Assembly (NCBI GenBank): GCA_039715015.1
Contig: JBDLIE010000005.1
Span: 5,575-69,574, forward strand
Length of the DNA stretch: 64,000 nt
Origin: Thermodesulfobacteriota bacterium
Lineage (GTDB): Bacteria > Desulfobacterota > Desulfobulbia > Desulfobulbales > SURF-16
Reading direction: 5' to 3'
The translations under genes were made by a program, and so were the position numbers. Below, piece by piece: positions 1 through 64,000 of this stretch; the first letter of the stretch is position 1; every line of letters begins with the position of its first letter. The notes under the pieces are model-generated. The model did no database searches, had not been told where the DNA came from, and saw only the letters and a list, made by a program, of their open reading frames with translations.

Positions 1-27
1 AATGGTGATTCGATTATGAGGATTATC

Positions 28-67
28 CACCTTCTTACTTCTCAACTACTTATTTCTCAAATTCTCC
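28..67. repeat. pyrimidine-rich repeat arm (ccaccttcttacttctcaactacttatttctcaaattctcc); partial copy of the ttctcaacttctcaaattc family, cut by the window edge
   Basis: Shares the words ttctcaac / tttctcaaattc with the right arms at 2190-2211 and 11738-11788. Lies directly upstream of the ACP start. Confidence 0.5.
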
Positions 68-82
68 ATATAGAGGCATCCC

Positions 83-334
83 ATGACGCGCGATGAAATA
101 AAAAATTTAATCCTGGATATCATTGCTGATATTGATGAAGACGCAGAATTCGATGGTTTGGACCCTGATAAACCTCTTCGCGATCAGCTTGACCTTGATT
201 CTATGGATTTTCTTGACATCGTTATGGAACTCCGCAAGCGTCATCAATTACAGATTCCTGAAGAGGATTATCCTGAGCTTGCCACTCTAAATAGCTGTGT
301 CAACTATCTCGAACCAAAGCTGAAAGACAAATAA
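83..334 (+). CDS. acyl carrier protein
   Basis: 83-aa ORF. DLDSMDFLDIVMEL fits the ACP phosphopantetheine-attachment Ser motif. It is the first gene of a co-directional lipid cluster. Confidence 0.85.
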   Translation: MTRDEIKNLILDIIADIDEDAEFDGLDPDKPLRDQLDLDSMDFLDIVMELRKRHQLQIPEEDYPELATLNSCVNYLEPKLKDK

Positions 335-338
335 GAAT

Positions 339-1715
339 TTGGCTGACTACCAGCTTGTCATAATCGGCGCAGGTCTTTCCGGCCTCGCCTCCGGCATACG
401 TGCTGCCCGTTTTGGTTTAAAGACCCTCATCCTTGAGCAGCATTCACTTCCCGGTGGATTAAACTCCTATTATTTCCGTAAAGGTTTCTTGCTTGAAACC
501 GGCCTCCATGCAATGACCAACTATGCAGAGGCTGGCGATAAACGTGCACCTTTAAATCGTCTCTTTCGGCAACTGAAGTTGTCGCGCAAGAAATTCGCTA
601 CCCACCAGCAATTCTCCTCCCTGATCCGCTTTCCGCATACATCTCTGCAGTTTTCAAACGACATTACTCTTCTGCAGGCTGAGATTGATGAGCATTTTCC
701 CCATTGTCGTGATTCCTTTCAGGATTTGCTGACCAATGTTGCTGATTACGACCCTTTTGCTCCGTCATCCTGGCGCTCTACCCGCCAATTTCTTAACAAT
801 CTGATACCTGACCCCTTGCTCATCGATATGCTTCTGCTGCCCCTTATGGTTTATGGCAATAGCGAGGAGCATGATATGGACCTTGGCCAGTTCGTCATTA
901 TGTTTCGCTCAATATTTCTTGAGGGATTCTTCCGGCCTGACGACACCATGAAGGAGTTCCTTGCTATGCTTGTTGAGCATTATAAGGGCTTTGGTGGAGA
1001 GCTGAGATACAAGGCTAAAGTCGAGTCTGTTGAACGAAAAGATGAAGAGGTGAAGGGGGTCCGGATCGCTGGGGGTGATTATGTCAGTTGTGATACCTTG
1101 CTTTCGACGGTGGGTGCACCTGGCACGGCAAAACTTGTTGACTGGCCTAAAGAGCCCGCAAACTATGAAGGGCGAATGAGTTTTGTAGAATCCATCTCGG
1201 TTTTACCTTCTGCGCAGCGGCGTGTTCTCAATGCCGACCACACCATCATTTTTTATAATAGTCAGCAGGAACTATCATATGCCAGACCGCAAAGAGCTTT
1301 GAGTCCGGACTGGGGTGTTATTTGTTTCCCTGAAAACTTCCATGACCTGCCTAAACAGGATTTTTTTCAGGTTCGGGTTACCAATGCAGCAAATTATGAT
1401 ATCTGGAAGCAGACAAATTCTGAAGAATATCAACAGTTGAAGGTAGATGCGGAGGCTCAGACCTTTGCAGTCGTATCTGAAATAATTGGGAATTATCAGA
1501 AGAATAGAGTATATCAGGATAGCTTTACACCGCTTACCATTGAACGTTTTACATCCAAAGCTCAAGGGGCTGTCTATGGAAGTCCCGTCAAAATTAAAGA
1601 CGGCTTAACTCCATACAGCAATCTCTTCGTCGCTGGTACTGACCAAGGCTTCTTGGGTATTGTTGGCGCAATGTTGAGCGGGGTAACCATCGTGAATCAG
1701 CAGGTCTTGAGGTAG
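339..1715 (+). CDS. FAD/NAD(P)-binding oxidoreductase, phytoene-desaturase (CrtI)-like
   Basis: N-terminal Rossmann motif VIIGAGLSGLASG...LEQ. Length about 458 aa, typical of the CrtI/amine-oxidase family. TTG start 5 nt after the ACP stop. Confidence 0.75.
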   Translation: MADYQLVIIGAGLSGLASGIRAARFGLKTLILEQHSLPGGLNSYYFRKGFLLETGLHAMTNYAEAGDKRAPLNRLFRQLKLSRKKFATHQQFSSLIRFPHTSLQFSNDITLLQAEIDEHFPHCRDSFQDLLTNVADYDPFAPSSWRSTRQFLNNLIPDPLLIDMLLLPLMVYGNSEEHDMDLGQFVIMFRSIFLEGFFRPDDTMKEFLAMLVEHYKGFGGELRYKAKVESVERKDEEVKGVRIAGGDYVSCDTLLSTVGAPGTAKLVDWPKEPANYEGRMSFVESISVLPSAQRRVLNADHTIIFYNSQQELSYARPQRALSPDWGVICFPENFHDLPKQDFFQVRVTNAANYDIWKQTNSEEYQQLKVDAEAQTFAVVSEIIGNYQKNRVYQDSFTPLTIERFTSKAQGAVYGSPVKIKDGLTPYSNLFVAGTDQGFLGIVGAMLSGVTIVNQQVLR

Positions 1716-1736
1716 AAGTTGAGAAATAAGAATTTG
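1715..1736. repeat. left arm of inverted repeat flanking the four-helix-bundle gene (gaagttgagaaataagaatttg)
   Basis: 21 of 22 nt are complementary to 2190-2211. The arm starts on the last base of the upstream stop codon. Confidence 0.85.
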
Positions 1737-1787
1737 TGAAATAAGAACAACAGCTTCTTAATTTACTTCGTCAGCAAGGCAAGTTAA

Positions 1788-2145
1788 ATGGCAGCAGCTA
1801 AAAGTTTTCAGGATTTGGTGGTTTGGCAGAAGGCGCACACCTTTGTCTTACGAGTATATCAAGTAACTACTGAATTTCCTGCAGATGAACGCTTTGGATT
1901 GACTTCACAGTTTCGCCGGGCCGCAGTTTCCATACCTGCCAATATTGCCGAAGGTTTCCGTAAGAGCGGTAAAGCGGATAAGCTTAGATTCTACAACATC
2001 TCCCAAGGCTCCCCTTGAGGAATGTCGATATTATGTTCTTCTAGTAAGTGACTTAGGATTCGCCGAAGTTCCCGAACTTGAGGTCTTGTTAGAGGAGGTG
2101 AGTAAATTGCTAAATGCTTACAACCGATCCATACGGACATCATAA
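1788..2145 (+). pseudogene. four-helix-bundle protein (23S rRNA intervening-sequence protein family), frameshifted
   Basis: Two overlapping ORFs (1788-2018 and 1945-2145). Together they read FQDLVVWQKAH...RFGLTSQFRRAAVSIPANIAEGF...KLRFYNISQGS / LEECRYYVLLVSDLGF...LLNAYNRSI, which is colinear with the family. The frames join if one C is removed from the C4 run at 2011-2014. Confidence 0.8.
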
Positions 2146-2189
2146 ATTTTAAAAAAGATGCTCCACTACTTTTTTTACTACCTATTTGA

Positions 2190-2211
2190 CAAATTCTTAC
2201 TTCTCAACTTC
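2190..2211. repeat. right arm of inverted repeat flanking the four-helix-bundle gene (caaattcttacttctcaacttc)
   Basis: Reverse complement of 1715-1736 with one mismatch. Ends 10 nt before ATG 2222. Confidence 0.85.
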
Positions 2212-2221
2212 TCAGAAAACA

Positions 2222-3631
2222 ATGCCTTTCACTCCTCTTAACGAAACAAAAGATAAGTATGATGTCATCGTCATCGGCTCCGGTCTCGGTGGTCTTACCT
2301 GCGCCAACCGTCTAGCAAGTGTTGGTCACTCGGTTCTTCTTCTCGAGCATCATTTTAAGCTCGGTGGTCTTGCCACCTGGTTCAAACGTAAATCCCATGT
2401 TTTTGACGTGTCCCTCCATGGATTTCCTTATGGGATGGTCAAGACTTGCAAAAAGTATTGGACAAAAGAAATTCGTGATTCCATTGTCCAACTTAAGGAT
2501 ATCGTTTTCGATAATCCGCAGTTTTCCTTGAAAACAACCTTTGACAAGACAAATTTTAGCGATCTGTTAGTTAAGAAATTTAAAATTGCCAGAGGTGTGG
2601 TGGATAATTTCTTTGAGACCGTCAATAAGATGAATTTCTACGACGATCTCTCCATGACAACCAGAGAGCTCTTTGAGAAGTTTTTTCCCGGCCGGACAGA
2701 TGTCCATCGTTTTCTCATGGAGCCCATCACCTATGCCAACGGCTCAACATTTGACGAGCCAGCCATTACCTACGGCATTGTCTTTTCAAACTTCATGAAT
2801 AAGGGCGTCTTTACCTTTAAAGGCGGCACAGACAAGCTCATTGGCCTGATGGGCGAAGAGCTGCAGCGTAACGGCGTTACTATCTGCACCAAGGCCAAGG
2901 TGGATAAGGTCGTTGTTGAAAATGGAAAGGTCACAGGGGTTGCTGTGGGTGGCCGAATTATTAATTCCCCGTGTGTTGTCTCAAACAGCGGAATAACTAA
3001 TACCATTTATAATCTTGCCGGCCGTGAGGCCTTTTCCGAAGATTTTTTAAACCAGATTGACACGGTCAAGGTCAATAACTCCAGCTGTCAGGTTTACTTT
3101 GGTCTGAAGCCCGGCGAATCATTCCCTGCTGTTGGTGACCTTCTCTTTACCTCAACCTCTGAAGAGTTTTCCTCCCAAGAGATGCTGAAGGCGGACACCA
3201 AGAGCCGCACTTTCTCTGTCTATTATCCGAAAACAAGACCGGATGGCAAAGAGGATTATACCGTTGTGGCCTCCATGAACGCCGATTACGATGACTGGGC
3301 GAACATGACTGACGCGCAATACAAGAAGGCCAAGGAGGATATGATAGAGCGTTGTTTTGATGATCTTGAGCGCTATATCCCCGGCATTCGCAATAAGTGT
3401 GACTGGGTAGAGGCCGCTACCCCCATGACTTTTAACCGTTATACCTTGCATACCAAGGGCACTTCCTTTGGCACCAAATTCGAGGGCCTTGATGTTTCTC
3501 GTAATCTTTTCAAGGTATTACCTGGCCTTTTCCACGTTGGCTCTGTGGGTATCATTATGAGCGGCTGGCTCGGTGCCATCAACTACGGCGTCATTGTCGC
3601 CAACGATGCAGATGCCTATCTGCGTAGTTAG
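2222..3631 (+). CDS. FAD/NAD(P)-binding oxidoreductase, phytoene-desaturase (CrtI)-like, second paralogue
   Basis: [16 protein letters not shown]...LLEHH Rossmann motif. The ORF track opens at TTG 2186, but that stretch is the inverted-repeat arm, so ATG 2222 (MPFTPLNE) is preferred. Confidence 0.75.
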
Positions 3632-3657
3632 CAGCTTCCAATTTTATCATAGAAATT

Positions 3658-4398
3658 ATGTCAGATTTTAATGACCAGAAAATAGTCGTAACCGGCGCAA
3701 CACGGGGAATCGGTGCCGCCATCTCCTTGGCGTTTCTTAGCCAGGGGGCTACTGTTATTGGCCTTTATGGCGGTAATGATTCGGCAGCTGAGGCCTTTCG
3801 TGGCCAATGTGGTGATAATGCCCAGCGTCTCCATCTCTTTAAATGCGATGTCAGTGATTACGCTGCTGTTGAGGCCTTCTATACCGATATTGAATCGCGG
3901 TTTGACACCATTGATGTCTTGGTCAATAATGCCGGGATACGCCGTGATGCCGTTCTTGCCATGATGAAGGAGGAAGATTGGCGCCAGGTTATTGATATTA
4001 ACCTTACTGGCGGCTACAACATGAGTAAATTCGCTGTCCAACTCATGATGAAGCAGAAGTATGGCCGTATAATTTTCATCACCTCACCCATGGCCCATTT
4101 GGGTTTTGTTGGCCAGGCCAACTATGCTGCATCCAAGGCCGGCCAGATTGGTATGATGAAGTCTCTTTGCAAAGAAACGGCAAAGCGTAAAATTACGGTT
4201 AACTGTGTGTCGCCAGGCTTTATCGCCACCGAGCTTCTTGATGATCTAGAGAAGGAACAGGTAAAGGCCTATAAGAAAATGGTGCCGGCGCGGCGTTTTG
4301 GTAAACCAGAAGAGGTTGCTGATTCTGTTCTTTTCCTTGCCGGACGCAATGCTGCATATATCAATGGCGCTGTCCTGGAAATTACCGGCGGTCTGTAA
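3658..4398 (+). CDS. fabG: 3-oxoacyl-ACP reductase (SDR), FabG-like
   Basis: TGATRGIGAAIS cofactor motif, NNAG, and the YAASKAG catalytic Y-x3-K. 246 aa. Confidence 0.85.
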   Translation: MSDFNDQKIVVTGATRGIGAAISLAFLSQGATVIGLYGGNDSAAEAFRGQCGDNAQRLHLFKCDVSDYAAVEAFYTDIESRFDTIDVLVNNAGIRRDAVLAMMKEEDWRQVIDINLTGGYNMSKFAVQLMMKQKYGRIIFITSPMAHLGFVGQANYAASKAGQIGMMKSLCKETAKRKITVNCVSPGFIATELLDDLEKEQVKAYKKMVPARRFGKPEEVADSVLFLAGRNAAYINGAVLEITGGL

Positions 4399-4442
4399 AA
4401 TACCGATACAGAACGCAGAATTCTGAATTCAGAAATGCCTTT

Positions 4443-4895
4443 GTGAAAAAAATGGATATACAAGACTCTGAATTCATTACATCACGTATTCCCCACAGGC
4501 CTCCTTTTCTTTGGCTTGATTCTATTATTTCTCTCACCAATGATGAGATTGTAGCTGAAAAAGAGATTGCTGCTGATCTTGATGTCTTTAATGGCCATTA
4601 CCCGGATTATCCCATAATGCCAGGGGTCCTTCTTTGTGAGGCTGTTTTCCAGGCAGGTGCTCTGCTCATATCTGAAAGTCTCAATAAAAATGAGGTTGAG
4701 GCTCCAGAAGGTGTTCCTGTCCTTACCCGGATTCTCGGGGCTAAATTTAAACGTGAAGTGGTGCCGGGCGATACCATTACCCTGACCGCTGCTCTTGCTG
4801 AAAAAGTAGGGCCAGCCTGGTTTATGAAGGGGTCGGTAAAGGTGGCTGGTAAGGTGGCCGTCAAGGTTGAGTTTGCCTGCACCTTAAAAAGCTAG
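4443..4895 (+). CDS. fabZ: 3-hydroxyacyl-ACP dehydratase, FabZ/FabA hot-dog fold
   Basis: IPHRPPFLWLD...FNGHYPDYPIMPGVLLCEAVFQAG is colinear with the E. coli FabZ active-site region. Confidence 0.8.
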   Translation: MKKMDIQDSEFITSRIPHRPPFLWLDSIISLTNDEIVAEKEIAADLDVFNGHYPDYPIMPGVLLCEAVFQAGALLISESLNKNEVEAPEGVPVLTRILGAKFKREVVPGDTITLTAALAEKVGPAWFMKGSVKVAGKVAVKVEFACTLKS

Positions 4896-4930
4896 AAGGT
4901 AAAGGAGGTACAGAAGGTAAAGGAGGTACA
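4895..4930. repeat. perfect 18-bp tandem direct repeat x2 (gaaggtaaaggaggtaca)
   Basis: Read directly. Each unit carries an aaggagg Shine-Dalgarno-like core. It is followed by a pyrimidine-rich tract at 4963-5010. Confidence 0.9.
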
Positions 4931-5012
4931 GAAGAGATGAGTGATTAAAGAAACTTTTTTTGCCTCTTTACATTCATCTAACTTTTCTAACTTCTTTAAC
5001 TTCTCATCTGAA

Positions 5013-5813
5013 ATGAGTTTTCTTGGACTGCATGGTAAAAAAATAATTGTCTTTGGCTTGGCAAACAAGAAGTCTGTTGCCTGTGCTATAGGTAAGGTAC
5101 TTGTGGAAGAGGGCGCGGAGCTGGTCCATGTAGTTCGCAGCGAGGAGCGGGCCCAGACTGCTCGGAAGCTTTTTCCCAAAAGTCCTGTTTTTATCTGTGA
5201 CGTTGAGGATGAGGAAAACATTGTCCGGCTCCGTGATGAGATTAAAGGCAAAATCGATGCCCCTATAGATGGCATCGTTCATTCCATTGCCTTTGCCAAC
5301 TACTCTGAGGGGATGAAGCCTTTTCATGCCACCTTGAAAAAGGATTTTCTTCAAGCCGTGGATATATCCTGCTTTTCCTTTATTTCCATTGCTAATCATT
5401 TCAAGGACATGCTTGCTCCTCATGGTTCCATGGTGACCATTTCCATTTCAGCAACCCGGATGGCAGCTGAGAATTATGGCTATATGGCCCCGGTAAAGGC
5501 CGCCCTTGAATCCTCGCTTTGTTTTCTCACTAAGAGTTTTTCAGCCTTTTCCGAGGTTCGTTTTAACGCAGTTTGCCCCAGTCTGTTAAAAACGTCGGCT
5601 TCAGCAGGAATTCCGGGCTATATTGACAGCTATCTCTTTGCCGAAAAAGTCATCCCCCGTAAAAAGGCCCTCAAGACTCAAGAGGCTGCCGATGTTGCCG
5701 CCTTTTTACTTTCTGAACGTTCCTCCGGCATGACCGGTCAGTGCCTGGTGGTCGATGCTGGTATGTCCCTTAATTATTTCGATGCCGCGGTGGTGGAAAA
5801 GGTCGTAAGTTAA
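5013..5813 (+). CDS. fabI: enoyl-ACP reductase, FabI-like
   Basis: [21 protein letters not shown] resembles E. coli Fab[34 protein letters not shown] supplies the catalytic Tyr and Lys. ATG 5013 is preferred over GTG 4941, which lies in the repeat region. Confidence 0.8.
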
Positions 5814-5933
5814 TGTTTGCCACGGAACCCACGAAATTGTCCGAAGAAGTTAAAGAATATAAAGGAGGTAAAGAATGTAGAGGAAGAAGATGAGAATTGT
5901 TAGGAGTAGGGGGCAAGGTGCTTGTTTTTCCTT

Positions 5934-5978
5934 TACCTTCTCTACCTTCTCTACCTTCTCTATCTTCTCTATCTTCTG
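5934..5978. repeat. 9-bp tandem repeat x5 (taccttctc x3, then tatcttctc, tatcttctg)
   Basis: Read directly. It is a pure-pyrimidine-rich tract facing a purine-rich tract at about 5842-5895. It ends 9 nt before the oleA ATG. Confidence 0.9.
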
Positions 5979-5986
5979 TTTTCTTC

Positions 5987-7021
5987 ATGAAATATTCCCG
6001 CGTTTGTCTCCATAATCCTGGCTATGCCCTGCCGCCCAATGAGGTCTCTTCGTCTGCAATTGAGGCTCGCCTTGCCCCTGTTTACCAGCGTCTTAAATTA
6101 CCTGAAGGCCGTCTTGAGTTGATGAGTGGCATTAAAGCTCGCCGTTTCTGGAACAAAGGAACACGGCCCAGCGATGGTGCTGCCCTGGCCGGCAAAGATG
6201 CCATAGCAAAGGCCGGAGTTAAGCCTGATGAACTTGAGTGTTTAATATTTACCTCTGTCTGCCGGGACATGATGGAGCCTGCTACTGCCGCCTTTGTTCA
6301 TCGTCAGCTTGACCTGCCTGAAAGATGCCAGATCTTTGATCTCTCCAATGCCTGTCTTGGCTTTTTAAACGGCATGATAATGCTGGCCAATATGATTGAG
6401 CTTGGCCAGATAAAGAAGGGGATTGTTGTTGCCGGAGAAACAGCCGAGGACTTGGTGGAATCAACCATTAATCATCTCCTTCAAGACAACAGTCTGACCC
6501 GCAAATCCATCAAGCCCGCCTTTGCCTCCTTTACCATTGGTTCCGGTGCCGTAGCCCTGGTGATGCAGGATAAACAATGTGCTGACACCGGCCACTATCT
6601 GGTTGGTGGTGCCTGCCGGGCCAATACAACCCATAATGATCTTTGCCAGGGCGGCCAGGCCGGTACCGAAGGCGTGCTCATGGCCACTGATTCTGAGCAA
6701 CTTCTCCAAGAGGGCGTCGACACCGCTGCCCTTTGCTGGCAGGACTTTCTGCCAGAGCTTAATTGGCAAAAAGATGATATAGATCGTTTTTTCTGCCATC
6801 AGGTGGGCAGGGCCCATGCCCAGCTCCTTTTTGAGACCCTGGATCTTGACCCTGCCAAAAATTTTGAAACATTGCCTGTGCTGGGCAATGTCGGTTCTGT
6901 CTCGGCACCTATTACCATGGCCATGGGTATAGAGCAGGAGGTCCTCAGGAACGGGGACAGGGCCGCCCTGTTGGGTATTGGCAGCGGCATCAACTCCCTT
7001 ATGCTTGGCATTGACTGGTAA
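5987..7021 (+). CDS. oleA: OleA, thiolase-fold (FabH-like) acyl-CoA head-to-head Claisen condensing enzyme
   Basis: Colinear with my recollection of Xanthomonas OleA, not an alignment: GIKARRFW, TSVCRDMMEPATAA, FDLSNACLGFLNGM, VVAGE, HQVGRAH, LGNVGSVSAPI, GDRAALLGIGSGIN..W. Followed by oleBCD in canonical order. Confidence 0.85.
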   Translation: MKYSRVCLHNPGYALPPNEVSSSAIEARLAPVYQRLKLPEGRLELMSGIKARRFWNKGTRPSDGAALAGKDAIAKAGVKPDELECLIFTSVCRDMMEPATAAFVHRQLDLPERCQIFDLSNACLGFLNGMIMLANMIELGQIKKGIVVAGETAEDLVESTINHLLQDNSLTRKSIKPAFASFTIGSGAVALVMQDKQCADTGHYLVGGACRANTTHNDLCQGGQAGTEGVLMATDSEQLLQEGVDTAALCWQDFLPELNWQKDDIDRFFCHQVGRAHAQLLFETLDLDPAKNFETLPVLGNVGSVSAPITMAMGIEQEVLRNGDRAALLGIGSGINSLMLGIDW

Positions 7022-7899
7022 TGGAGAATCTAGCTCAGTATCCCTTTTCCCCGAAGACCATCACCATTAATGGCAACCGTCTTTCCTACCTTGATGAGGG
7101 GCAGGGGCCTGTTTTGGTCATGCTGCACGGCAACCCTTCCTGGTCCTATCTCTACCGGAACCTGGTCAGTCATCTCCGTGATCGTTTTCGGATCATTGTC
7201 CCTGATCACATGGGGTGCGGTTTTTCTGATAAGCCCCAGGATTACGCCTATACCTTACGAACCCATATTGATAATCTCACTACGCTGCTAGATCATCTTG
7301 ATGTAGAGCAATGTAGCTTGGTAGTCCATGATTGGGGCGGAGCCATAGGCATGGGTTGGGCCGTTGATCATCCGGAGAAGGTTGATAAGATTTGTGTCTT
7401 GAACACCGCCGCCTTTTTGTCCAAGCGCATTCCCCTGCGTATCAATATCTGCCGTATCCCTGTTGTCGGGAAGATGATTGTGCAAGGCTGTAATGGTTTT
7501 GCCTGGCCGGCGACCTTTATGGCGGTGACAAAAAAAATGACTAAAGAGGTGGCTCAGGGATTTTTATACCCTTATGATTCCTGGGCCCATCGAATAGCCA
7601 CCCATCGTTTTGTTCTGGATATACCTTTGCAAAAAAAGCACCCATCCTGGCCAGATCTGGCCCATATTGATAAAAGTCTGGCTAAGCTTAAGGGCAAACC
7701 CATGCTCCTGTGCTGGGGCGGCAAGGATTTTTGTTTTAATGACCATTTTTACAAGGAGTGGCAGCACCGTTTCCCTGCTGCCCAATGCCATTATTTCCCT
7801 GCTGCCGGTCATTATATTCTTGAAGACGCCTTTGATGAAGTGGCTCCCTTGATTGACAAATTCTTTTCCAATTCAAAGAGTAGTGCTGATGAATTTTAA
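7021..7899 (+). CDS. oleB: OleB, alpha/beta-hydrolase (haloalkane-dehalogenase-like) beta-lactone decarboxylase
   Basis: MLHGNPSWSYLYR and VVHDWGG nucleophile-elbow region. The TAATG overlap with oleA suggests translational coupling. Confidence 0.8.
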   Translation: MENLAQYPFSPKTITINGNRLSYLDEGQGPVLVMLHGNPSWSYLYRNLVSHLRDRFRIIVPDHMGCGFSDKPQDYAYTLRTHIDNLTTLLDHLDVEQCSLVVHDWGGAIGMGWAVDHPEKVDKICVLNTAAFLSKRIPLRINICRIPVVGKMIVQGCNGFAWPATFMAVTKKMTKEVAQGFLYPYDSWAHRIATHRFVLDIPLQKKHPSWPDLAHIDKSLAKLKGKPMLLCWGGKDFCFNDHFYKEWQHRFPAAQCHYFPAAGHYILEDAFDEVAPLIDKFFSNSKSSADEF

Positions 7900-9505
7900 T
7901 ATCGCCCAAACCTTCGCCGATGTAGCCGCCGAGCGACCTGCCGAGGTTGCTTTGGTTCAAGGAAAGAGGGGTAGATATCAAGAGTGCACTTTTAAAGATC
8001 TCCACGAGCAAAGCGCCCTTTATGTCGCAGCCTTAAAAGGGCAGGGGATTTGCCCGGGGCAGCGGGTTATGCTGATGGTGCCCCCGTCGCTGGAGTTTCT
8101 CTCCCTCACCTTTGCCTTGTTTAGCCTGGGCGCCACGGTTATTCTCATTGATCCAGGTATGGGGTATAAGAATCTTCTACGCTGCATTGGTGCTGTCAGG
8201 CCTGATGTCTTGATCGCCATTCCTAAGGCCCATATCTTTAAGCTCATCTTTCCCCGGCCTTTTCAGACTATCTGCACCAATATCTGTGTTGGGAGATCCT
8301 TGGGAATCTTCGGCCATTCCTTGGCCACCATATGCTCTCAGGTTGAACCTGATTTTAAGGTCTTTGAGGCCGGTGAAGATGATTTGGCTGCTATCATTTT
8401 CACCACTGGTTCCACGGGGCCGCCTAAAGGTGTCCAGTATAGCCATGGGATTTTCCATGCCCAGCTTGAGCTAATCCGCTCCTATTATAAGATTGGCCCG
8501 GGTGAAATCGACCAGCCTGCCTTTCCCCTCTTTGCACTTTTTTCTACAGCTCTCGGCGCTAGGGCGGTCTTGCCCGACATGAATCCTGCTAAACCCGCCC
8601 AGGTCAATCCTGAGGAATTTATCCGCTCTCTTAATGATCAGGGTGTGACCTATTCTTTTGGTTCTCCTGCAATCTGGAGCGTTGTGAGCCGTTATTGTCT
8701 GCAAAAAAAGATTGTTTTACCTCTTAAAAAAATCCTCATGGCCGGCGCCCCTGTTTCCGGGGAACTTATTGAGCATGTTCTAGAAATTATGGCCCCGGGG
8801 GGAGAGGTACATACCCCTTACGGTGCCACTGAGAGCCTGCCTATTTCCTCTATGGCCGGCACTGAGGTCGTTGACGAAACATGGGCCCAAACTCAGATTG
8901 GCAAGGGAACGTGTGTTGGCAGACCGTTACCCGGGATCACCATCAAAGTCATGAGGGTTGCGACAAGGCCAGTGGAAAATTATAGCCAGGTTGCAATTCT
9001 CCCAGTTGGTGAAATTGGTGAAATTATTGTTAAAGGACCTGTGGTGACTCGGGCCTATGATCATAATCCCGAGGAAAGTTACGCAGCTAAGATACAGGAT
9101 GGCGATTCATTCTGGCACCGCATGGGCGATATGGGATATTTTGATGATAAGGGCCGTCTCTGGTTTTGTGGACGAAAGGCCCATCGGGTCCTGACTTCCC
9201 ACGGGCCACTCTACACTATCCCCTGCGAGGCGATTTTCAATGTCCATAAGGATGTTTATCGAACAGCCCTTGTGGGAATAGGCCCGGCGGGGCGCCAGAC
9301 CCCGGTTCTATGTGTCGAATGCCGAGATCAAAAGTGCGACAAGGAACGGCTTGCCATGGAGCTGCGGGCCCTTGGTATCCAAAATAAGGTGACAAGAGGG
9401 ATAGATGAAATCCTCTTTCATCCGGCATTCCCGGTGGATATCCGTCATAATGCCAAAATCTTCAGAGAGAAGTTGGCTGTTTGGGCTGCTCGAAAATTAG
9501 GGTAA
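7889..9505 (+). CDS. oleC: OleC, AMP-dependent synthetase family beta-lactone synthetase
   Basis: Adenylate-forming motifs IIFTTGSTGPPKG, YGATE and GDMGYFDDKGRLWFCGRK. ATG 7889 overlaps the oleB stop. Confidence 0.8.
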   Translation: MNFNIAQTFADVAAERPAEVALVQGKRGRYQECTFKDLHEQSALYVAALKGQGICPGQRVMLMVPPSLEFLSLTFALFSLGATVILIDPGMGYKNLLRCIGAVRPDVLIAIPKAHIFKLIFPRPFQTICTNICVGRSLGIFGHSLATICSQVEPDFKVFEAGEDDLAAIIFTTGSTGPPKGVQYSHGIFHAQLELIRSYYKIGPGEIDQPAFPLFALFSTALGARAVLPDMNPAKPAQVNPEEFIRSLNDQGVTYSFGSPAIWSVVSRYCLQKKIVLPLKKILMAGAPVSGELIEHVLEIMAPGGEVHTPYGATESLPISSMAGTEVVDETWAQTQIGKGTCVGRPLPGITIKVMRVATRPVENYSQVAILPVGEIGEIIVKGPVVTRAYDHNPEESYAAKIQDGDSFWHRMGDMGYFDDKGRLWFCGRKAHRVLTSHGPLYTIPCEAIFNVHKDVYRTALVGIGPAGRQTPVLCVECRDQKCDKERLAMELRALGIQNKVTRGIDEILFHPAFPVDIRHNAKIFREKLAVWAARKLG

Positions 9506-9523
9506 GCAGGGAGCAGAGAAAAG

Positions 9524-10522
9524 ATGAAAAATGTCCTGGTAACTGGTGGGGGAGGGTTTATCGGTCTTGGTATTGTCCGTTCCCTCTGTAAAATGGGAGT
9601 TCGTACCTTGGTGGTGGGCCGCCATCGCTATCCTGCCGTTGAAGAACTGGGAGCCCATTGTTTAGTCGGTGACATCCGCGATAAAGAGTTCATGGTTCAG
9701 GCCTGCTGTAATGTTGATACGGTCTTTCATGTGGCTGCTAAGGCTGGTGTTTGGGGAAGTTGGGACGATTATTTTGGCATTAATGTTAAAGGCACAGAGA
9801 ATATTATTGCCGCTTGCCAGGAAAATTTGGTCTCCCGTTTGGTCTATACCAGTACCCCTAGCGTTGTGTTTGATCGTGGTCATTTGCGCGGTGTTGATGA
9901 GACAGTACCCTATGCAGAGGATGTTCTTTGCCATTATGCTCGGAGCAAAATCATGGCAGAAATCCTTGTTCTTCAAGCCAACAGTCCCACCTTGAGGACC
10001 ACAGCGCTCCGCCCTCATCTTGTTTGGGGACCTGGCGATACGAATCTCATCCCTCGCCTCATCAAGCGTGGTCGTGCCGGCAGCCTGAAGATTGTCGGTG
10101 ATGGCCGAAATAAAGTTGATATATCGTATATCGATAACGTAGTGGATGCCCATATTCAGGCTGCTATTAATTTAGAGCGATACGGTACGGCAGCAGGTGA
10201 GATCTTTTTTATCTCCCAGGGAGAGCCTGTTAAACTCTGGGAATGGATTAATGATCTCTTTGTTCAGCTCGCCATTCCGCCAGTGGCCAAGTCCATTACC
10301 TTTGATAAGGCCTATAAAATTGGTTTTCTTCTGGAGAAGATCTATGGATTCCTGCGCATCAAAAGGGAACCGAAGATGACCCGTTTTGTTGCTGAGCAGC
10401 TCGCTAAATCACACTGGTTTTCAATCAAAAAGGCAGAAAAGGTTCTGCCCTATACCCCAAGGGTGTCAACCGCTGAAGGAGTAAAAAGGGTAGTGGCCTG
10501 GGTCCGTGAGGTGGGCCTGTGA
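9524..10522 (+). CDS. oleD: OleD, NAD(P)H-dependent 2-alkyl-3-ketoalkanoate reductase (3-beta-HSD / epimerase SDR family)
   Basis: VLVTGGGGFIGLGIV, YARSK catalytic Y-x3-K. Position after oleC. Confidence 0.8.
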   Translation: MKNVLVTGGGGFIGLGIVRSLCKMGVRTLVVGRHRYPAVEELGAHCLVGDIRDKEFMVQACCNVDTVFHVAAKAGVWGSWDDYFGINVKGTENIIAACQENLVSRLVYTSTPSVVFDRGHLRGVDETVPYAEDVLCHYARSKIMAEILVLQANSPTLRTTALRPHLVWGPGDTNLIPRLIKRGRAGSLKIVGDGRNKVDISYIDNVVDAHIQAAINLERYGTAAGEIFFISQGEPVKLWEWINDLFVQLAIPPVAKSITFDKAYKIGFLLEKIYGFLRIKREPKMTRFVAEQLAKSHWFSIKKAEKVLPYTPRVSTAEGVKRVVAWVREVGL

Positions 10523-10953
10523 GAGGAAAATGTGGGGGGCTGCTTGTTGCCTGCCAGTTTGTTTTTCTCGCCTTGCTGATTGCAACAACCAGCTGGCGCG
10601 ATCTAAACCTCCTTGCCCTCCCATTTTTTCTTGCCTCACTCTTTTTGGCTGGCTGGGCCATCAAGGTGATGCGCCTTGGTCATTTTAATATCAGGCCGGC
10701 AATAAAAGAGGGCGCTATTCTTGTCACCCATGGTCCCTACCGCTATATCAGGCATCCCATGTATGCCAGTATCTTGCTTGCCGGTACCGGCCTTCTTCTG
10801 ATTACTTTTAATTGGCTTCGTCTCTGTGCGTTTTGTCTTTTGTGGCTTGTTTTATATCTTAAACTTCGTATGGAAGAAAAACTTTTGGAGCAGCATTTCC
10901 CCGACTACTTATCCTATAAAAAACGTTCTCGTTTTTTTTCTCCCTGGTTCTGA
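10519..10953 (+). CDS. ICMT/PEMT-family membrane methyltransferase
   Basis: HGPYRYIRHPMYASILLAGTGLLL matches the isoprenylcysteine carboxyl / phospholipid methyltransferase signature. Several hydrophobic segments. The start overlaps the oleD stop by 4 nt. Confidence 0.65.
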   Translation: MRGKCGGLLVACQFVFLALLIATTSWRDLNLLALPFFLASLFLAGWAIKVMRLGHFNIRPAIKEGAILVTHGPYRYIRHPMYASILLAGTGLLLITFNWLRLCAFCLLWLVLYLKLRMEEKLLEQHFPDYLSYKKRSRFFSPWF

Positions 10954-11018
10954 GAGTTTAATTCTCATTTTTCTTGCTATCTAAGGTAAAAGAGCTAAGA
11001 TGACCACCTGGTCATCTT

Positions 11019-11675
11019 ATGGATTTTCACAAACTTGAAAAAGGCACATTTGCCAATTTAGCCGACGAAAAGCAGCATGCCATAATGAAGGCGGCGATCT
11101 TTGAGTTCGCCTCTCAGGGCTACCAGAAGGCGAGTTGTAACAGTGTCGTTAAGGAAGCTGGAATTTCTAAGGGCTCCCTGTTTCAATATTTCGGCAGTAA
11201 AGAAGGCCTCTTTCTTTTTGTCTTTGGCCGCTTTATTGGCAAGGTGAAAGCTTCGGTGAAAGAGGCAACCACCAGGAAGACAGATTTTTTTGATCTCGTA
11301 CAGGCCATTTTGGTAGCTGGTTTGCAGTTTGTTGATAGCTACCCGCAATATTTTCAGATGTACCTCCGGGTTCTCTTTGAGCAGGAGATCCCGCGCAGGG
11401 AGGAGCTGTTGGCTGAAGTCCGCCTCTTCTCCAGGGAGTATTTCGGCCCCCATTGCCAAGCTGCTCAGGAACAGGGCATCATTCGCAATGATATTGCGGT
11501 TGAAATGGTCATCTTCATGCTTGATGCGGCTATTGATCGTTTTTTGCAGGCCTATGCCAGGCCCTATCTCGACAGTGGTCTCGGCCTGGCTGGTTTGAGC
11601 AAGAAAGAGCTGCAGGAGAGGGTGGCGGAATTACTCATTGTTTTAAAGGATGGCTTAAGGCCTGCCACTAAATAA
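11019..11675 (+). CDS. TetR/AcrR-family transcriptional regulator
   Basis: N-terminal HTH region AAIFEFASQGYQKASCNSVVKEAGISKGSLFQYFGSKEGLF. Confidence 0.85.
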   Translation: MDFHKLEKGTFANLADEKQHAIMKAAIFEFASQGYQKASCNSVVKEAGISKGSLFQYFGSKEGLFLFVFGRFIGKVKASVKEATTRKTDFFDLVQAILVAGLQFVDSYPQYFQMYLRVLFEQEIPRREELLAEVRLFSREYFGPHCQAAQEQGIIRNDIAVEMVIFMLDAAIDRFLQAYARPYLDSGLGLAGLSKKELQERVAELLIVLKDGLRPATK

Positions 11676-11788
11676 GAATTTGAGGAATAAGAAATAAGAA
11701 GTTGAGAAGAAGGTACTTTTCTTTATTGATAACCTTTCCTTCTATTTATTTCTCAACTTCTCAAATTCTTGTTTCTCAAATTCTCAAC
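11676..11788. repeat. cargo-less imperfect hairpin of the same word family as the IVS-like cassette arms
   Basis: The purine-rich arm 11676-11713 (gaatttgaggaataagaaataagaagttgagaagaagg) faces the pyrimidine-rich arm 11738-11788 (ccttctatttatttctcaacttctcaaattcttgtttctcaaattctc). It starts right after the TetR stop codon. Confidence 0.75.
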
Positions 11789-11811
11789 AATAATTCAACA
11801 TAGATAGAAAA

Positions 11812-12906
11812 ATGGAATCACTAGTAATTAAAGCAGGGTTAGGGGATATTCTTGACAAGGTGAAGAGTGGTGAGCGTATCACCAGAGAGGAGGGGGTTCG
11901 TCTCTATGAATGTCCTGATCTCCTTGCTGTTGGCTATCTTGCCAATTTGGTGCGGGAACGCAAGAATGGCCATAGGGCTTACTTTATCTACAATCAGCAC
12001 CTCAACTATTCAAATATCTGCACCAATCTCTGTAAGTTCTGTGCCTTTGGTAAAGAAAAGGATACCGACAAATCGTACGAGATGACTGTGGACGAGGCCA
12101 TTGGCAAGGTGCGTGACCGTCTTGATGAACCTATCACGGAGGTTCATATGGTGGGTGGCATTCATCCTGATCTCCCCTTTTCTTACTACACCGATATTCT
12201 CAAGGGCATCAAAGATGTCCGCCCCGATATCCATATCCAGGCCTTTACCTGTGTTGAGATTGATCACCTGGCCAAACTTGCCGAAAAGCCGGTGAAAGAA
12301 ACCCTGGAAATCCTCATGGATGCGGGTCTTGATTCCATCCCCGGGGGCGGTGCTGAAGTTTTTAGCCCCCGCATTAGGGAAAAAACCTGCCCGGATAAGC
12401 TCTCCGGTGAGGGGTGGCTCGAGGTGGCGAAAACCGCCCATCGTCTTGGCTTAAACACCAATGCCACCATGCTCTACGGCCATATCGAAACCATAGAGGA
12501 ACGGGTCGAGCATCTTGCCGCTCTTCGTGAGGCCCAGGATGAAACTGGTGGCTTCCTGGCCTTTATTCCCCTGGCCTTTCATCCCAAGAATACCGAGATG
12601 GACGATCTCTCCCGGACTTCAGGTGTTGATGACCTGAAGAATATCGCTGTTTCCCGGATCTTCCTTGATAACTTCCCTCATATCAAGGCCTATTGGGTCA
12701 TGATCGGCCCCAAGATGGCCCAAGTTGCCCTTTCGTTTGGCGCTGATGACGTGGACGGCACTGTCAAGGAGGAGATCATCACCCATATGGCAGGAGCTGA
12801 AACCGAACAGGCCATGGCCATTCCTGAGCTTGTCCGGATCATCAAGGAGGCTGGCCGCACTCCTATCCAGCGCGGCACTCTGTATGATGTTGTTAAGGAA
12901 TATTGA
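11812..12906 (+). CDS. mqnE: radical-SAM futalosine-pathway enzyme, probably aminodeoxyfutalosine synthase MqnE
   Basis: CTNLCKFCAF radical-SAM CxxxCxxC. CofH/MqnC/MqnE family layout of about 364 aa. The MqnE versus MqnC assignment rests only on remembered N-terminal patterns and is uncertain. Confidence 0.6.
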   Translation: MESLVIKAGLGDILDKVKSGERITREEGVRLYECPDLLAVGYLANLVRERKNGHRAYFIYNQHLNYSNICTNLCKFCAFGKEKDTDKSYEMTVDEAIGKVRDRLDEPITEVHMVGGIHPDLPFSYYTDILKGIKDVRPDIHIQAFTCVEIDHLAKLAEKPVKETLEILMDAGLDSIPGGGAEVFSPRIREKTCPDKLSGEGWLEVAKTAHRLGLNTNATMLYGHIETIEERVEHLAALREAQDETGGFLAFIPLAFHPKNTEMDDLSRTSGVDDLKNIAVSRIFLDNFPHIKAYWVMIGPKMAQVALSFGADDVDGTVKEEIITHMAGAETEQAMAIPELVRIIKEAGRTPIQRGTLYDVVKEY

Positions 12907-13034
12907 TGGCCACCTTGTACTCATACAAAATGGCTAATTTTTTGAGACACCCTTGAGAAACTTTTTCAAAGAGGAGAATGAAGAAAAACTCAGAGTTAGA
13001 AGATCGTTCTCTTTTGTTGTGAGTAATAAAAAAA

Positions 13035-14084
13035 ATGAAAGAATTGATTACAAAAATTTTAGATGGTGAACGAATAACTAGGGACGAAGGGGCAAAGCTC
13101 TTTCGTGAGGGCAGTTTTTATGAACTCGGTATGCTCGCTGATGAGATTCGTAAACGCAAGCATCCGGAACCCATCGTCACCTATGTCATAGATCGTAATA
13201 TCAACTATACCGATATATGTCTTTCAGCCTGTAAATTCTGCGCCTTTTTTAAAGCTCCTGAAGATAAGGCTGGATCCGTGCTCTCCTTTGAGGAGCTTGG
13301 TAAAAAGATTGAAGAGACCCAGCGCCTTGGCGGCAACCAGATTCTTCTTCAAGGCGGTCTGCATCCTGATCTGAGTTTGGAATATTATGAAGATATGTTG
13401 CGCTTCATGAAGGGCTATGGAGTCCATGTCCATGGTTTTTCTCCACCCGAAGTGATGCATTTTTCCCAGATTTCTGGAAAATCCATGCCTGAGGTCCTGA
13501 TCCGTCTGCAGCGAGCTGGTCTTGACTCCATTCCCGGCGGTGGTGCCGAGATCTTAAATGATCGGGTGCGTCAAGATACAGCGCCAAAGAAATGTTCAGC
13601 AGACGAATGGATCGCTGTAATGGAAGAGGCCCATAAGCAGGGCATGCGCACCACAGCCACCATGATGTTTGGCCATGTTGAGACGTTGGAAGAACGACTT
13701 GAACATCTTCAGCGCCTTCGTGATCTGCAGGATCGCACGGGTGGTTTTACCGCCTTTATACCCTGGCCCTTTCAACCTGACAATACGGTCTTTGATGACA
13801 TGCCAAAGACCACCGGTCATGAGTATCTTAAGATGCTTGCTCTGTCTCGTATCTTCCTTGATAATTTTGACAATATCCAGGCCTCCTGGGTCACCCAGGG
13901 GCCGAAGATTGCCCAGATCTCCCTCTTCTTTGGAGCCAATGATTTTGGTTCCACCATGATTGAGGAGAACGTGGTGGCGGCGGCAGGGGTCAGTTTTCGT
14001 CTCTCCGAGGATGAAATTCGTAAATTGGTGACCGCAGTGGGCATGACCCCTGTGCAGCGCCGGATGGATTATACCCCGGTCTGA
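13035..14084 (+). CDS. mqnC: radical-SAM futalosine-pathway enzyme, probably cyclic dehypoxanthinyl futalosine synthase MqnC
   Basis: VTYVIDRNINYTDICLSACKFCAFF. Paralogous to the preceding gene. Same assignment caveat. Confidence 0.6.
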   Translation: MKELITKILDGERITRDEGAKLFREGSFYELGMLADEIRKRKHPEPIVTYVIDRNINYTDICLSACKFCAFFKAPEDKAGSVLSFEELGKKIEETQRLGGNQILLQGGLHPDLSLEYYEDMLRFMKGYGVHVHGFSPPEVMHFSQISGKSMPEVLIRLQRAGLDSIPGGGAEILNDRVRQDTAPKKCSADEWIAVMEEAHKQGMRTTATMMFGHVETLEERLEHLQRLRDLQDRTGGFTAFIPWPFQPDNTVFDDMPKTTGHEYLKMLALSRIFLDNFDNIQASWVTQGPKIAQISLFFGANDFGSTMIEENVVAAAGVSFRLSEDEIRKLVTAVGMTPVQRRMDYTPV

Positions 14085-14086
14085 TC

Positions 14087-15268
14087 ATGATTACTCTCCA
14101 CCGGGCCCCCTGGGTGCTACCCATTTCATCTCCTGCCATTGCTGATGGTGCTGTTGTCGTTGATGACGAACAGATTTTGGCGGTGGGGCCTTACGCTGAT
14201 ATGCGAGATGAATCACATGATACGTTTGTTGATCATGAATCGCGCATACTTATGCCGGGTCTTGTGAATGCTCACTGTCACCTTGAGCTTTCTCCTTTTG
14301 CCGAACTAAGCCAGCATCCGCTTGAGCCTGGTAATATGCCAGCCTGGATTGCCGATCTACTCGCTCTGCGGGATGGCATGGATACGGATGAAATTGATAG
14401 CAGTGTGTGTCTGGCTGCCTTGGCCGCTCAATATGCTGATGGAGTTGGCCTATTGGTGGATATCGGCAATGCGCTTTCTCCGTCAGTCGGTGCTTATAGC
14501 GGTGTGGATGTTCACTATTTCACCGAATTACTGGGGCTTTCTAAACAGGGTACAGCCCATGGTTTGCAGATAATGGCTAAACATGGTCCAGACCATCAAT
14601 TTACCGGTCACGCGCCCTATTCAACAAGTGGTCCATTGCTGCAAGCTGTTAAAAAGAGAACGCAACAGACAGAGCAGCTTTTTCCCATCCATGTTGCTGA
14701 GTCCCTTGATGAGGTTGATTTTTTAAAGAGTGGCAAGGGCCGATTTCGCAGCTTTTTGGAAGAGCGCGGTGTTTGGGACGGCTCTTTCACAGCTCCTGGC
14801 CTGGGCCCAGTTGCCTATCTTGATCAACTCAATCTTGTCGATGAAAAGACACTCTGTGTGCACTGTGTGCATCTTGATGACGAGGAGATTGCTCTTTTGT
14901 CTCGTAGAAAAGCCAAGGTCTGCCTCTGCCCTGGTTCTAATCGTTTTCTCGGGGTGGGAAAGGCTCAGGCTGATATGATTGTCGATGCCGGCATCAGGCC
15001 CTGTTTAGGGACGGATAGTCTGGCCAGTAATCCTGAACTTTCCATCTGGCGGGAAATGACGATTCTTGCTGAGGATCATCCAGGCCTTGACCCTGAAATA
15101 ATTGTCGCCATGGCTACCTATAATGGTGCTGAGGCTGTTGCTGACCCAAGAAGGGGAAGGCTTGAAAAGGGGTGTTGCCCGCAATTTCTTGAGATTGGTT
15201 ATAATGGTACGGCGCCATTTGACTTTCTGGCTTGCGAGCAGGGTGCAAAGGCCATTGCCTGGATCTGA
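14087..15268 (+). CDS. metal-dependent amidohydrolase (candidate aminodeoxyfutalosine deaminase)
   Basis: VNAHCHLELS HxH metal motif, a late HV..S and GTDS motifs of the amidohydrolase superfamily. Sits between mqnC and mqnA. Confidence 0.6.
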   Translation: MITLHRAPWVLPISSPAIADGAVVVDDEQILAVGPYADMRDESHDTFVDHESRILMPGLVNAHCHLELSPFAELSQHPLEPGNMPAWIADLLALRDGMDTDEIDSSVCLAALAAQYADGVGLLVDIGNALSPSVGAYSGVDVHYFTELLGLSKQGTAHGLQIMAKHGPDHQFTGHAPYSTSGPLLQAVKKRTQQTEQLFPIHVAESLDEVDFLKSGKGRFRSFLEERGVWDGSFTAPGLGPVAYLDQLNLVDEKTLCVHCVHLDDEEIALLSRRKAKVCLCPGSNRFLGVGKAQADMIVDAGIRPCLGTDSLASNPELSIWREMTILAEDHPGLDPEIIVAMATYNGAEAVADPRRGRLEKGCCPQFLEIGYNGTAPFDFLACEQGAKAIAWI

Positions 15269-15270
15269 CC

Positions 15271-16113
15271 ATGAAAGAAGATAAAAAATACACTGCCCGG
15301 ATCGGCATGGTAAATTTTATTAATACAGCTCCTTTTTATGAGGTGTGGCGCCGCAGTGTCCACCGGCCGGAATGGCATGTTACTGAGGCTCCTCCAACAA
15401 AGCTTAATGAGATGCTCTACCATGGAGAGCTCGATCTTGGATTTATCTCATCCCATGAGTATGGGGCTCATCCTGAATTATATAAGATACTGGGTGGGCT
15501 TTCCATTTCCGCCACTGGGCCGGTGGGCTCTGTTTTTCTCTTTTCCAGAGAGAAGGCCGCAGATCTTCAAGGCAAAAAGGTGTTGCTTTCAGCCCAGTCG
15601 CAAACCTCTGTTGCCTTGGTTAAGATTATTCTTGAGGAGTTTTATGGCGTTCAACCCATTTATGAGCAGGGTGCTGTTAATTTGGCTGAGGTGAGTAGAG
15701 AGTATGCAGCCGTCCTTGCCATAGGTGATGATGCCCTCCGTCTTAAAGAACAGGGGAACTATCCTGTGCAGATGGATTTAAGCGAGGTGTGGCACCAGCA
15801 AACCGGACTTCCTTTTGTCTTCGCTGTTTGGGCGGTAAGGGAAGAATTTTGCCAGTATGACCCTGTAACCGTTGTCGAAATCCATCACGAATTGCAACGC
15901 TGCATTCAAGAGGGGAGGGATGATTTGCTCCAGATCTGTGAATTGGTTGCCCCTCGTATTCCCATGGAAGTGACGGCCTGTCATACCTATTTGCAGGGAA
16001 TGGAGTATGATTTAGGCCCACAGAAGGTGGAAGCCCTGGAGAGGTTTTTTGAGCTTTTGGTCCAAAGGGGTGAGATGACTGCGAGCTCTTTACCTTTAAA
16101 AATTTGTGAATAA
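15271..16113 (+). CDS. mqnA: chorismate dehydratase MqnA
   Basis: The IGMVNFINTAPFY N-terminus is typical of MqnA and lacks the MqnD SPCPND motif. ATG 15271 follows the previous stop by 2 nt. Confidence 0.7.
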   Translation: MKEDKKYTARIGMVNFINTAPFYEVWRRSVHRPEWHVTEAPPTKLNEMLYHGELDLGFISSHEYGAHPELYKILGGLSISATGPVGSVFLFSREKAADLQGKKVLLSAQSQTSVALVKIILEEFYGVQPIYEQGAVNLAEVSREYAAVLAIGDDALRLKEQGNYPVQMDLSEVWHQQTGLPFVFAVWAVREEFCQYDPVTVVEIHHELQRCIQEGRDDLLQICELVAPRIPMEVTACHTYLQGMEYDLGPQKVEALERFFELLVQRGEMTASSLPLKICE

Positions 16114-16123
16114 AGGTTCTACG

Positions 16124-16678
16124 ATGAAGGATAAAATTATAGTTGCCATTACCGGTGCCTCTGGAATGATGTATGCCAAAGAGCTGCTGGCCATTCTTGA
16201 TGGCACGGATGTCGAGATCCACGCCATTATTTCCGAGGCTGGGGAGCAGGTTTTGAAACTTGAGCTCGGGATGCAAAAGAGTGATTTTCCCAGGGTGCGC
16301 TGGTGGGACATTAAACAGTTTACGGCCCCCATGGCCTCTGGTTCTGCCCGTTTCCAAGCCATGGCAGTGGTTCCTTGTACCATGGGCACCCTGGCCGCCA
16401 TTGCCAGTGGTCTGTCGACAAATCTCATCCACCGGGCCGCTGACGTCATGCTGAAGGAAAGACGTAAGGTTGTTTTATCAGTACGCGAGACTCCTTTTAA
16501 CCGTACCCATCTGCAAAATATGCTCGCCGTCCATGATGCCGGTGCTACTATCTGTCCGGCCATGCCTTCTATGTATCAGAAGCCGCAATCCATTGAAGAA
16601 ATGGCCCGGAACTATGCATCTCGAGTTGTCGAGACATTGGGCCTTGAGGTGGACTATCCCCGCTGGCAGGGTGAGTAG
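16124..16678 (+). CDS. ubiX: UbiX-family flavin prenyltransferase
   Basis: IIVAITGASG N-terminus and VVPCTMGTLAAIASG. 184 aa. Confidence 0.85.
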   Translation: MKDKIIVAITGASGMMYAKELLAILDGTDVEIHAIISEAGEQVLKLELGMQKSDFPRVRWWDIKQFTAPMASGSARFQAMAVVPCTMGTLAAIASGLSTNLIHRAADVMLKERRKVVLSVRETPFNRTHLQNMLAVHDAGATICPAMPSMYQKPQSIEEMARNYASRVVETLGLEVDYPRWQGE

Positions 16679-16722
16679 TTGCACCTTTCTGCATCTAAAT
16701 AACAATAGAGAAGATCGAAAAA

Positions 16723-17577
16723 ATGCTAAAGAAAATCTCCACACTCCTTGAAATGATCAAGTTCAAGCACACGGTATTCGCACTTCCTTTTGCTTTCATG
16801 GGTGCCTGGCTTGCCCAGGGCGGAGTGCCTGGTGGCATGGTTTTTATGTGGATTGTCTTGGCCATGGCCGGAGCCAGAACAAGCGCCATGGGTTTTAACC
16901 GGATTATTGATGCCCGTTTCGATAAGGAGAACCCCCGTACGGCCAGCCGGGCTATCCCAGCTGGAGACATCAAGATGGTTGAGGCCTGGGCCATGGTTAT
17001 TATAGCGACCATTCTTTTTTTTGTGGCCTGTGCCCAGCTTAACCCCCTGACCCTGAAGCTTTCCCCCTTTGCTTTGGGTCTCACCCTTTTTTATTCATAC
17101 ACCAAGCGCTTTACCTGGTTTTGCCATGTGGTTCTCGGCGTGGCTTTGGCCTTTTCTCCCTTGGGTGGTTTTGTTGCCGTAAAGGGTTCCTTTGACAATT
17201 TTCCTTGGATGCTTTCGGCAGCAGTTCTCTTCTGGGTTGCCGGTTTTGATGCTGTTTACGCCTGTCTGGATGCCGATTTTGATAGGAAGCGAGGGCTTCA
17301 TTCCATGCCAGCCCGTTTCGGGAGAGAGGGTGCCTTTAAGCTGGCTGTTCTCTTTCATGCCATCGCCTTTGTCCTCTTTACCTATACAGGGTTATATTGC
17401 CGTCTTAATATCTACTACTTCCTTGGTGTTGCCATCACTGGCCTGGCCCTTTTTTATCAGCACCTCATTGTTAATCCAAGGGATCTCTCCAATATCAGCA
17501 TGAGTTTTTTTACCATGAATGGCATTATAAGTGTCACCCTCTTTGCTGCCACTTGGTTGTCCATCCTCACCTCTTAA
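16723..17577 (+). CDS. UbiA-family aromatic prenyltransferase (MqnP-like)
   Basis: GFNRIIDARFDKENPRTASRAIPAG (NxxxDxxxD) and a second Asp-rich motif CLDADFDRKRG. Polytopic. Confidence 0.8.
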   Translation: MLKKISTLLEMIKFKHTVFALPFAFMGAWLAQGGVPGGMVFMWIVLAMAGARTSAMGFNRIIDARFDKENPRTASRAIPAGDIKMVEAWAMVIIATILFFVACAQLNPLTLKLSPFALGLTLFYSYTKRFTWFCHVVLGVALAFSPLGGFVAVKGSFDNFPWMLSAAVLFWVAGFDAVYACLDADFDRKRGLHSMPARFGREGAFKLAVLFHAIAFVLFTYTGLYCRLNIYYFLGVAITGLALFYQHLIVNPRDLSNISMSFFTMNGIISVTLFAATWLSILTS

Positions 17578-17716
17578 AGATCTTTTCTTGGCGCATTCTT
17601 TAGGCCGCCTCATTTCAGCATTGATTTTTAACTGCCTTTTATGACAACATTAAAATGTTGTTAAGCAGAGGTGTCGTCATAAATAAAGGCCAAGGGCGTG
17701 AGGGAGAGTTTTATCA

Positions 17717-18700
17717 ATGAGTCAGCAAAGTAGCTTGAATCAATCAAAGATTCTTTTAGAGGTCGGTACCAATGAGCTTGAGGTAATTACCTTTTATCTA
17801 GAGTTTGTCGACCCGAACACAGGAAAACTTACCAAGAATGCCTTTGGGATCAATGCCGCCAAGGTGCGTGAGTTAGTCGCATTGCCAGATGATGTTACAG
17901 ACGTAATTAATAGTCCTGACTGTGTGAAGGGTGTTTTCTTGTTGAGGGACGCCACCATTCCTCTGGTGGACATAAGTGAGTATTTTGGCTTCGAGGTTGA
18001 AAATACCCCGGAGTTCCAAAAGAAATGCGTTGTAATTGTTGCTGAATTAAACGGTAAGGCCTTCGGTTTCATTTCCCACGGCGTGGATAAGGTCCATCGT
18101 ATCTCTTGGAGCCAGATAACTCCTCCTCCTGAAATTATTGCTGCCAATGCCTCCATCACCGGTATCTGTTTGCTTGATGGCCAGACCATTCAAATGGTGG
18201 ATTTCGAGAAGATTACCGCAGACATTGACCCATCAATGATGATGCGCAGCGATCGTGACGAGAAACAATCGTCATTAATTGAAGATAAATATTCCAAAGA
18301 GGTAGTTGTTGCTGATGACTCCCGGGTGATCTTGATGCAGCTCTCCAGTACCTTGCAGAAGGCCGGTTTCCATGTGAAAGCCCATCCAGATGGCCTGTTT
18401 GCCTGGGAATATTTAGAGGGTCTCCGGGAGGCAGGTGAACTTGATGAAAAAGTCTTGGCAATCATTTCTGATATTGAGATGCCCCGGATGGATGGACACC
18501 ATTTTTGTATTCAAGTAAGAAAGAGCGCGGCCTACAGTAAAATCCCAATAATTCTTTTTTCATCGATGATCAACGATGCCCTGAGAAAGAAAGGGGTTGC
18601 TGTGGGAGCAGACGATCAAGTAACAAAGCCGGAACTTGACACACTTATAGAGCGCCTTGAGCAGTGCGTCTCTCGACGTAATCCTGAATATGATAATTGA
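17717..18700 (+). CDS. cheV: chemotaxis protein CheV (CheW domain plus receiver domain)
   Basis: N-terminal CheW-like region (LEVGTNELEVITFYL...FGINAAKVREL) and C-terminal REC (VVVADDS...ISDIEMPRMDG...K). Confidence 0.8.
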   Translation: MSQQSSLNQSKILLEVGTNELEVITFYLEFVDPNTGKLTKNAFGINAAKVRELVALPDDVTDVINSPDCVKGVFLLRDATIPLVDISEYFGFEVENTPEFQKKCVVIVAELNGKAFGFISHGVDKVHRISWSQITPPPEIIAANASITGICLLDGQTIQMVDFEKITADIDPSMMMRSDRDEKQSSLIEDKYSKEVVVADDSRVILMQLSSTLQKAGFHVKAHPDGLFAWEYLEGLREAGELDEKVLAIISDIEMPRMDGHHFCIQVRKSAAYSKIPIILFSSMINDALRKKGVAVGADDQVTKPELDTLIERLEQCVSRRNPEYDN

Positions 18701-18727
18701 TTAGGGGCTGTCTGCACTCATTCTTGC

Positions 18728-20452
18728 TCAGAGGAGCCCTATCTCAGCGAGCATGGTTTTTGCTGTCTCGAAAAGGTCGTTCTTGCCGTTCTCCGTCCTT
18801 GATTCGACGTAAAATCGAACCTTTGGTTCAGTGCCGGAGGGTCTAATGAGCAGCCAGCTCTTGTCCTCAAAGATAAGCTTGAGGCCATCAATATCTATCA
18901 CATCTGATACATTCTTTGTTTCTGGGCCAACCTGAATGGATGACCCTTTGTTATACTTTTTTAACTGATCAAGGGTTTCTTGCAGTTCTGTTCCTTGCTG
19001 GCTGACAACAACTCCATCCTTTGCCGGGAAAAAGGCCCCATACTCACTGGTGATTTCTCTAAAATAATCACCGAGATTTTGTTTGCGGCTTACCACCATG
19101 TCTATGGCCAACATAAGGCCGACATAGGCGTCTTTTTCCGGAGTGTGGCCGATGACAGTGATTCCGTCAGATTCTTCAAAGCAGACCAGAGCCTTATCTA
19201 TTACCGGCTTAAACTCTTTAAATCCCACCCTGGGTTCAAAGACTTCTTCTTGAAAGGCTGCGGCAAGGGCATTGGCCATATTGCTGGTGGCAACGGTTTT
19301 GGCAACCATACCTTTTATCCCTTTCCCTTCATGGAGGAAATGGTAGGCCATGGCGCCGAAGACATTCATGTCGATTTCAGTGGTGCCGTCAGTGAAGCGA
19401 ATCCTATCGCCGTCAGGATCCATAATAACGCCGATCTTAAGGGGCTGGGGCTTGTCGTTTAATGCCTCATTGACCAAAACCATATTGGCTGTTGATGGCT
19501 CTGGGGCAACCCCTCCAAAGGTGGGGTCAGCATTGGAACGGATTTTGACGAATCTCTCAGGGGGAAGAGACTTAAAGAAGCGGTCAATATGTATTCTCGT
19601 CGCACCATGAACAGGGTCCGCCGCCACAACAATGTCAGGATTATCAGCCAAGCTGGCCATTATCTCGTCGTAGTTAAGGCCGTGTTGATGACTGCTCTTC
19701 TTGAAGCGATCAAGCCAGAGATCCAAGGCATTACAATCCTTTATGAGGTTTTTATCGGGAACAGGTTCAAACTGCACCTCTTGGTCGATGAATTGCTGGG
19801 TAAGCTCAGTGATGCGCGTGGTGAGAATAGGGGCTGCCGGTCCACCATCCGCTGCGTTATATTTAAACCCAGCGTACTCCAGGGGGTTGTGACTTGGAGT
19901 AAGGTTGATGGAAAATGCGGCGCCAAGTTCGAGAACGGTTGCTGATAGAGCACCTGTTGTCGATTCACCTGCGTAATGAACTGTGAAGCCAAGAGAGGTG
20001 AGAACATCACAGGAAATCCCTGCAAACAGGTGACCGCCAAAACGGTTGTCGAAACCGATGACAGCCCCCATTTTCCTCGCTTTATCAAGGGAATCTACTC
20101 CTAGCTGACCGGCGAGTTCCTGGTTGTGCTGGAGGTCAAGATACATCTGGGCTATGGCACGCGTTACGAGCTTAACAGTGTATAAATTGATGTCTTTGCC
20201 AATGATGCCTCGCCAACCAGAAGTGCCAAATTTGACAGGGGTGCGTGGCGGTTTATCGTTGGATTTAATTTCCTTTTCTATTTTGGTGTAGACCTGTTCG
20301 ATTTTTTCTTGGCAGGAAAGATAATCCTTTGATTCGGCAACTGTCTTATTGCGTTCATTCACTAGCATTTTAATGATTTGAAAATAGTCGTGGTCGGCAT
20401 GACTACCCTTGTTTAAATCTGTAAAAAGTTGATTTAGTTTATCTCCAGCCAT
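18728..20452 (-). CDS. alpha-D-phosphohexomutase (phosphoglucomutase/phosphomannomutase family)
   Basis: Active-site loop TPSHNP, metal loop DPDGDR, and C-terminal RPSGTEP. Confidence 0.85.
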   Translation of the reverse strand: MAGDKLNQLFTDLNKGSHADHDYFQIIKMLVNERNKTVAESKDYLSCQEKIEQVYTKIEKEIKSNDKPPRTPVKFGTSGWRGIIGKDINLYTVKLVTRAIAQMYLDLQHNQELAGQLGVDSLDKARKMGAVIGFDNRFGGHLFAGISCDVLTSLGFTVHYAGESTTGALSATVLELGAAFSINLTPSHNPLEYAGFKYNAADGGPAAPILTTRITELTQQFIDQEVQFEPVPDKNLIKDCNALDLWLDRFKKSSHQHGLNYDEIMASLADNPDIVVAADPVHGATRIHIDRFFKSLPPERFVKIRSNADPTFGGVAPEPSTANMVLVNEALNDKPQPLKIGVIMDPDGDRIRFTDGTTEIDMNVFGAMAYHFLHEGKGIKGMVAKTVATSNMANALAAAFQEEVFEPRVGFKEFKPVIDKALVCFEESDGITVIGHTPEKDAYVGLMLAIDMVVSRKQNLGDYFREITSEYGAFFPAKDGVVVSQQGTELQETLDQLKKYNKGSSIQVGPETKNVSDVIDIDGLKLIFEDKSWLLIRPSGTEPKVRFYVESRTENGKNDLFETAKTMLAEIGLL

Positions 20453-21023
20453 AATCGTCCCCTGATAATTTTAAAGAAAAAAGCTTGTTATGATTTTGCC
20501 GACAATATTTCCGGGAATCAAGTTTAAATTATTGTCGAATTTTGTGCAGGTGTTTATACGTAGCACCTGACATCTTTATTGCGTATTGAAAGGGCTTCAT
20601 TGATTGAGAAAAAAGAAATGGTAATAGTTGTCCTAAAAAGGCATGGGCCTAGGTGTATATGCCTAGGCGGTATGCTGGTGAGGAAAAGTTATTTTATGGG
20701 TTGCCACCGTAATCAGAAATCACCCTATAACCTCTTGAAAATAAAGTAAAAAAAATCAAGTTTGTTTTTGACAAGATTGACCTGGTTTTCTTCTCTTAAA
20801 AACTCAATGTTTTCGCACTGTTTAGGGTTGACCATGCGGTTAAGATTAGCTATATGAGATGTAATCTTTAGTCGGATAAATAAGACATCTTGATTGCTCA
20901 TTTTCCACGAGGGAGCAACATCGCTTTACATCCTCTTTCCATCCAGCTAGAGTTTTTAACTCTACACAGTCTTTAGTAAACAATATCTATCGTACAAATT
21001 TAACCTTTTCAGGAGTAAACGAA

Positions 21024-23465
21024 ATGGCAGATAAACATGACGAGGCCTTCATCCTTTGGTTTGATGACATCGGCATTGACGATGTCCCCCTGGTCGGCGG
21101 CAAAAATGCCTCTTTGGGCGAGATGTACCAACATCTCACTGGAAAAGGAGTGGCAGTTCCCCATGGCTTTGCTATCACGGCCTATGCCTATCGTTACCTT
21201 CTGAAGCACGCAGGCATTGAAGACGATATTAAGGAGGTTCTTTCTGATCTTGATACCGAAGATATGCATAATCTTGCTGAGCGCGGCGAAAAATGCCGTA
21301 ACATCATTCGCCACGCTAAGTTCCCGGATGATCTTCGCGATGCCATCATTGAGGCATACCAGAAAATGGAAGCCGAGTATGGCGAGAATGTTGATGTAGC
21401 GGTTCGTTCCTCGGCCACGGCTGAGGATCTTCCGGATGCCTCTTTTGCCGGGCAGCAGGAGACCTATCTTAACATCCACGGTTATGAGAATATCATTGAG
21501 AATTGCCGGAAATGTTTTGCCTCTCTCTTTACCAATCGGGCAATCTCTTATCGTAAGCATCAAGGCTATGGTCAGTTTGACGTCTATCTTTCCATTACCA
21601 TTCAGAAGATGGTTCGTTCCGACTCCTCCTCCTCCGGTGTTTTGTTCTCCATTGATACCGAGTCTGGTTTTCAGGACGCCGTTTTCATCACCGGCGCCTG
21701 GGGACTTGGCGAGAATGTTGTTCAGGGTGCGGTGAATCCTGATGAGTATTATGTCTACAAGCCTACCCTGAAAGAGGGTAAGCGCCCCATCGTTTCTAAG
21801 CGTGTCGGCTCAAAAGAGATCAAAATGATCTACGACAATGATCCTTCCACCAATGAACCGGTGCAAAATATTGACACCACCCCTGAAGAGCGCAACTCCT
21901 TTGTTGTCAATGATGATGAAATTCTCCAGCTTGCCAAATGGGCCTGTATTATTGAGGACCATTACGGTAAGGGCATGGATATTGAGTGGGCCAAGGATGG
22001 TGATGGCGTTAATGTCGGTACCGGCAATCTTTTTATCGTCCAGGCCCGTCCTGAAACTGTTCATTCCCAGGCCTCCAAGCGCACCATGGAGACCTATAAG
22101 CTGCAAGAGACTGGCGATGTCGTTGTTGAAGGGCTGGCCGTCGGTGCTAAGATCGGGCAGGGTACAGCGCATTGTATTGATGATGTTGCTGATATCCATA
22201 CCTTCAAGAAGGGAGAGGTTCTTGTCACTGATATGACCGATCCTGATTGGGAACCGATCATGAAGATCGCCGGCGCCATTGTCACCAACCGTGGTGGTCG
22301 TACCTGCCATGCTGCTATTATTTCCCGCGAGCTTGGTATCCCCTGTGTTATTGGTACCGGTAACGGCTCTGTCCTCATTAAAAATGGGCAGGATATTACC
22401 GTTTCTTCCGCTGAGGGTGAGACAGGCTACGTCTACGACGGTATACTTAAGTTTGATATCGAGAGGCTCGATCTGGATGAGGTCCCTGAGACCAAGACTA
22501 AGATCATGATGAATGTCGGTATTCCTGAGAAGGCCTTTACCGAATGCCAGATCCCCAACGAGGGCGTTGGCCTTGCCCGTGAGGAGTTTATTATTAACTC
22601 CCATATCGGTATCCATCCCCTTGCTCTCATGAATTATGAAGAGTTGAAAAACTCCGATGATCCTGAAAAGCAGGCCGTTGCTAAGCAGATTGACGAGCGC
22701 ACAGGCGCCTATCCAGACAAGAAGCAATTTTTCATTGATAAGGTTGCTGAGGGTGTGGGGCGTATTGCTGCTGGTTTCTATCCTAAGGATGTCATCGTCC
22801 GCCTTTCCGACTTTAAGAGTAACGAATATGCTAACCTGGTTGGTGGTCAATTCTATGAGCCGGATGAAGAAAACCCGATGATCGGCTGGCGTGGCGCTTC
22901 CCGTTATTACGATCCCAAATATCGCCCTGCCTTTGAGCTTGAATGTGAAGGACTGAAGAAGGCCCGGAACGACATGGGGCTCAACAACATCAAGCTTATG
23001 GTTCCCTTCTGCCGCACCCCGGAAGAGGGTAAAAAGGTCATCGATGTCATGAAGGACTGCGGTCTTGTTCAGGGCGAAAACGGCCTGGAGCTCTACGTTA
23101 TGTGCGAGATCCCCAGTAATGTTATTTCAGCCGATGCCTTTGCCGACATCTTTGATGGTTTTTCCATCGGCTCCAATGATCTTACCCAGCTTACCTACGG
23201 ACTTGACCGTGATTCCGGCCTCATTGCCGGAATTGCTGATGAACGTAATGAAGCGGTTAAAGATATGATTAAGATGGTTATTGCCACTGCTCAACGGCGT
23301 GGTAAGAAGATTGGTATCTGTGGTCAGGGTCCTTCTGATTTTCCTGATTTTGCCACCTTTCTTGTTGAGCTTGGCATCGACTCCATGAGTCTTATCCCTG
23401 ATACCGCCATCAAAACCAGATTGGCAGTTCATGAAAAAGAAAAGGAATTGGGCATTGCTCCCTGA
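21024..23465 (+). CDS. ppsA: phosphoenolpyruvate synthase
   Basis: 813 aa. GGKNASLGEM ATP-grasp N-terminus, phospho-His swivel GGRTCHAAIISRELGIPCVIG, and C-terminal PEP-utilizer GSNDLTQ. Confidence 0.95.
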   Translation: MADKHDEAFILWFDDIGIDDVPLVGGKNASLGEMYQHLTGKGVAVPHGFAITAYAYRYLLKHAGIEDDIKEVLSDLDTEDMHNLAERGEKCRNIIRHAKFPDDLRDAIIEAYQKMEAEYGENVDVAVRSSATAEDLPDASFAGQQETYLNIHGYENIIENCRKCFASLFTNRAISYRKHQGYGQFDVYLSITIQKMVRSDSSSSGVLFSIDTESGFQDAVFITGAWGLGENVVQGAVNPDEYYVYKPTLKEGKRPIVSKRVGSKEIKMIYDNDPSTNEPVQNIDTTPEERNSFVVNDDEILQLAKWACIIEDHYGKGMDIEWAKDGDGVNVGTGNLFIVQARPETVHSQASKRTMETYKLQETGDVVVEGLAVGAKIGQGTAHCIDDVADIHTFKKGEVLVTDMTDPDWEPIMKIAGAIVTNRGGRTCHAAIISRELGIPCVIGTGNGSVLIKNGQDITVSSAEGETGYVYDGILKFDIERLDLDEVPETKTKIMMNVGIPEKAFTECQIPNEGVGLAREEFIINSHIGIHPLALMNYEELKNSDDPEKQAVAKQIDERTGAYPDKKQFFIDKVAEGVGRIAAGFYPKDVIVRLSDFKSNEYANLVGGQFYEPDEENPMIGWRGASRYYDPKYRPAFELECEGLKKARNDMGLNNIKLMVPFCRTPEEGKKVIDVMKDCGLVQGENGLELYVMCEIPSNVISADAFADIFDGFSIGSNDLTQLTYGLDRDSGLIAGIADERNEAVKDMIKMVIATAQRRGKKIGICGQGPSDFPDFATFLVELGIDSMSLIPDTAIKTRLAVHEKEKELGIAP

Positions 23466-23490
23466 TTCTAACTTTCTTGATAGTGCAAAT

Positions 23491-23530
23491 AAAAAAGGCT
23501 TATTCCTTAGCGGGAATAAGCCTTTTTTAT
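23491..23530 (+). terminator. rho-independent terminator of ppsA
   Basis: aaggcttattcc / ggaataagcctt stem followed by a T-run. Confidence 0.8.
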
Positions 23531-23535
23531 TTGTC

Positions 23536-23825
23536 CATCACGGATTACCGTGGAACTTCTGGTTTTAAAGGTTTTGATTTTGCTTTTCCCCATTCAGGCC
23601 TGAGCGAGCAGGGAGCTGGGCAAGGCGAAGAGCATTGCAGCATGTCTGAGCGCAAGCGAGTTCCTGCAATGCCGCCTGGCACAGCGGAAGGCGAGTGGTG
23701 CCGAAGGCCAGGACTGTTAGGGGTGCCTTTTTTGGTTCGTTTTTGGGCAAGCAAAAATGAACAAAACAACATTCCTTGTAGAAAGGTAATACAGGGCACA
23801 GGCCTTCCCACCGTAATCCGTGATG
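23536..23825. mobile_element. MITE-like non-autonomous element (about 290 bp) with terminal inverted repeats and flanking direct repeats
   Basis: TIRs are catcacggattaccgtgg (23536-23553) and ccaccgtaatccgtgatg (23808-23825), 17 of 18 complementary. Near-identical direct repeats ccttttttatttg (23521-23533) and cctttttatttg (23828-23839) flank it. There is internal dyad symmetry (gcattgcag...ctgcaatgc) and no credible ORF. Confidence 0.6.
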
Positions 23826-23855
23826 ATCCTTTTTATTTGCTGTGCAGCACTTGTC

Positions 23856-24239
23856 TTAGAGTGGCTTTGAAAGTTCTAGGAGGTTTTGGTCAGGGTCTCT
23901 GAAATAGATGGATAAAAGGGAACCTTGGGCTCCAAGCCTCTGCACCGGGCCTTCAATAATTTGCACGCCATTTTCCTTTAGGAAAGAAATCACCTCGGCA
24001 AGTGAGGTTGTCGTCAGAAAGCAGAGGTCGGCTGAGCCTGGCGTTGGTGCGTGGGCTTTGGGTGAAAATTCAGCCCCTTTCTTGTGAAGATTTATCTTGT
24101 GAGTGCCAAAGGATAAAGAGACCCTGTTGTTGGCAGAAACAACCACTTTCATGGCAAGGATCTTAGAGTAGAACAGGCAGGTCTCCTCAATATCCCGAAC
24201 AGTAAGAACGAGATGATCTATCTCACTAATTTCTATCAA
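23856..24239 (-). CDS. VOC/glyoxalase-family protein
   Basis: IDHLVLTVRDIEETCLFYSKILAMKV is a typical glyoxalase/bleomycin-resistance fold N-terminus. 127 aa. Confidence 0.75.
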   Translation of the reverse strand: MIEISEIDHLVLTVRDIEETCLFYSKILAMKVVVSANNRVSLSFGTHKINLHKKGAEFSPKAHAPTPGSADLCFLTTTSLAEVISFLKENGVQIIEGPVQRLGAQGSLLSIYFRDPDQNLLELSKPL

Positions 24240-24373
24240 TTCTCATGAACGGTTCTGATTACCACCATGTTTCAGCCATTATCTCATCATCAAGCGACAA
24301 ATAGGGATCTTTAGAAGCTTCACCCCTGTGAGCAATGGACGGCCTGACGAGTCACAATTGTCTCTTTAATCGC

Positions 24374-24437
24374 CCGGAGGGCCGGGTGCCCCGCAGGAGA
24401 TAAGCGAAGACTTCGAATACCCTTGGGGTGCTCCTAC
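24374..24437 (+). repeat. 64-bp dispersed repeat, copy 1
   Basis: ccggagggccgggtgccccgcaggagataagcgaagacttcgaatacccttggggtgctcctac is the exact reverse complement of 37256-37319. Confidence 0.95.
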
Positions 24438-24516
24438 GGCATCATCCTGGGAAGGTGGCTGAAATTCGATGGTGATCAGATAAACGGTACAATAAAACCG
24501 TAGCCACCGGTAAATT

Positions 24517-25539
24517 TTACTGCAGCTTGCCTAAAAGCTTCTTGGCCTTGGCGGCCTGTTCCGATTTTGGATAGTAGGTAAGAATGTCCTTATAGAGTTT
24601 TTTCTGAACCATCTTGTCGCCGAAATGTTCAAAGGCTTTGGCTTGTTTAAGCAGGGCCTCAGGGGCTTTGGGGTGGCCTGGATAATCGGCAACGATGTTC
24701 TGGAATTCAAGAACAGCACCGCTATAATCACCACTCTTTAAAAGGCCTGAACCTAGCCAAAAGCGGGCATTGGGCACCAGCTTGCTGTTGTGGTGCCTGT
24801 CCAGAAAGGTGGTGAAGCTTGTAATGGCGCCCTTGTAATCTTCGCTACGATACTGGCCAAGCCCCAAATCATAAAGTTTTTCAGCAGGAGTCTTTGCTGA
24901 AGCTGGAACAGGGGCTGGTTGCTCTGTCTGGACAGGTGTTTTGGTGGAGACCGAAGAACCTGTCTTCTTCTTTTTATGGATACGCGGAGTAATTTCTTTA
25001 GTCTGGTCAGAAGCTGTTGCGGTAGCCGCCTGGGCGGCAGCTGCAACAGCAGCCCTTCTTTTCGCGTCTTTAGCAGCCTGCAAGGCATCTAGGGCTCGTT
25101 GTTCTGCTTCTTCAGCCATTTTTGTCTTTATTTCAGTGATATTATCACCGAGTACTACAAGCTTTGCGGCGTTAGTTTGGCCCATGGCCTCAAGATTCAG
25201 GAGCCTATTGTCTAATTCTTGTTGGAGGCGAAGGTTTTCTTCCTGCAAGGTTCTGCTTCGATGTCTTGCCTCATCAAGTTGACCCTTAATTTGGAGAATT
25301 TCCATTGAAAGGCGCTCCAGTTCAGAAGATATAGAGGCCTGCTGTTTTTGCACGGACTGGGTGGCGCTAGTCCCGCCGCTGGATATTTGCTCCATCTGAT
25401 TTTCAATGTCAACAAGGCGATTATCCTGATTGCGAACGTTAAACTGGAGGTTTCTGAATTTTTGGCCGGTGACACAGCCGGAAAGCAGAGGAAGCAGAGA
25501 GAGAAAAAGGGTGCTACGGAGAAGAATTTTTTTTGTCAT
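24517..25539 (-). CDS. cpoB: Tol-Pal system protein YbgF/CpoB (coiled coil plus TPR)
   Basis: Long Q/E/L-rich coiled coil, Ala/Pro linker, and C-terminal TPR (YDLGLGQY...PNARFWLGSG...YPGHPKAPEALLKQA). Position after tolB. The start MTKKILL...LLSGC resembles a lipobox. Confidence 0.8.
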   Translation of the reverse strand: MTKKILLRSTLFLSLLPLLSGCVTGQKFRNLQFNVRNQDNRLVDIENQMEQISSGGTSATQSVQKQQASISSELERLSMEILQIKGQLDEARHRSRTLQEENLRLQQELDNRLLNLEAMGQTNAAKLVVLGDNITEIKTKMAEEAEQRALDALQAAKDAKRRAAVAAAAQAATATASDQTKEITPRIHKKKKTGSSVSTKTPVQTEQPAPVPASAKTPAEKLYDLGLGQYRSEDYKGAITSFTTFLDRHHNSKLVPNARFWLGSGLLKSGDYSGAVLEFQNIVADYPGHPKAPEALLKQAKAFEHFGDKMVQKKLYKDILTYYPKSEQAAKAKKLLGKLQ

Positions 25540-25596
25540 GATATTTATTGTCTGCGCTGAAGTGAGAGGCAAAAGTTATAAATTTCTACCTGACAA

Positions 25597-26907
25597 TTAG
25601 TAAAATTTCAACCTTTGCGACCACTGAGGGCTTGATTGGCTGCCATCCAGAACAAAAAGTACCTGAAGCCACTGGCCCTCGCTGGTTATTGTGCAAAGTT
25701 TGCTCTTGCCATTTCTAGTCTGTGTAAAAGCGATTTGGCGCGAATCTGGTGACCAGGTTGGCGACTCGTGGCTGCCCCAGGAGGCAGTGAGTTGGATAGG
25801 CCGTCCACCTGACTCCTTAATCTTGTAAATTTGATAGCCGGCGTCACCGTTTCCTGTATAGGCAACCCATTTTCCATCCGGTGACCAGCTAGGCGTCGTG
25901 TTTTCTCGTCCTTCATAGGTGAGCCGTTGGACGCGGCCACTGCTAAGTTCCATGGTATAAATCTGTGGTTCGCCGGTGCGGTCAGAGACAAAGGCAATTT
26001 TACTTCCATCTGGAGAAAAAGAGGGAGAAACATTAATACCGGCATTTATTGTTAGTCTTTTTAAAATGAGGCCGGTGGGAGCAATTTTATAAAGATCCGG
26101 GTTGCCGTCTTTACTGAGGGTGACCACAAGAAAAGAGCCGTCAGGCGCCCAGGCCGGAGCATAATTAATCCCTTCCCGTCGAGAGATGGCCCTGGTCAGT
26201 TTACTGGATTTGGTGAAGTCGATGAGGTAGAGGTTAGGATTGCCGTTATGATATGAGGTGTAAACAAGCTTATTACTGTCGGGGGAAAGTCGAGGGGTAA
26301 TGGCGAGATTCTGATGGCGGGTAACCTGGCGAATATCATCTCCCAAGGCATCGGCGATATATATTTCCTTATGGCCGGAAGTGTCTGACACAAAAGCGAT
26401 CTTGCTTGAGCTTATGCCCTGTTTCCCGGTGATCTTATGAATGACTTCATCACAAAACTTAAGGATCATCTGGCGCTGTTTTTCCCTTTTGTCACGAAAA
26501 CGTTTGCCCATGAGCATCTTGCCCGTGGATGCATCGACAAGACGGAACTCAAGAACAAGGCGAGGCCCTTCGCTGATGTATTTGCCAATCACCACATAAT
26601 TTGCCCCCAGCATGCGCCAATTTTGGTCCTGACCACCGCCATAAACCTCCGGACTTATAATGTTGATAAAGCCGTGGAAATCTAAGCCCTTGGCAAGAAG
26701 TTCAGCCATGGATTTTCCTGAGTCGTGATCCTGCTCAGGCCGATTTTTGTCGGTAAAATAGGGGACCGCAAAGTTAACCTTTTTGATCGCCGCATCAGTG
26801 ATATCAATATCAATTACCTGTTGGGCGTTTGAAGGTAAAGGTGTGCCGAAAATTAAAATGGCAGCAAGAAAAACAGTAGATGCGAAGTGGAGTTTCTTAA
26901 TAGGCAT
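25597..26907 (-). CDS. tolB: Tol-Pal system beta-propeller protein TolB
   Basis: Repeated SPDG/WSPDG blades (PRLSPDSNKLVYTS, PAWAPDGSFLV, PSFSPDGSKIAFVSDR, PSWSPDGKWVAY, PTWSPDSRQIAF). Confidence 0.9.
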   Translation of the reverse strand: MPIKKLHFASTVFLAAILIFGTPLPSNAQQVIDIDITDAAIKKVNFAVPYFTDKNRPEQDHDSGKSMAELLAKGLDFHGFINIISPEVYGGGQDQNWRMLGANYVVIGKYISEGPRLVLEFRLVDASTGKMLMGKRFRDKREKQRQMILKFCDEVIHKITGKQGISSSKIAFVSDTSGHKEIYIADALGDDIRQVTRHQNLAITPRLSPDSNKLVYTSYHNGNPNLYLIDFTKSSKLTRAISRREGINYAPAWAPDGSFLVVTLSKDGNPDLYKIAPTGLILKRLTINAGINVSPSFSPDGSKIAFVSDRTGEPQIYTMELSSGRVQRLTYEGRENTTPSWSPDGKWVAYTGNGDAGYQIYKIKESGGRPIQLTASWGSHESPTWSPDSRQIAFTQTRNGKSKLCTITSEGQWLQVLFVLDGSQSSPQWSQRLKFY

Positions 26908-26939
26908 AGTTAGCGACAAAGCTGAAAATAGAGGGAAAA

Positions 26940-27800
26940 TCACATCATACCCTCAGGGTAGAATTTAAGGCGTAAGGGGCGGTGTGGTATTTCTTCAGGG
27001 AAGGGTGGTAGAGGAGAAGACTGTTCAATGGTTTGCATGACGAATTTATCGAATTGGCCGTTTGCTGAAAGTTTTTCAAAGCTGCTTTCCGTTACAATTC
27101 CATCAAGACGGACTTCGATGATAACTATGGCCCGAAGATCTTTCGGCCAGATTTGACCTTCCGGCAGGCTCCAGAATCTGCCGATATGTTGGGCAACAAG
27201 GGCCTTATATTTTTTAAGGGCCGTGTTGGCAGCCATACCCCTTTGTGAGCCAGAGCCTGTTGGAGTTCCGGTCTTGGCTGGGGCAATGATATCCATAACA
27301 GGCTCAGAGGCTGATTCTCTGGCCATGATCGATTGACGAATGGCCTTGAGGGCCTTTTCTTTTTCTGTCACCGCCTTTTCTTGCTGCTGAATACGGTCTA
27401 AGGCGGCAAGTACCATGGTTGGGTCCATGGGCGGCAGACGGACATCCTTTTTAAGAGCGCGTGGGCGGATCAACTTAATCTCTGTGGGAGCCTTGGGAAT
27501 AGTCCGGGTCGAGAGAAGGGGCTGAAGGCTTCGTGAGTTTTCTGTTGGGGCTGCATTCTCTCGCGGCGCAGGCTCATAGACATCATCGGGGGGGAGGGGG
27601 ATCTCGTCTAGATCAATGAGGTCCACTGAATAAATTTCCGGAATATTGCGGCTGAAAAAAAATAAGTCGCTGGGCAAGAGGGCAATACAAAGAATGGCCA
27701 GATGGATTGCAGCAGAAAAGAGAAAGGGATTACGCCATTTCTCGTCTTCCCATCGTGTTAGGAAGAAATCCTGCGGTGAAAATTTGAGTTGGCCAACCAT
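26940..27800 (-). CDS. tolA: TolA-like / TonB-C-domain energy transducer of the Tol system
   Basis: N-terminal membrane anchor, Pro/charged linker, C-terminal TonB/TolA-type domain. Position between tolR and tolB. Confidence 0.7.
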   Translation of the reverse strand: MVGQLKFSPQDFFLTRWEDEKWRNPFLFSAAIHLAILCIALLPSDLFFFSRNIPEIYSVDLIDLDEIPLPPDDVYEPAPRENAAPTENSRSLQPLLSTRTIPKAPTEIKLIRPRALKKDVRLPPMDPTMVLAALDRIQQQEKAVTEKEKALKAIRQSIMARESASEPVMDIIAPAKTGTPTGSGSQRGMAANTALKKYKALVAQHIGRFWSLPEGQIWPKDLRAIVIIEVRLDGIVTESSFEKLSANGQFDKFVMQTIEQSSPLPPFPEEIPHRPLRLKFYPEGMM

Positions 27801-27875
27801 TTTTAGCTTAAATAATTCCTCTAGTGTCAGGTGAAACAGCAGCTATGCCGGAGTTTTTATTCAAAGGTGAGTGAG

Positions 27876-28295
27876 TTACCGTTTCTTTTCTACAGGGATA
27901 GTTACCATGCCCAGGTTGTCGAAGCCTGCCCTTTTGATATCGGCCATGACCTGGACAACAAGGCCATACTCCACCTTTTTGTCCGCCTTTATAAGGATAG
28001 TTTTTCCGGTATCATGGGTGGCAAGTTTGCTCAGTTCCTGGCGCAGAAGTTTGCGGTCTCCCTTAATCTTATCTATGCCAATGGCACCATTCTTCTTTAT
28101 AGTTATAACAACAGGTTTATCATCCTGACGCAGGGCTTTGGCGGTTGTTTCGGGGAGATTGACCTCCAGACCTTCGGTCATCATGGGAGCTGTAATCATG
28201 AAAATGATGAGCAGCACCAGCATAACATCAACAAGGGGGGTGACATTGATGTCAGCCATCAGCCTTTTGCTGCCCCTGTTCGCTGTAAGGGCCAT
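27876..28295 (-). CDS. tolR: TolR (ExbD/TolR family)
   Basis: ADINVTPLVDVMLVLLIIFM signature. 139 aa. Confidence 0.85.
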   Translation of the reverse strand: MALTANRGSKRLMADINVTPLVDVMLVLLIIFMITAPMMTEGLEVNLPETTAKALRQDDKPVVITIKKNGAIGIDKIKGDRKLLRQELSKLATHDTGKTILIKADKKVEYGLVVQVMADIKRAGFDNLGMVTIPVEKKR

Positions 28296-28987
28296 TATTT
28301 TTCACCCTTTGAAATAAGATCACGCTCAACTAGATTGAGGAAGTCTGCTGAGAAGTTTGCCATGTCACTCTCAAGATAGCCTAATTTGTTGGAGTAAAAG
28401 TTGTAGAAGATAACAGCAGGAATGGCCACGGCTAGACCGGCGGCAGTGGCCACCAGTGCTTCGGAGATACCCGGTGCGACCACAGCAAGGGATGCCGAGC
28501 CATGGGTGCCGATTTCATTAAAAGAAACCATGATGCCCCACACCGTGCCAAAAAGGCCAATGAAAGGGGTGGAGGAGCCGGTGGTGGCCAGAAAGGGCAG
28601 ATATTTGCCGATGGTAACACTTTCAATTGCCTCTGCCTTTTGCAAAACGCGTTTAAGGTTATTCATACCGGCGAGTCTCATTTCCAGGGTCTCCTGGCCA
28701 TGCTCCCTGGCGCGTTCAATTTTCTGCATTTCGGTATAGCCAGTCTGGAAAATCTGGGCTTCGGGGCAAGGGCTCTCCTTGGCTATATGGAGGGCTTCCG
28801 TTAATGTTTTACAGAGCCAGAAGGAGGAAAGAAAGGTCTCAGATTCTTTTTCCAGTTCCTTGAAAAGAATAAATTTCTGGTAGACAATGAACCAGGAATA
28901 GCCTGAAAAGGTGAGAAGGACGAACATGACAAATTTTACTGTGAAACCTGCATGCCAAAAGAGTGTAAAGATGTTGAGATCCTGCAC
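28295..28987 (-). CDS. tolQ: TolQ (MotA/TolQ/ExbB proton channel)
   Basis: LATTGSSTPFIGLFGTVWGIM and the C-terminal helix EALVATAAGLAVAIPAVIFYN. Confidence 0.9.
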   Translation of the reverse strand: MQDLNIFTLFWHAGFTVKFVMFVLLTFSGYSWFIVYQKFILFKELEKESETFLSSFWLCKTLTEALHIAKESPCPEAQIFQTGYTEMQKIERAREHGQETLEMRLAGMNNLKRVLQKAEAIESVTIGKYLPFLATTGSSTPFIGLFGTVWGIMVSFNEIGTHGSASLAVVAPGISEALVATAAGLAVAIPAVIFYNFYSNKLGYLESDMANFSADFLNLVERDLISKGEK

Positions 28988-29349
28988 TGTTAGACCTGTT
29001 GGGAAGTTGAATTAGATATAATGATGGATGTTCTTGGAGCAAGATGTAAATTGATTATGAATCTATATCGTTTTTTTTGTTGATTATAAAGGAAATTCTT
29101 GGCTTCTGGGCGTGATAAAAACGCCTTGGTGCCTTTCAGATGGAAATTACCCTGCCATCCGCCTAAGTAAAGTGAAGGAAAATCCCCAAAAGGTTCCTTT
29201 TTTTCTTATGTCGTGTGGCTTTTTGCCTGTTTTTTTAACGGGCGATTTTTTTTGACACGTTCTTAAGCTTAATGGTAAATGATAAAATTCCAACAAAACT
29301 CATATTTTAATCGTTATCCCATAGATATTGCAGGTAGATTACCCCACCA

Positions 29350-30663
29350 ATGAAGACAATACATATCGGCATGATCGGCTTTGGCACCGTTGGCAGTGGT
29401 ACGGCCCAGGTACTTCTTGAGCAGAGTAAGCGCATAACGCGCCGCACCGGTGTTCAAATCTGTCTAAAAACCGTTCTGGTTCGTTCTCCCCGGCAACTAC
29501 CTGAAGAATTTGCAGATATTACTGTAACCTGTGAGCCGGATGATCTTTTTAATGACCCGGATATTGATATCATCGTTGAGCTTATTGGTGGCATCGAACC
29601 TGCCCGTACCTATGCTCTCAAGGCTATTGAAAAGGGCAAGCATGTGGTTACCGCCAACAAGGCCCTGCTTTCAGAGTGCGGTATTGAAATCTTTCAGGCT
29701 GCTGCCAAAAATAATGTTGAAGTAGGTTTTGAAGGCAGTGTGGCTGGTGGGATCCCGGTTGTTAAAACCATTAAAGAAGGTCTTGCAGCCAATCGTATTG
29801 TTTCCCTTATGGGTATTTTAAACGGTACTGCTAACTACATTCTTACCCAGATGACCGATCATGGTTTGCCTTTTGCTGAGGTCTTGAAGGATGCCCAGGG
29901 CAAAGGCTATGCCGAGGCCGATCCTACCTTTGATATTGAAGGTATTGATACGGCCCATAAGCTGGCAATTTTGGTTACCATGGCCTATGGCATTAAGGTC
30001 AATCTCGATGATATAGCGGTGGAAGGGATCAGTCGTATTGAGCCCATTGATATTAACTTGGCCCATGAGTTTGGCTACCGCATTAAGCTGCTGGCAATCA
30101 GTTGCAACCATGGTGATCATGTCGAGCTGCGGGTTCATCCTACTTTGGTTGCCGAATCCCATCTCCTGGCATCAATTAATGGTGCTTTTAATTCCGTTCA
30201 TATTCAGGGAGATATGGTTGGTGATATTCTCCTCTATGGACCTGGGGCGGGCAAGCTTGCAACCGGTAGTGCTGTTGCCGCAGATATTGTCGACATTTCC
30301 AGGAATATCGTCCATGGCGCCATTAATCGTGTCTCGTGTCTCTCCTATCTTCCCGAGCATATAGAGTCACGCAAAGTTACTCCGATCAGCCAGTTGCGCT
30401 GTCCCTATTATTTCCGCTTCACCACCCTGGATCAGCCTGGTGTGCTGGCAACCATTGCCGGAATTTTAGGGAAATTCAATATCAGTATCGAGTCCGTTAT
30501 CCAGAAATCCAATCATAAAAGCAAGACCGTGCCTATTGTTATGCGCACCTACGAGGCAGTTGAGGCTTCCGTTGTTGAGGCCTTGGCCGAGATAGACAAG
30601 CTACCCATGGTTGCAGCTGAAACGGTGAAGATTCGAATCCTGGCTCAAGGGGATGAGGACTGA
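29350..30663 (+). CDS. hom: homoserine dehydrogenase with C-terminal ACT domain
   Basis: IGMIGFGTVGSG, NKALL, and GILNGTANYILT motifs. C-terminal ACT (YYFRFTTLDQPGVLATIAGILG). Confidence 0.95.
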   Translation: MKTIHIGMIGFGTVGSGTAQVLLEQSKRITRRTGVQICLKTVLVRSPRQLPEEFADITVTCEPDDLFNDPDIDIIVELIGGIEPARTYALKAIEKGKHVVTANKALLSECGIEIFQAAAKNNVEVGFEGSVAGGIPVVKTIKEGLAANRIVSLMGILNGTANYILTQMTDHGLPFAEVLKDAQGKGYAEADPTFDIEGIDTAHKLAILVTMAYGIKVNLDDIAVEGISRIEPIDINLAHEFGYRIKLLAISCNHGDHVELRVHPTLVAESHLLASINGAFNSVHIQGDMVGDILLYGPGAGKLATGSAVAADIVDISRNIVHGAINRVSCLSYLPEHIESRKVTPISQLRCPYYFRFTTLDQPGVLATIAGILGKFNISIESVIQKSNHKSKTVPIVMRTYEAVEASVVEALAEIDKLPMVAAETVKIRILAQGDED

Positions 30664-31859
30664 TGAAGACTGTAATTTTGGTGGGGGATGGCATGGGGGA
30701 TTACGCCCATGAGGATCTTGGTGGTAAGACCGTCCTTGAGGCTGCTCGTACCCCTGGCATGGACCATCTCGCCCAAAATGGCAAGATGGCCCTCTTGCAA
30801 ACAGTTCCTGATGGGATGCTGCCTGGCAGCGATGTTGCCAATTTGTCTCTGCTCGGATATCGGCCGGAGGAGTTTTATACCGGTCGCTCTCCCCTTGAAG
30901 CTGCCAGTATGGGGGTTGATCTTGGTCCTGAAGATATTGCCTTTCGCCTTAACCTGGTGAATGTCAGGGAGAAAGACGGGGCAATGACCATGATTGATTA
31001 TAGTGCCGGTCATATCTCTACAGCTGAAGCCCATGAGTTGATTGATAGTCTGCAGGCCGCCCTGCCAGCTGAATACCTGGCCCTATATCCCGGTATCAGC
31101 TATCGCCATTTGCTTGTGGTGGATGCCGATATTGCGGACCTAAAGACAGTACCGCCCCATGATTATCCAGAAAAGGATGTGACCCCCTTTTGGCAGAGTT
31201 ACTCCTCAGTGCCTTTACTTGCTGATTTTATCCGCAAGGCAAAGATCATTCTTGCCGATCATCCGGTTAACCTGAAACGCGTTAGTGAAGGAAAATTGCC
31301 AGCTAATTGTGTCTGGCTTTGGGGACAAGGCAAGGCACCAGCCATGCTGGACCTGCAAGAGCTCTACGGAGTGAGCGGGGCCCTTATCTCCGCAGTAGAT
31401 CTCCTGAAAGGCATAGGCGTTTATGCCGGTATGGAAGTGCTGGAAGTTGAAGGGGCCACCGGATATCTTGACACCAATTACCAGGGCAAGGTTGAGGCAG
31501 CCTTGGATTCCTTAACGCGCCATGACCTAGTTTTCGTCCATGTGGAAGCGCCTGATGAAACAGGCCATCAAGGGTTGCTCAGAGAAAAAATTCAGGCTGT
31601 TGAAGATTTTGACAGCAAAATTGTCCGGCCTATTTTTGCCGGCCTTGAGAAATTAGATTCCTTTCGCCTCGTTGTCTGCATGGACCATTTTACCCCGGTT
31701 TCATTGAAGACCCATACCAATGACCCGGTGCCGGTAGCTATCTATGATCCCAGCCAGCTTGGGCAGAATGATTTTTCTTCTTACACCGAAGAAAGCGGCC
31801 GTCAGGCAGGAGTAATTTATAATGATGGTGCACAGTTCATGAAAGCGGTGCTTGCGTGA
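30663..31859 (+). CDS. ApgM-type cofactor-independent phosphoglycerate-mutase-like protein (proposed alternative homoserine kinase family)
   Basis: VILVGDGMGD...GKTVLEAARTPGMDHLA...PGSDVANLSLLGY and C-terminal HVEAPDETGH. The ATGA overlap with hom suggests coupling. Confidence 0.75.
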   Translation: MKTVILVGDGMGDYAHEDLGGKTVLEAARTPGMDHLAQNGKMALLQTVPDGMLPGSDVANLSLLGYRPEEFYTGRSPLEAASMGVDLGPEDIAFRLNLVNVREKDGAMTMIDYSAGHISTAEAHELIDSLQAALPAEYLALYPGISYRHLLVVDADIADLKTVPPHDYPEKDVTPFWQSYSSVPLLADFIRKAKIILADHPVNLKRVSEGKLPANCVWLWGQGKAPAMLDLQELYGVSGALISAVDLLKGIGVYAGMEVLEVEGATGYLDTNYQGKVEAALDSLTRHDLVFVHVEAPDETGHQGLLREKIQAVEDFDSKIVRPIFAGLEKLDSFRLVVCMDHFTPVSLKTHTNDPVPVAIYDPSQLGQNDFSSYTEESGRQAGVIYNDGAQFMKAVLA

Positions 31860-32299
31860 CAAGAAAACTTACCATGTCTATGTCCGAACCTGTCAAGAAA
31901 AGCCAGGTTCGTGTTCTATACGGCGATACCGATGCTGGTGGTATGGTGTATAATGCTACCTATCTTCGCTATTTTGAACAGGGACGTGGAGATTTAATGA
32001 GGGAATGCGGTCTTCCCTATAAACTCCTTGAGGAAAGGGGCTATATTCTTCCCCTTGTTGAAAGTTATCTGCGCTACAAGGCGCCGGCGCGCTATGATGA
32101 CCTGCTTTTGATAGAAACCTGTTTGGCCGATCTCTCTCCTTTTTCCTGCCGTTTTCATTGCCGTATTAAAAATAGTGAGGACGGCAGGCTGCTCGTTAAA
32201 GGATTTACCCATCATGCCGCAATTAACCGGCAGGGAAAATTAACACCGTTGCCGGATGATGTTATTGATGTACTGAGTGGCTATCTTTGCGAGAAGTAG
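31856..32299 (+). CDS. ybgC: YbgC/4HBT-family acyl-CoA thioesterase
   Basis: VRVLYGDTDAGGMVYNATYLRYFEQGR hot-dog thioesterase signature. An alternative ATG lies at 31871. Confidence 0.8.
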   Translation: MTRKLTMSMSEPVKKSQVRVLYGDTDAGGMVYNATYLRYFEQGRGDLMRECGLPYKLLEERGYILPLVESYLRYKAPARYDDLLLIETCLADLSPFSCRFHCRIKNSEDGRLLVKGFTHHAAINRQGKLTPLPDDVIDVLSGYLCEK

Positions 32300-32335
32300 G
32301 ATCGTGCTTTTTAAGGGACGATCTTGAGTTGATGG

Positions 32336-32373
32336 CATAAAAAAAGGCTAACCTAAAAAAAAGGTTAGCCTTT
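32336..32373 (-). terminator. rho-independent terminator downstream of the tRNA (bidirectional hairpin)
   Basis: aaaggctaacc / ggttagccttt stem. On the minus strand it is followed by a T-run. Confidence 0.7.
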
Positions 32374-32382
32374 GGAAGTACA

Positions 32383-32459
<77 letters not shown>

Positions 32460-32569
32460 TCAGTGAAAAAGACAATACTTCTTGTCCCTTGCTATGTCAA
32501 CGTTTTTGTTGCATTTAACTTGCTCTAAAAGGGCTTTTCCCTACAGTGCTGTAAGTAGCGAAGGTTATC

Positions 32570-33715
32570 ATGAAACATGCGCATGAAGAAGAGATTGGGG
32601 ATAGGCGAAGCAGTATCCTCCTTGTTGATGATTTGATCAGCAACGTCAAATTACTTGCTCGTCACCTCGATGAATATAAACTTTTTTTTGCTTTGGATGG
32701 CGCCACGGCCCTATCTGTTGCCGAAGAAAGCCAACCTGATATCATTCTCCTTGACGTAATGATGCCTGATATCGATGGTTATGAGCTCTGCCGTCGTTTT
32801 AAGGAGAATCCCAAAACAAAAAAGATACCTGTCATTTTTGTTACAGCAAAAAACCAAGAGGATGATGAGGAGTTGGGTCTACAGGTCGGAGCCATCGATT
32901 TTATCTCAAAACCGGTAAATGGCGCCATTCTCCGTGCCCGTCTGGGTAATCATCTTGAGCTTAAGGAGCATCGTGATAATCTCGCCGGCCTTCTTTCTGA
33001 AAAGAGCCAAGAGCTTGATGCAACCTATGAACAATTGCTTCATGCTGAGAAACTGAGCACCCTTGGCAAGTTGACCTCGTCAATCTCCCATGAGTTTTCC
33101 AGTCCTCTTTTTGGAATGGAGCAGATACTGACCACCTTTTTTGAAGAAGAGGGCAATGATGATAAAAAACATTTGCTTGGTGTCTGTATCGATGAGTGCC
33201 GGCGGCTGAGAGAGCTCATTCGGTCCATGCAGAATTTTGGCAGACCAACCTCTTCTCATATGGGGCCAACCGATTTGAATGATGTCATCGGTGATGTCTT
33301 ACGGCTCTGCGCTAAAAATTTCGAGAAAAATAGTATTAATATAGAGAAAAAACTCCAGCAAATTCCTCTGATCAATGCCATTGATGACCAGATGAAGCAG
33401 GTGGTTTTCAATCTCGTAACCAACGCCTGTGACGCTGTTGACAAGCCGGGCGGCAGGGTATTACTCTCTACCAGCAACAAGGGAAAGTTTGTGATTTTCT
33501 CTGTTACGGATAATGGCAGCGGTATTGACTCCTCAGATGTTCAGGCAGTCTTTGCTCCTTTTTTTACCACCAAGGAAGAGGGGAGGGGCACCGGCTTGGG
33601 GCTTTCAATTTGCTATGGAATCGTCGCAACCCACAAAGGTACCATTGAGGTTAAATCAAAACCAGGCTATGGCTCTACCTTCACAGTTCGTATTCCTGTT
33701 ATGGAGAAGAAATGA
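32570..33715 (+). CDS. hybrid sensor: N-terminal receiver domain fused to a HisKA-HATPase histidine kinase
   Basis: REC (ILLVDD...DIILLDVMMPDIDG...K), H-box SSISHEFSSPL, and ATPase G-boxes DNGSGI, GTGLGLS. Confidence 0.85.
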   Translation: MKHAHEEEIGDRRSSILLVDDLISNVKLLARHLDEYKLFFALDGATALSVAEESQPDIILLDVMMPDIDGYELCRRFKENPKTKKIPVIFVTAKNQEDDEELGLQVGAIDFISKPVNGAILRARLGNHLELKEHRDNLAGLLSEKSQELDATYEQLLHAEKLSTLGKLTSSISHEFSSPLFGMEQILTTFFEEEGNDDKKHLLGVCIDECRRLRELIRSMQNFGRPTSSHMGPTDLNDVIGDVLRLCAKNFEKNSINIEKKLQQIPLINAIDDQMKQVVFNLVTNACDAVDKPGGRVLLSTSNKGKFVIFSVTDNGSGIDSSDVQAVFAPFFTTKEEGRGTGLGLSICYGIVATHKGTIEVKSKPGYGSTFTVRIPVMEKK

Positions 33716-34365
33716 TGGAAAATGAGGTAAAGGTTCTTCTGGTCGATGACCATCTTCTTGTCAGGTATGGCCTAAAAGCCATGTTGGAGCGTATTGATGG
33801 TTTTGTCTGTGTGGCAGAGGCCGATAATGGTAGAGAAGGGATTTCCCTGGCCCGTGAGCACGAGCCGGATGTTGTGGTCCTTGATATTGATCTCGGTAAA
33901 GGTATGAATGGCTTTGATGTTGCCGAGGAGATTAAAGCTACCTCGCCAAATTCGAGAATTCTCATGCTCACGGGTAATCCTAAGCCACAGTTTTTTCAGA
34001 TGGCCATTCAGACAGGTTGTGCTGGCTATGTCCTTAAGGTCGATTCTGACCAGGAATTCAAGCAGGCCCTTGAAACCGTGGCCAAAGGCGGAAAATATCT
34101 GTCAAGATCTTTTACTGACGATGTCTTTCAGCTTCTTCAACAGAGCAATAATCTTGAGGGGGATAACCCTGAAAACCTTCTTACCCCCAGGGAGAACTCC
34201 ATAGCGCATCTCATCTGTAAAGGCCTTAATGACGATGCCATTGGTGAAGAACTCTGTATCAGTCCAAAGACGGTGCGTGTCCATAAGTCTAATATTAAAA
34301 GGAAATTTAACTGTAAGACCAGCGGTGAGCTTATTTTGAAATTAACGTCCCTTGATTTTGGTTAA
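33712..34365 (+). CDS. NarL/FixJ (LuxR-HTH) response regulator
   Basis: REC (VLLVDDH...DVVVLDIDL) plus C-terminal LuxR HTH (LTPRENSIAHLICKGLNDDAIGEELCISPKTVRVHKSNI). ATGA overlap with the kinase gene. Confidence 0.85.
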   Translation: MMENEVKVLLVDDHLLVRYGLKAMLERIDGFVCVAEADNGREGISLAREHEPDVVVLDIDLGKGMNGFDVAEEIKATSPNSRILMLTGNPKPQFFQMAIQTGCAGYVLKVDSDQEFKQALETVAKGGKYLSRSFTDDVFQLLQQSNNLEGDNPENLLTPRENSIAHLICKGLNDDAIGEELCISPKTVRVHKSNIKRKFNCKTSGELILKLTSLDFG

Positions 34366-34514
34366 ATGCCTCTCTTTTTTTAGTAAACTCTATCTACTTT
34401 CCCCTAACTCCCTTGAAATACAATATTTTCTTGCATTTTGCTTTTTTGAATGGTAGTCATTATCAATCTCGTTGTTTTAAATAACCAATGTGATGTTCAT
34501 GGGGGTGGCACACA

Positions 34515-35504
34515 ATGGCAATGCAAGAAAAGATTTTTGAAGTTGATTTTGACAAGCTGCGAGACCGTGCTGATAAGCTCGATAACGCATTATCTGTAGA
34601 AACAACGGGGCTTGCCAGACATGTCAATAATGACCAGATATGGCAGTGTACATTTGATTTCATAGAGGATCTCCTCTTTATTGTTGATCGACAGTTTAAC
34701 ATTATCCGTGCCAATAAAGCGGCACAGGATCTCTTCCCAGACAGACCGATTCTCGGTCAAAAATGCTTTAAAATTTTCCATAACTCAAACCAGCCCATAG
34801 AAAAATGCCCGGGCTGCCGTGTTTTCCATTCCGGCAATCCAGAATCCATGGAAAGCAGTGAGTGTAATATGTTTGGTCGTTCGTTTGAGGTAAACGTCCG
34901 CCCTGTCAAGGATGACCACGGTTTTGTCTGGCAGGTCCTTCATATCTGCAAAGATATCACCAAGCTTAAAAAGCTTGAACAACGACTCAGAGATTTAGAG
35001 ATAAAAGATAGCCTTACCGCCCTATTTAACAGGCGTACTTTTAACAAGATACTGACCAGAGAGTATGAGTTGGCCGCTGTGCGGCGCTCCGATCTGACCG
35101 TGCTGGTCATGGAACTCGATGGGTTGAAATTGATTAACCAGGAATGTGGCCATCAGTATGGTGATTATATCCTGCAAGAATTTAGTCATGAGCTGCAAAA
35201 TAGGCTGGGTCCCGCATCTCTCTGTGCTCGAACCACAGGTGAACAATTTGCTGTTTTGTTGCCTCAGGTTGATTTTGAGGGGGCACAACGGCTTGCTGAG
35301 GATATTCATCAAATGGCCGAAAATCATATTTATGATGATTTTTTCTGTCGCCAGGTCACGGTGAGTATCGGTGTTGCCTCTCTCCTTGATCATAATCCCA
35401 ACAGTCAGGACCAATTATTTTGTTTTGCTGAGAATGCCCTGCGTGTTGCAAAACGTTGCGGCCGAAATCAAATAACGGTTTACAATCTGGAAGATTTTAT
35501 TTGA
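34515..35504 (+). CDS. PAS-domain protein with degenerate GGDEF domain
   Basis: The GGDEF-domain scaffold is present (LTALFNRRTF...GHQYGD...SIGVA...AKRCGRNQ). The active-site pentapeptide reads TGEQF instead of GG(D/E)EF. Confidence 0.75.
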   Translation: MAMQEKIFEVDFDKLRDRADKLDNALSVETTGLARHVNNDQIWQCTFDFIEDLLFIVDRQFNIIRANKAAQDLFPDRPILGQKCFKIFHNSNQPIEKCPGCRVFHSGNPESMESSECNMFGRSFEVNVRPVKDDHGFVWQVLHICKDITKLKKLEQRLRDLEIKDSLTALFNRRTFNKILTREYELAAVRRSDLTVLVMELDGLKLINQECGHQYGDYILQEFSHELQNRLGPASLCARTTGEQFAVLLPQVDFEGAQRLAEDIHQMAENHIYDDFFCRQVTVSIGVASLLDHNPNSQDQLFCFAENALRVAKRCGRNQITVYNLEDFI

Positions 35505-35505
35505 T

Positions 35506-36513
35506 TTACCAGCCTTGGTAGAATTCCTGGCTGTTTCCCTGCTTGATTCGAACTATCTGTGTTTCAAGATCACCTATTTCCCGTTGCCAATACCCTTCTG
35601 TGCCCCAGTCAGGAATAATCGTGCTTGCCGCTTGTCTGTCATGGGATTGATAGGCGCACCAGGCCATGAAATGGATATAACGCATGGCCCGCAAGGGTTC
35701 AATGAGGGCCAGCTCACGCCGGTCAAAAGCTCTAAACACCTCATACCCATCCAGAAAATGTTCTATTTCCTGAAAGCTGTCATCCCGATATCCCGGCAAA
35801 ACCATCCAGAAGTCCTGTACAGCCGGCCCCATAACCATGTCATCAAAATCGATGAGAAGAAAGGATTCCTGGCTACGGTGTAAAATGTTGCCAAAGTGGC
35901 AATCGCCATGGAGGCGGATGGTATCTGCATCGGTAAAGAGTGGCGTAATAAGCTCAAGGAGTTCCCGGCATACCCTTTCAAAAAGAGGGGCCAGTTCGCT
36001 TGGAAAGAAGTCCCCTGATAACAGAAATTCTATCTGTTTACGGGTCATGTGGTCCGGCAAGAGGACGGGGCGGGCCTCGGCTTTTTTGGTGGCGGCAATG
36101 GTATGCATGCGGCCAATAAAACGGCCTAGCTCCTGCCACTGCTCTAATGAGTACTCATCAAGAAAGCGACCGCTCCGCTTTGGGTAGAGGGCATAATAAA
36201 TGGAGTTATGGCAAAAGAGAGTTTGGTCGCCGTTTAAGGAGAGTGGGGAGACCACTGATAATTCTTGTTGGGCAAGCTCACCGACAAAGGCATGCTCTTC
36301 AAGGATGGCCTTTTTGCTCCAGCGGCCCGGACGGTAAAATTTAGCAATGAGCCTCGTTCCATCCTCTTTTTCAAGCTCGTAAACCCTATTTATATAAGAG
36401 TTAAGAGCCAAACAGTAGGGGGTGAAGTGGGATGATGTCGCCGCCTCTGCTGTTGAGATAATCTCATCAGGGCCAAGGGCGGCAAAAGAGTCCATGTCTT
36501 GAATTTTTGGCAA
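35506..36513 (-). CDS. srkA: stress-response Ser/Thr kinase SrkA (YihE/RdoA, APH fold)
   Basis: HGDCHFGNIL catalytic loop, IDFDD, NRVYELE N-lobe. 335 aa. Confidence 0.75.
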   Translation of the reverse strand: MPKIQDMDSFAALGPDEIISTAEAATSSHFTPYCLALNSYINRVYELEKEDGTRLIAKFYRPGRWSKKAILEEHAFVGELAQQELSVVSPLSLNGDQTLFCHNSIYYALYPKRSGRFLDEYSLEQWQELGRFIGRMHTIAATKKAEARPVLLPDHMTRKQIEFLLSGDFFPSELAPLFERVCRELLELITPLFTDADTIRLHGDCHFGNILHRSQESFLLIDFDDMVMGPAVQDFWMVLPGYRDDSFQEIEHFLDGYEVFRAFDRRELALIEPLRAMRYIHFMAWCAYQSHDRQAASTIIPDWGTEGYWQREIGDLETQIVRIKQGNSQEFYQGW

Positions 36514-36528
36514 AATGTTTGGTTGGCA

Positions 36529-37116
36529 CTAGTTGTTTATGACCCGGTAATAACGGCCATGGGCACAGCTTTTACAAAGGGTTTTCCCGTCTGTTTCTAC
36601 TTCGCGGCAATCCTGTACCCAATCACCGCATCCGTCACATTGCACCCTTTTTAAAGGGCGGCCAGGCATATCTGCAGGGGGAATGGTGATCTCTACCTCT
36701 TCAATCTTAAAGAGCTCATCTTCAGGCATGACACGGTAGGCCTCAAGCTGTTGTTTATACTTTCCCTCCGCCTCCGGCACATATTTCTTGGCAAGCTCCC
36801 GGGATTCCTCCCGTGCGGTAATGCGTACGGCTTTACCTGTCTCTAAGTTCACAAAGGTAGCAGCCATGATTCCATAATCCAGCCATTTCAAAGAGCGTTT
36901 GCCCAGGGTGCAACCAGTAACTGTCTGGATGGCATCGGTGGCGCAACGGTCGATTTCAACGAGGACATAAAACTTTTTGCGCTCACTGCCCTTGGGGTCT
37001 GAAATATCTATTTCCCTAAGACCAATCATCGACATGCGAACGCCGATGACCTGTCCGGCACAGACATGGCCGTGGATGGTGGTGGAGTGTTCAAGAAGTT
37101 CTTCGAAAGTCTGCAT
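36529..37116 (-). CDS. FmdE/FwdE-family protein with C-terminal zinc ribbon
   Basis: TIHGHVCAGQVIGVRM is the FmdE signature. The C-terminus is CDGCGDW...CKSCAHG. Confidence 0.75.
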   Translation of the reverse strand: MQTFEELLEHSTTIHGHVCAGQVIGVRMSMIGLREIDISDPKGSERKKFYVLVEIDRCATDAIQTVTGCTLGKRSLKWLDYGIMAATFVNLETGKAVRITAREESRELAKKYVPEAEGKYKQQLEAYRVMPEDELFKIEEVEITIPPADMPGRPLKRVQCDGCGDWVQDCREVETDGKTLCKSCAHGRYYRVINN

Positions 37117-37255
37117 GCTGCCCTCATGGTATAAGTTTGTTGATTCCTAGCATGGGCAACGGCAATTGTCAAAAAGCAATTTGGAATTTGATTAGCATGG
37201 AGCTTCAACCAAACATTGATCATCATGGCGCATGGTTGCATGAACGGCCTGATTT

Positions 37256-37319
37256 GTAGGAGCACCCCAAGGGTATTCGAAGTCTTCGCTTATCTCCTGC
37301 GGGGCACCCGGCCCTCCGG
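37256..37319 (-). repeat. 64-bp dispersed repeat, copy 2 (inverted relative to copy 1)
   Basis: Exact reverse complement of 24374-24437. Confidence 0.95.
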
Positions 37320-37475
37320 CATCGTGTCTCAAGAATGACTGAAGATGAGTGATAATCAAAATTTAGAATGAGATCGTGGCTGTCTCAATACAATCTCTTA
37401 AAGCAAGAAGAAGGGGGAAGATTTTCTGGCCGTGCAGAGAGAAGAGCTCTTTGGCAGTGTTTGTCCTGGTTTTTT

Positions 37476-38666
37476 TTACTCTTCTTTAATGGCCAGTAAA
37501 GGCTCAAGGCGGGCTAAACGGATCACCGGCAGGGCGGCGCCGGCAAGACAAATCAAAACACCAGCCAGGCATCCCAAGGCGCTGATAATGATGTTTTGGC
37601 TCGATGTTAAAGAGGTAGCGCCTAGGCTGGTGAGGAGATTAAAGTCCTCAGCCAGAAAATAGATGAGATAATGGCCGACAAATATACCCAGGCAGGCACC
37701 AATAATACTGATGAAGAATGCCTCACTGAGAAAAAGAGAAATGACGTGTGATTTCTGGGCACCAAGGGCGCGTAGGATACCAACCTCACGCCGCCGTTCG
37801 TTTGCCAGAGCGGAAAAGGTGGACCAAGCCAGAAGAATGGCCAGAAGTGATGAGATTAGAATAGTTATGGTGAATACTCGGACAATATCGCGCAAGGTTG
37901 TGCGAACATCTGCGCCGATATTACCGCGGGTCATAATGCCAACACGTGGATTGATATCACGGATTTTTGCCACCACCCGCTCGACATCAAAGCCTTCTTT
38001 GACTTTGAGAAAGACAATGGATATCTGGCCACGTTTATAGCTACCTAAAGCCTCATCAGTGATATCGTCAAGGTCTTCAAGGCGCATGAACAGGCCGTGG
38101 TCAAGACCGGTACCGGTGACCTCAAGATGATCAACCATCTTTATTTCATTGCCGAAAAGGGCCATTGTGTCGATGAGCCCCAGGTATTCCCAGACATAAT
38201 TGCCCACATAGACCTCTCCTTTCTTGAGAGGGGTAGGGGTTTTTATCCATGGTGTAATGACAAAATCTTCGTCTTGATTAAAGGCGATGATTTGGCCTTC
38301 GATGATAGAACAGCAACCGGAATCTAAGGTGTTAAGGTAGACATGGTAGGTGGAGTCGGCGATCTCATCCATTCCCTTTGTTTCATCATAAATCCCTCTA
38401 TCCATGTAGAAGATCTTTTCCTTGCTCTCAAGGATGAACTCTTCAGCCATGGACTTTGCCTTGGAGGGCACAATAACAATATCGGCTCCCAGCCGTTTTG
38501 TCGCCTGGTCAAGGTCCTCCTGCACAGCCTGCTTAAAGAGCAGAGCGAAAACGAGAAGGGCCACGAGAAGGGCCACGGCAATAACCAGGACGATATTGCG
38601 AAATAATTTACGGGAAAATCCCTTCCAGGCAACAAGGGGAAGGGGAAGTCGACCAGGGTTGGACAT
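37476..38666 (-). CDS. ABC transporter permease, FtsX/MacB type
   Basis: N-terminal TM segment, large periplasmic loop, and a C-terminal FtsX 3-TM bundle (REVGILRALGAQKSHV...). Confidence 0.8.
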   Translation of the reverse strand: MSNPGRLPLPLVAWKGFSRKLFRNIVLVIAVALLVALLVFALLFKQAVQEDLDQATKRLGADIVIVPSKAKSMAEEFILESKEKIFYMDRGIYDETKGMDEIADSTYHVYLNTLDSGCCSIIEGQIIAFNQDEDFVITPWIKTPTPLKKGEVYVGNYVWEYLGLIDTMALFGNEIKMVDHLEVTGTGLDHGLFMRLEDLDDITDEALGSYKRGQISIVFLKVKEGFDVERVVAKIRDINPRVGIMTRGNIGADVRTTLRDIVRVFTITILISSLLAILLAWSTFSALANERRREVGILRALGAQKSHVISLFLSEAFFISIIGACLGIFVGHYLIYFLAEDFNLLTSLGATSLTSSQNIIISALGCLAGVLICLAGAALPVIRLARLEPLLAIKEE

Positions 38667-38688
38667 GTGAAGACCTTAAAGTACAAAT

Positions 38689-38720
38689 AAAGAAAGGGAG
38701 ACCTGAGTCTCCCTTTCTTT
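38689..38720. terminator. palindromic hairpin between the beta-propeller gene and the FtsX gene (possible partial terminator)
   Basis: aaagaaagggagac / gtctccctttcttt, a 14-bp perfect stem with a 4-nt loop. Only a weak T-tract follows. Confidence 0.5.
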
Positions 38721-38745
38721 ATTCAATTATGGTGAAAAGGTTACT

Positions 38746-39894
38746 CTATTTCTTATACTCTGCATCCAAACCACAGAGTACAGCATGAACACCGTCTTCA
38801 CCAGCGCCAATCTCTTCATCATGGCAGGCAAGACATACGGAGGTCGCTTTGCCGACGAATTTCTTGGCCTTCACATCATAGAGCTTGAGCTGACCGTCCA
38901 TCAGATACTCATCTGGAGCAGGCTTAGTACGATCCTGGCAGTCCTCAGCAAAGATGGCCTTGGTCCTGGAGGTAACGACAACGTACTTGTCATCCGGGGT
39001 GAACATGGCGTCATGGGTCTCTTCCAGAGGAGGCATGGTCTCGGCATCAATGGTTTCCAAGGTGTTGGCATCAATAAGGAACATGATGTCACCGGTGGCA
39101 TTGGCAATCATGGAAGAATCGTTTGACCAGTACTGCCTAAAAGAAATAGTCTTCTTCTTGTTGCCGTCAGCAACGCCAGAGGCAAGGAGCTTTACTTTGC
39201 CTTTTTCAAGGGCTTTGGCATCGAGCATTTTCAGGTGCAGTTTGCCGACACCGGTGCCGTAGCTGGCAAGAGAGGAGGAATCACTCTCGTTAATTGTGAT
39301 GAGCATCTTGCTCATGTCTGGAGAGGTGGTGCCGTGAAAGTATTTATAGGGTACTTTGGGGTCAGCCTCAGAGCCTTCCAGGAAAACACGATGTTTGATC
39401 TTGAGATCTTTTTTGGTAAATACATCGATGTAGGCAGGGTTTGACATGGTGATGGGCATGAAATAATCTTTGGTCTGCCCTGATGCGCAGTACATCTTCT
39501 TGGTAACCTTGACTTGCTTCGGGGTGGGAACATTAACGTCCATGATAACCTCACCGGTGCGCAGATCTGTTTTGCCAACGTGGGTTTTGCCAGTGGCTGG
39601 GTCAAGTTTATAGGTAGACCAATACATGGTGTTACGGTCTTTATAATCGATACGGGCATCGTGGACTGGATGGGACTCGCCATCACCAATATCAATTTTA
39701 GTAAGCTCATTACAGGTAATGGGGGACTCTTTAGCTGGGTCTATGGTACAAACGGCCTTGGCAAAATGGCCACCCATGGCTGCTACATAAAAAGTAGCTT
39801 CGTAGGTTTTGCCTGCCATGGCGCCAGTTGCAATTCCTGCAGTGAGAGCAGTAGCGGTTACAGTGCTCAGCAATGCCTTTTTGGAAATCTTCAT
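38746..39894 (-). CDS. secreted beta-propeller-like protein with C-terminal CXXCH motif, function unknown
   Basis: ATG 39894 is preceded by gaggag. Signal peptide MKISKKALLSTVTATALTAGIATGAMA. Recurrent blade-like H-containing motifs (SHPVHDARIDY, FHGTTSPDMSKMLIT, THDAMFTPDDKYVVVTS). SVCLACHDEE lies near the C-terminus. Confidence 0.7.
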   Translation of the reverse strand: MKISKKALLSTVTATALTAGIATGAMAGKTYEATFYVAAMGGHFAKAVCTIDPAKESPITCNELTKIDIGDGESHPVHDARIDYKDRNTMYWSTYKLDPATGKTHVGKTDLRTGEVIMDVNVPTPKQVKVTKKMYCASGQTKDYFMPITMSNPAYIDVFTKKDLKIKHRVFLEGSEADPKVPYKYFHGTTSPDMSKMLITINESDSSSLASYGTGVGKLHLKMLDAKALEKGKVKLLASGVADGNKKKTISFRQYWSNDSSMIANATGDIMFLIDANTLETIDAETMPPLEETHDAMFTPDDKYVVVTSRTKAIFAEDCQDRTKPAPDEYLMDGQLKLYDVKAKKFVGKATSVCLACHDEEIGAGEDGVHAVLCGLDAEYKK

Positions 39895-40082
39895 TTTTTC
39901 TCCTCGCTTGAGTGTTGTCGCGATCTCTGTTGCAATCGCATTAACATTTGGATTCTGGAACAATGTGTCACTGGTAAAGGGATCAGAGAAGCCCTGTAGC
40001 AGCAGGTTTTACGCTCTCTTTTAGACCTCTTTGGTTTTTCTCCAGTTACAGGAAAATCATGTTGCCAGAAAAAATACTTTGT

Positions 40083-40097
40083 GTGACAATCTGTCCC
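40083..40097. promoter_or_regulatory. degenerate GYGAC-N5-GYCAC box (GTGACAATCTGTCCC)
   Basis: Lies 5 nt upstream of the perfect palindrome in the same divergent promoter region. Confidence 0.4.
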
Positions 40098-40098
40098 T

Positions 40099-40119
40099 AG
40101 TGTGACAAATTGTCACACT
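40099..40119. promoter_or_regulatory. 21-bp perfect palindrome agtgtgacaaattgtcacact (core GTGAC-AAATT-GTCAC), candidate operator
   Basis: Read directly. It is located in the divergent intergenic region between the beta-propeller gene and the ABC/TlpA/NosL operon. Confidence 0.65.
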
Positions 40120-40250
40120 GGAAGGTTCCGAAAATAAATGATTGCGAAAAATTTGCAACAAGAAAAAAGAGAAAAACCCTCCCTTTTCTTGTTTAAAGTT
40201 GATTCCTGTTAACGGGGTTATGATCAGTGGCAGGGGCTGGGAAAATAAAA

Positions 40251-40931
40251 ATGTATATCGAATGTGAAAACCTGAACAAAAAATACAAGTCTGAAGGGGC
40301 TGTTTTAACAGCAGTTGATCAAGTCAATCTTCAGGTGAACAAAGGGGAGTTCGTCGTCATCTTGGGTCATTCCGGTTCTGGAAAGACGACGCTTCTATCA
40401 TTAATTGGCGGATTAACCAAGCCCGATGGCGGCACGGTTAGAATCGACAATATTGATAATTGGCAGCAGGCTGATGATGAGCTTGCTGTGATGCGCAATA
40501 AGAAGATCGGCTTTATTTTTCAATTTGCCAGTCTTATCCCCACCCTGACTGTTCTCGAGAATATTCTTTTACCTCTTTCCTTCACAAGCGACCCGCAAGG
40601 GGACAGGCAATATGCATTGGACCTTCTGGAGAGAGTCGGCCTCAGTGGCCGGCAGGATGATCTTCCCGGCCAATTGTCAGGCGGCCAGCAACGCCGTGTC
40701 GCCATTGCCCGTTCTTTTATAAATCGCCCAGATATTATTTTAGCAGACGAACCCACAGGTGATCTGGATGAAGAGACTGAGAAAGAAATTCTTGCCATTT
40801 TTAAGGATTTTAATAAACAGGGGATCACTTTTCTTGTTGTAAGCCATAATAAAGATCTGGCTCTCAGTCAGGACAGACCGCGTATGTTAACCATGAAAAA
40901 CGGCTCTTTAGCTGAGACTTCTTCTCCATGA
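40251..40931 (+). CDS. ABC transporter ATP-binding protein (MacB/LolD-like)
   Basis: Walker A GHSGSGKTT, signature LSGGQQRRVAIAR, Walker B ILADEPTGDLD. An alternative GTG lies at 40227. Confidence 0.9.
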   Translation: MYIECENLNKKYKSEGAVLTAVDQVNLQVNKGEFVVILGHSGSGKTTLLSLIGGLTKPDGGTVRIDNIDNWQQADDELAVMRNKKIGFIFQFASLIPTLTVLENILLPLSFTSDPQGDRQYALDLLERVGLSGRQDDLPGQLSGGQQRRVAIARSFINRPDIILADEPTGDLDEETEKEILAIFKDFNKQGITFLVVSHNKDLALSQDRPRMLTMKNGSLAETSSP

Positions 40932-41422
40932 AAAAACTTTTTTTATTGTGCACCCTGTTGCTATGTTTAGCCGCTTGCGGGCAGTCCCAACAGGCTCCAG
41001 AGCTGCAGGTCGGTGGACCAGCTCCTGGATTTTCCGGCCTTGATATTTCAGGTAATTCCTTTGACCTGGCTGATTTTTCTGGAAAGCCGGTTATTATTCG
41101 TTTTTGGTCAACTGAGTGTAATTACTGCCGGGCAGACACCCCTGTTTTTAATAAGTTGTACGCGAAATATCACGACAAGGGCCTACAAATTGCTTATATT
41201 AATACATTGTCAAGTTTGCCCCAGGTTAAAGAGTTTGTTGCTGATCTTGCTATTACATTCCCTGTCCTCATGGACGAGGATGGAACCATGGCGCGTAGCT
41301 ACCAGGTGAAGCTTGTTCCCCAAACAATAATTATCGATAAAAAACACAACATTGCTGCTGCTATTCTTGGCGGTGTCAGTGAAAAGGAAGTTATGGATTT
41401 GCTTCAGGAGGATTTGAAATAA
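40928..41422 (+). CDS. TlpA/ResA-like periplasmic thioredoxin-fold lipoprotein
   Basis: Lipobox LLCLAAC and the redox motif WSTECNYC (CxxC). Confidence 0.8.
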   Translation: MKKLFLLCTLLLCLAACGQSQQAPELQVGGPAPGFSGLDISGNSFDLADFSGKPVIIRFWSTECNYCRADTPVFNKLYAKYHDKGLQIAYINTLSSLPQVKEFVADLAITFPVLMDEDGTMARSYQVKLVPQTIIIDKKHNIAAAILGGVSEKEVMDLLQEDLK

Positions 41423-41423
41423 A

Positions 41424-41927
41424 ATGAGAACTTTGAAAAACATCTTTGTGGTCCTGTGTCTTGCTTTCTTGGCCTCTTCTGCTGTTGCCGTTGCCGAACC
41501 ATTAGAAAATATTGCCGATGATAGCCGTTGCAATGTCTGTGGTATGTTTGTTGCCAAGTATCCCAATTGGCTCACCCAGGTTCATAGAGCCGATGGACAG
41601 GTTTCCCTTTTTGACGGGGTCAAGGATATGATGGTCTTTTATTTCAACCCAGAGAAATATGGTGCCAAGGCAGACACTTTAAAGGATATTTGGGTAAAAG
41701 ATTATTACACCATGAATTGGCTTGATGGCCGTAAAGCCCTCTACGTTGTTGGTAGTGATGTTCATGGCCCCATGGGCCACGAATTCATCCCCTTTGCCAG
41801 TCATGAAGCAGCGGCATCTTTCTTAAAAGATCATTCTGGTAAAGCCATCCTTGCCTTTGATGATATTACCTCTGAAAAGGTGGAATCCATGCGCATGGGT
41901 ATGAAGATGAAAATGAAGATGAAATAG
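41424..41927 (+). CDS. nosL: NosL-family copper-chaperone-like protein with Met-rich tail
   Basis: The CNVCGMFVAKYPNW signature of the NosL family, a signal peptide, and the C-terminal tail MRMGMKMKMKMK. Confidence 0.75.
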   Translation: MRTLKNIFVVLCLAFLASSAVAVAEPLENIADDSRCNVCGMFVAKYPNWLTQVHRADGQVSLFDGVKDMMVFYFNPEKYGAKADTLKDIWVKDYYTMNWLDGRKALYVVGSDVHGPMGHEFIPFASHEAAASFLKDHSGKAILAFDDITSEKVESMRMGMKMKMKMK

Positions 41928-41953
41928 AGTGCAGCCATCATCTCCATCTTCCT

Positions 41954-42238
41954 GTGCTCTTAATGCGTCCATCCTCCCTTTTTTTCTTTGTTCTTTTCGC
42001 CCTGGCCGTTACTACTGTAACGCTAGCGGCCCATGGCCGTCATCGTGCCCTTAAGGAGAAGGACGCATATTTTGTGCGCGATAGCCTGACCAGAGAACTT
42101 GGTTTAACCGACCTATGTCTGGCCACCGAAGCTCGTTACACCAGACATCCTGCCCTGAGTGATGATCTTGCCCCTTTTATGGATTATCCAGCAGCCCTGG
42201 AGCATTTTCCCTCAGGTCTCTTCTGGGCGCCCAAATGA
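41954..42238 (+). CDS. hypothetical membrane-anchored protein
   Basis: A single N-terminal hydrophobic helix. Overlaps the next gene by 4 nt. No recognisable motif. Confidence 0.4.
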   Translation: MLLMRPSSLFFFVLFALAVTTVTLAAHGRHRALKEKDAYFVRDSLTRELGLTDLCLATEARYTRHPALSDDLAPFMDYPAALEHFPSGLFWAPK

Positions 42239-43416
42239 AAGAATTCCTTGAAAAACAGACCAATATTCTTGATTATGCCCTGGCTTCGCTCTGGCGCCGG
42301 AAGGGGAAGAATCTTAGTGTTTTTTGTGTCTTTACCCTGGTTATCTTTCTCTTAGCCTCTTTCCAGTTTTTAACACGATCTCTGTTGGTGTCTGCTGCTG
42401 ATACTTTGCAGCAGACACCCGAAATCACCGTCCAACGCATGGTTGCCGGTCGTCAGGAAACAATCCCTGTTGCCTATGGTGAAAAGATTAAAGCAATCTT
42501 CGGGGTGACTAGGGTCAGTGAAAGAGTGTGGGGCTATAAATTTAACGAAGTAACCGGCGCCAACCTTACTGTGATGGCTCTTGCCGACTTTTCCAAAGAC
42601 AATCAGGCTGCTCTTGCTGAGGGGCGTTTTTTGGTTCAGGGAGATGCTGGCCAGGCCCTTATTGGTCAAGGGGTTTTAAAAGATCTGGGTTTGGGGAAAC
42701 GGCGCAGCTTTTCTTTTTTTAGACCAGATCTCACCCTGAAATCGTTTTCAGTCAGCGGTATTTTTGCTCCTGCAACCGATATACTGACCTATGATTTGGT
42801 TGTCATGAATATCGGCGATGGCCGTGATCTTTTCGGACTCCAGCCTGATGTGGCCACTGATCTTCTTGTCGAAGTTGGAAACCCTGTGGAGATTGATACC
42901 ATTGCTAAGAAAATCTCAACGATCTTGCCAGATACCAGAGTGGTTACCCGTCCGCAGATTTTAATGACATACCAGGCTGTTTTTAGCTGGCGTTCAGGTT
43001 TTGCTTCAGTGTGTCTGTTAACAGCTCTTGCTGCCTTTATTATCTTGGCCTGGGACAAGGCCTCCGGCATGTCGCCTGAAGAACGGCGGGAAATTTCTAT
43101 TCTGAAAATCCTTGGTTGGCAGACCCCTGATGTTTTAGCAGTTCGGTTCTGGGAAAGTTTTGCCATGGCACTGGTTGCCTTTGTCTCTGGTAATATTCTG
43201 GCCTATATCCATATTGGTTATTTCCATGCAGCCCTTTTTCGTTCGGTGATGATGGGTTGGTCTGTGCTCCGTCCCACTCTTGATATTGTTCCGGCTGTAT
43301 ATTCTACGGACCTTTTCTTGCTCTTTTCTCTCTCCGTGCTTCCTTATTTGGCAGCCACGGTAATCCCTGCCTGGCGCTGTGCCTCAGTTGCCACTGATTC
43401 TGCGCTGAGGGGGTAA
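42235..43416 (+). CDS. ABC transporter permease, FtsX/MacB type (second copy)
   Basis: Same architecture as 37476-38666. C-terminal REISILKILGWQTPDV FtsX region. Confidence 0.8.
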   Translation: MKEFLEKQTNILDYALASLWRRKGKNLSVFCVFTLVIFLLASFQFLTRSLLVSAADTLQQTPEITVQRMVAGRQETIPVAYGEKIKAIFGVTRVSERVWGYKFNEVTGANLTVMALADFSKDNQAALAEGRFLVQGDAGQALIGQGVLKDLGLGKRRSFSFFRPDLTLKSFSVSGIFAPATDILTYDLVVMNIGDGRDLFGLQPDVATDLLVEVGNPVEIDTIAKKISTILPDTRVVTRPQILMTYQAVFSWRSGFASVCLLTALAAFIILAWDKASGMSPEERREISILKILGWQTPDVLAVRFWESFAMALVAFVSGNILAYIHIGYFHAALFRSVMMGWSVLRPTLDIVPAVYSTDLFLLFSLSVLPYLAATVIPAWRCASVATDSALRG

Positions 43417-43420
43417 GTTC

Positions 43421-44104
43421 ATGATTGTTGAGCTCGAGGATATTGTTAAGATTTATAACCAGGGTGAGGCTAATGAAGTAACGGCCCTTGAGCAGGTTGA
43501 TCTCACCATTGAGCATGGCTCCATGGTCTGTCTCAAGGGGCCCAGTGGCTCGGGGAAATCGACACTGCTTTCCATTATTGGCTGTATTTATCCGCCTACC
43601 AGCGGCAGGGCCGTTATAGGCGGCAAGCAGTTGTCACGTCTGCCAGATCGTTTTTTGACCATCCACCGCCGGCAGACCATCGGCTTTATCTTTCAACAAT
43701 TCAATATTTTGCCGAAGCTTTCTGTTTTTGAGAATATTGTTCTGCCTCTTCTGCCTTTGGGGGTCTCTCCTGCAAAGCGAAGAGCCATGGCTGAACCTCT
43801 GCTTGAACGTTTTGCCATTAAGCATCGTCAGAATTTTCCTGCCGGCTCTATTTCTGGCGGTGAACTGCAAAGAGTCGCAATTGCCAGGGCCTTAATTAAT
43901 AATCCGCCTATCATCATTGCCGATGAACCCACAGCACATCTTGATAGCAACCTTACCAGGGGTTTTCTGCAAACAATGATGGAGCTGAAGGAGGAGGGGA
44001 AAACCATCATTATTGCCTCCCACGACCCGCTTGTCACCGAAGATGCCAGAGTGGACAAGATGTTTAATGTTCTGGATGGCAGGGTGAGCCAGGATGTTTC
44101 TTAA
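43421..44104 (+). CDS. ABC transporter ATP-binding protein (second copy)
   Basis: GPSGSGKST, ISGGELQRVAIAR, IIADEPTAHLD. Confidence 0.9.
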   Translation: MIVELEDIVKIYNQGEANEVTALEQVDLTIEHGSMVCLKGPSGSGKSTLLSIIGCIYPPTSGRAVIGGKQLSRLPDRFLTIHRRQTIGFIFQQFNILPKLSVFENIVLPLLPLGVSPAKRRAMAEPLLERFAIKHRQNFPAGSISGGELQRVAIARALINNPPIIIADEPTAHLDSNLTRGFLQTMMELKEEGKTIIIASHDPLVTEDARVDKMFNVLDGRVSQDVS

Positions 44105-45104
44105 CCCATGGAGTCTAGCCCTGTGTCTGCTTAGCGGACTCAGTATCTTTTTGATTGGGGTGGCCTGTAAAACGGCGATCAGGGTCATCCGCCAGTGGAA
44201 CCCGGCCGCTGATAGCCAACAACAGATTGAGCTTGAATCGGAGATTTGGCTGTCATCCACCCTGGTCCAGTATGGGCTTGGCTTTCAGATTATTTCCATG
44301 TTTCTCTACGTTCTGGCTGCAGATTCTTTTGCCCAGATGCTTTCCGGGGCCATGTGTGCCACCGGGTCTCTGCTGGCCAACGATTATGGCATTCCGCTTC
44401 TTGTTGTCAAAATTGCCGGCATGTTCCTGTACGGCTTGTGGATTGTTCTTCATCAGCTCGATATCAGCAGTGAGGAGTATCCTTTAGTACGGGTTAAATA
44501 TGTCCTCCTTCTTTTTTTGCTGCCGCTGCTTGTCAGTGACACAGTCCTGTTGATTCTCTACCTGGCTGGATTGGAACCAGATATCATTACATCGTGCTGT
44601 GCAATTATTTTTGATGAAGGGGCCGGGGGCACGGTTCAGAATCTTTTCGGTGGACGGGGAGGGGAGGGGAGTTTGGCCTTTTATTACGGCTGGGCGATGC
44701 TTCTTTTCTGTCTTGGTTTTCTTGCCTGGTGGTGGCAGAAATTGGCCGCTTATCTTATCTACGGGATTGGTGTTGCCTTTTTTGGTGTTCTGGCACTGGA
44801 GACTCTCATCACTGTATTTTCATCGTATATATACGCCATGCCCTTCCATAATTGCCCTTTTTGCATACTGAAGAAAGAGTATGGATATATTGGTTTTTTT
44901 ATCTACATCCCCCTCTTTGTTGCTGTTTTCTGTGGCATCACTCCCATGCTTCTTGAGCCGTGTAAAAGAAAGAGTTCCATTGCCAGTACAGTAGCAACCA
45001 TGCAGAAAAAACTTGTGGTTGTCTCCCTGGCCTCTCTGGCATTTTATGTCACCCTCTCGTCCTATCATTATCTTGCCTATACCCTGTTGGGAGGGGAGGG
45101 GTAG
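44094..45104 (+). CDS. polytopic membrane protein with CC and CPFC motifs, unknown function
   Basis: About 8 or more hydrophobic segments. IITSCCAIIFDEG and PFHNCPFCILK. Overlaps the ATPase stop. Confidence 0.55.
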   Translation: MFLNPWSLALCLLSGLSIFLIGVACKTAIRVIRQWNPAADSQQQIELESEIWLSSTLVQYGLGFQIISMFLYVLAADSFAQMLSGAMCATGSLLANDYGIPLLVVKIAGMFLYGLWIVLHQLDISSEEYPLVRVKYVLLLFLLPLLVSDTVLLILYLAGLEPDIITSCCAIIFDEGAGGTVQNLFGGRGGEGSLAFYYGWAMLLFCLGFLAWWWQKLAAYLIYGIGVAFFGVLALETLITVFSSYIYAMPFHNCPFCILKKEYGYIGFFIYIPLFVAVFCGITPMLLEPCKRKSSIASTVATMQKKLVVVSLASLAFYVTLSSYHYLAYTLLGGEG

Positions 45105-45156
45105 GCGAGGCTAAAGGGCTGGCTGTAAAGACGATGAGTACTTGGGGTACCAAGTA

Positions 45157-45684
45157 TCAGAGGGTGGGGGGGAATTTTTGGAGTTTGCGCTGCAGGGTGC
45201 GGCGATGAATACCCAGCTTCTTAGCGGCCTGTGAAATATTATTGTTGCAGTCGCTTAAAACACGGCTGATATGCTCCCACTCAACCCGGGCAAGGGATGG
45301 AGCACTGATGCTGTCATCTTCCATTTCACGGAGATCTTCCGATTCAAAGGCAGCTATAATATCTTCAACTTCAGCAGGTTTGGTGAGATAGCCGATTGCT
45401 CCAAGCTTAATCGCCTTGGTGGCTGTGGCAATGGAGCCATAACCCGTCAAAACTACGGCTCGTAGATCGGGGTGGTGCCGCATGCCAGTCCGGATGACGT
45501 CAAGTCCTGACTTCCCTTCCATCTTGAGATCCACAACGGCAAAGGCGGGCTTGTGTCGCGCAATGATCTCCACAGCCCCGATGTAGTTACTCGCAGTCTC
45601 TACGTCGAAGCCACGGCGCTCTAGGGCCTTGGATAAACGGTTCCGGAAAATATCCTCGTCATCAACAAGTAAAATGGTCGGCAT
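45157..45684 (-). CDS. regA: RegA/ActR/PrrA-type response regulator (REC plus Fis-type HTH, no AAA+ domain)
   Basis: REC (ILLVDDE...AVVDLKMEGKSG...K). The C-terminal ISQAAKKLGIHRRTLQRKLQK closely resembles the conserved RegA HTH (..RRLNMHRRTLQRIL..). Confidence 0.8.
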   Translation of the reverse strand: MPTILLVDDEDIFRNRLSKALERRGFDVETASNYIGAVEIIARHKPAFAVVDLKMEGKSGLDVIRTGMRHHPDLRAVVLTGYGSIATATKAIKLGAIGYLTKPAEVEDIIAAFESEDLREMEDDSISAPSLARVEWEHISRVLSDCNNNISQAAKKLGIHRRTLQRKLQKFPPTL

Positions 45685-45689
45685 GGTTC

Positions 45690-47045
45690 TTACACCTCCA
45701 AATCAGAGTCTGTTTGGGTGGCTAATGATTTGCTGAAAGAGATAGTTATAGTTGTTCCTGTGTCTTCATGGCTTTCAATATCGAGGGCCCCTTCGAGCTG
45801 GGTTGCCAACGATTTTGCCAGAAAAAGGCCAAGTCCCATACCCTTGCCAACAGGTTTTGTGGTGAAGAAAGGGTCTGTCGCCTGTTCAGCAACTTCTTGT
45901 GACATACCACAACCTTGATCAGTTACTATGAAATAAATGTACTCGCCATCCTCTTTACATTCAAGGGTGATTTCTCCGTCAGGCGGGCTTGCATCTGCTG
46001 CATTGGATAACAGGCCCTTTAATGACCAAGAGACAGCATGAGAGGGGACATGGAGTTGTTTGCTTGGAAGCATATTGTTTACAACAAGGTTTTGAGAGAT
46101 ATTGCCAAGCAATTCTCGAGCGCTTTCGATGAGTTCATCAGTGGTACTGGGAGTATGTTTTTCCCCTTGGATAGCGCCGGCATCTGCAGACATTTGAAAG
46201 AGGATCTTTTTGCAACGGTTGGTTTGTTCCCGAATGAGCTGGGCGTCATCTAAGAGATCTTTGTCATAGATTTCATTCTCACAATGATAGACCATTTCCC
46301 CTGATGCCAGACCAATGGTGGCGAGGGGGGTGGAGAGTTCATGGGCAGCCCCTGCAGCCAGGGTGGCAAGAGCGCTAAGCTTGTCGTTTTGCAGCTTTTC
46401 CTGGCGCAGCTTGGCAATGGTACGATGATAGTCCCTGAGGGATTGTTGGATGCGTGAAGCGAAAAAGGTGATCAAAACGGCACTAACAGCATAGGCAAAC
46501 CACATACCCTGTAGATGAAGATCCATATTAAAATTAGTGATATTGCAAACCTGCTGAACCTCCTGACTTGCCCCAGCTCCACTTTGTTTGAGAAGTGAGG
46601 GCAGAAACATGCCCCCATAAGAAAGAATTGTAGAGATGGAAAGGCCCCAGGCAAGAAGAGATGATAACAAGATGGCGCCAAGGGTGATATGGACCAGATA
46701 GATAAAGGTAAATGGGTTCATTGTGCCGCCAGTAATATAGAGCAACCCTGTGAGAAGGATTATGTCGCCATATAAAGTCAGAGGCAGAAGATATTCAGGT
46801 GGTGGCTTTTGGTGGCTGTGAAGACGAAGAGCAAGGGCGGTGTTGGTAATAATTTCAACAATAATTACAGTACTGACGGCAAAGATAGGAAGGTCAAGAT
46901 GGAAAAAGAATGAACCAATGGCAATGGTGAGAATCTGGCCAGCAACGGCCCACCATCGCAATTTGACTAACCAGTTAAGGCCAATACTCCGCGTATCATG
47001 GAGATTTTGTTGTGATTCTAAGCTGGTAAAAAGTGAGTGATGCAT
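45690..47045 (-). CDS. regB: RegB/ActS/PrrB-type redox sensor histidine kinase
   Basis: Multi-TM N-terminus containing GGTMNPF (the RegB quinone-site GGxxNPF motif), H-box AAHELSTPLATI, a downstream Cys in QTNRCKKIL (redox-box-like), and HATPase DQGCGM, GKGMGLGL. Confidence 0.8.
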   Translation of the reverse strand: MHHSLFTSLESQQNLHDTRSIGLNWLVKLRWWAVAGQILTIAIGSFFFHLDLPIFAVSTVIIVEIITNTALALRLHSHQKPPPEYLLPLTLYGDIILLTGLLYITGGTMNPFTFIYLVHITLGAILLSSLLAWGLSISTILSYGGMFLPSLLKQSGAGASQEVQQVCNITNFNMDLHLQGMWFAYAVSAVLITFFASRIQQSLRDYHRTIAKLRQEKLQNDKLSALATLAAGAAHELSTPLATIGLASGEMVYHCENEIYDKDLLDDAQLIREQTNRCKKILFQMSADAGAIQGEKHTPSTTDELIESARELLGNISQNLVVNNMLPSKQLHVPSHAVSWSLKGLLSNAADASPPDGEITLECKEDGEYIYFIVTDQGCGMSQEVAEQATDPFFTTKPVGKGMGLGLFLAKSLATQLEGALDIESHEDTGTTITISFSKSLATQTDSDLEV

Positions 47046-47177
47046 TTGGTGTTGATTTAATAATTAATAGAAAAAATGCTCTTAATTAAAACACGTTAGC
47101 ATATCAATTTTATGGCTGCTAGGTATTTGAAAAAAGGCTTTGGCATAGCTTGGTGAAAAGGGAAAAAACAGGCCTAT

Positions 47178-47192
47178 GCGACAATTTGCCAC
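47178..47192. promoter_or_regulatory. GCGACAATTTGCCAC box upstream of regB
   Basis: Identical 15-mer at 57107-57121. Lies 133 nt upstream of the regB start codon. Confidence 0.6.
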
Positions 47193-47309
47193 ATTTTTCC
47201 GGTCGGCAACTTGTGTTCATGTGAATCCTTTACATATTTCTGATGAGCGAACCCAAGTAAACATTGAATATTTACCCTTTTATCCTTCTGCTTGTTATGT
47301 TGAGACACC

Positions 47310-47627
47310 TTAAACAGCATCATCGTCGATAAAACCCGCGAATATTTTTGCAAGCATGGGTTTGACATAACAACCAATGAATTCCCTGATCATCTTGTTG
47401 TTGAGCTTGACTTCATCGCCTCGCCTGAGGATGAAAAAGAGGCCAGCAGCGAAGAATTTCTGCGCATCTATTTCCGGCCTTGGTTTGGTCAATTTCGCAA
47501 CCTTGTTTGTAAAGAAGTTGAGGTTCGCGATATTAAAGCGGCTGTGGAGGGGGTAGATTTTTTCACGAGCAATGAGACTGACGCGGACTCGGACCAGGCC
47601 GCTTAAGATTAGAGCCCTAGAAGGCAT
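47310..47627 (-). CDS. orphan 105-aa ORF, possible gene remnant
   Basis: ORF only. No motif recognised. Sits in an 870-bp otherwise non-coding gap. Confidence 0.2.
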   Translation of the reverse strand: MPSRALILSGLVRVRVSLIAREKIYPLHSRFNIANLNFFTNKVAKLTKPRPEIDAQKFFAAGLFFILRRGDEVKLNNKMIREFIGCYVKPMLAKIFAGFIDDDAV

Positions 47628-47714
47628 ATTTTTTTATGGTCTTCATCCATTTGGACACTTTGAATTAGTCCTACTCCGCGCCGCCGCACACCCTTGCGGC
47701 TGTCAATGAAATCT

Positions 47715-47724
47715 CCCCCCCCCC
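47715..47724. repeat. homopolymeric C10 tract
   Basis: Read directly (atctcccccccccccttc). About 195 nt upstream of the TonB-dependent receptor start. Confidence 0.9.
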
Positions 47725-47803
47725 TTCACCTGCCGCGGGAAACACTCCCCTTTGCGGGGCGAGAATAGAAGCCCCTTCCCAGCCTGCGACACTTCACCAA
47801 TCT

Positions 47804-47818
47804 GCGACAATTCGCCAT
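47804..47818. promoter_or_regulatory. GCGACAATTCGCCAT box, preceded by weaker GCGACACTTCACCAA at 47786-47800
   Basis: Same half-site and spacing as the other boxes. About 100 nt upstream of the receptor start. Confidence 0.5.
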
Positions 47819-47917
47819 ATTGATAAAAATTGTATCGGTGGTGTTAACTATTCCTAGAGATTTTCAAGTCTCTGAAATGAATCTTATTTTTTAACTTTAA
47901 CAAGAGAGTACTGAGGC

Positions 47918-50014
47918 ATGATTCTGCGATGCAATGAACGTACTTTATTGCGCGCTGCCCTGGTTACCGGGACAGCGGCATTCTTTGTTTTGCCGCAACA
48001 GGTTTTTGCGGCTGAAGACCAGGTTGTCGAACTCAGTGACGTTGTTATCACGGCCTCCAGGATCAGTCAGCAGGTTAAGGATGCCCCGGTTGCCATCAGT
48101 ATTGTTTCCGAACAGGAACTGGACAAAATAAAGGCCAGGAATCCGCAAGAGTTTCTTTCCAGGGTCCCAGGTGTCAACTCCAGTAACTTTGGCGGTGAAT
48201 CAGAGCTTACCTCCATCAGGATACCAACCCATTTCACCAATCCATATACCGTTGTGTTGGTTGATGGCGTGCAGTATGGCAGCTATGGTTCCGGTAGCTC
48301 GAGCCAGTTTCGGGAGATTAACCTCAACAACATCGCACGTATCGAGGTGATCAAAGGGCCTGCCTCAGCTCTGTATGGCAGTAACGCCATCGGCGGTGTC
48401 ATTAACGTGATCACCAAGGAGCCTTCAGCTTTCCCCCAGGCCAGGATCTGGTCGGAACTGGGAGATTACAGGCAATGGCGGGCCGGCGTCTCCGGCAGTG
48501 GCGGATTTGATAAACTCAGCTATTTTATCGACGCCAATCACACCGATACGGAAGCTGCCCGGGAGCATAGTGGTGTTGATAAGCAGTCTGGCTCCGTGAA
48601 GTTGAACTATACCGCCACTGATGTGTCATTGCTGACCTTTAAAATAGACTATGTCACTGTCGAGAATGACTCCCCAGGCTCTATTAACCAGGATGATTTC
48701 GAAGAAGACTGGCTGCAGAGTTATCATAATTTTGCCTACAACAAGTCAGACAGGGTGGCACCTGCCCTCTCCTATGTCCATTATCTTGATGCTGCTGAGA
48801 TGCGGGCAATTTTTGTCTTACGGGACACTGAGGAGGAAACCATACCTAACTACAGCATTCGCCAGCTGACCTTTGGCCCATTTCCACGCCCCTATATTGG
48901 CAGTTATACAGAGGATGACAGTCTCGATATGAGCCTGCAGCTCTTATATAGTCACGACCTCTCCCTTTGGCGCAGCAAGGTAATTGTCGGCCTTGATACG
49001 GAGTATGGCAGCAAATATTCAAAGACCTATGACCTTTCGGTATCCTATGACAGCGCTCTCAACAAATATGAGAGCTATACCTTAGGGGACCTCGACAAGT
49101 CCTATGATATGACAACCAAGGTGGCAGCGCCATATCTGCAGCTCGAGAGTTCCCCTTGGAAAAAGCTGCGCATAACTGTCGGCGCCCGCTATGACTCGGC
49201 CCGGTATGAAGTTGAAGATCAATTGAGCAACAGCATTGAAAACAAGCGGGGGTTTGCCAAGACCAGCCCCAAAGCCGGTGTTACCTATGATATTAATGCC
49301 AACCTCAACACCTATGTCAGTTACTCAAAGGGCTTTGTTGTGCCCACCACTAGTCAGCTGTGGACCTCGCGCTATGACAACGCCGATCTGGATCCTGAAA
49401 ATGCCGAAAATTATGAGGTCGGTCTGCGCAGCAGCTTTATGAACAGACGTCTTAGGCTCGACATCTCTGTTTATGATATGACTATCACAGATAAGATCGT
49501 TATCAACAACACCCCGGCGCCGAATACCCGCTACATAAATGCGGGTAAGAGCTCACAGAAAGGCATCGAGGTAATGACCTCTTACGCGCCGCTGGAAAGC
49601 GTTCAGTTGAGTGTTGCCTACACATATGCCCGCAACAAGTATGAATCTTATAGTGATCAGGGTGTCGATTATAGCGGCAACTGGCAACCGCGCTCCCCTA
49701 AACATCACCTCAACGCCCGCCTGTCTGTATTCCCAGTCGACGGTGTAGAGGTCGAGCTGGAAATGGATGAGGTCAGCAGCCAGTTTGCTGACGACGCCAA
49801 CCTTTTTGAGTACACCAGGCCTACCCTTTTTAACCTCCGCGCCTCATACTACTGGAAGCGCTTCACTTTCTGGGGCCATATCCTGAATCTTACCGATAAG
49901 GAGCATGCAAACTATATGAGCTATAGTACCTCGGAAGACACCATGACCCTCTTTCCTGGTATTGCCAGAACGGCATTTGTCGGCCTTTCCTATCGGTTCG
50001 GAGGAGACAAGTAG
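47918..50014 (+). CDS. TonB-dependent outer-membrane receptor
   Basis: Signal peptide, TonB-box/plug region (VVELSDVVITASR...DAPVAISIV...RVPGV...IEVIKGPASALYGSNAIGGVINVITK), and a long beta-barrel ending ..GLSYRF.... Confidence 0.9.
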   Translation: MILRCNERTLLRAALVTGTAAFFVLPQQVFAAEDQVVELSDVVITASRISQQVKDAPVAISIVSEQELDKIKARNPQEFLSRVPGVNSSNFGGESELTSIRIPTHFTNPYTVVLVDGVQYGSYGSGSSSQFREINLNNIARIEVIKGPASALYGSNAIGGVINVITKEPSAFPQARIWSELGDYRQWRAGVSGSGGFDKLSYFIDANHTDTEAAREHSGVDKQSGSVKLNYTATDVSLLTFKIDYVTVENDSPGSINQDDFEEDWLQSYHNFAYNKSDRVAPALSYVHYLDAAEMRAIFVLRDTEEETIPNYSIRQLTFGPFPRPYIGSYTEDDSLDMSLQLLYSHDLSLWRSKVIVGLDTEYGSKYSKTYDLSVSYDSALNKYESYTLGDLDKSYDMTTKVAAPYLQLESSPWKKLRITVGARYDSARYEVEDQLSNSIENKRGFAKTSPKAGVTYDINANLNTYVSYSKGFVVPTTSQLWTSRYDNADLDPENAENYEVGLRSSFMNRRLRLDISVYDMTITDKIVINNTPAPNTRYINAGKSSQKGIEVMTSYAPLESVQLSVAYTYARNKYESYSDQGVDYSGNWQPRSPKHHLNARLSVFPVDGVEVELEMDEVSSQFADDANLFEYTRPTLFNLRASYYWKRFTFWGHILNLTDKEHANYMSYSTSEDTMTLFPGIARTAFVGLSYRFGGDK

Positions 50015-51066
50015 TGCCTTCTTTTTCAGGTGGTATACCGGGGCTTAAGGGCTCGGTCTGTTTTCTGACTTCAGTTATGCCGTTTCTTTTGCTGGGCGTT
50101 GCGACAGTGACTGAGGCGCAAGGGCTTCCCCCTTTGCGCCTCGCCCTTTCGCCCACTGCCCCTGTCGGTGAAGAATGCCTAGCGCATGGTCAAGGCGGCC
50201 CTGCCAAGGGCGGCAAGGCTGTAGATGACCGGCGGCCGGTACTTGAGTCAGAGCATAGACCACTGCCTGTCCGCACCTACCACTTCAACGCTCATCGTCG
50301 CTTGGCCGATGTAAAGGCCTATGTCCGGCATCCCGATGGCACAGTAGATGTGCCTGAACTTCGCCTGGGGGCCAATCCGCAACTTACTTTTAAAACACCC
50401 TTTGGCGATGGCCCCAATCATGGGGCACACAATGTCTATGTTGTCGAGCAGGGCGTTGAGGGAGATGTCCTGGTTGTCCGCACCGCAAAATGGATTGTCA
50501 TGCACCATAGCTGCGGTTGGGGACATGATCAAAAATTTAATGAGCAGCTCACCCAACCTCAACCTCTTGAGTCCATTCCCATGGAAATTCTGATCTCAGA
50601 CCTTTGGGACGGCAATTTCCACTTCCGGGTGACCACAGGTCAAAAACTTTCAATAACAGTGCTGCGGAATGGTCACCCCCTTGCCAAAGCCCGGGTAAGC
50701 GTGAGGAGTGAGCAAGGCTGGGTCAAAGAGGTAGATGCAGATAAAGATGGTGTCGCCACCTTTCAGCTGATCAGGGATTATTACCCCACCAGATGGCAGG
50801 AGTTTCACCGCACCCGGCGGGGCGAGTTTTTGGCCACGGCAACCTACGAGGCAGAGGAGCACGGCGAATATAAAGGGATACCGTATGGGCGTGTGCGCTA
50901 TATCACAACCCACCCCTGGACCTATGGCCCTTCAAGCTGGGACTATGCCTCCTATTCGATGGGTTTGCTGATCGCCGTCATTGCCATGGCCCTTACCGGT
51001 GGCGGTGTATTTATCTATCGTGAACGGCGCAAAAAGCCTTATCAGGAGATTGTTTTTGAAGAGTAA
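50014..51066 (+). CDS. DUF4198-like periplasmic protein with C-terminal membrane anchor
   Basis: The transthyretin-like segment GQKLSITVLRNGHPLAKARVSVRSEQGWVKEVDADKDGVATFQL is typical of DUF4198/NikK-like proteins. C-terminal TM MGLLIAVIAMALTGGGVFIY. An alternative ATG lies at 50077. Confidence 0.5.
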   Translation: MPSFSGGIPGLKGSVCFLTSVMPFLLLGVATVTEAQGLPPLRLALSPTAPVGEECLAHGQGGPAKGGKAVDDRRPVLESEHRPLPVRTYHFNAHRRLADVKAYVRHPDGTVDVPELRLGANPQLTFKTPFGDGPNHGAHNVYVVEQGVEGDVLVVRTAKWIVMHHSCGWGHDQKFNEQLTQPQPLESIPMEILISDLWDGNFHFRVTTGQKLSITVLRNGHPLAKARVSVRSEQGWVKEVDADKDGVATFQLIRDYYPTRWQEFHRTRRGEFLATATYEAEEHGEYKGIPYGRVRYITTHPWTYGPSSWDYASYSMGLLIAVIAMALTGGGVFIYRERRKKPYQEIVFEE

Positions 51067-52045
51067 ACTGCAGACCGCCATCAATAACTGTAATGTCAGC
51101 CGCTTTCGGTTTTACGTGCAGATCTTCAGCTTTGCACTCCTCGTTTATGGTGGATACCTGGCCATAAATATTGGCGACCAGTTGCCAACCTTTGCGTGTG
51201 TGTTCGATCAAATGAGGGGAGGGGCCTGCTACCTCATGGGCCTGCAGCATCAGATGACCACCCCCTTCAAGAGCTATTTCAGCGGCCGGGGCATTGGTAT
51301 GCTGACTGGGCTGCTGACTTTTTTTCTCTTTTTTATCGCCCTCAACAAGGCCTGGTGCGGTTTTGTTTGCCCCCTTGGCACCCTTCAGGACTGGCTGAGC
51401 AGCCTGCGCCGTAAATTCGGGATCCGGTACGCAACGTACTCGGCACAGAATTTCAAGGGCCTCGGTACCATCAAGTATATCCTGCTGGCCCTGTTGATTC
51501 TTCTCCCCATGGCCATAGGCAACAGCTTTTTCGGCCTGCCCAAGCTCAATCATGATTTTGGCGTGCCGTTCTGCATGATTTGTCCGGGGAGAACCCTGCT
51601 CCCGGTTTTTCATGGTGATTTTTCGCAGTTCATCATCGATTTCAGTTCAAAGACCAAGATGGTCTTCACGGCCCTGGGTATGGCGGTGACAGGTATGTTA
51701 TTGGCCGGCGCCTTTGCGAAGAAGCGGTTCTTCTGCCTCTTTTGCCCGATGAGCGCCTTTCACTATATCTTCCACAAGGCAGGCTTGCTGCGCCTTACCA
51801 AGGATGGCAGCAAGTGCACCCGTTGCGGAAACTGTTACCGGGCCTGTGATGTTGGTATCCATGCCATCGCCGATGACTTGACCCATAAAAATATTATCAA
51901 GGATGATTGCATGATGTGCCTGAAATGCATTGAAGCATGCCCGGAGGAAGATTGCCTGAAGGCTTCTTTTTTTGCAATGCCGGTTTATGAGTCAAGCGCC
52001 CAAGGGTTTTTTAAAAGGATGCAGGGGAAATGTCATGGAAAATGA
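51056..52045 (+). CDS. NapH/MauN-like membrane polyferredoxin
   Basis: Three membrane-proximal CxxCP motifs (CGFVCPLG, FCMICPGR, CLFCPMS) plus two ferredoxin motifs (CTRCGNCYRACD, CMMCLKCIEACP). The start is uncertain: the ORF is open from 50981, and TTG 51056 avoids overlap. Confidence 0.75.
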   Translation: MKSKLQTAINNCNVSRFRFYVQIFSFALLVYGGYLAINIGDQLPTFACVFDQMRGGACYLMGLQHQMTTPFKSYFSGRGIGMLTGLLTFFLFFIALNKAWCGFVCPLGTLQDWLSSLRRKFGIRYATYSAQNFKGLGTIKYILLALLILLPMAIGNSFFGLPKLNHDFGVPFCMICPGRTLLPVFHGDFSQFIIDFSSKTKMVFTALGMAVTGMLLAGAFAKKRFFCLFCPMSAFHYIFHKAGLLRLTKDGSKCTRCGNCYRACDVGIHAIADDLTHKNIIKDDCMMCLKCIEACPEEDCLKASFFAMPVYESSAQGFFKRMQGKCHGK

Positions 52046-53348
52046 ACGACTAAGGCGAGTGCGGAAGACGACCCTTCTTCATTTGGCCATGGAGGCCAAG
52101 AACACCCTGCTGAAGATAGAAGAAGAGTTTCCCGATAACCCGGCGGCAATGGACTACTTCTACACGCTCTATAAGGATGTATTCAACGACGAGCCGAAGC
52201 TGCCCACCGATAAGAAAATTATCGGGACGATGTGCGTCCAGGTCCCCCAAGAGCTTATACATGCTGTTGGGGCATTCCCCTTACGGTTATGCAATGGGGC
52301 TAGTGCCTATGATCAGGTAGGTGCCGAGTTTATGCCTGCCAAGTCCTGCCCTGTGGTGCGGGCGACAATGGGCATGCTTCATGTCGACCAGGCGCTGTGG
52401 GGGGAATCCCTGCAGGCCGTCGTCATCCCTACCACCTGCGACCAAAAGAAAAAATCATGCCAGATTCTTGCCGATATGGGCTACCCAGTCTATGCCCTGG
52501 ACATGCCAGCGACCAAGGAGAGCGAGGCCTCTCGTTTTTATTGGCAGGAGTCGATAAAAAAATTCACCCTGGATATGCAAAAAATAACCGGGGTGAAAAT
52601 AACTGCAAAGCGTGTCCAGGCAGCCATAGCAAAAGTAGCCTCAGCATCATCCCTGTACCGGAAGTTGCAGGAATTGCGAAAATCTGATTATGCCCTGATT
52701 CTTGGCAAGGATATGTTTTTGGTCACCAATGCCTATTTTTTTGATGAAATTGATCGCTGGCAGCAGTCTGTCAGCCGGCTGGTCGCCGAATTGGAAGAAC
52801 GTAAACGAAACGGCTTTAGCGCCGGCAAGCGCCAGGCCCCACGCATCCTTTTTACCGGTTCGCCACCAATATTTCCCAACCTCAAGGTTCCCATTCTGGT
52901 GGAACAGGCCGGCGGGGTTATCGTGGCAGATGAAACCTGCTCGTCGGGAAGACTTCTCTATGATTCCGTTGCCTTTGATGAAGCAACTCTCAACGACATG
53001 ATTCCCGCTCTTGCCGACCGCTCCCTGAAGCCCTGCACCTGCCCATGTCTCACCCCAAACAAGGACCGGCTGCGGAAGCTCATTAACATGGCCAAAGAAT
53101 TTGAGGCCGATGGCGTTGTCTATCAGGCTTTTTCTGGTTGCCTCCCCTATGAAATGGAGCAGAAGCAGGTTGCCAAGGCCCTGGCCGAAGCCGAAGTGCC
53201 GATGCTATATGTTGAAACCGACTATAGCCCTGAAGATATGGGGCAGCTTTCCACACGGATAGAGGCCTTTATCGAATCGATCCTGGCCCGGAGAAGAAAA
53301 AAGAAGGTTGCCCAGCTTCATCAGAAGGCAGGTGAGGAAGGCTCGTGA
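52035..53348 (+). CDS. 2-hydroxyacyl-CoA dehydratase / BcrC-BadD / double-cubane-cluster-protein family FeS protein
   Basis: Family-typical C-terminus YSPEDMGQLSTRIEAFIESI, with dispersed conserved-looking Cys (KSCPVV, TTCDQKKKSC, DETCSSG, PCTCPC, FSGCLPY). The next gene is the matching activase. Confidence 0.7.
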   Translation: MENERLRRVRKTTLLHLAMEAKNTLLKIEEEFPDNPAAMDYFYTLYKDVFNDEPKLPTDKKIIGTMCVQVPQELIHAVGAFPLRLCNGASAYDQVGAEFMPAKSCPVVRATMGMLHVDQALWGESLQAVVIPTTCDQKKKSCQILADMGYPVYALDMPATKESEASRFYWQESIKKFTLDMQKITGVKITAKRVQAAIAKVASASSLYRKLQELRKSDYALILGKDMFLVTNAYFFDEIDRWQQSVSRLVAELEERKRNGFSAGKRQAPRILFTGSPPIFPNLKVPILVEQAGGVIVADETCSSGRLLYDSVAFDEATLNDMIPALADRSLKPCTCPCLTPNKDRLRKLINMAKEFEADGVVYQAFSGCLPYEMEQKQVAKALAEAEVPMLYVETDYSPEDMGQLSTRIEAFIESILARRRKKKVAQLHQKAGEEGS

Positions 53349-54160
53349 ACTACTTTGCAGGTATTGATATCGGTTCGACCTCGATAAAGATTGTTCTGGC
53401 CGACGACAATGAACAGATTGTTGCCTCAGATGTCTGTCCGACTGGCAGTTTTTTTCATAAAAATACCATGACTGCCTTTGCTGGTTTATTGACCCAAAAA
53501 AATATCGATCGCCAGGAGGTGGTCTATATCATTTCCACCGGCTATGGCCGTAAGCTTTTCAAAGAGTCCGACGAGACTATCAGCGAGATCACTGCCAATG
53601 CCATTGGCGCCCGTAAAATCGGTGAGCGCTATGGCCAGACACGGACAATCATCAATATTGGCGGCCAGGACTTGAAGGTAATTCTTCTTGATGACGAGGG
53701 CCATGTTAAAAACTTTGCCATGAACGACAAGTGTGCGGCTGGTACCGGCCGCTTTCTGGAGATGACTGCCCGCAACCTGGAGGTTGAGGTTGATGAGCTT
53801 GGTGACTTTCATGAAAGGTGCGCCACTATTCCGTTAATCATTAACAGCACCTGTACTGTGTTTGCCGAGTCTGAGATTATCAGCCTGCTCGCCAACGGTC
53901 ATGGCAAAGAAGAACTCATTACCGGCATTCACTATTCCGTTGCCAGAAGGGTAGCGCGTCTGGCAAAACGCCATGGCGTAGAGGACATGGTCTTCTTTGA
54001 TGGCGGGCCTGCCTTAAATCAGGGTCTTGTTAAGGCCCTGGAGGATGAGTTGATGCACCGGGTTGTTGTCCCCGACACTCCACAGATTACCACCGCCTAT
54101 GGTGCTGCCTTGTTGGCCAGGGACGCCTATCTCTGTGAAGACGAGGTGGTTAATGGCTGA
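53345..54160 (+). CDS. BcrA/BadF/HgdC-type ATPase activase (CoA-substrate-specific enzyme activase family)
   Basis: Acetate/sugar-kinase fold N-terminus GIDIGSTSIKIVL and NDKCAAGTGRFLE (bridging-cluster Cys region). 271 aa. Confidence 0.8.
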   Translation: MNYFAGIDIGSTSIKIVLADDNEQIVASDVCPTGSFFHKNTMTAFAGLLTQKNIDRQEVVYIISTGYGRKLFKESDETISEITANAIGARKIGERYGQTRTIINIGGQDLKVILLDDEGHVKNFAMNDKCAAGTGRFLEMTARNLEVEVDELGDFHERCATIPLIINSTCTVFAESEIISLLANGHGKEELITGIHYSVARRVARLAKRHGVEDMVFFDGGPALNQGLVKALEDELMHRVVVPDTPQITTAYGAALLARDAYLCEDEVVNG

Positions 54161-54758
54161 ACTCTTCAGCTTTCTCGGCCTCGGTGTACTGTACGGCTGC
54201 ACCATGTGTAGCTTTACCTGCCTGCCATACCTGGGCATCTATCTCATGGGTACTGGCCAGGGTTTTGGCGACGGGGTGCGGGCATCGTTTTTTTTTCTGC
54301 TGGGAAAGGTTTGCACCTATACCTTGTTCGGGGCCTTGGCCGGGGCCTTGGGGATGGTCCTTGATTTGAGCGCCACCCAGGGCAAGGTATTGGGCCTTGT
54401 CTTGATAACGACCGGTATTTTCTTGCCCTTTGTGGCCAGGAAGCAATGCCAGGGGACTTGCCGGCAATCAGGGAAAAGACTCTCTCTCTTTTCCCTGGGC
54501 ATGGCCACCAGTCTGTTACCATGCCCGCCCTTGGCTGCGGTTTTTCTTGTGGCTGCCCAAAAAGGCTCCTGGCTCCTGGGGGCAGGATACGGAGCGCTGT
54601 TCGGTCTGGGCCTTTTTGTGTCGCCGCTCCTGCTGGCTGGAGGAGGGCTGGCCCATATAACAAAGACAATCCAGTTTGAAGCAAAGGGATTCACCCCCTA
54701 CCTGCAGGGTATTTCCATGTTGATAATAGTAGTGATTGGTCTGCGAGTTTTTATCTAA
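54153..54758 (+). CDS. DsbD_2/CcdA-like polytopic membrane protein
   Basis: Six hydrophobic segments. Cys-rich first helix GCTMCSFTCLPYLG and LLPCPPL later. The assignment is tentative. Confidence 0.4.
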   Translation: MAELFSFLGLGVLYGCTMCSFTCLPYLGIYLMGTGQGFGDGVRASFFFLLGKVCTYTLFGALAGALGMVLDLSATQGKVLGLVLITTGIFLPFVARKQCQGTCRQSGKRLSLFSLGMATSLLPCPPLAAVFLVAAQKGSWLLGAGYGALFGLGLFVSPLLLAGGGLAHITKTIQFEAKGFTPYLQGISMLIIVVIGLRVFI

Positions 54759-54764
54759 GGGGGA

Positions 54765-55199
54765 ATGGCTATGGAATGGCTTAAGGATGTCATTGATTAT
54801 GGAATAATTGGTTTCTTGCTGGTGATGAGTGTGGTTGCATGCGCCATCGCCATAGAAAGGTTCTTGGTTTTTCGTTCTATCAGGCTTGACGACTACCCCA
54901 ACAAGCAGCTCTTGCAGATTGAGCTCACCAAAAAGCTGCATGTCATTGCGATCATCGGCAGCAATGCCCCCTATTTGGGTCTGCTTGGCACGGTCCTCGG
55001 TATTATGCTGACCTTCTATAATCTGGGCCGGGAAGGCTTTATGGATACCAGCGAGATAATGGTGGGTTTGGCCTTGGCCCTGAAGGTAACAGCTGTTGGC
55101 TTGGTCGTGGCGATTCCGGCCGTTTTTCTTTATAATATGCTGCTGCGCCAGGCAAAGGTGCTGATGTTGCAATGGGAGAGTACCCATGGACGAGACTGA
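54765..55199 (+). CDS. exbB: ExbB (MotA/TolQ/ExbB family)
   Basis: IGSNAPYLGLLGTVLGIM and ALKVTAVGLVVAIPAVFLYN. Confidence 0.85.
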   Translation: MAMEWLKDVIDYGIIGFLLVMSVVACAIAIERFLVFRSIRLDDYPNKQLLQIELTKKLHVIAIIGSNAPYLGLLGTVLGIMLTFYNLGREGFMDTSEIMVGLALALKVTAVGLVVAIPAVFLYNMLLRQAKVLMLQWESTHGRD

Positions 55200-55566
55200 G
55201 TTCAATACCTTGAATGTGATCCCCCTCGTCGATGTGATGCTGGTCTTGCTGACCATTGTTTTGATGACATCGACTTTTATTGCGGTGGGCGGACTTTCCA
55301 TTGAATTGCCGCAAGCCGCCGGGGAAAAAGTGGAAATGTTAAAGACGCTGACCATCGAAATAGATAGTGAGGGCACCATATTTCTTGAGGCCGCGGCAAT
55401 ATCACTTGCCGGGTTGACTGATTCCTTGGCCGGAACCGATAAGGAGACACCCCTAATCATCCGGGCCGACAAGAAATTGGCCTTACAACATTTTGTTGAG
55501 GTGATGAGTGCGGCAAAGGCTTTGGGTTTCACCAAGGTAAGCCTGCAAACCGAGGTGACCTCATGA
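55186..55566 (+). CDS. exbD: ExbD
   Basis: LNVIPLVDVMLVLLTIVLM signature. 126 aa. Confidence 0.85.
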   Translation: MDETEFNTLNVIPLVDVMLVLLTIVLMTSTFIAVGGLSIELPQAAGEKVEMLKTLTIEIDSEGTIFLEAAAISLAGLTDSLAGTDKETPLIIRADKKLALQHFVEVMSAAKALGFTKVSLQTEVTS

Positions 55567-56297
55567 ATTATCAAGGCTGGGGCTTAGGAATATCCATGAT
55601 GCTCCATGGCCTTTTGGCCTGGGGGCTGTTGAGCACAATTACCACTTCCACCCTGAATCCCTTGGACGGCAAGAGCCGGATAAGCCTTGATTTCTGCCTG
55701 CTGCCTCTCCAGGCGGTGGTGCTGGCACAAAGCTCACCATCTCCGCCCCAACCTAGGAAGGTGGTGAAAAAAAAACCAGCCACGCCTGTCAAGGTGCGGG
55801 AGATAGCCAAACCTGAAGCCAGCAAGAAAAAAACTGTCGTTGCCGAAAAACAACCCGATCCGGCCCAGGTTGCCCCGGCACTGGCTGAAGAACGGCTGGT
55901 TGCCAAACAGGAAGTTGGAGCTGAAGATTTGCCGCCAGCCGGCTTTAGCGAGGCTGGGCCGGGCACGGCTGACGAGGCTGCCACCGTTCCGCAGGCTTCT
56001 CTGCAAGCCGCCAAACGGCAGCAGTATGTTGATACCTATTTTTCTGATATCTGCCAAAAGATACAGCAAAACATGCGTTATCCCAAACTAGCCCGCCGTA
56101 TGGGCCTGGAAGGGAAGGTTGTGGTCTCATTTATGGTTCATAAAGATGGCAATATTGATGATGTGCGTATAGTGCAAAGCTCCGGGGTGAGAATTCTTGA
56201 TAAAAACGCCATTGATACCATAAAAAATACGGCCCCCTTTCCGAAGCCGCCGATCACTGCCGAGTTGATTGTGCCGATCAAATACGGTTTGGTCTGA
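55563..56297 (+). CDS. tonB: TonB energy transducer
   Basis: N-terminal anchor, Pro/Lys-rich spacer (PSPPQPRKVVKKKPATPVKV), and C-terminal TonB domain (YPKLARRMGLEGKVVVSFMVHKDGNI..VRIVQSSG..LD). Confidence 0.85.
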   Translation: MNYQGWGLGISMMLHGLLAWGLLSTITTSTLNPLDGKSRISLDFCLLPLQAVVLAQSSPSPPQPRKVVKKKPATPVKVREIAKPEASKKKTVVAEKQPDPAQVAPALAEERLVAKQEVGAEDLPPAGFSEAGPGTADEAATVPQASLQAAKRQQYVDTYFSDICQKIQQNMRYPKLARRMGLEGKVVVSFMVHKDGNIDDVRIVQSSGVRILDKNAIDTIKNTAPFPKPPITAELIVPIKYGLV

Positions 56298-56684
56298 AAC
56301 CGTTGATCCTTGCAGGTCTTCTTGCCTGTAATCCCATGGCAGGTAATGTAACTGCCTGCTGTTAATGGCTTTTTCCAAGACTCTCATTTCATCGACTTAG
56401 ATACAAATCCAAAGACCTGGCAGGTATCGGCTAGGTGCTTGGATTTTGTGGTACTTGAGCGAGAATCAAACTCGAACGGGCGCAATGTCAAACCGCTTTG
56501 AAAATTAACCTCTCAACCGCGTCCAATTTTGCCCCCTTATTTTAAACAAAAGAGATCATTTTCTGTTTTTCAACCTCCAATTCTCCCTTGTGAAGAGTGT
56601 CATTGCAGGGCCAATCAGCAACCGGTTCTTTACGGAGCGTCAGGGGCTCAGTCGGGGTGATTCTTGCCAAGGCGGTTGGCTCCT

Positions 56685-56979
56685 ACTCTCTGGCAATGGT
56701 GCGGTGTCACTCGCTTAAGGATTGCTGAATGTGCGAGACGAAAAAGGTCGTTAAAATTGCACTTATGGCAGAAGCAAGCTCCATACCCTATAGATGAAGG
56801 TCCATATTCAAGGTAGTAATAGTGCAAACCTGCTGGAAAAGAAATGAACCGATCTTGATCGTAAGAATTTGGCTGGCCACGGCCCACCAACGTAATTTTA
56901 GCAGCCACAAGAGACCAATTCGCTTGGTGTTATGAGTATTTTGCTAAGGATTCAGTCTGCTTAGAAAAGTGGGATCCAT
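56685..56979 (-). pseudogene. decayed, internally deleted copy of the regB-type kinase 5' region
   Basis: The minus strand translates to MDPTFLSRLNP*QNTHNTKRIGLLWLLKLRWWAVASQILTIKIGSFLF-QQVCTITTLNMDLHL*GMELASAISAILTTFFVSHIQQSLSE*HRTIA. The intact kinase reads ...RSIGLNWLVKLRWWAVAGQILTIAIGSFFF...QQVCNITNFNMDLHLQGMWFAYAVSAVLITFFASRIQQSLRDYHRTIA. The copy has three in-frame stops and lacks about 340 bp (46567-46905 equivalent). Confidence 0.8.
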
Positions 56980-57106
56980 TGTGTTTGGTTGAGGTGGAAG
57001 GGAAGGTGTCGACTGAATCAAAATCAGCACATCAACCTCAAGCCCGCCAACCACCTAAGGGACACTTTCTCAATATCTTTTGGCCAAAAGGATCAACGAG
57101 ACTTAT

Positions 57107-57121
57107 GCGACAATTTGCCAC
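57107..57121. promoter_or_regulatory. GCGACAATTTGCCAC box upstream of the TorD/molybdoenzyme operon
   Basis: Identical to 47178-47192. It is embedded in a roughly 60-bp block (57104-57163) that is homologous to 47175-47235. Confidence 0.6.
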
Positions 57122-57318
57122 ATTTTCCCTGCCGCTAACTTGTGTTAAGGAGAATCGTTTACAAGGAAAAGGTGAATTGGCCTAAGTATGCAATGCTTAT
57201 ACAAAATTCATTCTCTTATTTTTTTTAACGAGTATGTAAAGCTCCTTTGAATATTTGATTCTCATTTTTTTTATTTTGTAATGAGTACACCAATATATTC
57301 TGACAACCACGGTATCTT

Positions 57319-57870
57319 ATGTCAGCAGCAGACGAGCCAATCAGGCTTGCAGAAATCTATCGTTTCCTGGCGCAGACCATGCGCTATCCAGAGTCATCAT
57401 GGTTCCATGATGACTATCTCTCTGTTTTTAAAGAGATGCTCGTTCAGCTTGAGTGGCAAGATAACGTCAATGCCCTTCCTGAGAGGATTACTGACGAGAT
57501 CCTTGAAGAGATTCAGGTTGATTACACCCGCCTTTTTATCAATGCCGTTCCTCATGTTATAGCCCCTCCTTATGCCTCGGTATATATCGATGGTACCTTA
57601 AATAGCACCACTGCTGATAAGACCCGCGAGTATTTCCGCCAGAAAGGCTTCGATACCACAAACACCGAGTTCCCTGACCATCTTGTTACTGAACTTGATT
57701 TCCTGTCCTTGCTTGAGGATGAGAGTGAGGGCAGTAGCGAAGAATTTTTAACCCAATATTTTCGCCCCTGGTTTGAGATGTTTCGCGATCTTGTTCTAAA
57801 AGAGGTTGAAGTTTCATACATCAAATCAGCCATTGAACTAATAGATTTTTTCACCACCAATGAGACCTAA
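57319..57870 (+). CDS. TorD/DmsD-family redox-enzyme maturation chaperone
   Basis: YRFLAQTMRYPE, DYTRLFINAVPHVIAPPYASVYIDG, and FPDHLVTELDFLS match the TorD-family pattern. Confidence 0.75.
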   Translation: MSAADEPIRLAEIYRFLAQTMRYPESSWFHDDYLSVFKEMLVQLEWQDNVNALPERITDEILEEIQVDYTRLFINAVPHVIAPPYASVYIDGTLNSTTADKTREYFRQKGFDTTNTEFPDHLVTELDFLSLLEDESEGSSEEFLTQYFRPWFEMFRDLVLKEVEVSYIKSAIELIDFFTTNET

Positions 57871-57970
57871 GCGGGCTGTGAACAGGCCGCTTAATATATG
57901 AGTCTACAAAGCATATTTTTTTTGAAGCTTACTGTTTCAAATAATTAAAACCTGAGGGAGGTAAGAGAAT

Positions 57971-60175
57971 ATGGCTTTCAACTTAACAAGACGTAAATTC
58001 CTGCAAACGGCTTCGCTTGCAGCGGCTTCTGTGCCGTTGGCAAATGTTGTCGCTGCAGAGGCCGGCGTTGCCAAGTCGCCATTTACACCGTCTGGTACCA
58101 TTGCAGATAAAACTGCTGTTGGCGGTATCTGTGAGATGTGTTTTTGGCGCTGTCAGCTTGTCGGTAAGGTTCGTGACAACAAGCTCATGAAGCTTGAGGG
58201 TAACCCCAAGTCGATTGACAACGGCAAGGCGATTTGTGCCCGCGGTAATGCCGGTGTCCAGCTTCTTTATGATAAGGATCGTCTCAAGTACCCCATGAAA
58301 AATGTCGGTAAGCGTGGTGCTCCTAAGTGGAAGAGAATCTCCTGGGACGAAGCCCTTGATACCTGTGCCAAGAAGCTGAAAGCCACTGAGAAGAAGTTTG
58401 GCGCCAAGGGTATCTGTATGTTTCCCCATGGTGCTTCAGCCAAATATCCCATGCATTATTTTGAGAAGACAGTTGGTACTCACAATGTAAGTGAGGCCTC
58501 TTTCTTCCAGTGCCGTGGTATCCGTGACACTGCCTTTGTTAATACCATCGGAACCCCTCCAGGTGAGAATGTTGATATGGCAAACGCCAAGGTTATCTTT
58601 GCCCTTGGTGGCCATTTTGGCGAGAACGTTCATGTCTCCCATGTGAAGCGTTACCTGAAAGGCCTGGAGAATGGTGCCAAGCTGGTTATCGTTGATCCCC
58701 GTTTTTCCGCCTCTGCCGCCAAGGCTGATGAGTGGGTACCTGTTAAGCCTGGTACTGATACCGCTCTTATGCTCGGTATGATGAACTACATCATCAAAAA
58801 AGGTAAGCACAACAAGGCATTCATTGAGAAGCACGGAAGCGGTTTTGACGAGTTCAAAGAGGCTATTTCCGGCTGGTCCATTAAGAAGACCGCTAAGACC
58901 TGTGACGTTCCTGCTGATCAGATCAAACGCGTTGCTAATCTTTTGGCTGACAATGCTCCTAATGTATCAATCCATCCCGGCCGTCACGTAAGTTGGCATG
59001 GTAATGACTTCCAGCGTCAGCGCTCTCTTGGCTGTATGATGGGTCTGCTTGGCGCCATGGGGGTCAAGGGCGGATTTGTTAAGGGTAAAGGCCCTAAAGG
59101 TGTCGGCAAGGTGAGCTGGCCTAAAGGTGACCATCATGAAGAGGCCCTTCATGTCGCCGCAGATGTCCATCATTTCGCGCCTCCAGGAACACCCACTGAT
59201 CTGATTCGTGATGCGGCAATTACCGGTAATCCCTATCCGATCAAGTCCTGCGTTATCTGGGGCCAGAACCCTATGCAGACTATTCCGAACCAGAAAAAGA
59301 CCATCGATATGCTTAAGCAGATGGATTTTGTAATGTGTGTTGATGTTATGCCCACCGACATCACCATGTATGCTGATATCCTCCTGCCCGAGGGTTCGTA
59401 TCTGGAACGTTACGACTATATCAAGAAGGGTACTCAGTGGAACCTCTCCGGCAAACAGGAGCAGTATATCTCTGCTCGTATGCCAATGGTGAAGGCTGAT
59501 TTCGAACGTAAGGACCAGGTCTACATCACCAACGAAATAGCTGAACGTATGGGTTATGGTGATAAGATTCCTGTTAAGACTCTTCCCGAGATGGTTGATA
59601 AGCAGCTTGCCGGTGCCGGTCTTTCTATCAAGAAACTAGTTGCTGAAAATGGTATCCATGTCCAGCCAGGTAAAGATCCCTATGGTGTTTCCGAGGACCT
59701 GGAAGTCATCTTCAATAATGAAGAGATTGGCGAGCTCGGTTATCCGTCCTCACCGACCTATATTCCTGTTGAAGAGGTGCCATCCGGTCATTTTCGTCTG
59801 CTTTACGGTCGTTCACCTGTGCATACCTTTAACCGCAGTCAGAACAATGTTTGGCTCCATAACGCCATGCCTGAAAATCCTGTATGGCTTAATGATGCAA
59901 TGGCTGAAAAACTTGGTCTTAAAGATGGTGACCGGGTATATTGTGTTAACAGCGAAGGCGTGAAGTCTCGCACCACTACATCTGTCAAGGTCACCCCAGG
60001 TATCCGCAAAGACTGCGTATACATGGCCCATGGCTATGGTTCCATGAACCCTGCTTTGAGCGTTGGTGTGGGCGCTGGTATTGATGATCAGTCTCTGATC
60101 ACCAAGCTGGCTGTGGATCCAGAAACAGGTTGTCACGGTATGCGTAATAACTTTGTTAAACTGGTTAAAGCGTAA
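57971..60175 (+). CDS. Tat-exported molybdopterin oxidoreductase catalytic subunit (Psr/Phs/Sre/Arr-type)
   Basis: Twin-arginine signal LTRRKFLQTASLAAA. N-terminal FeS motif CEMCFWRC...CARG. The candidate Mo ligand is in the FFQCRG region. 734 aa. Confidence 0.85.
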   Translation: MAFNLTRRKFLQTASLAAASVPLANVVAAEAGVAKSPFTPSGTIADKTAVGGICEMCFWRCQLVGKVRDNKLMKLEGNPKSIDNGKAICARGNAGVQLLYDKDRLKYPMKNVGKRGAPKWKRISWDEALDTCAKKLKATEKKFGAKGICMFPHGASAKYPMHYFEKTVGTHNVSEASFFQCRGIRDTAFVNTIGTPPGENVDMANAKVIFALGGHFGENVHVSHVKRYLKGLENGAKLVIVDPRFSASAAKADEWVPVKPGTDTALMLGMMNYIIKKGKHNKAFIEKHGSGFDEFKEAISGWSIKKTAKTCDVPADQIKRVANLLADNAPNVSIHPGRHVSWHGNDFQRQRSLGCMMGLLGAMGVKGGFVKGKGPKGVGKVSWPKGDHHEEALHVAADVHHFAPPGTPTDLIRDAAITGNPYPIKSCVIWGQNPMQTIPNQKKTIDMLKQMDFVMCVDVMPTDITMYADILLPEGSYLERYDYIKKGTQWNLSGKQEQYISARMPMVKADFERKDQVYITNEIAERMGYGDKIPVKTLPEMVDKQLAGAGLSIKKLVAENGIHVQPGKDPYGVSEDLEVIFNNEEIGELGYPSSPTYIPVEEVPSGHFRLLYGRSPVHTFNRSQNNVWLHNAMPENPVWLNDAMAEKLGLKDGDRVYCVNSEGVKSRTTTSVKVTPGIRKDCVYMAHGYGSMNPALSVGVGAGIDDQSLITKLAVDPETGCHGMRNNFVKLVKA

Positions 60176-60221
60176 GACTTTATAAGCCTACGAGATACTC
60201 TATTAAGGAGGATTTACCGTT

Positions 60222-61022
60222 ATGCAATACGGAATGGTTATAGATTTAAATAAGTGTGTTGGCTGTCACGCCTGCACCATCGCCTGTAAAGCCGAGTGGG
60301 AAGTGCCGGCAGATAAGGGCAGAAACTGGGTTCATCGTCTGGGCCCTGCCAATACTCCCCATGGCCTGGCTTCCACTTACTATCCAGGTCTATGCAACCA
60401 CTGCAATGAGCCTGCCTGTGTTCCTGTCTGCCCTGCTGACACCGTTCAGAAGACCTTCAAGGACAAGAAAACCGGCAAGACCAAGAGCATGGAAGTGGCT
60501 GCAACATATAAAGATCCCTTTAACGGTACTGTTCAGATCGATAAGGAACGTTGCCTGGGTTGTGGTGCTTGTGCTGATGCCTGTCCTTACAGCGCTCGTT
60601 ATGTGAACGAGAACCAGATCAACGAGGAAATTGGCAGTGAAGGTACGGCTGACAAGTGCACTTACTGCATGCCCCGGGTAGAGAAGGGCCTTGAACCTGC
60701 CTGTGTTCAGACCTGTCTGGCTGGCGCTCGCATCTTTGGCGACCTGGATGATCCTAACTCTGCGCCTTCCAAGTACAAGAAGGATGGGGCCAAGAGTCTG
60801 TCGTCCGCCAAGGTCAATATTGGCTCTAACGGTCTCTATTACGGCAACAAACGTGATATGGCACTGCTAACCTCCATGTCAACTCCCCAGGAGATGCCGG
60901 AGGCCAATATGCGCCGTATCCTGATGGCTAAAATGAAGCCTGGCTTCAATAAGGCCAAAAAACTTGGCATGCTGGGCCTTGTTGGCGCAGTAGCTATGAA
61001 AGGAATGAGCGAAGAAGAGTAG
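60222..61022 (+). CDS. four-cluster 4Fe-4S electron-transfer subunit with C-terminal hydrophobic helix
   Basis: CVGCHACTIACK, CNHCNEPACVPVCP, CLGCGACADACP, and CTYC...CVQTC. C-terminal LGMLGLVGAVAM segment. Confidence 0.85.
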   Translation: MQYGMVIDLNKCVGCHACTIACKAEWEVPADKGRNWVHRLGPANTPHGLASTYYPGLCNHCNEPACVPVCPADTVQKTFKDKKTGKTKSMEVAATYKDPFNGTVQIDKERCLGCGACADACPYSARYVNENQINEEIGSEGTADKCTYCMPRVEKGLEPACVQTCLAGARIFGDLDDPNSAPSKYKKDGAKSLSSAKVNIGSNGLYYGNKRDMALLTSMSTPQEMPEANMRRILMAKMKPGFNKAKKLGMLGLVGAVAMKGMSEEE

Positions 61023-61047
61023 ACTCTTTAGATCTTTAGGCCTTGTA

Positions 61048-61087
61048 AGGCGTCCCCGGGGAATTTTTCCGGGGACGCCTTTTTTTA
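61048..61087 (+). terminator. rho-independent terminator of the molybdoenzyme operon
   Basis: aggcgtccccgg / ccggggacgcct stem followed by ttttttt. Confidence 0.85.
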
Positions 61088-61323
61088 TGTCAGAAATGGT
61101 GAGCGAAAAACTAAGGGGCCTCGATATGCAGGGTCCCGCTGAGGGTAATGGGTAGAAACGCGAATATGAACATGTAGGAGTTAAATAGCTATATATATGG
61201 CCATTCTCGTAAATGATGGAGGTTTGAGTGTCTCAAGAAATATGTCTGGACAACTTTCTGAGGATGATAGAGGCAGTTAACGTACTGATTTGTAAATATT
61301 GAATTACTTTAAAGAAAGAGAGC

Positions 61324-61965
61324 TTAAGAGAGAATTGCTTTCTTAAGACTTTCTATACCTGCCCGTTCTACAAAACGAGCTGTTCTTTCCCCCTTCTTGG
61401 CATTTTTTAGGTAATAATTAAGGCATTTCTCCACAACGGAAAACACCTCACTGTCGCTTAAGCCTTCAATAATTATATCCGCAATGCGTGGTTTGGCGCC
61501 GGCATTACCACCAAAGACCAGGGTCCAGCCACTGAGATTAGCAAAAAGGCCAATGTCTTTAGTGAAACTGGCACAACAGTTTCTGGGACAGCTTGAGATC
61601 CCGATCTTGAGTTTTGCTGGTGATAAGAGGTTGTTGAAAAGGCTTTCAATGTCTGCTGTGAGAGCATCTAATGAAAAACAGGCATGTTTGCAGCTGTTAC
61701 GTTCCTGGCAGGCTATGACATAACCCGTAGTACCCCTGGCCCCCACGTGAAAATAACGATCAATATGGTCCTTGATTGACTCCCTATCTTTTTCTTTGGC
61801 CCCACTAAAGGCAAGGCGTTTAGCCGAGGTAATCTTTATTCTTGGGACCTGGTATTTTTTGGCAATATGGATGATTTCTTCCATATCGGCAAGAGACATC
61901 ACTCCTGATGCTTTACCTGGGATAATGAGGGGGGATGATGGTTTTTTTTGGGATCCATTGGGCAT
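61324..61965 (-). CDS. small (about 213 aa) nitrite/sulfite-reductase-domain protein, assimilatory-type low-molecular-weight sulfite reductase-like
   Basis: Siroheme-FeS Cys spacing CQERNSC (Cx5C) and CPRNCC (Cx3C). The size is as I recall for the Desulfovibrio alSiR class. Confidence 0.65.
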   Translation of the reverse strand: MPNGSQKKPSSPLIIPGKASGVMSLADMEEIIHIAKKYQVPRIKITSAKRLAFSGAKEKDRESIKDHIDRYFHVGARGTTGYVIACQERNSCKHACFSLDALTADIESLFNNLLSPAKLKIGISSCPRNCCASFTKDIGLFANLSGWTLVFGGNAGAKPRIADIIIEGLSDSEVFSVVEKCLNYYLKNAKKGERTARFVERAGIESLKKAILS

Positions 61966-62040
61966 TTGATACTCTTTTGGTTATAGATATGGCAAAGGTA
62001 ACCAGTGCTTATCGTTTTAAGTAGGAAGAAACTGTAGCTT

Positions 62041-63870
62041 ATGTCGTCACAAAATATTTCTAAACATCCAGTGCTTACGAACGCCTTTCTCAAGGGAGTG
62101 GCGACCGGTCCGGGTGTTTATTTAATGAAGGATAGCAAAAAACGGGTCATCTATGTTGGTAAGGCGCGTAACCTTCGTAAGCGGCTTACCTCCTATGCCC
62201 GCCTGCAGGCCCAGGCACATAATAAGACCAAGGCCCTGGTCGCCAAAATAGCAGCAGTAGAGACAATCCTCACTGCCACTGAAAAAGAGGCTCTCATTCT
62301 TGAAGCCTCTCTCATAAAAAAAAATAAACCAAAATATAATGTCATTTTACGTGATGACAAGAACTATCCCTTTATAAAGGTCACAGTTCAGGACAAGTGG
62401 CCACGGCTCATGATGACCCGCAGGCGTCTTAAAGATAAGGCCCGTTATTTTGGGCCGTATTCATCTGTGTCGTCCATGTGGGCTGCCATAAAACTTTTGG
62501 GGAACCTTTTCCCTCTGCGGCGCTGTAAAGTAGTAAGGCCGAGGAAGAGGCCGTGTTTGAACGGTCAGATGGGTGCCTGCTTGGCGCCCTGTGTCCCAGG
62601 TTGTGACGAGCGTATGTATATGCAAGCGGTTGACAATGTCATCATGGTTCTTGAAGGAAAGAGCCAGGAACTGCTTAAGCGATTGCGTGAGAAGATGACG
62701 GTGGCTTCAGGTAATCTCGATTTTGAAGAGGCAGCGCTTTGTCGTGACCAGATTACATCCCTGGAAAAAACTCTGGAAAAGCAGGTGATGGTGGCCAGCA
62801 GCAGCCATGATATTGATGTTTTCGGAGTCCAGAGACAGGCCGGCTCAATGGCGATATCAGTTATCACAGTGCGGAGCGGCAAGGTGGAGGGGCACCAATC
62901 ATTTTTTATTGCCGAACCGGTTGGTGATGATCATGACGTCCTCGCTGAGGCCCTTCGGCGATTTTATAGTGATGATATCTATATCCCCAAATTGGTTTTG
63001 CTCCCGTGGTCTACAGGGGAAGAGGCGTTTTTTGAGGAGTACCTTACTGATCAGAAAAGTGGCAAGGTTACCATGCGCATTCCACAAAAGGGCGATTTGC
63101 GTCGTCTTGTAGCCATGGCAAATGAAAATGCCGCCCAGGTTTTTAGTGATAGGGATAAACAGGAAAAGTCGTGGCAGGTTATGGCTCGTCAGCTCAAAGA
63201 AACTCTTAACCTCTCAAGGTTACCCCGCCGGATTGAATGTTTGGATATTTCCAACACAAGCGGCAAGGAGGCTGTGGGCTCCCTCGTCTGTTTTGTGGAT
63301 GGGGAGAAGGCTGCAACTCATTATCGTCATTATAAGATTAGGAGTGTTGCAGGGCCCGATGATTACGCAATGATGGCCGAAGTTCTTTGCCGTCGTTTTG
63401 CCCCTGAGAAGGGTCCTGAATTGCCCGATCTGTTTATTGTTGATGGCGGTAAAGGGCAGCTGAATATCGGGGTGAAAATTTTCAAAGATCTGGCTATTTT
63501 TAACGAAGTTGATCTTCTGGGCATTGCCAAGGAGCGGCAAGGGGAAGGGGAAAAACTCTTTCGGCCCGGCAGAAAAAATCCATATCAGCTGGCCCGTCAC
63601 TCCCAGCTTCTTCTTTTTGTTATGCGTATTCGTGATGAATCGCATCGCTATGGTGTTACCTTTCACCGAAAGTTGCGGAAGAAAAGAACCCTTACATCCG
63701 AGCTCGATCATGTCGTGGGAATTGGGCCTGCCAGGCGGAAGAGATTGCTTAGTCATTTCGGCAGCGTTGCAGGGGTTAAAAAGGCCTCTCTTGAAGAGCT
63801 TGCATCCGTTGATACCGTCGGCAAAGAGCTTGCGCAAACCATCTTTCACGCCTTGCACCGTCAAGGTTAA
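62041..63870 (+). CDS. uvrC: excinuclease ABC subunit C
   Basis: GIY-YIG N-terminus (PGVYLMKDSKKRVIYVGKARNLRKRLTSY), UVR domain, endonuclease V-like region and C-terminal HhH. 609 aa. Confidence 0.95.
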   Translation: MSSQNISKHPVLTNAFLKGVATGPGVYLMKDSKKRVIYVGKARNLRKRLTSYARLQAQAHNKTKALVAKIAAVETILTATEKEALILEASLIKKNKPKYNVILRDDKNYPFIKVTVQDKWPRLMMTRRRLKDKARYFGPYSSVSSMWAAIKLLGNLFPLRRCKVVRPRKRPCLNGQMGACLAPCVPGCDERMYMQAVDNVIMVLEGKSQELLKRLREKMTVASGNLDFEEAALCRDQITSLEKTLEKQVMVASSSHDIDVFGVQRQAGSMAISVITVRSGKVEGHQSFFIAEPVGDDHDVLAEALRRFYSDDIYIPKLVLLPWSTGEEAFFEEYLTDQKSGKVTMRIPQKGDLRRLVAMANENAAQVFSDRDKQEKSWQVMARQLKETLNLSRLPRRIECLDISNTSGKEAVGSLVCFVDGEKAATHYRHYKIRSVAGPDDYAMMAEVLCRRFAPEKGPELPDLFIVDGGKGQLNIGVKIFKDLAIFNEVDLLGIAKERQGEGEKLFRPGRKNPYQLARHSQLLLFVMRIRDESHRYGVTFHRKLRKKRTLTSELDHVVGIGPARRKRLLSHFGSVAGVKKASLEELASVDTVGKELAQTIFHALHRQG

Positions 63871-64000
63871 GGCAAGATATGACAAACAATAATTGACAGC
63901 CCGGAGAACCGTTGTTAGAAGTCTAATCTGCTAGAATTTTTTATGATATTACTCTTTTCATGCCCTATGGCTGAAATGTCAAATGACAGGGGGCTCACCG

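Follow-up and report, generated by a model that had tools for sequence, protein, structure and literature searches.

How did a broken second copy of regB come to lie on the far side of a TonB module from the intact gene? The window (the whole stretch of DNA that was analysed, 64 kb of a metagenome-assembled genome, to which all coordinates refer) had been read in two ways. The remnant was either the genome's own decayed duplicate, made when the module was inserted between regB and torD, or the trace of a lost paralogous Reg system. The features on which the answer depends are the following, with the evidence for each in brackets.

40083..40116 (+), two further operator boxes, GTGACAATCTGTCCC and the palindromic GTGACAAATTGTCAC (box search)
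45157..45684 (-), regA-like response regulator, native (Pfam Response_reg and HTH_8)
45690..47045 (-), intact regB-like histidine kinase, copy A, native (Pfam HATPase_c, HisKA and 6TM_PilS)
47046..47300, regB–torD intergenic region of copy A, native (L031 alignment, trees)
47301..47636 (+), torD 3' fragment with ~30 nt of 3' flank, putatively foreign (tblastx, chi-square breakpoint)
47310..47627 (-), "orphan ORF", antisense to the torD fragment
47637..47917 (+), leader of the TonB module (box search, L030 comparison)
47918..56297 (+), nine-gene TonB module, the cargo (Pfam, NCBIfam)
56298..56690, spacer between the TonB stop and the regB remnant
56691..56979 (-), regB pseudogene, putatively foreign (blastn, translation, codon comparison)
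56980..57318, regB–torD intergenic region of copy B, L048-like and putatively foreign (sliding windows, trees)
57319..57870 (+), working torD-family chaperone gene (Pfam Nitrate_red_del)
57971-60175 (+), PhsA/PsrA-like molybdopterin oxidoreductase, native (Pfam, NCBIfam)
60222-61022 (+), 4Fe-4S subunit of the PhsA/PsrA-like oxidoreductase, native (Pfam, NCBIfam)

Structure of the direct repeat

Three blastn matches link the two sides of the module and keep a collinear order: 56691-56835 with 46412-46556 (77%, 145 nt, E 2e-27), 56834-56898 with 46900-46964 (77%, 65 nt, E 2e-9) and 57086-57163 with 47157-47234 (79%, 78 nt, E 2e-15). The same pairs were found again by an independent repeat search. 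Aligning the copies had been suggested as a check, and their similarity is significant well beyond a shared 15-mer (E 2e-27 to 2e-9). Both copies have the same orientation, as originally predicted, and the repeat is longer than was then noted. In full it comprises 46412-47636 and 56691-57924, and each copy carries a distinct deletion.

The regB remnant had been described as a minus-strand pseudogene of the 5' region at 56685-56979, and this description holds with slightly narrower limits (56691-56979 by blastn). The estimate of three-quarters DNA identity agrees with the 77% found in both regB segments. Translation of the frame, which starts at 56979, located the three expected stops (TAG at 56946-56944, TAG at 56790-56788 and TGA at 56709-56707), and the internal deletion, put at about 340 bp, measures 343 bp by blastn. 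The deleted part matches 46557-46899, or regB codons ~49-163, and included the GGXXNPF motif. What is left are codons 1-48 and 164-211, the homology ending at codon 211, just short of the H-box. The remnant breaks 11 of the 48 amino acid columns that are invariant in nine working orthologues, against 0-3 in controls. With its disabling lesions and relaxed constraint, this piece of regB is a pseudogene.

The left side of the module holds a piece of torD. The plus-strand stretch 47307-47606 matches torD from codon 93 to the end (57595-57894, tblastx), with 72% nucleotide identity and 64% amino acid identity over 110 residues, and the similarity runs on to 47636/57924. The fragment has no start codon, and its frame is open from 47304 to a natural TAA at 47604-47606. 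It breaks 6 of 54 invariant columns, which is inside the control range, and a protein search with its 99 residues gave no match. It keeps a long C-terminus (…ETDADSDQAA*) that has been lost from the torD of the window and of L031; these two share a premature stop, and the C-terminus of the fragment is the ancestral one. The previously noted "orphan ORF" (47310-47627) has no Pfam match and runs antisense to this fragment, and the equivalent antisense frame is also open over the working torD (57570-57860, minus strand). It is therefore a shadow of the torD fragment, not a gene.

The locus in related genomes

A torD sequence stands directly beside regB in eight Desulfobulbales loci (L001-L004, L031, L048, L049 and L051; in L048 and L051 the contig stops within torD), with a gap of ~330-350 bp where this was measured. 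L050, the ninth locus compared, breaks off within the intergenic region that holds the box. None of the nine has the TonB module between the two genes, and no relative compared has a second regB copy at this locus. The ancestral order was thus regA-regB, a ~340-bp intergenic region with one box, torD, the PhsA-like molybdoenzyme and its FeS subunit. The comparison with related genomes that had been called for gave the expected picture, regB directly beside torD where the module is absent, which indicates that the module was inserted. Insertion by duplication between regB and torD, as originally proposed, stands in its first half only: the relatives support an insertion, and the trees described below speak against a duplication of the genome's own DNA.

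Both outer flanks of the locus are L031-like. Amino acid identity to the L031 counterpart is 95% for the regA-like product, 86% for the intact regB product and 98% over 262 residues for the PhsA/PsrA-like locus at 57971..61022.

Different affinities of the two repeat copies

NJ/K2P trees with bootstrap, built on short segments (289, 300 and 184 nt), place the two copies apart. The intact regB pairs with L031 (99.7-100%) and the regB remnant falls outside the pair; the working torD likewise pairs with L031 (97.5-99.7%) and the torD fragment falls outside. The spacer and box of copy A group with L031 (99.7-99.8%), and the copy B intergenic region groups with L048 (99.6%). For the placement of the remnants among deeper lineages, bootstraps are <70%. 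In sliding windows, copy B is 65-88% identical to L048 and 37-74% to L031, and the spacers of copies A and B, at 43% identity, are not alignable with each other. At the nucleotide level, the torD fragment shares 80% identity with L001, 72% with the working torD and 67% with L031; between the working torD and L031 the same comparison gives 80%.

Differences of the remnants are distributed over the three codon positions as 5/7/19, 17/6/26 and 18/21/43, with dN/dS of 0.15-0.30; the window and its nearest relative are already separated by a dS of ~1.25. Such an excess at third positions shows that the remnants worked during most of their divergence and died recently. The contrast between the 11/48 columns broken in the regB remnant and the torD fragment's place in the control range fits a regB piece that was dead on arrival and a torD piece that was disabled later. 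A local segmental duplication would leave sister copies with differences spread evenly over codon positions, and we observed neither. The proposal that the regB remnant is the genome's own duplicate had been tied to a phylogeny of the remnant against the intact gene, and this phylogeny went against it, the intact copy pairing with L031 and the remnant lying outside. The third-position excess and the L048-like copy B intergenic region contradict it as well.

The points at which affinity changes are sharp. On the left, copy A is collinear with L031 up to 47300, which corresponds to ~98 bp upstream of the L031 torD ATG, and then ends abruptly. The maximum chi-square breakpoint is at 47312-47315 (p 5.5e-10), and the 47300/47301 join has at most 2-4 nt of possible microhomology. 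On the right, copy B switches within torD codons 34-40 (57420-57438, maximum chi-square p 9e-7), with 60 L031-like against 141 L048-like sites to the left and 38 against 19 to the right; the matching part of copy A (-98 to codon 92) is deleted. No part of the unit is better conserved than the stretch around the right breakpoint, with 79-92% identity among all sequences. By these affinities the working torD appears to be chimeric, its first ~34-40 codons foreign and the remainder native. The copy B intergenic region now lies ahead of the working torD operon and acts as its foreign promoter region, with a conserved box-to-ATG spacing. The coding remnants are without function.

A conserved box, predicted to be an operator, and a RegBA-like pair

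The homologous block with an identical 15-bp box, at first put at about 60 bp, is really 78 nt long (47157-47234 in copy A, 57086-57163 in copy B). Within it lies an identical 23-mer, TATGCGACAATTTGCCACATTTT, and the box itself, GCGACAATTTGCCAC, is found at 47178-47192 and 57107-57121. The box is an imperfect inverted repeat, GCGACAA-T-TTGCCAC. It is no sign of duplication: in nine orthologous loci the box is invariant and keeps a constant distance to the two start codons, and it also precedes TonB modules in unrelated contexts and an ABC/NosL operon. Since every relative has it unchanged and it occurs elsewhere, its identity in the two copies tells us nothing about the age of the event. The two further boxes at 40083..40116 precede an ABC/redoxin/NosL operon starting at 40227, and an equivalent box lies upstream of the same operon in L001, L003, L004, L048 and L049. 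We read the box as a conserved operator, most likely that of the RegA-like regulator. We take it to resemble published RegA/RegR boxes; a published consensus string for these was not found in the literature searched. Around the two box blocks, consensus scans for promoters and terminators matched less often than in shuffled sequence and were uninformative. A crossover within the identical 23-mer, mediated by the box, was considered and rejected: copy A is still native 66 nt past the block, and copy B is foreign ~300 nt past the box.

The regulator itself is encoded beside regB and consists, in ~180 aa, of a REC domain and a short C-terminal Fis-type HTH. It matches the NCBIfam ActR/PrrA/RegA model NF033791 over positions 3-172/173 with 187.6 bits, below the cutoff of 250, and has PDB matches to 3rqi (2e-40) and, for residues 130-173, to 1umq (1.6e-9). 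The kinase matches the ActS/PrrB/RegB model NF033792 over positions 4-420/423 with 224.7 bits, below the cutoff of 350; because this score is under the equivalog cutoff, we call it RegB-like. Five orthologues share, without variation, GGTMNPF (residues 106-112) and the H-box AAHELSTPL. Cysteines at positions 255 and 278 are also invariant in the five, in a numbering not aligned to Rhodobacter capsulatus. In R. capsulatus, the redox-active cysteine downstream of the RegB H-box is Cys265.

The TonB module

The cargo encodes, in order, a TonB-dependent receptor, a DUF4198-like protein, a NapH-like polyferredoxin, a double-cubane-cluster reductase, a BcrAD-type activator ATPase, a DsbD_2 protein, ExbB, ExbD and TonB. 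Its composition differs from that of its surroundings, with a GC content of 50-55% against 43-50% in the flanks and a GC3 of 0.594 against 0.480 in flanking genes. The module of L030 is 84.7% identical to it at the nucleotide level over 8 kb and stands in a different context; with L052, L053 and the P0003 contig, four other contexts contain the same module, and in one other genome it lies divergent beside a regBA-like pair. A metagenome scan with the receptor yielded no confirmed relative, and exact look-ups of the window's receptor and of P0001 returned no record.

The leader has an operator box of its own at 47804-47818 (GCGACAATTCGCCAT) and a C10 run at 47715-47724. A 21-nt island around this box and the last 37 nt of the leader are conserved in L030, upstream of its receptor gene; apart from these, neither the leader (47637-47917) nor the spacer (56298-56690) has a match in 53 loci. 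The spacer is also without similarity to the rest of the window and has no tRNA or Rfam match. Neither ARAGORN nor Rfam confirmed a look-alike of a tRNA 3' end near 56450-56480. In four of the five known contexts the DNA ahead of the module is readable, and there the box lies 114-148 nt upstream of it.

As the same box precedes torD, the module and the ABC/NosL operon, the module landed next to a regulator by which it was probably controlled already. A more speculative extension, which we think improbable, is that the TonB/double-cubane-reductase module is a regulon cassette that travels among Desulfobulbales genomes without a recombinase, bringing the operator of the RegA-like regulator with it and using borrowed regB–torD junction pieces as portable homology arms. 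The hints are the five contexts, with a box upstream in the four that are readable, the position beside a regBA-like pair in one other genome, and the foreign regB and torD flanks in the window. Such a cassette would tend to land beside, and under, its own RegA-like regulator.

Proposed integration of foreign DNA and alternative explanations

The two repeat copies appear to be a pair, one resident and one foreign, that marks the ends of a horizontally acquired block of ~10.1 kb (~47301-57430). By its sequence affinities the repeat looks like an ordinary recombination scar, whose decayed inner pieces would be the regB and torD of another species. We consider it likely that foreign DNA with a regB–torD junction integrated by homology and then decayed. 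DNA of another member of the same family would have recombined inside the conserved 5' end of torD, bringing in the 5' part of a regB cut at codon 211, an intergenic region and a torD, all linked to the TonB module of nine genes. The most economical route would be one crossover with a circular or circularised molecule (Campbell-type integration), the circle being one that we infer. It would yield, in order, resident regB, box, foreign torD', module, foreign regB', foreign box and resident torD. The truncated foreign regB would have been dead on arrival and would then have gained its three stops and the 343-bp deletion, and the hybrid torD ahead of the module, a redundant copy, would later have lost ~370 bp, from position -98 to codon 92. 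The state of decay is plain in the window; the order of its steps is reconstructed.

In accordance with this route, direct repeats stand on either side of the insert, the members of each pair being a resident copy and an incoming one. A single crossover would also leave the switch at one homologous position in both copies, and the stretch of copy A that would show it (-98 to codon 92) is deleted. Pfam searches of the scanned ORFs from 47310 to 56908 found no transposase or integrase domain. There was no att-like repeat, tRNA or Rfam match, and the ends of the foreign block have no terminal inverted repeats. Without these features the block does not qualify as a transposon, an IS or an integrase island. 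Counting against integration, recombination between sequences that are ~15-20% diverged is inefficient. No donor genome or circular form was found among the loci compared. Since the torD fragment is L001/L003-like but the copy B intergenic region is L048-like, the donor would be unsampled or a mosaic, or there were two events. That incoming linear DNA can circularise and then integrate by a single crossover is established in E. coli (PMC3240628).

The strongest competitor, which we regard as possible but distinctly less probable, dispenses with the circle: repeat, module and repeat would have pre-existed in another lineage and moved as a linear fragment, either through the flanking repeats or by homology-facilitated illegitimate recombination (HFIR). 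In the HFIR version the torD 5' end would be the anchor and 47300/47301 the illegitimate join. The right end is indeed a homologous crossover and the left join is abrupt, with 2-4 nt of microhomology at most, and one homologous plus one illegitimate end is what defines HFIR in the summaries of PMC3240628 and PMC5361080. The tree evidence for foreign inner pieces fits equally well. However, the junction at 47300/47301 could equally be a later deletion, and the torD 3' half at the non-anchored end is otherwise unexplained. Moreover, this account requires a donor that was already duplicated, which only shifts the question of origin, and none was found.

Integration also has to be set against an old tandem arrangement, in which two regBA-torD loci both worked for long and each then lost the half that the other kept, while the relatives lost the part between the repeats. 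Recombination between direct repeats would restore a single-copy locus, and the signature of purifying selection indicates that the remnants once worked. Nevertheless, we judge this very unlikely, as is its close kin in the original prediction, a lost paralogous Reg system. The remnants are 65-80% similar, the level of orthologues, whereas true paralogues in the order Desulfobulbales are at 40-46%. Five to eight independent lineages would have to lose the same segment cleanly, no relative has kept the second copy, there is no trace of regA', of the 3' half of regB' or of a second molybdoenzyme gene, and the composition of the module is unlike that of the flanks.

Local duplication of the genome's own regB 5' part, promoter and torD at the time of module insertion would account for collinear direct repeats in the same orientation that bracket the module, and for relatives without it. 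It hardly survives the comparison with L031, which splits the copies at 97.5-100% bootstrap. Distances are not additive either (67% for the torD fragment and 80% for the working torD, both to L031), and the copy B spacer is 43% identical to copy A but 65-88% to L048. In addition, a copy dead from birth would be expected to show dN/dS of ~0.5 and many stops, and the torD fragment has 0.16-0.24 and no stop before its TAA. An assembly chimera of two related metagenome populations is just as implausible: the source is a metagenome-assembled genome and the right switch lies in conserved sequence, through which an assembler might pass from one strain to another. At the left join (47300/47301), however, there is no common k-mer by which an assembler might have made the link, the stops and deletions of the remnants must belong to some real genome, both outer flanks are L031-like, and native-type regB beside a foreign torD fragment and module needs a mixed genome regardless of the right join.

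Annotation is affected: the "orphan ORF" should not be listed as a gene and, if foreign DNA was integrated, the regB copy should be given as a foreign pseudogene, and torD as chimeric under a foreign promoter region. The locus would then be a worked example of how a 10-kb metabolic and uptake cluster entered an uncultured sulfur-cycling lineage through recombination of diverged DNA, without mobile-element machinery and with both ends of the foreign block mapped to a few nucleotides. It also cautions that diverged direct repeats around an insert need not mean local duplication, and that an identical short motif can be a conserved operator instead of a sign of recency. For the Desulfobulbales, a RegBA-like regulon is predicted that comprises the PhsA-like operon, the ABC/NosL operon and the TonB/double-cubane-reductase module.

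Comparison with known systems

The pair beside the module resembles the RegB/RegA redox two-component systems (PrrB/PrrA, ActS/ActR, RegS/RegR) in its multi-pass membrane kinase with the GGXXNPF motif, which is the quinone-site motif of RegB-type kinases (PMC8191878). As in RegA/PrrA, the regulator joins REC to a short HTH of the Fis type, with a match to the PrrA effector domain (1umq). The NCBIfam models of this family are the best full-length matches, with the window proteins below the equivalog cutoffs. The window comes from a member of the Desulfobulbales rather than of the Proteobacteria.

Rhs/T6SS arrays offer a partial parallel, in that their orphan 3' fragments and immunity genes arise by displacement (PMC5361080). 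There too, an incoming module recombines in a conserved 5' region and leaves truncated remnants of the same orientation beside the cargo. However, these arrays are recurrent hotspots; the window shows a one-off event in a regulatory and respiratory locus, with remnants that retain no function.

HFIR, as described by de Vries & Wackernagel (2002) and Prudhomme et al. (2002) in the summaries of PMC5361080 and PMC3240628, shares with the window one homologous anchor (here 57420-57438), one non-homologous join and a gain of several kilobases with little resident loss; it differs in predicting no homologous torD 3' half at the non-anchored end. Experimental HFIR inserts are usually much shorter.

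Campbell integration is another close counterpart. In both cases direct repeats of a homologous segment bracket the insert, with a resident and an incoming member each, there is no integrase, att site or short target duplication, and the redundant copies are expected to decay. The usual partners in such integration are near-identical, unlike those in the window, which are ~15-25% diverged (homeologous).

Repeat copies flanking the TonB module

In this stretch an intact regB and a working torD lie on either side of a nine-gene TonB cluster. The features that matter here are as follows.

45157-45684, minus strand: RegA-like regulator gene (family profile matches)
45690-47045, minus strand: intact RegB-like kinase gene, regB (family profile matches)
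47301-47606, plus strand: torD 3' fragment
47918-56297, plus strand: TonB module of nine genes in a single direction, encoding a TonB-dependent receptor (1), a DUF4198-like protein (2), a NapH-like polyferredoxin (3), a double-cubane-cluster reductase (4; NF040772, score over the cutoff), its BcrAD-type activator ATPase (5), a DsbD_2 protein (6) and ExbB, ExbD and TonB (7-9)
56691-56979, minus strand: regB remnant
57319-57870, plus strand: working torD (Pfam Nitrate_red_del)
downstream of torD: PhsA-like molybdopterin oxidoreductase and FeS subunit genes
40083-40116, 47178-47192, 47804-47818 and 57107-57121: sites of a 15-nt box

Blastn alignment of 56300-57400 against 45600-47400 gave three colinear same-strand matches, and an independent repeat search of the window recovered the same pairs.

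Repeat matches between the two copies (blastn)
56691-56835 and 46412-46556: 77% over 145 nt, E 2e-27
56834-56898 and 46900-46964: 77% over 65 nt, E 2e-9
57086-57163 and 47157-47234: 79% over 78 nt, E 2e-15, including an identical 23-mer, TATGCGACAATTTGCCACATTTT

The positions of the first two matches define a 343-bp deletion in the regB remnant (regB codons ~49-163). Read on the minus strand from its ATG at 56979, the remnant is interrupted by stops at codons 12, 179 and 206 and ends at codon 211, immediately ahead of the H-box. The original prediction had described a regB remnant with three in-frame stops and a deletion of about 340 bp, preceded by a block homologous to 47175-47235; direct reading and blastn bore out all of its sequence statements. 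The repeat of regB and its promoter is thus real, but the unit is longer and also takes in torD. By tblastx, 47307-47636 (plus strand) is homologous to 57595-57924, the torD 3' half with a short 3' flank, and the torD fragment is 64% identical to the window's torD over 110 residues (72% over 300 nt). The unit therefore comprises the regB 5' 634 bp, the box-bearing intergenic region, torD and ~30-50 nt further. Damage to the two copies is complementary. The left copy (copy A, 46412-47636) retains regB and lacks the stretch that starts ~98 bp ahead of torD and runs to codon 92 of that gene; the right copy (copy B, 56691-57924) retains torD, and its regB is wrecked. An ORF at 47310-47627 (minus strand), the orphan ORF of the original prediction, had no match in family searches. 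It is antisense to the torD fragment, the corresponding antisense frame is also open over the working torD (57570-57860), and it is a shadow ORF rather than a gene.

Neither an integrase, a transposase, a tRNA, an Rfam family nor a terminal inverted repeat was found in the inserted region or at its ends. A look-alike of a tRNA T-arm and acceptor 3' end at 56450-56480 (minus strand) was unsupported by ARAGORN or Rfam and matched no repeat within the window. A C10 run in the TonB-module leader (47715-47724, within 47637-47800) could be slippage-prone or assembly-sensitive. The conserved module pairs a TonB-dependent receptor and ExbB/ExbD/TonB with a double-cubane-cluster reductase, its activator ATPase, a NapH-like polyferredoxin and a DsbD-like protein, and such reductase-type partners are unusual for an outer-membrane uptake system.

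Insertion in the window lineage

Scans with the kinase as query retrieved orthologues of this locus in metagenomes and in MAGs of the Desulfurivibrionaceae and Desulfobulbaceae (L001-L004, L031 and L048-L051). None has a TonB module at the regB-torD junction, which identifies the module as an insertion in the window lineage. In eight related loci regB is directly adjoined by torD sequence (gap ~330-350 bp where measured), the adjacency that the original prediction had proposed looking for where the module is absent. The contig end cuts torD in L048 and L051, and L050 stops inside the box-bearing intergenic region. Contigs that are long enough share the order ABC, unknown gene, regA, regB, torD, molybdoenzyme gene and FeS subunit. 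A 336-aa ORF (44094-45104, plus strand) that separates regA from the ABC ATPase gene has no Pfam or NCBIfam match and is kept (71-80% aa) in every related locus of sufficient length. The closest relative, L031, shares 86% (regB), 95% (regA) and 98% (molybdoenzyme, over 262 residues) amino acid identity with the window. A module copy in L030 is 84.7% identical over 8 kb in another genomic context; more distant copies occupy three further contexts, giving at least five overall (window, L030, L052, L053 and the P0003 contig).

Foreign ancestry of the inner pieces

The inner pieces are foreign and not copies of this genome's genes. The torD fragment is 72% identical to the window's own torD, 80% to L001 and 67% to L031, in contrast with 80% between the working torD and L031; for the regB remnant the values are 71% (own regB), 75% (L001) and 64% (L031). 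Neighbour-joining trees (K2P distances, 1000 bootstraps) grouped intact regB with L031 in the regB-remnant region (99.7-100%) and working torD with L031 in the torD-fragment region (97.5-99.7%). For the spacer and box, copy A grouped with L031 (99.7-99.8%) and copy B with L048 (99.6%); placement of the remnants among deeper lineages had support below 70%. In agreement with these groupings, the window's torD (stop 57868-57870) and that of L031 (about 891) share a derived stop nine codons early (ACC TAA/ACC TGA). All other orthologues have the lost codons (…EADSEQAA), and the torD fragment (47577-47606) retains the long ancestral end, …ETDADSDQAA*, as in L001-L004 and L049.

From regB past the box block and up to 47300, copy A stays close to L031; it then skips to torD codon ~93. 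In 100-nt windows, the part of copy B that begins with the 5' end of the regB remnant and takes in the spacer, box and intergenic region is 65-88% identical to L048 versus 37-74% to L031, and sliding windows show copy B turning L031-like from about 57411. Maximum chi-square placed the left switch at 47312-47315 (147:93 versus 12:53 informative sites; nominal p 5.5e-10, breakpoint choice uncorrected) and the right switch at 57420-57438 (60:141 versus 38:19; nominal p 9e-7, likewise uncorrected). The latter lies within torD codons 34-40, the most conserved stretch of the repeat unit (all sequences 79-92% identical). These profiles and switch positions delimit a foreign block of roughly 10.1 kb (~47301-57430). 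Mean GC3 is 0.594 in the nine module genes versus 0.480 in twelve flanking genes, and GC is 50-55% in the cargo versus 43-50% in the flanks. The L048 contig (CAUJPA010000359.1), whose intergenic region is the most copy-B-like, ends inside torD at position 1; this break could reflect chance or a repeat in that genome.

By codon position, differences from the working homologue were 5/7/19 and 17/6/26 in the regB remnant segments and 18/21/43 in the torD fragment, and third positions hold most differences from any working homologue. Remnant dN/dS is 0.16-0.30, near the 0.03-0.27 between working orthologues; a duplicate truncated at birth would be dead and should show ~0.5 against a constrained partner. 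Synonymous divergence from the closest relative is already ~1.25 for regB and regA, so a piece that had stopped functioning that long ago could no longer be recognised. By their substitution pattern, the inner pieces ceased to be working genes only recently. Signs of relaxed constraint are present but limited: the regB remnant violates 11 of 48 amino acid columns invariant in nine working orthologues (controls 0-3), the torD fragment 6 of 54 (controls 0-7), and the latter has no stop ahead of its natural TAA.

A putative shared operator

The box, GCGACAATTTGCCAC, is invariant in 9/9 orthologous intergenic regions, with 124-133 nt separating it from the regB ATG and 193-212 nt from that of torD. 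It also lies 114-148 nt upstream of the module receptor gene in the window, L030, L052 and L053, with two mismatches in the window (47804). Palindromic variants, GYGACAAATTGTCRC, precede an ABC/redoxin/NosL operon in the window (40102) and five relatives. Non-palindromic boxes are always oriented towards the downstream gene, and the loose pattern occurs six times in the window versus 0.46 in a mononucleotide shuffle. We consider the box a putative conserved operator, and its identity in copies A and B would then reflect function. It may be assigned to the RegA-like regulator, since it sits in that regulator's own locus, has imperfect dyad symmetry and, in the P0003 contig, a divergent regBA-like pair adjoins the module; it presumably resembles published RegA/RegR boxes.

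Across Desulfobulbales the motif occurs in the window, L001-L010, L030, L031 and L048-L053, at torD/PhsA-like operons, ABC/redoxin/NosL operons, TonB/double-cubane-reductase modules and nosL-regBA paralogue operons. In the last of these, a NosL-like lipoprotein gene (CGVCGM motif; L005 9275-9820 and equivalents in L006-L010), itself preceded by the same box in L005-L008 and L010, lies ahead of distant regBA paralogues (40-46% identity), again linking the system to NosL-type proteins. The motif has the look of an operator for a RegBA-like regulon.

Mechanism and significance

The module was inserted; the torD 5' end holds a homologous switch, the junction at 47300/47301 is abrupt, and the inner pieces have decayed since. 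A circular or circularised foreign molecule may have entered the chromosome by one crossover within the torD 5' end, bringing the regB remnant (codons 211 to 1) with the intergenic region, the torD now left as a fragment, and the module. Such a single crossover would account for the observed order, in which the outer copies are resident and the inner ones foreign. The regB that came in truncated would have been non-functional from the start, in keeping with its heavier decay, and the redundant hybrid torD preceding the module would later have been lost through a ~370-bp deletion. Incoming linear DNA is documented to circularise and then integrate by a single crossover (PMC3240628). In the main rival mechanism, either a linear fragment that already had the repeat-module-repeat structure was transferred, or homology-facilitated illegitimate recombination took place (PMC5361080). 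The part of copy A that would tell these routes apart has been lost, and no donor genome was found.

The original prediction was right that the module was inserted; its duplicative origin for the repeat, a local duplication of the window's own genes, is rejected, as L031 splits the copies in the trees, distances are non-additive, the codon-position pattern is contrary and the spacers of copies A and B are unalignable. Its other reading, a second paralogous Reg-type system, is also rejected: taken as an old tandem paralogue it would require many identical losses, and no relative examined has a second copy. An assembly chimera, a concern since the source is a MAG, is rejected as well, for it can create neither the left junction nor the pseudogene lesions.

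What remains most interesting is the predicted operator-defined regulon, along with a possible spread of the module via homology to the locus of its regulator. The resolved structure is of use for annotation and cautions against taking diverged repeats for local duplications. The case is not surprising in kind: it illustrates, in good resolution, a known process in which a gene cluster is gained through recombination with diverged DNA and in which resident/foreign direct repeats plus gene fragments are left behind.
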